Positions 1-24,000 of a DNA stretch of 24,000 nt are shown here, one piece after another. The notes beneath the pieces were generated by a model, which worked only from the letters and a program-made list of their open reading frames with translations, did no database searches and was not told the DNA's origin. The position numbers were made by a program, and so were the translations under genes. Source of the DNA: Inquilinaceae bacterium (GTDB lineage: Bacteria > Pseudomonadota > Alphaproteobacteria > DSM-16000 > Inquilinaceae). Where the stretch lies: contig OZ252255.1 in NCBI GenBank assembly GCA_965249875.1, positions 3,352,993 through 3,376,992 on the forward strand, written 5' to 3'. How positions within the stretch are numbered: position 1 is the first letter of the stretch; each line of letters starts with the position of its first letter.

Positions 1-1
1 G

Positions 2-763
2 GGGCATGTCATCGGCATGAACAGCCGGGCCTCCCGGGCCGGGAAGTACCATCTGGACCCGGATACCAAGGGGATCGGGGTGAATATCCCCGGCACCTTC
101 GCAGAATTTGCCGCCATTCCCGCCTTCAACATAGTTCCCCTGCCCGATTCCATCAGCGACGAGATTGGCGCCCTGCTCGACCCGCTGGGCAATGCGGTGC
201 ATACGGCCCTGGCGTTCGACCTGGTGGGCGAAGACGTGATCGTCACCGGGGCCGGTCCGATCGGGATCATGGGGGCGGCGGTGGCACGGCAAGCCGGGGC
301 GCGGCATGTGGTGATTACCGACATCAATGCCGCGCGGCTGGAACTGGCCGCCAAGGTGGCCGATGTCGTGCCGGTGAACGTCGCCGAGGAGGAGCTACGT
401 CCGGTGATGGACCGGCTGGGCATGCGCGAGGGGTTTGATGTCGGGCTGGAGATGTCCGGCGCGCCCAAGGTGCTGGAACAGATGATCGATCACCTGGTCA
501 TGGGAGGACGGATCGCGCTACTGGGCGTGCCGGCGACCCCGCTGATGTTCGATCTGAGCCGCATCGTCTTTCGCATGATCACTCTGAAGGGGATCTATGG
601 TCGAGAGATGTTCGAGACCTGGCACAAGATGCTGGCGTTGCTGCAAAGCGGGCTGGATGTGAGCGCAGTGATCACCGACCGGTTTCCAGCGGCCGAGTAC
701 GCCAAGGGGTTCGAAACGGCACTCGGCGGGGAGTCCGGCAAGGTGTTGCTGGACTGGAATTAG
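2..763 (+). CDS. tdh: L-threonine 3-dehydrogenase, C-terminal ~253 aa (5' end lies outside the window)
   Basis: The frame is open from the window edge. It is near-colinear by eye with the E. coli Tdh C-terminal two thirds: LDPLGNAVHTALAFDLVGEDV, Rossmann GAGPIG, GFDVGLEMSGAP, KGIYGREMFETW. It ends GKVLLDWN versus GKVILSWD in E. coli. Confidence 0.9.
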   Translation, partial: GHVIGMNSRASRAGKYHLDPDTKGIGVNIPGTFAEFAAIPAFNIVPLPDSISDEIGALLDPLGNAVHTALAFDLVGEDVIVTGAGPIGIMGAAVARQAGARHVVITDINAARLELAAKVADVVPVNVAEEELRPVMDRLGMREGFDVGLEMSGAPKVLEQMIDHLVMGGRIALLGVPATPLMFDLSRIVFRMITLKGIYGREMFETWHKMLALLQSGLDVSAVITDRFPAAEYAKGFETALGGESGKVLLDWN

Positions 764-1938
764 GCCAGCACGCGATCAACCATCAGGCGCTTGTTTTCAG
801 TTGCCAGGATAGGTTGACCTTTGCGGAAGACAGCCTTGATGACGGGGGATTTTTCCGTCGTTTTGAAGGCGATAACGTCCGCGATTTGACCAACCATCAG
901 GCTCCCTCGATCAGCAAGGCCGTGAGAGGCCGCCACATTGGTGGAGATCAGGGACCAGGCCTTGGCGAGATCGCCGCTTGGCGATTTGGCCATGCGGCCG
1001 ACGGCGCCGAGCAAAGCTGGGTAAAAATAGTCCGAGGCCAAGAGCGTGCAGAGGCCAGCCTCAATGGCCGGTTCGGCATCGACGGCGCCGATGTGGCTGC
1101 CGCCGCGCAGGACATTCGGGGCGCCCAGGGCGACATGTTCGCCGGCATTGACGGCATCGGCGGCGGTTTCCTGGGTTAGGGGAAATTCACACAACTGGAT
1201 GCCGAAGGAACGGTGGTGCTGGCGTTCCTGCGGGGTGCGCTCGTCATGGGCCAGGCAGATGACGCCAGCCTCGTTGGCTGCCTTGGCTAGGTGTTCGATG
1301 GCGGCGGGAACGTCGGGGCGGCGTTCGGCGACGCGGTCGATCAGGGAGTTGAAGTCAGCTTCGCTAAGGCCGGCGCGTACGGCCAGCTCGGGGACTTTCC
1401 GCATCCGCTTTTCACCCTGGAGCAGTCCCGTGAAATGGTCGTTGAAGGCTAAGGTCGGCTTGGGGTCGATGTGCAGCCATTCTTCGACTTGGTCGACGAT
1501 GTCCAAGGCATGGGTTTCCCAGCGGAATTGCAGGCGGATATCGGCCAGCAGTTCCGGGCGCAGGCGCTCCAGGGCGTCGATCCAGAGTTTGGTCTTGTCG
1601 GGGCCGCGCAAGCCTGGCTCCCAGGAGATGGTGACGGCCAGATAGGCGGTGGTGATGCCGTTCGCGATGAGCTGGCGATCGGTTTCGATCAGAGCCGTGT
1701 CGATATCGAAAAAGATGCCGGGCCGAGGGGAGAAGTTGCGCTCGAAGCCATCGCCGTGCAGATCGATTATGCCCGGCGCGATGATCAGGCCCGACGCATC
1801 GAAACGGCGGGCACGGGGCGGCGGACGGTCGGATATGTGGCCATCCTCAATGAAGATGTCTTCGGAAACGAGTTGGCCATCCTTTATGCAATGGCCACCG
1901 GTCAGAACCCAGCCACCTGTTGGTTCAATATGGTCCAT
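760..1938 (-). CDS. PhnM-family amidohydrolase (annotated in databases as alpha-D-ribose 1-methylphosphonate 5-triphosphate diphosphatase-like)
   Basis: 392 aa. Motifs match E. coli PhnM by eye: PGIIDLHGDGFER (metal HxD region), LGAPNVLRGGSHIGAV versus MGAPNIVRGGSHSGNV, and LASDYFYPALL versus LSSDYYPASLL. No other phn genes are in the window. Confidence 0.8.
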   Translation of the reverse strand: MDHIEPTGGWVLTGGHCIKDGQLVSEDIFIEDGHISDRPPPRARRFDASGLIIAPGIIDLHGDGFERNFSPRPGIFFDIDTALIETDRQLIANGITTAYLAVTISWEPGLRGPDKTKLWIDALERLRPELLADIRLQFRWETHALDIVDQVEEWLHIDPKPTLAFNDHFTGLLQGEKRMRKVPELAVRAGLSEADFNSLIDRVAERRPDVPAAIEHLAKAANEAGVICLAHDERTPQERQHHRSFGIQLCEFPLTQETAADAVNAGEHVALGAPNVLRGGSHIGAVDAEPAIEAGLCTLLASDYFYPALLGAVGRMAKSPSGDLAKAWSLISTNVAASHGLADRGSLMVGQIADVIAFKTTEKSPVIKAVFRKGQPILATENKRLMVDRVLA

Positions 1939-1973
1939 CGGTCGTCTTTCGATTTAGCGAGCGGGTTGCGGGT

Positions 1974-2732
1974 CTAAAAGCTGAGCGCGCCGCGAGCCAC
2001 AAGAATGAGTCCGGAAAAGCCGAGCAAGGCGATGACGGCGCGGCGGAAGTGGTCTGGCGCCAGTCTTGCGCGTAAATCGCTGCCGAGCCGCACGCCGATG
2101 AAGACGGGCACCAGGCCGAGAACCGACAGCAACGCCGTCTGCCATGTCATAAGGCCAATCTGTGACAGGCCTATGGCCATAGCCAGGCTGGACAGGCTGA
2201 AGGAGATGTTGGTGGCCTGGACCAACCGGTCGGGATCGAGCCGCAGGGCCATCAGGTAGGGCAGGACAGGCATGACCTGCGAGCCGGTCAACCCATTGAT
2301 GGTCCCCGTGGTCAGGCCAACGACGGGGGCCAGCGGGCGTTCCAACTGTTCGGGCAGAACCAGGTTCGACCGGCGCCAGGCGAAGAGACTGTAGGCCGCC
2401 AGCACCAGGCCCAGAACCGCGCCCGCCGTAAGCCCCTCCACCCAGCTCAACAGCATGATGCCGACGCCCACACCAATGACGGCGAGACCGTAAAGCCATG
2501 CGAAACGGCCCAGCATCTCCGCAAAGTGTCCGACGCGCATCATGACCATGGCGTTGCTGGCCATCGAGGGGACGATGAGGAGCGGAAGGGCCTCCTTCAC
2601 CCCGATGGTCAGCGCCAGCATCGGGAGGGCCGTCGTGGAGAAGCCCAAACCAGTCGCGCCCTTGACAAAGGCAGCAAGAAAAAACGCGGTGCCAACAAGG
2701 GCGATGGTGGACGCATCCATGGCGAACTGCAC
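1974..2732 (-). CDS. TauE/SafE (DUF81) family anion/sulfite exporter, multi-pass membrane protein
   Basis: 252 aa and highly hydrophobic, with the typical N-terminus FLAAFVKGATGLGFSTTALPMLAL. It lies 35 bp upstream of the PhnM-like gene on the same strand. The start is ambiguous: GTG at 2732 or ATG at 2720. Confidence 0.8.
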   Translation of the reverse strand: MQFAMDASTIALVGTAFFLAAFVKGATGLGFSTTALPMLALTIGVKEALPLLIVPSMASNAMVMMRVGHFAEMLGRFAWLYGLAVIGVGVGIMLLSWVEGLTAGAVLGLVLAAYSLFAWRRSNLVLPEQLERPLAPVVGLTTGTINGLTGSQVMPVLPYLMALRLDPDRLVQATNISFSLSSLAMAIGLSQIGLMTWQTALLSVLGLVPVFIGVRLGSDLRARLAPDHFRRAVIALLGFSGLILVARGALSF

Positions 2733-2955
2733 TTAATTCGAACCGAAACCGCAGGCGCTCGGTCAAATTCTCCATCACCCAAGCAATGGGAGGGATGGAG
2801 AGGATGATGATCGCGCTTGTCTTGCGCACCGACGACAACCCGCTGCCCACCCCAGCGATCAAGTCTCCGCCAACCAGAGGACTCGACCTGCAATGCAAAG
2901 GTGCTATAGGGCAGGAACAAAAAGTTCAATCCGGCAGGTGGGGCAAAAGAGGTTC

Positions 2956-4008
2956 ATGCAGCAGCAAACGCCACACGGAGTTTTTGCGCTCGTCCGACGA
3001 TCGGCGTTGGCCTGGTCGTGCGGGGCGTCGCTGATCCTCAGCGCTTGCGGACCAGCCCAGATGGACGCCATGGCCGACCTGGAACGGACGGACGCCAATT
3101 GGGCGGGCTCATTCGAGACGCAGGCATTCGCGGCCGGTGACGGCTTTGAGCTGTATGTCCACAGTTGGCCAGAGAAAGTCGACCGTCGAACAAGGGGTAT
3201 CATCATTGCCCTGCACGGGATGAACGACCATGGCGGCCGATTCGCCGAACCCGCCGGCTATTGGGCAGAAAAGGGGTTGCTGACCTATGCCTATGACCAG
3301 CGGGGATTCGGACGCAGCAGAGGCAATGGCCGGTGGCCCGGCGCCGATGTCTTAGCCCAGGATCTGGTTGAGTTTATTGAGCTGGCAACGCGGTCCCATC
3401 CCGGCGTGCCGATCACGCTTTTGGGCGAGAGTCTGGGCGGTGGGGTGGCGCTGGTCGCACAAGCCCGCGAGGATTTTCCGACGGTGGTGAAACGCGCCAT
3501 CTTGGTTGCCCCTGCTGTCGAAGGGCGGGATGCGAAGAGCAACTTCGAAAAGGCAGGGTTGTGGACGGCCTCGCACACCATCCCTGCCCTGCCCATCCCT
3601 ACCGAAGGGGGATTCAAGGGATTGTCGGAGGATGAAGGGCTGATCGAAGAAATCCTGGCTGACCCCGATGTCCGCAAAACCATGCGCGTCGACTCGCTGT
3701 GGGGGCTTGCCGACCTGATGGACGAAGCCGTCGATTCAGCCGATGCGGCGGAGCTGCCGACACTGGTGATCTATGGCGGTGACGACGTTTTGGTAGGAGC
3801 CGATTCGGTGCTGGATATGGTCACCACCCTGGGATCGGAGGAGAAGGAGCTTTGCTATTTCCCCAATTCAGGCCACCTGTTGCTGCACGAAACGCCGCAG
3901 CAAGAGGTCTTGGATGATGGGTCTGCGGACGAACTGGCACTGCCGGTGAAGATTTGGGAAAGCATCGCCCAGTGGCAGCGCTATGGCAGCCGGCGGGAAG
4001 TCTGTTGA
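2956..4008 (+). CDS. Alpha/beta-hydrolase (lysophospholipase / monoacylglycerol-lipase-like), probable lipoprotein
   Basis: Oxyanion-region motif ALHGMNDHGGRF and nucleophile elbow GESLGG (GxSxG). The N-terminus MQQQ...RRSALAWSCGASLILSAC has a lipobox L-S-A-C. An alternative upstream ATG at 2893 would give an unusually long pre-lipobox region. Confidence 0.75.
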   Translation: MQQQTPHGVFALVRRSALAWSCGASLILSACGPAQMDAMADLERTDANWAGSFETQAFAAGDGFELYVHSWPEKVDRRTRGIIIALHGMNDHGGRFAEPAGYWAEKGLLTYAYDQRGFGRSRGNGRWPGADVLAQDLVEFIELATRSHPGVPITLLGESLGGGVALVAQAREDFPTVVKRAILVAPAVEGRDAKSNFEKAGLWTASHTIPALPIPTEGGFKGLSEDEGLIEEILADPDVRKTMRVDSLWGLADLMDEAVDSADAAELPTLVIYGGDDVLVGADSVLDMVTTLGSEEKELCYFPNSGHLLLHETPQQEVLDDGSADELALPVKIWESIAQWQRYGSRREVC

Positions 4009-4022
4009 GCGGCGGTTGGCTT

Positions 4023-4388
4023 CTAAGGCCAATCCCCTTCCCAATAGACCTCGCACTCATACCCATCGGCATCGAGGAACTTGATCGAGCGGAAATTGGG
4101 TTCTGTGCAGTCCTCGGTTAGGGTTAGGTTTTCTTTGAGCAACCGGTCACGTAGCGCGTCGATCCGCGTAGGACTGTCAGCCAGGAAACCATGATGTCCG
4201 CCGTTCTGCCTGGGACCTGACGAACCCTGCACAAAGGCGAGATCCGATCCGGCACTGTCGCGCAAATGGACGGAATTGCCGAGGGTGACGATCTCCCCCT
4301 CCGGGATCAGGTGCCGCTTGTAGAATTCGGCAGCCTCGTACGGTGCCTGTACGACCAGATTGACGTGAACGAGCCTGAACATGGCCAT
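4023..4388 (-). CDS. VOC (glyoxalase/bleomycin-resistance/dioxygenase) family protein
   Basis: 121 aa. The N-terminal FRLVHVNLVVQAPYEAAEFY is typical of the VOC beta-alpha-beta-beta-beta module, and the size is right. An SD-like GAGAGG lies upstream. Confidence 0.65.
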   Translation of the reverse strand: MAMFRLVHVNLVVQAPYEAAEFYKRHLIPEGEIVTLGNSVHLRDSAGSDLAFVQGSSGPRQNGGHHGFLADSPTRIDALRDRLLKENLTLTEDCTEPNFRSIKFLDADGYECEVYWEGDWP

Positions 4389-4400
4389 TTGCCCTGCCTC

Positions 4401-5123
4401 TCAGGATGCCAAGTGTTTCGCCTTCATCCACAAAAACAAGGGAATTCGGCGCCAGCGGTCTGCGCCTGCCCAGGCGCCGCCTTGCGCCGGCCTAGGTTCG
4501 CTTAGGGACGTGACGGCAAGGCCGGCCGATTCGAGTGCGGCAACATAGTTTTCCAACGGCTGCGCCCAACCGGCAAATTGCATGGTAAGCCCGTTGCTGG
4601 TGATCGCATCCGAGAAGCGCTTGCGGCCGAAATACTCACCGTCATGGATGAAGGGTGCGCCGGTCTCAGCATTGGCAAACCGACCGCCGTCGACGAAGGG
4701 GTGAACGATGGACAAAGCCATCGTGCCATCCGGAGCCAGCACGCGCGCCATCTCGGCGACGACGGCGGGAACGTCTTCCACATCCATCAGCACGTTATAG
4801 GCAACAACCAAATCGAAGGTGCCGGCATCGAACGGCATCTTGGCTGCTGATGACTTGACGTAATCGTCCGCGGAGTTTTCGTCTCGGGCAGCGTCGATGA
4901 AACGCTGCACCGGGTCGACGGCCGTGAGGTGATAGCCGCACGCTTTCACGGCACGGGAAACACGCCCTTCCCCGCAACCGACATCGAGCGCCCGCCCCTG
5001 CCCTTGCCCGATGAATTCGATGAGGGATGATCGATAGGCCCAGAACGCATCATGGCCCGGAGTGCGCGCCCAGGCGATCCAATCATCGGCGACGCGGGTC
5101 CAATGGTCGATGTCCTGGGTCAT
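4401..5123 (-). CDS. Class I SAM-dependent methyltransferase
   Basis: Motif I is ALDVGCGEGR. An acidic residue follows beta2 (LTAVDP), and post-I/II motifs are FDLVVAYNVLMDV and LAPDGTMAL. The SD GGAAG sits 5 nt before the ATG. The gene is 12 bp upstream of the VOC gene on the same strand. Confidence 0.8.
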   Translation of the reverse strand: MTQDIDHWTRVADDWIAWARTPGHDAFWAYRSSLIEFIGQGQGRALDVGCGEGRVSRAVKACGYHLTAVDPVQRFIDAARDENSADDYVKSSAAKMPFDAGTFDLVVAYNVLMDVEDVPAVVAEMARVLAPDGTMALSIVHPFVDGGRFANAETGAPFIHDGEYFGRKRFSDAITSNGLTMQFAGWAQPLENYVAALESAGLAVTSLSEPRPAQGGAWAGADRWRRIPLFLWMKAKHLAS

Positions 5124-5250
5124 GGCCGTCTTCCTGCCTGGTTCGCCCGTGGCATGCCGCAGATTGGCTTACGGCAAACACGTGGTGGCAGACCGTGACG
5201 GCCCAGTGAAAATGTGTAAACAAATCTCTGATTGGCGAGAGGAACGGCGG

Positions 5251-6171
5251 TCAGTCCGGCAGTGCGATGAACTCTTCCTCATCGCCGGGCACGATATCGA
5301 AACGGCCGGTCCGCCATTCCTCTTTGGCTTGTTCGATACGCTCGCGCGAGGACGAAACGAAGTTCCACCAGATGAAACGCGGACCGTCCATCGGCTCTCC
5401 ACCAAACAACAGGATGCGCGCGCCACCGTCGGCGGTAATGGCGATCTCGTCACCTGGGTGGAAGACCAGAAGCTGGCCAGCCTCGAAACTGTCGCCGGCG
5501 ATAGTGACCCTGCCATCCGCGATGTAGATCGCTCGCTCCTCGTGCTCCGCCGGCAACGGCAATCTGGTGCCCGGTTCGAGGATTGCGTCGACATAGAACA
5601 TGTCGGACGCTGTCTTGATCGGCGAGGTTTGGCCGTAGAGGGACCCGGCGATGATGCGGGCCTGTTTGCCCTCGCCTTCGATTTGAGGCAGCCCGTCTTT
5701 GTCCTGGTGGAAGAAGCCGGGCGAACTCTCCTCGGCCGTTTTGGGCAAAGCAACCCAGCTTTGGATACCAAACAGGGGACGGCCGGACTGCTGACGCCAG
5801 TCGGCCTCGGTCCGCTCGGAATGGACAATGCCTTTACCGGCCGTCATCCAGTTCACGTCACCCGGTTCGATGGCCAAGGCTGAGCCGAGACTGTCGCGGT
5901 GAAAGATCTTGCCATCAAACAGGTAGGTGATCGTCGCCAAACCGATATGCGGGTGAGGCCGGACATCCAGCCCCTGCCCCGTCAGAAACTCCGCCGGCCC
6001 CATTTGATCCCAAAAGATGAAAGGGCCGACCATGCGGCGCTTGACTGAAGGCAAGGCCCTGCGAACTTCCAGACTGCCGATATCCCGGGTGCGCGGAACG
6101 ATCACCGTCTCGATGGCACGGCAGGATTTTGCGTCCCCTGGAACGGGATCTTTGCTCGCTTGCCAGCTCAT
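5251..6171 (-). CDS. Pirin family (bicupin) protein
   Basis: 306 aa. The N-terminal cupin has a metal-site region RPHPHIGLATITYLFDG..HRDS, then HSE. Length and two-cupin organisation are typical of pirins. Confidence 0.85.
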   Translation of the reverse strand: MSWQASKDPVPGDAKSCRAIETVIVPRTRDIGSLEVRRALPSVKRRMVGPFIFWDQMGPAEFLTGQGLDVRPHPHIGLATITYLFDGKIFHRDSLGSALAIEPGDVNWMTAGKGIVHSERTEADWRQQSGRPLFGIQSWVALPKTAEESSPGFFHQDKDGLPQIEGEGKQARIIAGSLYGQTSPIKTASDMFYVDAILEPGTRLPLPAEHEERAIYIADGRVTIAGDSFEAGQLLVFHPGDEIAITADGGARILLFGGEPMDGPRFIWWNFVSSSRERIEQAKEEWRTGRFDIVPGDEEEFIALPD

Positions 6172-6405
6172 CGGCCCAGTCTTCCCTTCTCGAATTGAAT
6201 ATCGCCAGCCTAGCCCATCATCGCGGCAACTGATCGATCACCACTGATCCTCGAGATAGCGAGAACGGTGTCCTGGACAACCGCCTCTTGCCCCTCCGGA
6301 CCTTTGGCAAGCCTTTCCCGATGACGCAACTTGCCGATATCCGGGTATCAGACATCGATGGCAACTTCCGCGCGTGGCGCAAGGCCGTCTAGGGCGTCAG
6401 GCTGG

Positions 6406-6603
6406 CTAGGTCCGGAACTTCCCGCGCCTGACCTGCTTCCACGCTGTGGGCAAGTCATCCAGTTCCCGCTGTGTCATCCGCCGCAAGTCGGGATGGGCGG
6501 AGGGGTCGACGTAAATGAGGCGGCCGGTTGCGGGTTCGTCGCGCTTCTCAAAGGCCTGAAGCGCGACCAGGCGCCTTAAGAGATGGTGAATATGATTTAG
6601 CAT
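6406..6603 (-). CDS. Hypothetical small protein (65 aa)
   Basis: ATG start. By hand count, third codon positions are mostly G/C, as in neighbouring genes. It is divergent from the LysR gene across a 71-bp AT-rich spacer. I recognise no family. Confidence 0.4.
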   Translation of the reverse strand: MLNHIHHLLRRLVALQAFEKRDEPATGRLIYVDPSAHPDLRRMTQRELDDLPTAWKQVRRGKFRT

Positions 6604-6611
6604 GCCTATAG

Positions 6612-6626
6612 ATATGCGCTCAATAT
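6612..6626. promoter_or_regulatory. Candidate LysR-type T-N11-A dyad (ATAT-N7-ATAT) in the divergent promoter region
   Basis: ATATGCGCTCAATAT contains TATGCGCTCAATA, which is T-N11-A with dyad ends. It lies between the divergent small ORF and the LysR gene. The motif is short and AT-rich, so chance occurrence is plausible. Confidence 0.25.
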
Positions 6627-6674
6627 CGCGGCCGAAAAATTGAGTTTTTCAAAGGGTTGATATAGATTTTCTAA

Positions 6675-7568
6675 ATGAAAAACTTGAACACTCTGCACCT
6701 CAACGGACTGCGCGCCGTTGAGGCCGTCGGGCGGCTGGGCAGCCTGCGCGCGGCGGCGGATGAGCTGAGCGTTACCGTTGGCGCCGTGAGCCAACAGGTA
6801 CAGAAAACCGAAACACAGCTCGGTAAGCCCCTGTTCATCAGGGACCCCAAGGGCCTAAGGCTGACCGCGCTGGGCGAGGATGTCTTGGTTCGCCTGACGG
6901 CTGGCATGGCTGAGTTGTCGGCGGGCGTCGCGCTGGCCCGGAACGAGGGAGAGACTGTGCTGACCGTTTCGACGGCGCCGGTTTTTGCCGGAAAATGGCT
7001 GGTCTGGCGGCTAAATCGATTTCACGAGGCGCATCCGAACATCAGCATCCGGATCGATGCAAATTCCCATATGGTCGATCCCGATCTTTCGGACGTCGAC
7101 GTTTGCATCCGGGTTGGGCAAGGCGGCTGGCGCGATGTGAAAGCGGACAAAATCCTCGACCACAAGGTGTTTCCTGTCTGCAGCCCGGGGACTGCCGAAA
7201 CGCTGAGCGACCCTGGTGACATGGCAAAGGTGCCCATTATCAGAGATCCGCTGGCCATGTTCGGCTGGGATAGTTGGCTCAGGCCCAACGGGTTAAACGA
7301 CGACATCCTGGGCGATGGACCGGTCTATTCGGATGCATCGATGTGCCTGGACGCTGCCATTGCCGGCCAGGGTATTTTTCTGGCTTGGGAGACTTTGGCC
7401 AACGATGCCATCCGCATGGGCCGTTTGGTCGCCCCTTTTCCCGGACGCCATTTGACTGGCTTGTCCTACTGGTTCGTCACCGGTCGGCGAGCCGAACGGA
7501 CGCGGAAAGTCCGGGCCTTTAGGGCCTGGCTTGAACAGGAACTGACTGCCTCGATCGAGCGTGATTGA
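6675..7568 (+). CDS. LysR family transcriptional regulator (GcvA-like subgroup)
   Basis: The N-terminal wHTH is LNGLRAVEAVGRLGSLRAAADELSVTVGAVSQQVQKTETQLGKPLF. The C-terminal substrate-binding domain has the typical ~200 aa length. Confidence 0.9.
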   Translation: MKNLNTLHLNGLRAVEAVGRLGSLRAAADELSVTVGAVSQQVQKTETQLGKPLFIRDPKGLRLTALGEDVLVRLTAGMAELSAGVALARNEGETVLTVSTAPVFAGKWLVWRLNRFHEAHPNISIRIDANSHMVDPDLSDVDVCIRVGQGGWRDVKADKILDHKVFPVCSPGTAETLSDPGDMAKVPIIRDPLAMFGWDSWLRPNGLNDDILGDGPVYSDASMCLDAAIAGQGIFLAWETLANDAIRMGRLVAPFPGRHLTGLSYWFVTGRRAERTRKVRAFRAWLEQELTASIERD

Positions 7569-7599
7569 GCTTGTGCGGTTGCCCGATCACAATGAACCG

Positions 7600-8037
7600 A
7601 TGACAAATGCCATAATTAGGCGCGCCAGGGCCGAGGACGCTATTGCGTTGGCCCGCTGTATCGATGCCGCCTATGCCATATACGTTGGACGGGTTCCGGA
7701 TCTGCCGGCCGTGTCCAAAGGAATTGCCGAGGACATCGAAACCCATCTGGTGTGGGTGGCGGACATCGATGGTGAGATTGCCGGCGGGCTGGTTTTGGTG
7801 GCGCAGGACAACCACGCTCAGCTCGCCAACATTGCCGTGGATCCGACTCGGACAGGCCTTGGCTTGGGACGGGCCTTGATCGGCCAAGCGGAAATGGCCT
7901 GTCGGGAGCTGGGCTTGCCCGAACTTCGCCTGGCCACCCACGTCGATATGCCGGAAAATGTCGCGCTGTATGCCCACCTTGGTTGGCAGGAAACCGAGCG
8001 ACGCGGCAACAAAGTTCTGATGGCCAAGCGGCTCTGA
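7600..8037 (+). CDS. GNAT family N-acetyltransferase
   Basis: IRRARAEDA start strand. The acetyl-CoA motif A region is IAVDPTRTGLGLGRALI (Q/RxxGxG/A). The start is uncertain; an in-frame GTG at 7561 overlaps the LysR stop. Confidence 0.75.
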   Translation: MTNAIIRRARAEDAIALARCIDAAYAIYVGRVPDLPAVSKGIAEDIETHLVWVADIDGEIAGGLVLVAQDNHAQLANIAVDPTRTGLGLGRALIGQAEMACRELGLPELRLATHVDMPENVALYAHLGWQETERRGNKVLMAKRL

Positions 8038-8045
8038 GAGGACGC

Positions 8046-8465
8046 CTATTCGGGGTAGGCGCCGTACCCGGACAAGACCAATGTCTGGCCGGACGAAAGG
8101 CTGTCAAAGTCACTGCGTGAGATCACCCAAACCGGCGTGGAGGTTCCATAAAGATGATCGGCAACTTGCGCACCAATGGTGATGTTGACGTCCGGTCCGG
8201 GAAGCAGAATCGACAGGGGACCCGCGCCGGTGCGCATCGCCTCCGCCAAGCCGGCTGGCGTTCCGGCCGACCCGCGAGAACCGGGTAAGGCAAGGATCCT
8301 GCCAGCGATTTGCTGACCCGCTTGGGGATGATTGCGATCGAGAACGCGGCCGTCCGTTGGATCGAAGCCGCCCCAAAAACTGAGCGGCTCGTCGAGCTTT
8401 AACAGTGGGCCATGCGCGGTTCCCGGATTGAGAACGGTAAGCGCCTGGAAGGATGGGGCAGTCAT
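8046..8465 (-). CDS. Aconitase X swivel-domain subunit (DUF126, AcnX small subunit)
   Basis: 139 aa. PLSFWGGFDP..G and ILALPGSRGSAGTPAGLAEA are typical of DUF126. Its start overlaps the stop of the upstream DUF521 gene (8462-8465), which suggests translational coupling. Confidence 0.8.
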   Translation of the reverse strand: MTAPSFQALTVLNPGTAHGPLLKLDEPLSFWGGFDPTDGRVLDRNHPQAGQQIAGRILALPGSRGSAGTPAGLAEAMRTGAGPLSILLPGPDVNITIGAQVADHLYGTSTPVWVISRSDFDSLSSGQTLVLSGYGAYPE

Positions 8466-9784
8466 GGCGCCTCTCCCCAGAGCTTGGATGACCAGAGGGT
8501 TGGGTCACGCACGACCTCGCCTTTCACCGCGGACTCGACACAATCCCTCAGACTGCCAAAGGCGACATCGACCAGCAGCATGCCAGGTGCGTAGTAGGCC
8601 CATTTCGCCGAGTTGGTCATAACCCGGCCCCGGCAACCCTGAACGGCCGGGCCGAAATAGGTGCAGGTATCGACCAGGACCTTCGCACCAGCTCTTTCCA
8701 ATTCCCGATCCCATCCTTTGTCGGCGATGCTCTCGGCAACATGGCGACTGGTCGAAACGTAGAGGACGGTATCGGGATGGACCTTGCGACCATCGAGCTG
8801 GGTTACCAGACGTTCAAATTCCGCGAGGGAGAAATGCGGCGTACCCAACGCCACCATGTTGAGCGTGCCCTCGGCGACCGTCGAGAGAGAATCACGAGCT
8901 TGGGCGAGTTGGTCCGGCGCAATTCGGATGACCTGCTCGGGCGGGAGCCCTTGCAGCGCGACCTCAAGAGTCGGTGCTTCGGGCGTCACACCGACAATGT
9001 GAAACAGGCAGACACCGCCGGACGCTGCAGCGGCAGCCGACAATGCCTTTAGGCTGTCGGCAGGTGTGTCGGCCGGCAGGCCGGTGACGACCGGCACCCG
9101 ATTGCCGGCCAGACGGCCCATCTCGTGGCCGAGGACATGGCACAATAGCTCAGTCTCGCGCAGCGGTTCCGGGATGTCTGAAAGGTCAAACTGGATTTCA
9201 GCCCGGCGCCCGGCATCGGTATGGAAGCCGGCCAGGGGAACGCGGCGGGTCAGCCCGCAGGCAACATCGAGAAAGTCGCCATATTTGTTCGTACGGGCCC
9301 CAACCGCTGAATTGAAATAAGCCACCGCATTTGATTCACCGACGATGATGTCTTGGCCAAACCGAGGTCCATCTGGAAGCTGGTAGGGTGCGCAGGTCCA
9401 AACCGGATCGGCACCCAGTGCCAGATACAGCTCCGCCAGCTCTCGCGCTTCGGCCAACTTGTCCGCGTGGCTTTTGGGCCGAACCTCCTCCTGAATGAGG
9501 CTAACCGGAATGGTGTTGGTCCAGGCCGGGATTTCGAAGCGCGCGCCATGATCAAGCATGAACCGCGCGAAATCGAGGTGCGCCCGACCGTAATAGTGAC
9601 AGGCATCAATGTGGACGTAACAGGTTTCCAACAGCCGGGGGGCACCCATGATTGCCGCGGCCCGCACGACAAGCTGCATGGCAAACCGCAATGCCTCGCC
9701 GCCATCGCCATCGAGAAGCGCTTGTTCTTCGGCCGAAAGGGAAAGCGTGGGAATTTGGCCACTCGGAACCCGATCGGACGTCAC
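8462..9784 (-). CDS. Aconitase X catalytic subunit (DUF521, AcnX large subunit)
   Basis: 440 aa with a GTG start. DUF521-like features are HIDACHYYG, several conserved Cys (VDTCTYFGPAV) and the expected length. It is paired with the DUF126 gene as in two-subunit bacterial AcnX. Confidence 0.8.
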   Translation of the reverse strand: MTSDRVPSGQIPTLSLSAEEQALLDGDGGEALRFAMQLVVRAAAIMGAPRLLETCYVHIDACHYYGRAHLDFARFMLDHGARFEIPAWTNTIPVSLIQEEVRPKSHADKLAEARELAELYLALGADPVWTCAPYQLPDGPRFGQDIIVGESNAVAYFNSAVGARTNKYGDFLDVACGLTRRVPLAGFHTDAGRRAEIQFDLSDIPEPLRETELLCHVLGHEMGRLAGNRVPVVTGLPADTPADSLKALSAAAAASGGVCLFHIVGVTPEAPTLEVALQGLPPEQVIRIAPDQLAQARDSLSTVAEGTLNMVALGTPHFSLAEFERLVTQLDGRKVHPDTVLYVSTSRHVAESIADKGWDRELERAGAKVLVDTCTYFGPAVQGCRGRVMTNSAKWAYYAPGMLLVDVAFGSLRDCVESAVKGEVVRDPTLWSSKLWGEAP

Positions 9785-9946
9785 AACGCGACACCACTCC
9801 GCCTAAGCGGCCTGGTGTTCGCAAGGCGTTCGGTTCGGCGTTTTGCCATCCCCATGGGCGTAATCAAAGGTTCCATTGACACAAATTCCCGTATCAGTGA
9901 TGACTATCACTTTGGCGCCGCATGACAATCTGGCTTATTTGCGCCC

Positions 9947-10438
9947 ATGCACCTTACTAAAGACGCGACCCTCCCATCGATGATGTCGGGCCCACGCCAC
10001 TGGGTTCCGAGTGAGGCGGTCGCGTATTGGGACCACATTCGTGGCGACCGGGACGTGCCAACGCGCGCGGACATAGACCCGGCCGACATTCCTAAGCTGC
10101 TTCCGCACCTCGTCTTGCTGGATGTGTTCCATGAACCACGCGACTTTCGCTACCGGCTGGTGGGTACCACGGTCGAGGAGTTCATGAACAAATATTACAC
10201 CGGCGTGCGTATGAGCGAGTTGCCGCACCAGCGACCGCCCAGCCAGATCTGGAAGAGTTGCTGCACGGTCGTGGGCAGCCGCAGGCCTTTGTTCAGCGCC
10301 GTGCCTTACGTCGGTCCCAAGAAAGAGTTCGTTCGGGCAGAGGATGTCATCCTGCCACTGGCCCCGCCCAACGAAGCGGTCAATATGCTGCTGGTTGCCG
10401 TGGGTTATATCCGAAAGCACGACAACAAGCCGGTTTAA
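9947..10438 (+). CDS. PAS_5 (DUF1457) domain protein, small alphaproteobacterial-type PAS sensor
   Basis: 163 aa. AYWDHIRGDRDVPTRADIDPADIPKLLPHLVLLDV....DFRYRLVGT is the pattern I recall for Pfam PAS_5. Confidence 0.7.
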   Translation: MHLTKDATLPSMMSGPRHWVPSEAVAYWDHIRGDRDVPTRADIDPADIPKLLPHLVLLDVFHEPRDFRYRLVGTTVEEFMNKYYTGVRMSELPHQRPPSQIWKSCCTVVGSRRPLFSAVPYVGPKKEFVRAEDVILPLAPPNEAVNMLLVAVGYIRKHDNKPV

Positions 10439-10598
10439 ACGCGCTCGATGATCGCCACCCTCTCCCTCGGCTGCCGAAAATTCTTGACCAATCGGTAATT
10501 AATCACCAAATGGCGATCGAGTGCGCTGCACACCTCCGGCTTTCGCGAGGTGTCGGCTGCGTTTTGTACACAAGAGAAAAACGTGTCAGGAGACCAAC

Positions 10599-10946
10599 AT
10601 GAACACGCCCATCGGCGGTAAACCAATCCACATTTCCGATGACGCATTCGACGCCGTCGTCGGCCAATCCGGCACAGTCCTTGTCGACTTTTGGGCGCCC
10701 TGGTGCGGTCCCTGCCAAGCCATCGCCCCGGTTCTTGATGCCTTGGCCGCCGAGTATGAAGACCGGGCGACGATTGCCAAAATCGATGTCGACCAACACC
10801 AACAGAAAGCCGCTCAGTTCGGTGTCCGATCCATCCCAACCCTGATCCTGTTCAAGGACGGCCAACCGGTTCAGACGCTGGTGGGTCTGCAAGACCGCGC
10901 GGCACTGGCCAATGCCATAGAGGCCGCACTGCCTCTCCCGGCCTAG
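10599..10946 (+). CDS. trxA: Thioredoxin
   Basis: Active site WAPWCGPC and the cis-Pro region RSIPTLILFKDG. The ATG at 10599 is preceded by the SD AGGAG (caggagaccaacATG). The longer ORF-track start at 10521 adds a non-thioredoxin leader. Confidence 0.92.
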   Translation: MNTPIGGKPIHISDDAFDAVVGQSGTVLVDFWAPWCGPCQAIAPVLDALAAEYEDRATIAKIDVDQHQQKAAQFGVRSIPTLILFKDGQPVQTLVGLQDRAALANAIEAALPLPA

Positions 10947-11731
10947 TTTACCGGTGACGTCGATGAAAGCGTTGGCACGACGTCCATTCCCCAGCTTTCC
11001 GGGCGGAAAATCAGTGCTAGAACGCGATGATAAGATGGGTCGGTCCGGCCGCCGCTTTTCACGGACCGGCCCGCACCCCCGTCGACAACCTCCGCTTCGC
11101 CCGGCCGAACCATGCAGTAGATCAGGGGGGACCAACTTGTCGTGTTGACGACCAAATCGTAGGCGCGGACAGGTTCACAAGGATCGATCACGGCAATGCT
11201 TCCCGGGGGAATCCAAGGTTTGGAAAGGCCAGCCTCAAATCGAATGGCATACGCGTTCGAGGACACCACCATCTCGGGCGGGACAGTAATGCCCTGTGAC
11301 CCCGCATAGGCTGTCCCCTCCCGGCTGACACATTCCGCATTATACAGCGGGATCGCCCGGCTAGCCTTAGCGAAGGACGCCGGTTCCGCGACCGGGCGGC
11401 GCGGTTCGCTGGGTTGAATGGGCTCGGGCAGAGTTTCGGTTTGCGCCTCAAGCAACTGAGCGATTGCTGTTACGGTGACATCGTAGGCCCGGGCCAAACG
11501 GCGGATGTGCGACAAGCTGACATTACGCTCGTCGCGCTCCAGGCGGGAAATTTCCGTCCTGGAGATACCCGATTTTTCGGCTGCCTCCACCAGGCTCAGC
11601 TGTCGGCAGCGACGGAGCCAGGCGAGCCGCTCTCCCACGGACCGGACAATGCCATCCCGAAGGGAGTCGCTTTGCCCGAGGGCTCGGTCGAGACCCTGAT
11701 TGGGGTTGTAACGGTTTTCGCTGACTGACAT
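10943..11731 (-). CDS. XRE-family HTH regulator with C-terminal S24 (LexA/CI)-like domain
   Basis: The HTH is LSLVEAAEKSGISRTEISRLERDERNVSLSHIRRLARAYDV. The C-terminal half resembles the S24 fold: GLSKPWIPPGSIAVID versus GDSMxPxxxxGDxxxVD, with a later SVKS as a possible Lys. The ATG at 11731 is preceded by the SD AGGTG at 7-nt spacing; a TTG at 11737 is also possible. Confidence 0.75.
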   Translation of the reverse strand: MSVSENRYNPNQGLDRALGQSDSLRDGIVRSVGERLAWLRRCRQLSLVEAAEKSGISRTEISRLERDERNVSLSHIRRLARAYDVTVTAIAQLLEAQTETLPEPIQPSEPRRPVAEPASFAKASRAIPLYNAECVSREGTAYAGSQGITVPPEMVVSSNAYAIRFEAGLSKPWIPPGSIAVIDPCEPVRAYDLVVNTTSWSPLIYCMVRPGEAEVVDGGAGRSVKSGGRTDPSYHRVLALIFRPESWGMDVVPTLSSTSPVN

Positions 11732-11749
11732 TCGCAAACACCTAACTTG

Positions 11750-12007
11750 CTAAGACAGATAAGTGATCTCAACAGGCAAACCAGCCGAGTCACGTCGCTG
11801 GCCGCCGGCTGCGTCGGTGCGATCATTTTGATAACGTTGGTCAATTATATCGCGAAGTTCGTCCAAGGCGGAAACCGGAAGTTTTCCGGCATCGACGGCT
11901 TCTGCACAGCGGCGAAGCAGATCAAGGCTGTCTTCCCAGTCCCCACCGGTCTTCAGGTCATCCCTGGTCAGGCAATGTCCCCGAGGAAGCGATAGCTTTT
12001 GCGCCAT
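11750..12007 (-). CDS. Hypothetical small acidic protein (85 aa from the ATG at 12007); coding status uncertain
   Basis: It is on the same strand as luxR and the XRE gene and ends 18 bp before the XRE start. The translation looks like a soluble helical protein (DWEDSLDLLRRCAEAVDAGKLPVSALDELRDIIDQRYQ). Against this, only about half of third positions are G/C by hand count, and there is no clear SD. Confidence 0.35.
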   Translation of the reverse strand: MAQKLSLPRGHCLTRDDLKTGGDWEDSLDLLRRCAEAVDAGKLPVSALDELRDIIDQRYQNDRTDAAGGQRRDSAGLPVEITYLS

Positions 12008-12182
12008 TTTTGAATTGAACCCATTTGTGACTACACCGTCACAAGTGGACTCCATCTCGCTATGCGCGAAAATGGCTGAAACTGCCAAGTTTGGGGAAAT
12101 ATCCCGTGCGAAGCACCGAATTATCCCTTTGCATTGGCGCAAAGAGGTAATTTGCCGTCAAACACGTACCGGATGATGCCGG

Positions 12183-12935
12183 TCAGTCGATATCGATCAG
12201 ACCCAATGTGACGGCCTTTACGGCCGCATGCGCGCGCGTCTGCGCATTGAGCTTCAACTGAGCCGCTGCGACATGGCGCGCCACCGTGTGTTCGGAGATC
12301 GTCAAAATGTCACCGATCATAGGCGCGGACTTTCCTGCCGCGATCCAGCGTAGGCATTCCTGCTCTCGCGGGGTGAGATTGATTTGACTGTCGGTCTCCT
12401 CCTCGACATTCGGCTGGAACAATTCGAACGCCCTTTCGTGCGCGTGATACCCCAGCCAGAGTAAGAGCGGCTCATACAGCTCAATCAGTTCCTTTCGGTC
12501 GCGGGCCGAACCGTCCGGCACCGCGGAAAACAAGGCAAAGGAGGTCGGCCCCCTTACCGGGACCGAGATGCCGGAGCCGATCTTGAATTCGCTTGCCTCG
12601 TTGAAAACAAGCGAAGAGGTCGGTCCGGCAGCAGAAAAATCGATCCTGTCCCAGACTACCGGTGCCGTGGCCTTACGCGCCAGCGCATGTACCGGGTCGT
12701 GGTGGATGTAGTTGCTTTGTTCATAATGGTTGATCCACTCAGCCGGGTAGTCGGTGAAGAACGTGTGAAGAAAATCACCCACGCCAGTCATTCGGACAAG
12801 ATGGTAGGCCGAGCTGTGGAAGCCAATTTCCGCAAGAAAATCAGTAACAACCGATTCCAACTCCTCGACACTTGAGGCGTTGTCGACGGCGTTTCTTATT
12901 CGCCCCGGGACAAACGGCAACAGCGGTTGGGTCAT
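12183..12935 (-). CDS. LuxR-family quorum-sensing receptor (autoinducer-binding domain + C-terminal HTH)
   Basis: The N-terminal domain has the canonical acyl-HSL pocket pattern W-x3-Y-x8-DP-x13-W (W67, Y71, D80, P81, W95) and GSGISVPV. The C-terminal GerE/LuxR HTH is LTPREQECLRWIAAGKSAPMIGDILTISEHTVARHV. The SD GGAGG sits 7 nt before the ATG. Confidence 0.92.
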   Translation of the reverse strand: MTQPLLPFVPGRIRNAVDNASSVEELESVVTDFLAEIGFHSSAYHLVRMTGVGDFLHTFFTDYPAEWINHYEQSNYIHHDPVHALARKATAPVVWDRIDFSAAGPTSSLVFNEASEFKIGSGISVPVRGPTSFALFSAVPDGSARDRKELIELYEPLLLWLGYHAHERAFELFQPNVEEETDSQINLTPREQECLRWIAAGKSAPMIGDILTISEHTVARHVAAAQLKLNAQTRAHAAVKAVTLGLIDID

Positions 12936-13030
12936 TGCTCAGCCTCCGTTCCTGTAGGAGCGCGAACCTCAAAAATTCGACGAGCTAATTGGTACACGAA
13001 CATACTGAATCTCGCAAAAAGGGCAGCGGG

Positions 13031-13046
13031 ACGGGAAAATTCCCGT
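13031..13046. promoter_or_regulatory. Candidate lux-box-like operator, dyad ACGGGAA-AA-TTCCCGT (copy 1)
   Basis: Perfect 7-bp inverted arms separated by 2 bp, located in the luxR / P450-luxI divergent intergenic region. It is part of a 17-bp direct repeat with copy 2, 30 bp away. Confidence 0.45.
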
Positions 13047-13060
13047 TTTATGGTTAAAAC

Positions 13061-13076
13061 CAGGGATAATTCCCGT
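13061..13076. promoter_or_regulatory. Candidate lux-box-like operator, degenerate dyad CAGGGAT-AA-TTCCCGT (copy 2)
   Basis: The right arm is identical to copy 1. The left arm matches at 5 of 7 positions. The right edge is 52 bp upstream of the P450-luxI ATG. Confidence 0.4.
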
Positions 13077-13127
13077 TTGAAGTCTTTGTTCCCCTGTGGC
13101 GACGAGTCCTGCAGGGAGAATTCAGCA

Positions 13128-15140
13128 ATGATGAGCGCCGCTGTTCAAGGTATTTCTAACGCTCATGACCATCCGCAAATCAAGGGGTATCCGCTTCTCG
13201 GCGCCTTACCGGAAATGTGGCGGGACCCGCCTGGGTTTCTGGTTCGCGCGGCTTGCGACGTTGGCGGTGTAACGCGGTTTCGGCTTGGACCAGAGAACGC
13301 CGTCCTGGTTGCCGATCCGAACGGCGTGGAACATGTCCTGCGCGCCAACCAAGCCAACTACACAAAGACAAAAATGGCCGACAAGCTGGCGCCCATCCTG
13401 GGCAACGGTGTTGCCATTGCAAACGGCAATGACTGGGTGCGGTCACGCAAAGCGGTCCAGCGGTCTTTTACCAAAGACCAGGTCGACGGTTGGGTGGGCG
13501 AGATGGATGAAGCCATCGACGCATTCTTTGACCGCGATCTTCAGGCTGGTTCGATCAAGGACGTGAACGGTTTCTCCGGCCGGCTGACCCTGACAGTTCT
13601 GTTCAAAACCGTTTTCGATATTGACGACAGCGAAGCCGTTCACCGGTTCACGGATCGCATCGAAAGGCTGCAGCAGGCGCTGAGCCAGATCATGTGGTCG
13701 GTAAATCCCTGGGCGGCAACTCGGCTGACAAAATGCGGCCGTGAGCTGCATCGTTACTCGGCTGAAGTCCGCCAGATGGTCACGGACTACGCGACAGAGG
13801 CCCTGGAAAATGATCGGGAGGGAACGGTTGCCAGACTGAGCCGATATCTCGGGACGGACATGGACGAACCGGTCGATCTAACAGATCTGGTCGACCAGTT
13901 GATCACCATATTCATCGCCGGTCACGAAACCACCGGCAACACACTTGCTTGGGCAATCAACCTTTTGGCCCGCAACTCCGCACTGCAGCAGACGTTGCGC
14001 GAAGAAGCGCTGATGACCCTGCCGCTGGATCGGCCAGCCACCACCCAGATCGCCCGGCAGCTCAAGCAGACCGAAGCATTCCTGCAGGAAGTCATGCGCC
14101 TTTATCCCAGCGCCTGGTGGTTCGTCCGAACGGCGGTCGAGGATGACGAGGTCTGTGGTGTCCCGATCAAATCAGGTGACGTGGTGATCATCGCCCCCTA
14201 TGCGACCCATCGCCTACCGGACTATTGGCCAAACCCGGACACATTCGATCCCGAGCGTTTTCTAACCGATCGGCCGGCCCATCGGTTTGCCTACATCCCC
14301 TTCGGCGCCGGCCCGCGGACCTGCCCCGGTGGCCACTTCGCCATGGCCGAAATGATGCTGGCCGTCGGCCGAGCCCTGATCCGCAGTGAGTTCTCGGCCG
14401 CATCGACGGACGTCCCGAACTGTCAGGCGCTGGTAACGTTGCGGCCGGCCGAGGGCGAGGCGATCACCGTGCGAGACCATGCCTGCGCCTATTGGATCAA
14501 GCAATGCGACGTGGGTGGACATGCGCTGGTTGAGGCCGCGATGCGCATGCGCAAACGCATCTTCGTCGACGGGCTCGGCTGGCCAGTGGATTTTGACGAT
14601 GATGGCCGCGAACGGGACGAGTTCGATTGCGATGATGCCAACTACCTGGTCGTGATCGAAAAGGGCACGGTCAAGACGTGCGGCCGCGCCCTGCCAGCCT
14701 GCCGGCCAACGCTGCTCTATGACGTCTATGGTCACATCATCGAGGATGACGAGCGGAAAGAACCGAGGCGGACCATGTGGGAAGGCTCCCGCATGGCGAC
14801 CTCGCCCGAACTGAATTCCAAAGACAGCCGGCGCTGGATCTGGGAGTTGGTTTATCAGTCCGCCAGGCAAGCCATCCGCGAGGGTGTGACAGAAATGGTG
14901 GCTGCATCCGATCCGGTGCTCTATCGCGTCCTGCGGCGGGTGGGCGCCAACCCCCAGCCGATGGGCGATGTGGTCGTCGACGAGCATGGCTTCAAAGTGA
15001 TGGCGGTTCGTATCAATGCCGATTTCTCGACGCTGAAGTCGATGCACGACGTGTCCAAGAGCCCGCCGCTGGAAGCCAGGGTGGTGTTTGGCCGGCGCAT
15101 CGATGTCACAACGCCGGCAATCGAAAAGAAGGCTGCTTAG
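13128..15140 (+). CDS. Bifunctional fusion protein: N-terminal cytochrome P450 (to ~14480) fused in frame to a C-terminal LuxI-type acyl-homoserine-lactone synthase (~14484-15140)
   Basis: P450 signatures are AGHETTG (13917-13937), the ExxR EVMR (14088-14099) and the heme loop FGAGPRTCPG (14301-14330). LuxI signatures are RKRIFVDGLGW (14550-14582), ERDEFD (14610-14627), RALPACRPTL (14685-14714) and WEGSR (14778-14792). The start was chosen at ATG 13128, which has the SD AGGGAGA 8 nt upstream. The ORF-track start at 12927 would overlap the luxR start. Confidence 0.9.
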   Translation: MMSAAVQGISNAHDHPQIKGYPLLGALPEMWRDPPGFLVRAACDVGGVTRFRLGPENAVLVADPNGVEHVLRANQANYTKTKMADKLAPILGNGVAIANGNDWVRSRKAVQRSFTKDQVDGWVGEMDEAIDAFFDRDLQAGSIKDVNGFSGRLTLTVLFKTVFDIDDSEAVHRFTDRIERLQQALSQIMWSVNPWAATRLTKCGRELHRYSAEVRQMVTDYATEALENDREGTVARLSRYLGTDMDEPVDLTDLVDQLITIFIAGHETTGNTLAWAINLLARNSALQQTLREEALMTLPLDRPATTQIARQLKQTEAFLQEVMRLYPSAWWFVRTAVEDDEVCGVPIKSGDVVIIAPYATHRLPDYWPNPDTFDPERFLTDRPAHRFAYIPFGAGPRTCPGGHFAMAEMMLAVGRALIRSEFSAASTDVPNCQALVTLRPAEGEAITVRDHACAYWIKQCDVGGHALVEAAMRMRKRIFVDGLGWPVDFDDDGRERDEFDCDDANYLVVIEKGTVKTCGRALPACRPTLLYDVYGHIIEDDERKEPRRTMWEGSRMATSPELNSKDSRRWIWELVYQSARQAIREGVTEMVAASDPVLYRVLRRVGANPQPMGDVVVDEHGFKVMAVRINADFSTLKSMHDVSKSPPLEARVVFGRRIDVTTPAIEKKAA

Positions 15141-15163
15141 CTCCACCCCTATGGCCACTGAGA

Positions 15164-15200
15164 GGCCCGCGCTTCGACACAAGCGCGGGCCTTTGCGATT
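15164..15200 (+). terminator. Rho-independent-type terminator after the P450-luxI gene
   Basis: Perfect 11-bp GC-rich stem GGCCCGCGCTT / AAGCGCGGGCC with a 6-nt loop (cgacac), followed by TTTGCGATT. It starts 24 bp after the stop codon. The T-tract is short. Confidence 0.7.
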
Positions 15201-15310
15201 GTAGGGCCAGGCCCTCTTTCGATCACATGTGCACGAATGTCATCAAGTCATCGGCGCACGCAATGCGATTTCGGTTGGGTTAGCCTGCTCCCATAAAGTT
15301 GGGGGTAAGC

Positions 15311-17953
15311 GTGACCAAAGAAGACTATTTCCACTATGACGCGGCGACCTCGCCGCACGCAATTTTCCCACTAGGCGGCATTGGGGCCGGCGGGATCGGG
15401 ATTGGGGCCGACGGCCGGTTGCAGGATTGGGAAATTTACAATCGGCCGTCAAAGGGCAGCGTCAACGGGTTTTCCCACTTCGCAGTTCGAGCCGAGCGCG
15501 CCGGAGAAGTTCTCGACACCCGTATCCTGAACGGTCCGTTCAACGGCAACCGCAGCGGCGTGCTGCATGGGGCCGATTTCAACACCTTCGGCTTTGGCCC
15601 GCGCCGGCAAGAGCTGACCGGGTTACCACATTTTGCCCATTCCTCGATCACCGGCCCCTACCCCGTGGCCGATCTATCGTTCTCGGATGAGCGGTTTCCC
15701 GGCGCCGTGTCCATGCGGGCGATGAGCCCTTTCATTCCTATGGACGATCGCTCCTCGTCCATGCCGGTCGCCCAGTTCGAGATCGAAATTGCCAATACCG
15801 GACAGGATGATCTGGACTACACGTTTTTCGGATGCATCGGCTTTGAGTTCGAAAATGCCCGTGTCAGCACATCCACCGATCGCGGCTTGGTTCTGACCGG
15901 CGCAACGGTGTGCGAGCCATCGTCCACAAAATATGCCGAAATCTCGCTGGCCACAGACCATCCCGACACCAGCCATCAACGCCATCTCTTCCGCGGCGCT
16001 TGGTTCGACACGATGGAGGTGTATTGGGCCGATATCTCGCGCGGCGGTCGGTTGAGGGATCGGTTTTACGGCGAAACCGATGAGTTCGTCCCCCTTAACA
16101 AAGGCCCGCATGTAGAACACAGCATCGCGGCAGCGCATTTGAAAGTGCCGGCTGGTCAATCGAAAACCGTTCGGTTTGCTATCGGCTGGTACGTGCCCAA
16201 CGTCAAGAAGACATGGGTATCTCACTTCGCGCTGCTGAATGAGAATCCCAGCGTCGATCAGGTTTGGAAGAACTACTACGCCACCCAATGGAAAAGCGCC
16301 TCCCACGTGCTTGAGGAGGTGTTCGACCGTTGGGACGAACTCGCCCAACAGACCCAGTCCTTTCGGGACAGCCTGGCTGCCTCCACTCTGCCTCTGCCGG
16401 TATTGGATGCAGTCTCGGCAAACCTGTCGATCGCCAAGTCGCCTACGGCCTTGCGCCTTGAAGACGGCACCTTCTATGGCTGGGAGGGCTGCCATCCGAC
16501 CGCCGGCTGTTGCGAGGGATCCTGCACCCATGTCTGGAACTATCAGCAGGCTTTACCCTTCCTGTTTCCGGCACTCGAGCGCTCGATGCGGGAAGCGGAC
16601 TATTTCGAAAATCAGATTCCCGAGACCGGTGGCATGGCCTTTCGCATGGCCCTGCCCAAAGGCGTCGGCATCAGTACCGACCGCCCGTGCGCCGATGGCC
16701 AGTTCGGCAATGTTCTAAAGGCATATCGGGACTGGAAGCTGTGCGGAGATACGGATTGGCTGCGCAAGATCTGGCCGAATGTCACGGCGGCGATCGACTA
16801 TGCCTGGGCCGAGGGCAACTATGATCGCTGGGATCCGGATCAGACCGGCGTCCTGACCGGCCGCCAGCACCACACACTGGATATGGAGCTGTTCGGGGCC
16901 AATTCCTGGCTGACCGGCTTTTATTTGGGGGCCTTGCTGGCCGGGGCCGAGATGGCGGACGCGTTAGGTGAGCAGACGCGCGCCGAACGCTACCGGGACA
17001 TATTCAGCCGCGGCAAGAAATGGGTGACCGATAATCTGTTCAACGGCCACTATTTCGTCCAGCAAGTCAGCCTGAACGACAAGTCTCAATTGGACCAGTT
17101 CAATGTGCTTGGCGGTTCAATCAGCTATCTGTCGGGCAACATCTATGAGCAATATTGGAGCGATGAGCACGGCGAACTGAAATACCAGATTGCTGACGGG
17201 TGCGAGATCGATCAAGTGGTCGCCCAATGGCATGCGCACCTGTACGGCCTGGGCGAGATATTCGACCCCAGCCAGTTCGCTTCTGCCGTCAAGTCAATCT
17301 ACGAACACAATTTCAAACCGCGTCTGGGTGACGTACCCAACCCCTGCCGGGTTTTTGGCATGGAAGAGGAAAGCGGAACCCTGATGTGCGCCTGGCCCGA
17401 CGGTAGTTCGCGCCCAGCGATCCCCGTTCCCTATGCCCAGGAAACCATGCACGGCTTCGAATACGCCGCCGGTTGCCAGTTGATGATGATCGGTGAAGTC
17501 GACAAAGGCATCGACGTGTTCGCCGGCGTGCGAGACCGCTATCGCGGCCATAACCGCAATCCCTGGAACGAGATCGAGTGTGGTTCGAACTATGCCCGTT
17601 CGATGTCCAGCTATGCCGCGCTGATCACGCTGTCAGGCCTGCAGTTCGATGGGGTTAAGGGTGAACTGTCCTTCGACCCAACCGTGCACCGCAACGGTGA
17701 ATTCCAGTCTTTCTGGTCCAACGGCAATGCCTGGGGAACCGTCTCGATCGGTGGTGGCAAGGCCGAGCTAACGGTGCTGGCAGGAACACTGTCCATCGCC
17801 AAGCTGGGCCTATGCGGCCAGTCCTACGGCCTGAGTGAGCTCATTCATCTAGACGGAGCCAACGCGAAGGCGGGGCGCGCCGAGTTTTCAGCCGGTTCCA
17901 CCCTTGCCTTTGCCAACCCGGACCTGCGCCTGACCGATGGCCATGCGGTCTAG
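15311..17953 (+). CDS. GH116 family glycoside hydrolase (GBA2 / non-lysosomal glucosylceramidase-like beta-glucosidase)
   Basis: The N-terminal GBA2_N pattern is FPLGGIGAGGIGIGADGRLQDWEIYNRP. The C-terminal (alpha/alpha)6 catalytic domain contains FYGWEGC...THVWNYQQALPFLFPAL and HHTLDMELFGANSWLTGFYLGAL. The preferred start is GTG 15311 (GGGGG 5 nt upstream); TTG 15299 is also possible. Confidence 0.85.
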   Translation: MTKEDYFHYDAATSPHAIFPLGGIGAGGIGIGADGRLQDWEIYNRPSKGSVNGFSHFAVRAERAGEVLDTRILNGPFNGNRSGVLHGADFNTFGFGPRRQELTGLPHFAHSSITGPYPVADLSFSDERFPGAVSMRAMSPFIPMDDRSSSMPVAQFEIEIANTGQDDLDYTFFGCIGFEFENARVSTSTDRGLVLTGATVCEPSSTKYAEISLATDHPDTSHQRHLFRGAWFDTMEVYWADISRGGRLRDRFYGETDEFVPLNKGPHVEHSIAAAHLKVPAGQSKTVRFAIGWYVPNVKKTWVSHFALLNENPSVDQVWKNYYATQWKSASHVLEEVFDRWDELAQQTQSFRDSLAASTLPLPVLDAVSANLSIAKSPTALRLEDGTFYGWEGCHPTAGCCEGSCTHVWNYQQALPFLFPALERSMREADYFENQIPETGGMAFRMALPKGVGISTDRPCADGQFGNVLKAYRDWKLCGDTDWLRKIWPNVTAAIDYAWAEGNYDRWDPDQTGVLTGRQHHTLDMELFGANSWLTGFYLGALLAGAEMADALGEQTRAERYRDIFSRGKKWVTDNLFNGHYFVQQVSLNDKSQLDQFNVLGGSISYLSGNIYEQYWSDEHGELKYQIADGCEIDQVVAQWHAHLYGLGEIFDPSQFASAVKSIYEHNFKPRLGDVPNPCRVFGMEEESGTLMCAWPDGSSRPAIPVPYAQETMHGFEYAAGCQLMMIGEVDKGIDVFAGVRDRYRGHNRNPWNEIECGSNYARSMSSYAALITLSGLQFDGVKGELSFDPTVHRNGEFQSFWSNGNAWGTVSIGGGKAELTVLAGTLSIAKLGLCGQSYGLSELIHLDGANAKAGRAEFSAGSTLAFANPDLRLTDGHAV

Positions 17954-17986
17954 CGCAAAGCCAACAAACCAAAAAAGGAGGAAACA

Positions 17987-19267
17987 ATGAGGAAGACACT
18001 CGCTGCGCTGACCGGTGCAGCCATGATGTTGAGCGGAGCGGCACTGGCCCAGCCGGCCGCAGATACGGAAGCAACGTTGAAGATCGTCCAATGGGTCAAT
18101 GATCAGATCATTGCCAGCACGGACAAGGCGATCGCGCGTTTTGCCGAGAAATATCCGAATGTCACCATTGAAACCCAGTATGTGCCCATCGGCGGCGGCG
18201 CCTGGGGCGAATACAACAACGCCTTCCTCAATCAAATTGCCGCGGGCGACACGCCGGACATCATTGCAGCCGCCATCGAGGGGTTTGCCGAGATGGCGTC
18301 GAAAGGCGTGTTGATCGATCTGGACACCATCACAGCCGGCGACCCGCAGGCTGAAGCGGTATTGTCGGGGATCGATGAAAACCTGCTGAACGGTATGCGC
18401 ACGCGGCCCTCGGGCGAGTTGAACTTTTTCCCGACCGAGTGGAACAACATCGTCATGTTCTACAACAAGGACATGTTCGATGCGGCCGGTGTCGACTATC
18501 CGCACGCCGACTGGACGTGGGACGAGTTTGTCGAAACGGCCAAGGCGCTGACGATCAGGGACGACAGCGGAAATCCGACCCAGTTCGGCTATGTGCTGCC
18601 CGGCTTCAATTTCGGCATGCAGCCCTGGTTCTTCACGAACAATGCCGCGATCCTGGATGAAGAATGGCGCGAACCCACCGTTACGACGGCAGAGTATCGC
18701 GAGACGCTGGCGTTCCTGCACAGCCTGATCCACGAGCACAAAGTGTCACCCGCTTATGAAGGCGGCGTGGGCACCGAGAAATTTGCCGCCGGACAGGTCG
18801 CCATGTTCGCGGCCGGCCACTGGCCCATCCCAGAAATCATCGAAGGCGGGCTGGAGAATGTCGGCGTGCAACACATGCCGCAAAACAAGCGCAAAGCAAC
18901 CGTCTTCGGCATCGGCGGCTTGGCGATCACCAAAGACTCGCCGAACAAGGAACTGGCCTGGGAGTTCGTCAAGGAAATGACGGGCGATGAATATCAGCAG
19001 GAACTGGCGGATTCGAAACGGTCGATCCCATCGGCCCGCAAGCAGGCGACCGCGCCGGACTATGTTGCCTGGCCGGATAATTCGGAAATCTTCTACGAAA
19101 CGGCGGCGACGGCAATACCGGTCCCCTCCCCGCCAAATTTCGCCCAGGTTCAGGAGATTTTCGAGCGGCACATGGGCGCGTTCCTGAACGACGACCAGGA
19201 TCTCGATACGACGATTTCTGAAATGGATCGGGAGCTGAAACGCTCCATGTCTAGGGCCTATCGATAG
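17987..19267 (+). CDS. Sugar ABC transporter substrate-binding protein (CUT1 / SBP family 1)
   Basis: Strong SD AAGGAGG before the ATG. The Sec signal peptide is MRKTLAALTGAAMMLSGAALAQP. Length and composition are typical of MalE-like SBPs (WNNIVMFYNKDMF, FAAGQVAMFAAGHW). Confidence 0.9.
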   Translation: MRKTLAALTGAAMMLSGAALAQPAADTEATLKIVQWVNDQIIASTDKAIARFAEKYPNVTIETQYVPIGGGAWGEYNNAFLNQIAAGDTPDIIAAAIEGFAEMASKGVLIDLDTITAGDPQAEAVLSGIDENLLNGMRTRPSGELNFFPTEWNNIVMFYNKDMFDAAGVDYPHADWTWDEFVETAKALTIRDDSGNPTQFGYVLPGFNFGMQPWFFTNNAAILDEEWREPTVTTAEYRETLAFLHSLIHEHKVSPAYEGGVGTEKFAAGQVAMFAAGHWPIPEIIEGGLENVGVQHMPQNKRKATVFGIGGLAITKDSPNKELAWEFVKEMTGDEYQQELADSKRSIPSARKQATAPDYVAWPDNSEIFYETAATAIPVPSPPNFAQVQEIFERHMGAFLNDDQDLDTTISEMDRELKRSMSRAYR

Positions 19268-19278
19268 GCTACCATGCA

Positions 19279-19305
19279 CCCGGCGCCGCCCTCCCCGGCG
19301 CCGGG
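19279..19305 (+). promoter_or_regulatory. Intercistronic GC-rich stem-loop between the SBP and permease genes
   Basis: Perfect 9-bp stem CCCGGCGCC / GGCGCCGGG with a 9-nt loop, 12 nt after the SBP stop. The downstream T run is weak (acatgTTTGT). Its position fits a partial terminator or mRNA stabiliser of the kind often seen after SBP genes. Confidence 0.4.
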
Positions 19306-19326
19306 ACATGTTTGTAGGGCAAGGAC

Positions 19327-20214
19327 GTGACGACACTTCGGGGCAGAGAGGCACGGGCAGGATATCTGTTCCTGCTGCCGGCCTATGTTTTGTACCTGCT
19401 GTTTCTGGCCATCCCACTGATTGCTGCTTTGGGATTGTCCTTCTTCGAGATCGACCGGCTGCAGTTTGAGCTGTTCTTTGTCGGGTTCGAGAACTTTGTC
19501 TGGATCTTTACCGATCCGCGATTTTGGAAGACGTTCGAGAACACGTTCTTCTTCATCTCAATGTCGGTGATCGGCAATGTCGGCACCGGGCTAGTGCTGG
19601 CCATCGCGCTCGACCGGGCCATTCCAGCCCCGATCCTCTACGTCCTCAGGTTGGCTTACTTCTTGCCCGTTCTGGTCTCGCTGGCCTTTGTCTCCTTCAT
19701 TTGGAAGTTTCTGTATTCCACCGATTTGGGCGCCATCAACTACTATGTCCGGCTGCTTGGTTTCCCAAATATCGGATGGCTGACCGACGGCGATGTGGCG
19801 ATGTATTCGGTCATCATCATCGATGTCTGGAAGAATGTCGGATTCTTCGTGATCATCTTCCTGGCGGCCCTGCAAGGGGTTCCTAAATCGCTGCTAGAAG
19901 CGGCGGCCATCGATGGAGCCAGTTCCTGGGCGGTGATCACCCGGATCAAGATTCCCTACATCGCCCCGGTCGTCATTTTTTGCATCACGTTCGCGACGAT
20001 TGGCGGGCTGCAGGTCTTCGATTCGATCCGGATCTTGACGGAAGGCGGCCCGGGCGACGCGACGCGGTCGGTGGTCATGTACATGGTCTCCGAAGCGTTC
20101 AGTGCCGGTCAGCTGGGCACAGGCGCCGCATCCGCGCTGAGCCTGCTGATTGTCATCTCAATCGTGGTCGCCCTACAGCTGTTGGTCTCTCGCCTGTTCC
20201 TGGGGAGGTCATAA
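19327..20214 (+). CDS. Carbohydrate ABC transporter permease (MalF/UgpA-like)
   Basis: 295 aa with six predicted hydrophobic segments. The EAA-loop region is LLEAAAIDGASSWAVITRIKIPY. GTG start with the SD AAGGA. Confidence 0.9.
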   Translation: MTTLRGREARAGYLFLLPAYVLYLLFLAIPLIAALGLSFFEIDRLQFELFFVGFENFVWIFTDPRFWKTFENTFFFISMSVIGNVGTGLVLAIALDRAIPAPILYVLRLAYFLPVLVSLAFVSFIWKFLYSTDLGAINYYVRLLGFPNIGWLTDGDVAMYSVIIIDVWKNVGFFVIIFLAALQGVPKSLLEAAAIDGASSWAVITRIKIPYIAPVVIFCITFATIGGLQVFDSIRILTEGGPGDATRSVVMYMVSEAFSAGQLGTGAASALSLLIVISIVVALQLLVSRLFLGRS

Positions 20215-20218
20215 AGAT

Positions 20219-21106
20219 ATGACTGTCGCCCGACTTTCTGCCGACGCAACGCTGTCTCAGCGTGTCCTCTCGGCCCTTCAGATCGTTCATTGGCGCAACA
20301 CAATCGTGCTGATCCTGTTGCTGATCGGAGCCTTCTTTATGCTGTTGCCGTTCTTTTGGATGTTCGCCACCAGCATGCGGCCGGCGGGAGAAGCCTTTCG
20401 TTTGCCTCCCAGCTTCTTCCCCACGCAATTCAATATCGATTCCTACTACGAGCTGTTCAGCGGGCCGATCCCATTCCTGCAGATGTATTGGAACAGTTTC
20501 GTCGTCGCGGCGGTGACGACCGTTGGGGTGATCCTGACCAGCGCCATGGCGGCGTTCGCGTTTTCCCGGACCCGGTTTCCCGGCAGCAACCTGCTGTTCA
20601 GCTTCATGCTGATGGGCCTGATGGTTCCCCCTGCCCTGATCCTGATCCCGTTGTTTTTCGGCATGGCGGCAGTGGACCTGCTGGACAGCCGCTGGTCGCT
20701 GATCCTGCCCGGCTTGGCCAACCCGCTGGCGGTGCTGATGATGCGTGAGTTCATGCGCAACCAGCCGCGCGAATATGAGGAAAGCGCTTTCGTCGACGGG
20801 GCCAGCTATTGGACGATTTTCTGGCGTATCTCGCTGCCGCAGATGGGACCGCCGATCGCGGCCCTGAGCATTATCGTCTTCACCACAAGCTGGAACAATT
20901 TCCTGCTGCCGCTGGTTTTCGTCCGCTCGTTCGAGGTGATGACCTTGCCTGTCGGCATGCTGTCGCTGTTCGGCAGTTTCGGGGCCTCGTCACTGTCCGT
21001 GATCATGGCGGCTGTAACCATGGCCGTCTTGCCCTTGCTGATCGTCTTTCTGGTGGCGCAGCAGTTCATCGTCGAAAGCATCGCCAGCACGGGCGTGAAA
21101 AAATGA
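20219..21106 (+). CDS. Carbohydrate ABC transporter permease (MalG/UgpE-like)
   Basis: The EAA-loop region is YEESAFVDGASYWTIFWRISLPQ. The ATG at 20219 is preceded by GGGGAGG and lies 4 nt after the upstream stop. The ORF-track start at 20150 overlaps the previous gene and is less likely. Confidence 0.9.
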   Translation: MTVARLSADATLSQRVLSALQIVHWRNTIVLILLLIGAFFMLLPFFWMFATSMRPAGEAFRLPPSFFPTQFNIDSYYELFSGPIPFLQMYWNSFVVAAVTTVGVILTSAMAAFAFSRTRFPGSNLLFSFMLMGLMVPPALILIPLFFGMAAVDLLDSRWSLILPGLANPLAVLMMREFMRNQPREYEESAFVDGASYWTIFWRISLPQMGPPIAALSIIVFTTSWNNFLLPLVFVRSFEVMTLPVGMLSLFGSFGASSLSVIMAAVTMAVLPLLIVFLVAQQFIVESIASTGVKK

Positions 21107-21131
21107 CCAAAGAAAAACCGATGACAACACC

Positions 21132-22031
21132 ATGCTAGGGTCACAAGCCATCAATCTGACCGGCTCCATCGCCGGGCTAGATATCGGCGTGCCGGAAGTC
21201 TTTCGTTTCGGCTTTGCCCATTTTCCAACCGCCGTGGCAACGACTGACAGTTGGACCTTTCACGACGGCGCTGAGATCATCTTTCTGCTGGAGGGTGAGG
21301 CTTGCTGGGAGCTTGAGGGCGAGTTTCTCGTGCCGCTCTATGGCGGTCAGAGCGCGCTGTTTACCCGCAAGCTTCGTCACCGGATCACCAACGGCATCTA
21401 TCCACCCAGTAGCACATTCTGGATTGTTCTGCGGGGGCCTGAATGTTCCTTCGACCCGGCCCTACTGACGCCCGAGAGCTGCCGAAAGTTTCAGAGCGAT
21501 CTCGGCCAACGCGGCCTTACACGCAAAGTCACTGCCAAATGCCTTGAGAGCATTTGCGAGATGACCCGGTTGATGAAGGACAAGAAGCTCTACACCGGCA
21601 GCGAAATCTTGGTCGCGGAAATGCGGGCGCACCTGCATCTCGTGCTGATCGAAACCTGGAAAGCCCACCATTATCGCCAACCGCGAAAGGGCGATTCCGA
21701 AATTGTCGAACGTGCGCTGGAGGCCATTCACGAGACCGGCGGTACAGGCATCTCAATCAGCGACCTGGCCCAAGAAATGGGCTGCAGCCGGGGCCATCTT
21801 TACAATCAGTTCCGCAGCATCGTCGGCATGCCGCCCAGCGATTACGCCCAACGCTTACGCATCAAGGAATCCTGCCGGCTTCTTTCCTCGGATACAGCCT
21901 CAATCACCGAAATCGCGCACGATAACGGCTTCAGCAGCTCGCAACATTTCTCCCGCGTGTTCAAACGCTATCTAGGTGTGACGCCTTCGGGCTACCGCAG
22001 TCAGGTCCAAAAAATCGGATCTACCCAATGA
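21132..22031 (+). CDS. AraC family transcriptional regulator (N-terminal cupin-like sensor + C-terminal double HTH)
   Basis: The C-terminus is ISISDLAQEMGCSRGHLYNQFRSIVGMPPSDYAQRLRIKESCRLL...ITEIAHDNGFSSSQHFSRVFKRYLGVTPSGYR. Its stop overlaps the ATPase start (ATGA at 22028-22031). Confidence 0.88.
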   Translation: MLGSQAINLTGSIAGLDIGVPEVFRFGFAHFPTAVATTDSWTFHDGAEIIFLLEGEACWELEGEFLVPLYGGQSALFTRKLRHRITNGIYPPSSTFWIVLRGPECSFDPALLTPESCRKFQSDLGQRGLTRKVTAKCLESICEMTRLMKDKKLYTGSEILVAEMRAHLHLVLIETWKAHHYRQPRKGDSEIVERALEAIHETGGTGISISDLAQEMGCSRGHLYNQFRSIVGMPPSDYAQRLRIKESCRLLSSDTASITEIAHDNGFSSSQHFSRVFKRYLGVTPSGYRSQVQKIGSTQ

Positions 22032-23143
22032 GCACCCTGGAACTGACGGGCATCCGCAAATCGTTCGGCCAGGTCGACGTGATCCACGGCATCGATCTGT
22101 CCGTGACCGATGGGGAATTCCTCGTTCTCGTTGGCCCTTCTGGCTGCGGCAAATCGACGACGCTACGGATGATCGCCGGGCTGGAGACCATCACCGAAGG
22201 TGAGTTGCGAATTGACGGGGTGCTGATGAACGACGCGACGCCGGTTCAGCGGGCCGTTGCGATGGTGTTTCAGAACTACGCGCTCTACCCCAACATGACG
22301 GTACGGCAAAACATGGCGTTCGGCTTGGAACAAGCCAGAACCCCGAGGGCCGAAATCCGCAAGATGGTCGATGAAGCGGCGCGCACGCTGAAAATCGAGA
22401 CCTTGCTTGACCGGCGCCCCAGCCAGCTTTCCGGCGGTCAGAGCCAGCGCGTCGCCATCGGCCGAGCCATCGTGCGCAACCCCGGCATTTTCCTATTCGA
22501 TGAACCGCTTTCCAACCTGGATGCCGAACTTCGGGTCCATATGCGCGTCGAATTGGGCCGTCTGCACGAACGGCTCGGCAAGACAATGATCTATGTGACC
22601 CACGACCAGGTTGAGGCCATGACGATGGCCGACCGAATCGCCGTCTTTAACGGTGGACGGATCGAACAAATCGGCGCGCCACTGGAGCTGTATAACGACC
22701 CGGCAAATCTGTTTGTCGCCAAGTTCATCGGCTCGCCGCAGATGAACCTGTTGTGCGGAACCGCCCATCCCCGCGAGGGCGGACTGGCGTTCGAAGCGAT
22801 ATCACAGACTCTCGATGTGCCGGTCGGGCTCAGTGTCTCGCCCGGGTCGGATCTAACCGTCGGCGTTCGGCCAGAGCACCTGGAGATCGTATCGCCCGAA
22901 GACGGTGATTTGCCGGCGACGGTGGACCTTACCGAACAGCTGGGCAGCGAGACCTTTGTTTACTGTCGCCAGGACAACCAGGAAGAACCCTGGATCGTCA
23001 AGAACATCGGTCAAGTCTTCCTGCGGGCTGGCGAGACCATCGGCCTGCGCATTCCCTGGGATCAAGCCCATTTCTTTGCGTCTGACAGCGGCGACTCGCT
23101 GCTGCGCGACCGGCAACCCGTTGCGGGATCGAAAGTCGCCTGA
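22028..23143 (+). CDS. Sugar ABC transporter ATP-binding protein (MalK/UgpC-like, with C-terminal TOBE-type regulatory domain)
   Basis: Walker A is GPSGCGKST. The Q-loop is FQNYALYP and the signature is LSGGQSQRVAIGRA. Walker B is IFLFDEPLSNLD and the H-loop is YVTHDQ. A ~130-aa C-terminal extension resembles that of MalK. Confidence 0.93.
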   Translation: MSTLELTGIRKSFGQVDVIHGIDLSVTDGEFLVLVGPSGCGKSTTLRMIAGLETITEGELRIDGVLMNDATPVQRAVAMVFQNYALYPNMTVRQNMAFGLEQARTPRAEIRKMVDEAARTLKIETLLDRRPSQLSGGQSQRVAIGRAIVRNPGIFLFDEPLSNLDAELRVHMRVELGRLHERLGKTMIYVTHDQVEAMTMADRIAVFNGGRIEQIGAPLELYNDPANLFVAKFIGSPQMNLLCGTAHPREGGLAFEAISQTLDVPVGLSVSPGSDLTVGVRPEHLEIVSPEDGDLPATVDLTEQLGSETFVYCRQDNQEEPWIVKNIGQVFLRAGETIGLRIPWDQAHFFASDSGDSLLRDRQPVAGSKVA

Positions 23144-23251
23144 TTGGCTAGAACAGCAGCATGGCTTTGGTTGACGGCTGGGTGATGCGATTGCGAGTGT
23201 CGGGATTGCCGCATTTTTCGCCGGCACCCCACACTCGTAGGAATTCAAGCC

Positions 23252-24000
23252 ATGCCCCTGCCCAGTCGACCGAACATCTTGATCTTCATGGTCGACCAGT
23301 TGAACGGCACCCTGTTTCCGGATGGACCGGCCGAATGGTTGCACACACCCCACCTGCGTTGGCTGGCCGAACGGTCGGTGCGGTTTCGGAACAGTTACAC
23401 GCCCTCACCGTTATGTGCGCCGGGTCGGGCGGCGTTCATGTCAGGACAGCTACCCTCGCGAACGGGCGTCTACGACAATGCGGCCGAGTTTCCATCGGAC
23501 ATACCGACGTTCGCCCACCATTTGCGCAACGCCGGCTATCGGACTTGCCTATCGGGCAAAATGCACTTCGTCGGCCCCGACCAACTGCATGGTTTCGAGG
23601 AACGGCTGACGACGGATGTTTATCCGGCAGATTTCGGTTGGACGCCCGACTATCGCAAACCGGGTGAGCGGATCGATTGGTGGTATCACAATCTCGGCTC
23701 GGTCACCGGGGCCGGGGTCGGCGAAATCAGCAATCAGCTGGACTATGACGACGAGGTTGCGTTCTGCGCCTCACAAAAACTGTATGATTTGGTGCGAGAG
23801 AAGGACGGTCGCCCCTGGTGCCTGACTGTCAGCTTCACCCACCCGCACGATCCCTATGTCGCCAGGCGTAAATTCTGGGATCTTTATGAGGATTGCGAGC
23901 ATCTGCTGCCGCACACGCCGGCCTTTGCCTATGACGATCACGATCCGCACGCGCGTCGGATATTCGATGCCAATGATTGGCGAAGCTACGACATAACGGA
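23252..24000 (+). CDS. betC: Choline-sulfatase, N-terminal ~249 aa (3' end lies outside the window)
   Basis: This open-ended frame is missing from the ORF track because it has no stop in the window. My own translation, MPLPSRPNILIFMVDQLNGTLFPDGPAEWLHTPHL...SPLCAPGRAAFMSGQLPSRTGVYDNAAEF...GKMHFVGPDQLHGFEERLTTDVYPADFGWTPDYRKPGERIDWWYHNLGSVTGAG...WCLTVSFTHPHDPYVARRKFWDLYEDCEH, is near-colinear with S. meliloti BetC as I recall it. The sulfatase CxPxR formylglycine motif is CAPGR. Confidence 0.9.
   Translation, partial: MPLPSRPNILIFMVDQLNGTLFPDGPAEWLHTPHLRWLAERSVRFRNSYTPSPLCAPGRAAFMSGQLPSRTGVYDNAAEFPSDIPTFAHHLRNAGYRTCLSGKMHFVGPDQLHGFEERLTTDVYPADFGWTPDYRKPGERIDWWYHNLGSVTGAGVGEISNQLDYDDEVAFCASQKLYDLVREKDGRPWCLTVSFTHPHDPYVARRKFWDLYEDCEHLLPHTPAFAYDDHDPHARRIFDANDWRSYDIT

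What the first reader, a model, noticed from the sequence alone, without database searches (positions are those of the whole stretch)
13128..15140. One ORF fuses a complete cytochrome P450 to a complete LuxI-type acyl-HSL synthase
SEEN IN SEQUENCE:
- One uninterrupted frame encodes 670 aa from the SD-preceded ATG.
- The first ~450 aa carry the three diagnostic P450 signatures in the correct order. These are the I-helix AGHETTG (13917-13937), the K-helix ExxR EVMR (14088-14099) and the heme-thiolate loop FGAGPRTCPG (14301-14330, Cys codon 14322-14324).
- After the typical P450 C-terminal strand (...LRPAEGEAITVRDH) the same frame runs straight into a LuxI/Autoind_synth domain. By eye this aligns colinearly with TraI.
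  - MRKRIFVDGLGWPV matches HRLRATVFGGRLEWDV.
  - GRERDEFDCDDANYLVVIEKGTVKTCGRALPACRPTLL matches GEERDQYDNFKPSYLLAITDSGRVAGCVRLLPACGPTML.
  - WEGSRMA matches VESSRFC.
- The invariant LuxI-family residues all appear to be present (Arg, Phe, Trp, Glu, Asp, Asp, Arg, then the Glu-x-Ser-Arg cluster).
- The gene is divergent from a canonical luxR.

ESTABLISHED KNOWLEDGE:
- LuxI enzymes condense SAM with acyl-ACP or acyl/aryl-CoA.
- P450 BioI (CYP107H1) oxidises acyl chains while they are tethered to ACP.
- CYP102A1 hydroxylates acyl-HSLs at sub-terminal carbons.
- The Arg in FxxGxRxCxG and the GNG..W..R....F region resemble E-class fatty-acid-hydroxylase-type P450s rather than the FGxGxHxCxG bacterial B class.

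INFERENCE:
- The protein may make an oxidised signal. Options include an in-chain or omega-x hydroxylated, epoxidised or chain-cleaved acyl-HSL, or a ring-hydroxylated aryl-HSL by analogy to cinnamoyl- versus p-coumaroyl-HSL.
- Alternatively it may couple signal synthesis to signal inactivation.
- No ferredoxin or ferredoxin reductase is encoded in the window, so redox partners must be supplied in trans.
- I do not recall a P450-LuxI architecture being described. That novelty claim is from memory only and needs checking.
Basis: partly seen in the sequence, partly recalled or inferred. Interest (0 to 1): 0.93.

Follow-up and report, generated by a model that had tools for sequence, protein, structure and literature searches.

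The report
P450 fused to quorum-signal synthase
One gene really does join a complete cytochrome P450 oxygenase to a complete LuxI-type acyl-homoserine-lactone synthase, next to its LuxR receptor. This rare, conserved and apparently undescribed enzyme probably makes an oxygenated quorum-sensing signal.

Summary
Window 13128..15140 (+) is one uninterrupted 670-aa ORF.

It is not a sequencing artefact.
- About 13-17 distinct homologues (74-37% identity) share the architecture. They come from Limimonas halophila (Rhodospirillales) and alphaproteobacterial MAGs or metagenomes.
- All share a linker-less conserved junction, invariant catalytic residues in both halves, congruent domain trees, and dN/dS of about 0.11-0.15 in both halves.
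- The architecture is rare: only 3 intact fusion clusters at 50% identity among 1.84 billion representatives.

Every locus with flanks has the same module: XRE regulator, small ORF, LuxR, then the divergent P450-LuxI gene. No ferredoxin or reductase is linked.

The nearest solved P450 structure is CYP184A1, a fatty-acid epoxidase solved with oleic acid, followed by P450 BM3. The LuxI half is closest to TofI and lacks the Trp-Trp "indole platform" of CoA-type synthases, so acyl-ACP use is predicted.

A related stand-alone P450 lies in an unfused luxR-luxI-P450 operon, which is an independent link.

Best reading (inferred, about 0.58): a bifunctional enzyme making a remote-oxygenated fatty acyl-HSL. 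Ten literature searches found no description. I rate it a new variant of a known kind.

The parts
13128..15140 (+). P450-LuxI fusion gene (670 aa plus stop)
   Evidence: Uninterrupted frame. Both Pfam domains score above their cut-offs. 13 homologous clusters share the architecture.
13185..14438 (+). Cytochrome P450 domain (aa 20-437). I-helix AGHETTG at 13917-13937, ExxR at 14088-14099, heme-thiolate loop FGAGPRTCPG at 14301-14330 (Cys399 at 14322-14324).
   Evidence: PF00067, E 4e-68. CYP184A1 7wzl matches at E 4.7e-59 by sequence and TM 0.85 with 32% identity by Foldseek. The motifs are invariant in 13 homologues.
14439..14525 (+). Junction (aa 438-466). The conserved LRPxxG end of the P450 runs without a linker into the first strand of the LuxI fold.
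   Evidence: T437, L438, R439, P440, G443 and G463 are invariant. In the AF2 model strand 446-450 is followed directly by strand 452-458, and pTM is 0.86 for the whole protein.
14526..15023 (+). LuxI-type acyl-HSL synthase domain (aa 467-632)
   Evidence: PF00765, E 5.6e-20. TofI 3p2f matches at E 1.2e-20. The AF2 model of this half has pLDDT 90 and matches TofI, RpaI, BjaI, MesI, LasI and EsaI best. The canonical residues are invariant.
15024..15137 (+). C-terminal extension (aa 633-670), with a conserved VVFGRR strand in the closer homologues. It ends in -AA.
   Evidence: Alignment A1. AF2 predicts a strand at 650-654 and a disordered last 10 residues.
13033..13078 (+). Two 16-nt direct repeats, GGGAAAATTCCCGTTT and GGGATAATTCCCGTTT, 30 nt apart in the luxR/fusion intergenic region. 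Candidate operator for LuxR or the XRE protein.
   Evidence: 3 matches against 0.35 expected, and 0 of 100 shuffles reached 3. The same pair is present in the 74% orthologue locus L081. The function is inferred.
13113..13119 (+). Shine-Dalgarno-like AGGGAGA, 8 nt before the ATG
   Evidence: Read directly from the sequence.
12183..12935 (-). Cognate LuxR-type receptor, transcribed divergently
   Evidence: Autoind_bind and GerE domains. QscR, CviR and LasR are the best solved relatives. An orthologue (38-68% identity) is adjacent and divergent in all 8 homologous loci tested and in L086-L088 and L094-L097.
11750..12010 (-). Small ORF between the XRE gene and luxR. The start is uncertain; the product is about 75-98 aa in homologues.
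   Evidence: Genes are called at the same position in L081, L082, L084 and L085. Conservation is weak and there is no Pfam hit.
10943..11737 (-). XRE-family (HTH_3/HTH_31) regulator conserved with the module
   Evidence: Pfam hits. Homologues of 29-50% identity lie at the same position in all 8 loci and in L094-L097. The HTH resembles R-M controller C proteins (C.BclI, E 4e-6).
15161..15194 (+). 14-bp GC-rich hairpin 21 nt after the stop codon, followed by UUUGCGAUU. Probable terminator, which would make the fusion gene monocistronic.
   Evidence: Minimum free energy -28 kcal/mol, z -4.3, and 0 of 200 shuffles fold as well.

Best explanation
The gene encodes a rigid two-domain enzyme. Its C-terminal LuxI domain condenses S-adenosylmethionine with a fatty acyl-ACP to make an acyl-homoserine lactone. 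Its N-terminal P450 domain is a fatty-acid-type monooxygenase that draws electrons from a ferredoxin/reductase pair encoded elsewhere. It oxygenates the acyl chain at a position that fatty-acid synthesis cannot supply, by in-chain or sub-terminal hydroxylation or by epoxidation of a double bond. The oxygenation could occur on the acyl-ACP before transfer or on the nascent AHL. The oxygenated AHL is then sensed by the divergently encoded LuxR, with an XRE regulator and a small protein as extra controls.

Shown here: both domains, their catalytic residues, the conserved junction, the conserved gene module, the rarity, and the purifying selection.

Inferred: the chemistry, the order of the two reactions, the substrate chain, and the role of the regulators.
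For: Both domains look functional.
- Both domains are intact and score well above the Pfam cut-offs.
- Cys399, E321/R324 and the I-helix H266, T268, T269 and G270 are invariant (A264 and E267 in at least 90% of members). LuxI R475, F479, W485, E495, D497, D500, R520, E552 and R555 are invariant across 13 homologues down to 36% identity.
- dN/dS is 0.11-0.15 in each half for two pairs.

The fusion is a single old unit.
- The domain trees give the same main groupings, and pairwise identities of the two halves correlate (r = 0.73).
- The fusion P450s form a clade with 100/100 bootstrap support.
- There is no linker, and pTM is 0.86 for the whole model.

The P450 is of the fatty-acid type.
- The best structures are CYP184A1 apo and with oleic acid (TM 0.85 and 0.81, 32% identity), followed by dozens of P450 BM3 heme domains, including complexes with N-decanoyl-HSL.
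- CYP184A1 is described as a fatty-acid-metabolising epoxidase (PMC11214959, citing Kim 2022).

The LuxI half is predicted to be ACP-type.
- TofI scores 77 bits against 40 for RpaI and 35 for BjaI.
- The Trp-Trp indole platform that underlies CoA preference (PMC8188788) aligns to V597-L598/Y599 in the window. No Trp occurs there in any family member.

It is a signalling system. A canonical AHL-type LuxR is adjacent and divergent in every locus.

There is an independent link between this P450 family and AHL synthesis. P0014 is 37% identical and lies outside the fusion clade. It sits 25 nt downstream of a stand-alone luxI in a luxR-luxI-P450 operon on L092.

There are precedents for the idea.
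- Doberva 2017 hypothesised P450 tailoring to explain poly-hydroxylated long-chain AHLs.
- luxI-phyH oxygenase linkage is known in sphingomonads and was seen on L091.
Against: - No product, heme spectrum or activity is known for any member.
- No ferredoxin or reductase is linked in any locus, so catalytic competence in vivo is assumed.
The linker-less LuxI domain could even cover the P450's redox-partner face.
- The P450 is only 32% identical to CYP184A1, and CYP97 (carotenoid) and CYP170A1 (terpenoid) are also close. The substrate class is therefore suggestive, not established.
- One homologue (P0186) has a decayed P450 half with an intact LuxI half. P450 chemistry is therefore dispensable in at least one lineage.
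- The Ser of the LuxI Glu-x-Ser-Arg cluster is Ala in most members.
- None of the 151 other stand-alone relatives of the P450 has a LuxI nearby.
Confidence: 0.58

Rival explanations
1. Built-in signal turnover. The LuxI domain makes an ordinary AHL and the fused P450 oxidises it to a less active form, as P450 BM3 does with AHLs. This would sharpen or time-limit the signal, or tie its half-life to oxygen and reducing power.
For: The P450 half is structurally close to P450 BM3, whose heme domain has been crystallised with N-decanoyl-HSL. BM3's oxidation of AHLs is established knowledge (Chowdhary 2007, cited). P0186 shows that the LuxI half can persist without a working P450.
Against: A stoichiometric, rigid 1:1 fusion of maker and destroyer would be futile. 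Known quorum-quenching enzymes are separately regulated. The arrangement has been conserved under purifying selection across 36-74% identity, always with a dedicated LuxR. That fits a specific signal better than self-quenching.
Confidence: 0.1
2. Precursor-forming P450. The P450 creates the acyl donor rather than decorating it. One route is BioI-like C-C cleavage of a long acyl-ACP to an omega-carboxy or omega-oxo acyl-ACP. Another is oxidation of a non-fatty (terpenoid, carotenoid-derived or aromatic) acid that is then activated and used by the LuxI domain.
For: BioI (CYP107H1) acts on acyl-ACP (established knowledge, from memory). CYP97 carotenoid hydroxylases and CYP170A1 are among the closest solved relatives. 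By Foldseek the LuxI half matches CoA-dependent RpaI, BjaI and MesI almost as well as TofI.
Against: The CoA 'indole platform' Trp-Trp is absent in the whole family. No acyl-CoA ligase is conserved in the module. The top structural neighbours bind straight-chain fatty acids. P0186 keeps an intact LuxI half without a working P450, which is awkward if the P450 supplies the only substrate.
Confidence: 0.15
3. Non-catalytic heme domain. The P450 half acts as a gas or redox sensor, or merely as a scaffold, and modulates LuxI activity without oxidising any substrate.
For: No redox partner is linked in any locus. The LuxI domain abuts the P450 C-terminus without a linker. P0186 retains a decayed P450 scaffold.
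Against: The oxygen-activation machinery is conserved in all intact members: the I-helix acid-alcohol pair (T268 invariant, E267 in at least 90%), ExxR, the R377 of the PERF motif (DPERF in the window), and the Cys loop. The P450 half shows the same strong purifying selection as the LuxI half. Most bacterial P450s have unlinked redox partners (established knowledge).
Confidence: 0.05
4. Co-expression only. The two activities are unrelated, and the fusion merely places a P450 of other function under quorum control.
For: 151 stand-alone relatives of this P450 have no LuxI nearby, so the P450 family has functions outside quorum sensing.
Against: The junction is conserved and linker-less, and the model is confident as one body. 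The two halves co-diverge. A second, independent luxI-P450 linkage exists on L092.
Confidence: 0.07

Closest known systems
Canonical LuxI/LuxR acyl-ACP-dependent systems (TofI/TofR of Burkholderia glumae, TraI/TraR)
   Same: The LuxI fold and all canonical catalytic residues are present. TofI is the best solved match (E 1.2e-20; TMt 0.84). A cognate LuxR with Autoind_bind and GerE domains is adjacent. There is no Trp-Trp CoA platform.
   Different: The synthase is the C-terminal third of a 670-aa protein. The nearest stand-alone LuxI found is 32% identical or less. The TraI NCBIfam model scores 65 bits against a cut-off of 292. The module also carries an XRE regulator and a small ORF rather than rsaL, rsaM or traM.
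CYP184A1 (Streptomyces avermitilis fatty-acid epoxidase) and CYP102A1/P450 BM3
   Same: These are the best sequence and structure matches to the P450 half. CYP184A1 was solved with oleic acid. BM3 hydroxylates fatty acids and has been crystallised with N-decanoyl-HSL. Both share the FxxGxRxCxG type of Cys loop.
   Different: Identity is only 32% to CYP184A1 and 22-24% to BM3. BM3's fusion partner is a reductase that feeds it electrons. Here the partner is a biosynthetic enzyme and no reductase is fused or linked.
BioI (CYP107H1), a P450 acting on acyl-ACP (from memory, not tested here)
   Same: It is a precedent for a P450 oxidising an acyl chain while the chain is tethered to ACP. ACP is the predicted donor for this LuxI domain.
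   Different: BioI belongs to a different P450 class (CYP107). It is stand-alone, cleaves the chain, and serves biotin synthesis rather than signalling.
luxR-luxI-phyH topologies in Sphingomonadaceae (Gan et al. 2015, PMC4288048)
   Same: An oxygenase gene is habitually linked to luxI. This was also seen here on L091, where the stop and start codons overlap.
   Different: The oxygenase is an Fe/2-oxoglutarate PhyH-type enzyme, not a P450. It is a separate gene, not a fusion, and no role in signal chemistry is stated in the passages I read.
Unfused luxR-luxI-P450 operon on metagenome contig L092
   Same: The P450 is of the same broad family (37% identity). It lies 25 nt downstream of a LuxI gene, with a LuxR gene upstream.
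   Different: The genes are separate, and their order (LuxI then P450) is the reverse of the domain order in the fusion. This P450 lies outside the fusion clade, and its LuxI is only 27% identical. It is therefore probably an independent association.
Hypothesised P450 tailoring of long-chain AHLs in Rhodobacteraceae strain MOLA 401 (Doberva et al. 2017, PMC5479921)
   Same: The idea is the same: a P450 adds hydroxyl groups to AHL acyl chains beyond what the synthase delivers.
   Different: That is a hypothesis resting on chemistry, with an unlinked P450 gene. No fusion or genetic linkage was reported.

Membership tests
Cytochrome P450 superfamily (PF00067) | Profile match above the curated cut-off over the whole domain | tested here: met
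   230.7 bits against a cut-off of 22.8, covering aa 20-437 and profile positions 6-452 of 462.
Cytochrome P450 superfamily (PF00067) | Heme-thiolate loop FxxGxxxCxG, K-helix ExxR, and the I-helix acid-alcohol pair | tested here: met
   FGAGPRTCPG (Cys399), E321-x-x-R324 and AGHETTG (E267/T268) are present. C399, E321, R324 and T268 are invariant in 13 homologues, and E267 is present in at least 90%.
Cytochrome P450 superfamily (PF00067) | P450 fold | tested here: met
   The AF2 model has pLDDT 82.8. Foldseek gives TMt 0.85 to CYP184A1 and 0.83-0.84 to BM3.
Cytochrome P450 superfamily (PF00067) | Heme binding with a 450-nm Fe(II)-CO absorbance peak | not testable with these tools
   This needs purified protein.
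CYP184 family (nomenclature rule of at least 40% identity, from memory) | At least 40% amino-acid identity to a named member | tested here: not met
   Identity to CYP184A1 is 32% over about 456 alignment columns. The domain therefore does not belong to the family of its closest solved relative. Its relation to unsolved named CYP families was not tested.
Self-sufficient P450 fusions (CYP102 or CYP116B type) | Fused FMN/FAD or FMN/Fe-S reductase domain | tested here: not met
   Only the p450 and Autoind_synth domains are found. No Fe-S Cys motifs occur anywhere in the window.
LuxI-type acyl-HSL synthase (PF00765) | Profile match above the curated cut-off | tested here: met
   72.1 bits against a cut-off of 24, covering aa 467-632 and profile positions 9-176 of 183.
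LuxI-type acyl-HSL synthase (PF00765) | Conserved N-terminal SAM-binding and catalytic residues (Arg, Phe, Trp, Glu/Asp, Asp, Asp, Arg, Glu-x-Ser-Arg) | tested here: met
   R475, F479, W485, E495, D497, D500, R520, E552 and R555 are invariant in the family. S554 is present in the window but is Ala in most homologues.
LuxI-type acyl-HSL synthase (PF00765) | AHL-synthase fold rather than a generic GNAT or an N-acyl-amino-acid synthase | tested here: met
   The model of this half (pLDDT 90) matches TofI, RpaI, BjaI, MesI, LasI and EsaI first (E 1e-15 to 1e-8). Generic GNATs follow at E of about 5e-7 to 1e-5, and FeeM comes only at E 2e-5.
LuxI-type acyl-HSL synthase (PF00765) | Production of an acyl-homoserine lactone | not testable with these tools
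   This needs expression and LC-MS/MS or a biosensor.
TraI equivalog (NCBIfam NF010408 / NF052393) | Score above the curated cut-off | tested here: not met
   65 bits against 292 and 56 bits against 250 for the LuxI half alone. The three other family members tested score similarly low.
CoA-dependent LuxI subclass (BjaI, RpaI) | Trp-Trp 'indole platform' (BjaI W142/W143, RpaI W146/W147) | tested here: not met
   The aligned positions are V597-L598/Y599 in the window. The whole family reads SDP-V/I-M/L-E/Y/H there, with no Trp. The definition of the feature is taken from PMC8188788.
LuxR-type AHL receptor (the neighbouring gene) | Autoind_bind domain plus a GerE HTH domain, adjacent to the synthase | tested here: met
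   E 1.3e-30 and E 1.9e-15. QscR, CviR and LasR are the best solved relatives. The gene is adjacent and divergent in every homologous locus.

The most novel reading that the evidence does not exclude
The fusion defines an unrecognised class of quorum signals: acyl-HSLs oxygenated at remote (in-chain or omega-x) carbons, as hydroxy or epoxy groups. The P450 would make them while the acyl chain is still held by ACP or by the synthase domain. Signal output would then depend on O2 and on cellular reducing power, giving an oxygen- or redox-gated quorum signal read by a dedicated LuxR.
Probability: 0.35. Interest if true: 0.85.

Novelty: new variant of a known kind. Interest (0 to 1): 0.72.

Why it matters
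AHL diversity is currently explained by chain length, the C3 oxidation state and unsaturation inherited from fatty-acid synthesis, plus a few CoA-derived acyl groups. A synthase with a hard-wired P450 would add a further principle: dedicated oxidative tailoring built into the signal synthase.

It offers a genetically defined entry point to the poly-hydroxylated AHLs that chemists have reported without a known enzyme (PMC5479921). It could supply orthogonal signal/receptor pairs for synthetic biology. It would also be a type of P450 fusion partner I found no description of, a biosynthetic enzyme rather than a reductase.

The experiment is simple. At least one cultured carrier exists (Limimonas halophila), and the gene, its LuxR and the candidate operator are all in hand.

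Tried and rejected
- Artefact (frameshift or mis-assembly joining two genes). Rejected. The architecture recurs in 13 clusters at 90% identity, from isolates, MAGs and several metagenome sources. All have a conserved linker-less junction.
- Longer ORF from TTG 12927 or ATG 13050. Rejected. Homologues' N-termini align at the 13128 Met. L082 and L083 have no upstream in-frame start. The apparent similarity upstream ('RDNS') is just the translated repeat box.
- Linked redox partners. None found in the window or conserved in any homologous locus. The Fer2_4/Fer2_BFD genes in L082 and L084 belong to a DAO/opine-oxidase-like operon with an ABC transporter, and they are absent elsewhere.
- Identifying the source organism. 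This failed. Exact look-ups of the fusion protein and of the LuxR found nothing. The genome scan did not return the window itself.
- Searching with the LuxI half alone as a single sequence returned nothing, a limitation of the word index. The profile search found only stand-alone LuxIs of 32% identity or less.
- Un-fused ancestors next to the closest stand-alone LuxIs. Not found. L089 is a luxR-rsaM(DUF4902)-luxI locus, L090 is plain luxR-luxI, and L091 is luxR-luxI-phyH.
- P0014 (the L092 operon) as the sister of the fusion clade. Rejected by the NJ tree, with 0 of 100 bootstraps. P0152 falls inside the clade and is probably a truncated or frame-shifted fusion.
- A classical 20-bp lux-box palindrome in the intergenic regions. 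None found, only the GGGAnnnnTCCC repeats in the window/L081 subclade and a different box in others.


Full report
1. The observation

The frame is open from 12927 to 15140 on the + strand. The ATG at 13128 is preceded by AGGGAGA at 13113-13119 and gives a 670-aa product. This start is the right one. The N-termini of twelve homologues align at this Met. Two homologous loci have no in-frame start further upstream.

Pfam finds PF00067 (p450) over aa 20-437 (230.7 bits, E 4e-68). It finds PF00765 (Autoind_synth) over aa 467-632 (72.1 bits, E 5.6e-20). Both are far above their curated cut-offs.

- AGHETTG at nt 13917-13937.
- EVMR at nt 14088-14099.
- FGAGPRTCPG at nt 14301-14330, with Cys399 at 14322-14324.

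When the C-terminal half is numbered from aa 452, the residues invariant in the 10 aligned LuxI halves fall at R24, F28, W34, E44, D46, D49, R69, E101 and R104. From memory, that is the canonical LuxI numbering.

The gene on the other strand (12183..12935) is a canonical AHL-type LuxR. It has Autoind_bind (E 1.3e-30) and GerE (E 1.9e-15) domains, and its best solved relatives are QscR, CviR and LasR.

The window has no ferredoxin or reductase. None appears among the ORFs of 150 aa or more that I scanned as likely genes. No Fe-S cysteine motif appears in any reading-frame segment of 45 aa or more.

2. It is a real, conserved and rare protein family

A search of 5.8 billion protein clusters returned 13 clusters, including the window's own, that carry both domains in the same order. 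Identities to the window protein run from 74% down to 37%. From the fourteenth hit on, only stand-alone P450s appear.

Named sources are Limimonas halophila (Rhodospirillales, Rhodovibrionaceae), a Rhodospirillaceae MAG and several Alphaproteobacteria MAGs. One contig is binned as 'Anaerolineae'. It carries a protein at least 90% identical to that of an alphaproteobacterial MAG, so the contig is probably mis-binned. A scan of JGI metagenomes added four loci (L094-L097).

An exhaustive profile search of 1.84 billion 50%-identity representatives found only three intact fusion representatives: P0006, P0001 and P0013. It also found one degenerate one, P0186. The architecture is therefore rare.

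In the alignment of the 13 proteins:
- The P450 residues are conserved. C399, E321, R324, T268, T269, H266, G265, G270, R377, F392, G393, G395, R397 and P400 are invariant, and A264 and E267 are present in at least 90% of members.
- The LuxI residues are invariant (R475, F479, W485, D490, R494, E495, D497, D500, R520, E552, R555).
- The junction itself is conserved (T437, L438, R439, P440, G443 and G463 are invariant; V436 in at least 90%).

There is no linker. In the AlphaFold2 model (pLDDT 82.8, pTM 0.86) the last P450 strand (aa 446-450) is followed at once by the first LuxI strand (aa 452-458).

Several results point to one old fusion evolving as a unit under purifying selection:
- Pairwise identities of the two halves correlate (r = 0.73). 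Their neighbour-joining trees give the same main groups.
- The fusion P450s, together with P0152, form a clade in 100 of 100 bootstraps. P0152 is probably a truncated or frame-shifted fusion.
- dN/dS is 0.15 (P450) and 0.13 (LuxI) for the window against L081, and 0.11 and 0.13 for L082 against L084. dS exceeds 1 in these pairs, so the ratios are approximate.

3. Surroundings

Every homologous locus with enough flank has a divergent LuxR (38-68% identical to the window's). All but one have, downstream of that LuxR, an identifiable XRE-family HTH_3/HTH_31 regulator of about 230-280 aa (29-50% identical). On L088 a 279-aa protein with no Pfam hit occupies that position. In the window this regulator is 10943..11737 (-). 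Several loci also have a small ORF of 75-98 aa between the two. In the window this ORF lies within 11750..12142 (-), and its conservation is weak.

Nothing else is conserved. In particular, no ferredoxin, reductase or acyl-CoA ligase recurs.

The 192-nt luxR/fusion intergenic region holds two 16-nt direct repeats, 30 nt apart: GGGAAAATTCCCGTTT and GGGATAATTCCCGTTT. Three matches were found against 0.35 expected by chance. The same pair occurs in the 74% orthologue locus L081, while other subclades carry a different conserved box. I take the repeats as a candidate operator. That is an inference.

A 14-bp hairpin lies 21 nt after the stop codon (-28 kcal/mol, z -4.3). It separates the gene from the downstream GH116, sugar ABC transporter and AraC cluster. 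That cluster is not conserved with the module.

4. What each half resembles

P450 half.
- By sequence, the best solved relative is 7wzl (E 4.7e-59). CYP97A3, CYP170A1, CYP3A4, CYP51, CYP46A1 and CYP102A1 follow.
- Foldseek on the model identifies 7wzl and 7wzm as CYP184A1 of Streptomyces avermitilis, the latter in complex with oleic acid (TM 0.85 and 0.81, 32% identity). Dozens of P450 BM3 heme domains follow, including complexes with N-decanoyl-homoserine lactone.
- CYP184A1 is described as a fatty-acid-metabolising enzyme with a narrow, elongated pocket. The primary paper is titled 'fatty acid epoxidation' (PMC11214959, citing Kim et al. 2022).
- At 32% identity the domain is not a CYP184 family member.
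- Some stand-alone relatives of this P450 are fused to PAP2, PEMT or methyltransferase domains. This is a weak hint at lipid substrates.

LuxI half.
- TofI, an acyl-ACP-type C8-HSL synthase, is the best solved match (77 bits, E 1.2e-20). RpaI scores 40 bits, BjaI 35, LasI 28 and EsaI 23.
- The AF2 model of this half alone (pLDDT 90) hits all solved AHL synthases first (TofI TMt 0.84). Generic GNATs come next, and FeeM comes only far below.
- A published discriminator for CoA-dependent enzymes is the Trp-Trp 'indole platform' (BjaI W142/143, RpaI W146/147; PMC8188788). In the HMMER alignments these residues fall on V597-L598/Y599 of the window protein. The whole family reads SDP-V/I-M/L-E/Y/H there, with no Trp. 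I therefore predict an acyl-ACP donor.
- The domain is not a TraI equivalog (65 bits against a cut-off of 292). The nearest stand-alone LuxI found is 32% identical or less.

5. An independent link between this P450 family and AHL synthesis

P0014 is the closest stand-alone P450 in the 90% database (37% identity). It lies 25 nt downstream of a stand-alone luxI, with a luxR upstream, on metagenome contig L092 (luxR 4519-5247, luxI 5361-5975, P450 6001-7332).

In the tree P0014 lies outside the fusion clade. Its LuxI is only 27% identical to the window's LuxI half, and its LuxR only 31% identical. The gene order is also the reverse of the domain order in the fusion. This looks like a second, independent recruitment of the same P450 family by a LuxI/LuxR system. 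That argues for a functional relation between the two activities.

The link is not general. None of 151 other stand-alone relatives has a LuxI or an AHL-type LuxR within the 6-10 kb flanks that were fetched.

Another oxygenase-LuxI linkage turned up on L091, as luxR-luxI-phyH with overlapping stop and start codons. This matches the topology known in sphingomonads (PMC4288048).

6. Mechanism

Best explanation (confidence about 0.58). The protein is a bifunctional enzyme whose LuxI domain makes a fatty acyl-HSL from SAM and acyl-ACP. Its P450 domain adds oxygen to the acyl chain at a remote carbon, by hydroxylation or by epoxidation of a double bond. Electrons come from partners encoded elsewhere. 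The oxygenated AHL is the ligand of the adjacent LuxR.

- Shown: the domains, the residues, the junction, the module, the selection, and the nearest relatives.
- Inferred: the chemistry, and whether oxidation occurs on acyl-ACP (BioI-like, from memory) or on the product (BM3-like).

I could not inspect the inter-domain geometry, because model coordinates are not exposed. I therefore cannot say whether the two active sites communicate.

One homologue, P0186, has lost the Cys loop and the I-helix motif but keeps an intact LuxI half. This suggests the P450 decorates the signal rather than supplying the only substrate. It is a single metagenomic sequence, so the point is weak.

The rivals are built-in signal turnover (0.10), a precursor-forming P450 (0.15), a non-catalytic sensor or scaffold (0.05) and mere co-expression (0.07). 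The evidence for and against each is in the rivals section.

7. Novelty

Ten full-text searches over 8 million papers and preprints found no description of a P450-LuxI fusion. The nearest idea in print is the hypothesis that a P450 tailors poly-hydroxylated long-chain AHLs in strain MOLA 401 (PMC5479921). That library misses most subscription-journal papers, so absence from it is not proof.

The sequences themselves are public, and JGI's automatic annotation already names both domains. Both parts are well-known kinds, and the system is a LuxI/LuxR circuit. I therefore classify it as a new variant of a known kind, with interest 0.72.

The finding is solid and rare, and it is directly testable in a cultured organism. 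It could define a new class of AHL signals. Its chemistry is still unproven.

Noticed in passing
window 10943-12935 (-); L081-L088, L094-L097: The fusion gene always travels with LuxR. In all but one locus an identifiable XRE-family HTH regulator of about 230-280 aa is also present (L088 has an unannotated 279-aa protein at that position). Its HTH resembles restriction-modification controller C proteins (C.BclI, E 4e-6). A poorly conserved small ORF of 75-98 aa often lies between the two genes. This may be a repressor/anti-activator pair, comparable (from memory) to QseC/QseM of Mesorhizobium.
   Followed up: partly
window 13033-13048 and 13063-13078; weaker site at 11872-11887 (-): Two 16-nt direct repeats, GGGAWAATTCCCGTTT, each an internal GGGAnnnnTCCC palindrome, lie 30 nt apart upstream of the fusion gene. 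The pair is conserved in L081. Other subclades have a different conserved box (AGATAGGCGAGATTC). None looks like a classical 20-bp lux box.
   Followed up: partly
window 15126-15137 (last residues KKAA); alignment A1: Ten of 13 fusion proteins end in -AA (KKAA, KRAA, AAAA, AVAA, ADAA, NAA, SAA). The rest end in -VA, -SA or -AS. This recalls ssrA-like C-terminal degrons and might mean regulated proteolysis of the synthase.
   Followed up: no
P0186 (487 aa, metagenomic representative): This family member has a decayed P450 half: the Cys loop is deleted and the I-helix reads SQYETMR. Its LuxI half is intact and 37-45% identical to the others. The P450 activity was apparently lost while the synthase was kept.
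   Followed up: partly
L092 4519-7332: An unfused luxR-luxI-P450 operon has a P450 of the same broad family (37% identity) but outside the fusion clade. It appears to be an independent association of this P450 family with AHL synthesis.
   Followed up: partly
L091 5154-7457: A luxR-luxI-phyH operon, in which the phytanoyl-CoA-dioxygenase-type gene overlaps the luxI stop codon. This is the topology described for sphingomonads, and it is another oxygenase tied to a LuxI.
   Followed up: partly
P0005-P0008 (alignment A1): The P450-half and LuxI-half trees pair these four proteins differently. P0008 has a P0006-like P450 half and a P0007-like LuxI half. The cause is either recombination at the junction or chimeric metagenome assemblies on short contigs.
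   Followed up: no
L001 (JANQQD010000106.1, labelled Anaerolineae MAG): This contig carries a fusion protein at least 90% identical to that of an Alphaproteobacteria MAG (the P0004 cluster), with the same LuxR and XRE neighbours. The contig is probably mis-binned.
   Followed up: partly
P0174, P0214, P0244, P0251: Stand-alone relatives of the P450 occur fused at their N-termini to a bifunctional-nuclease domain, a methyltransferase, PEMT (phospholipid methyltransferase) and a PAP2 phosphatase. These are other unusual fusions in the same P450 family, some of them lipid-related.
   Followed up: no
window 15299-23143 (+): Downstream, after a strong hairpin (15161-15194), lies a GH116 glycosidase gene. 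A sugar-type ABC transporter (SBP_bac_1, two permeases, a MalK-like ATPase) and an AraC regulator follow. None of this is conserved with the quorum-sensing module.
   Followed up: partly
window 8462-10438: Upstream of the module are an aconitase-X (AcnX) gene (8462..9784, -) and a PAS_5 domain protein (9947..10438, +). They have no counterpart in the other loci.
   Followed up: no
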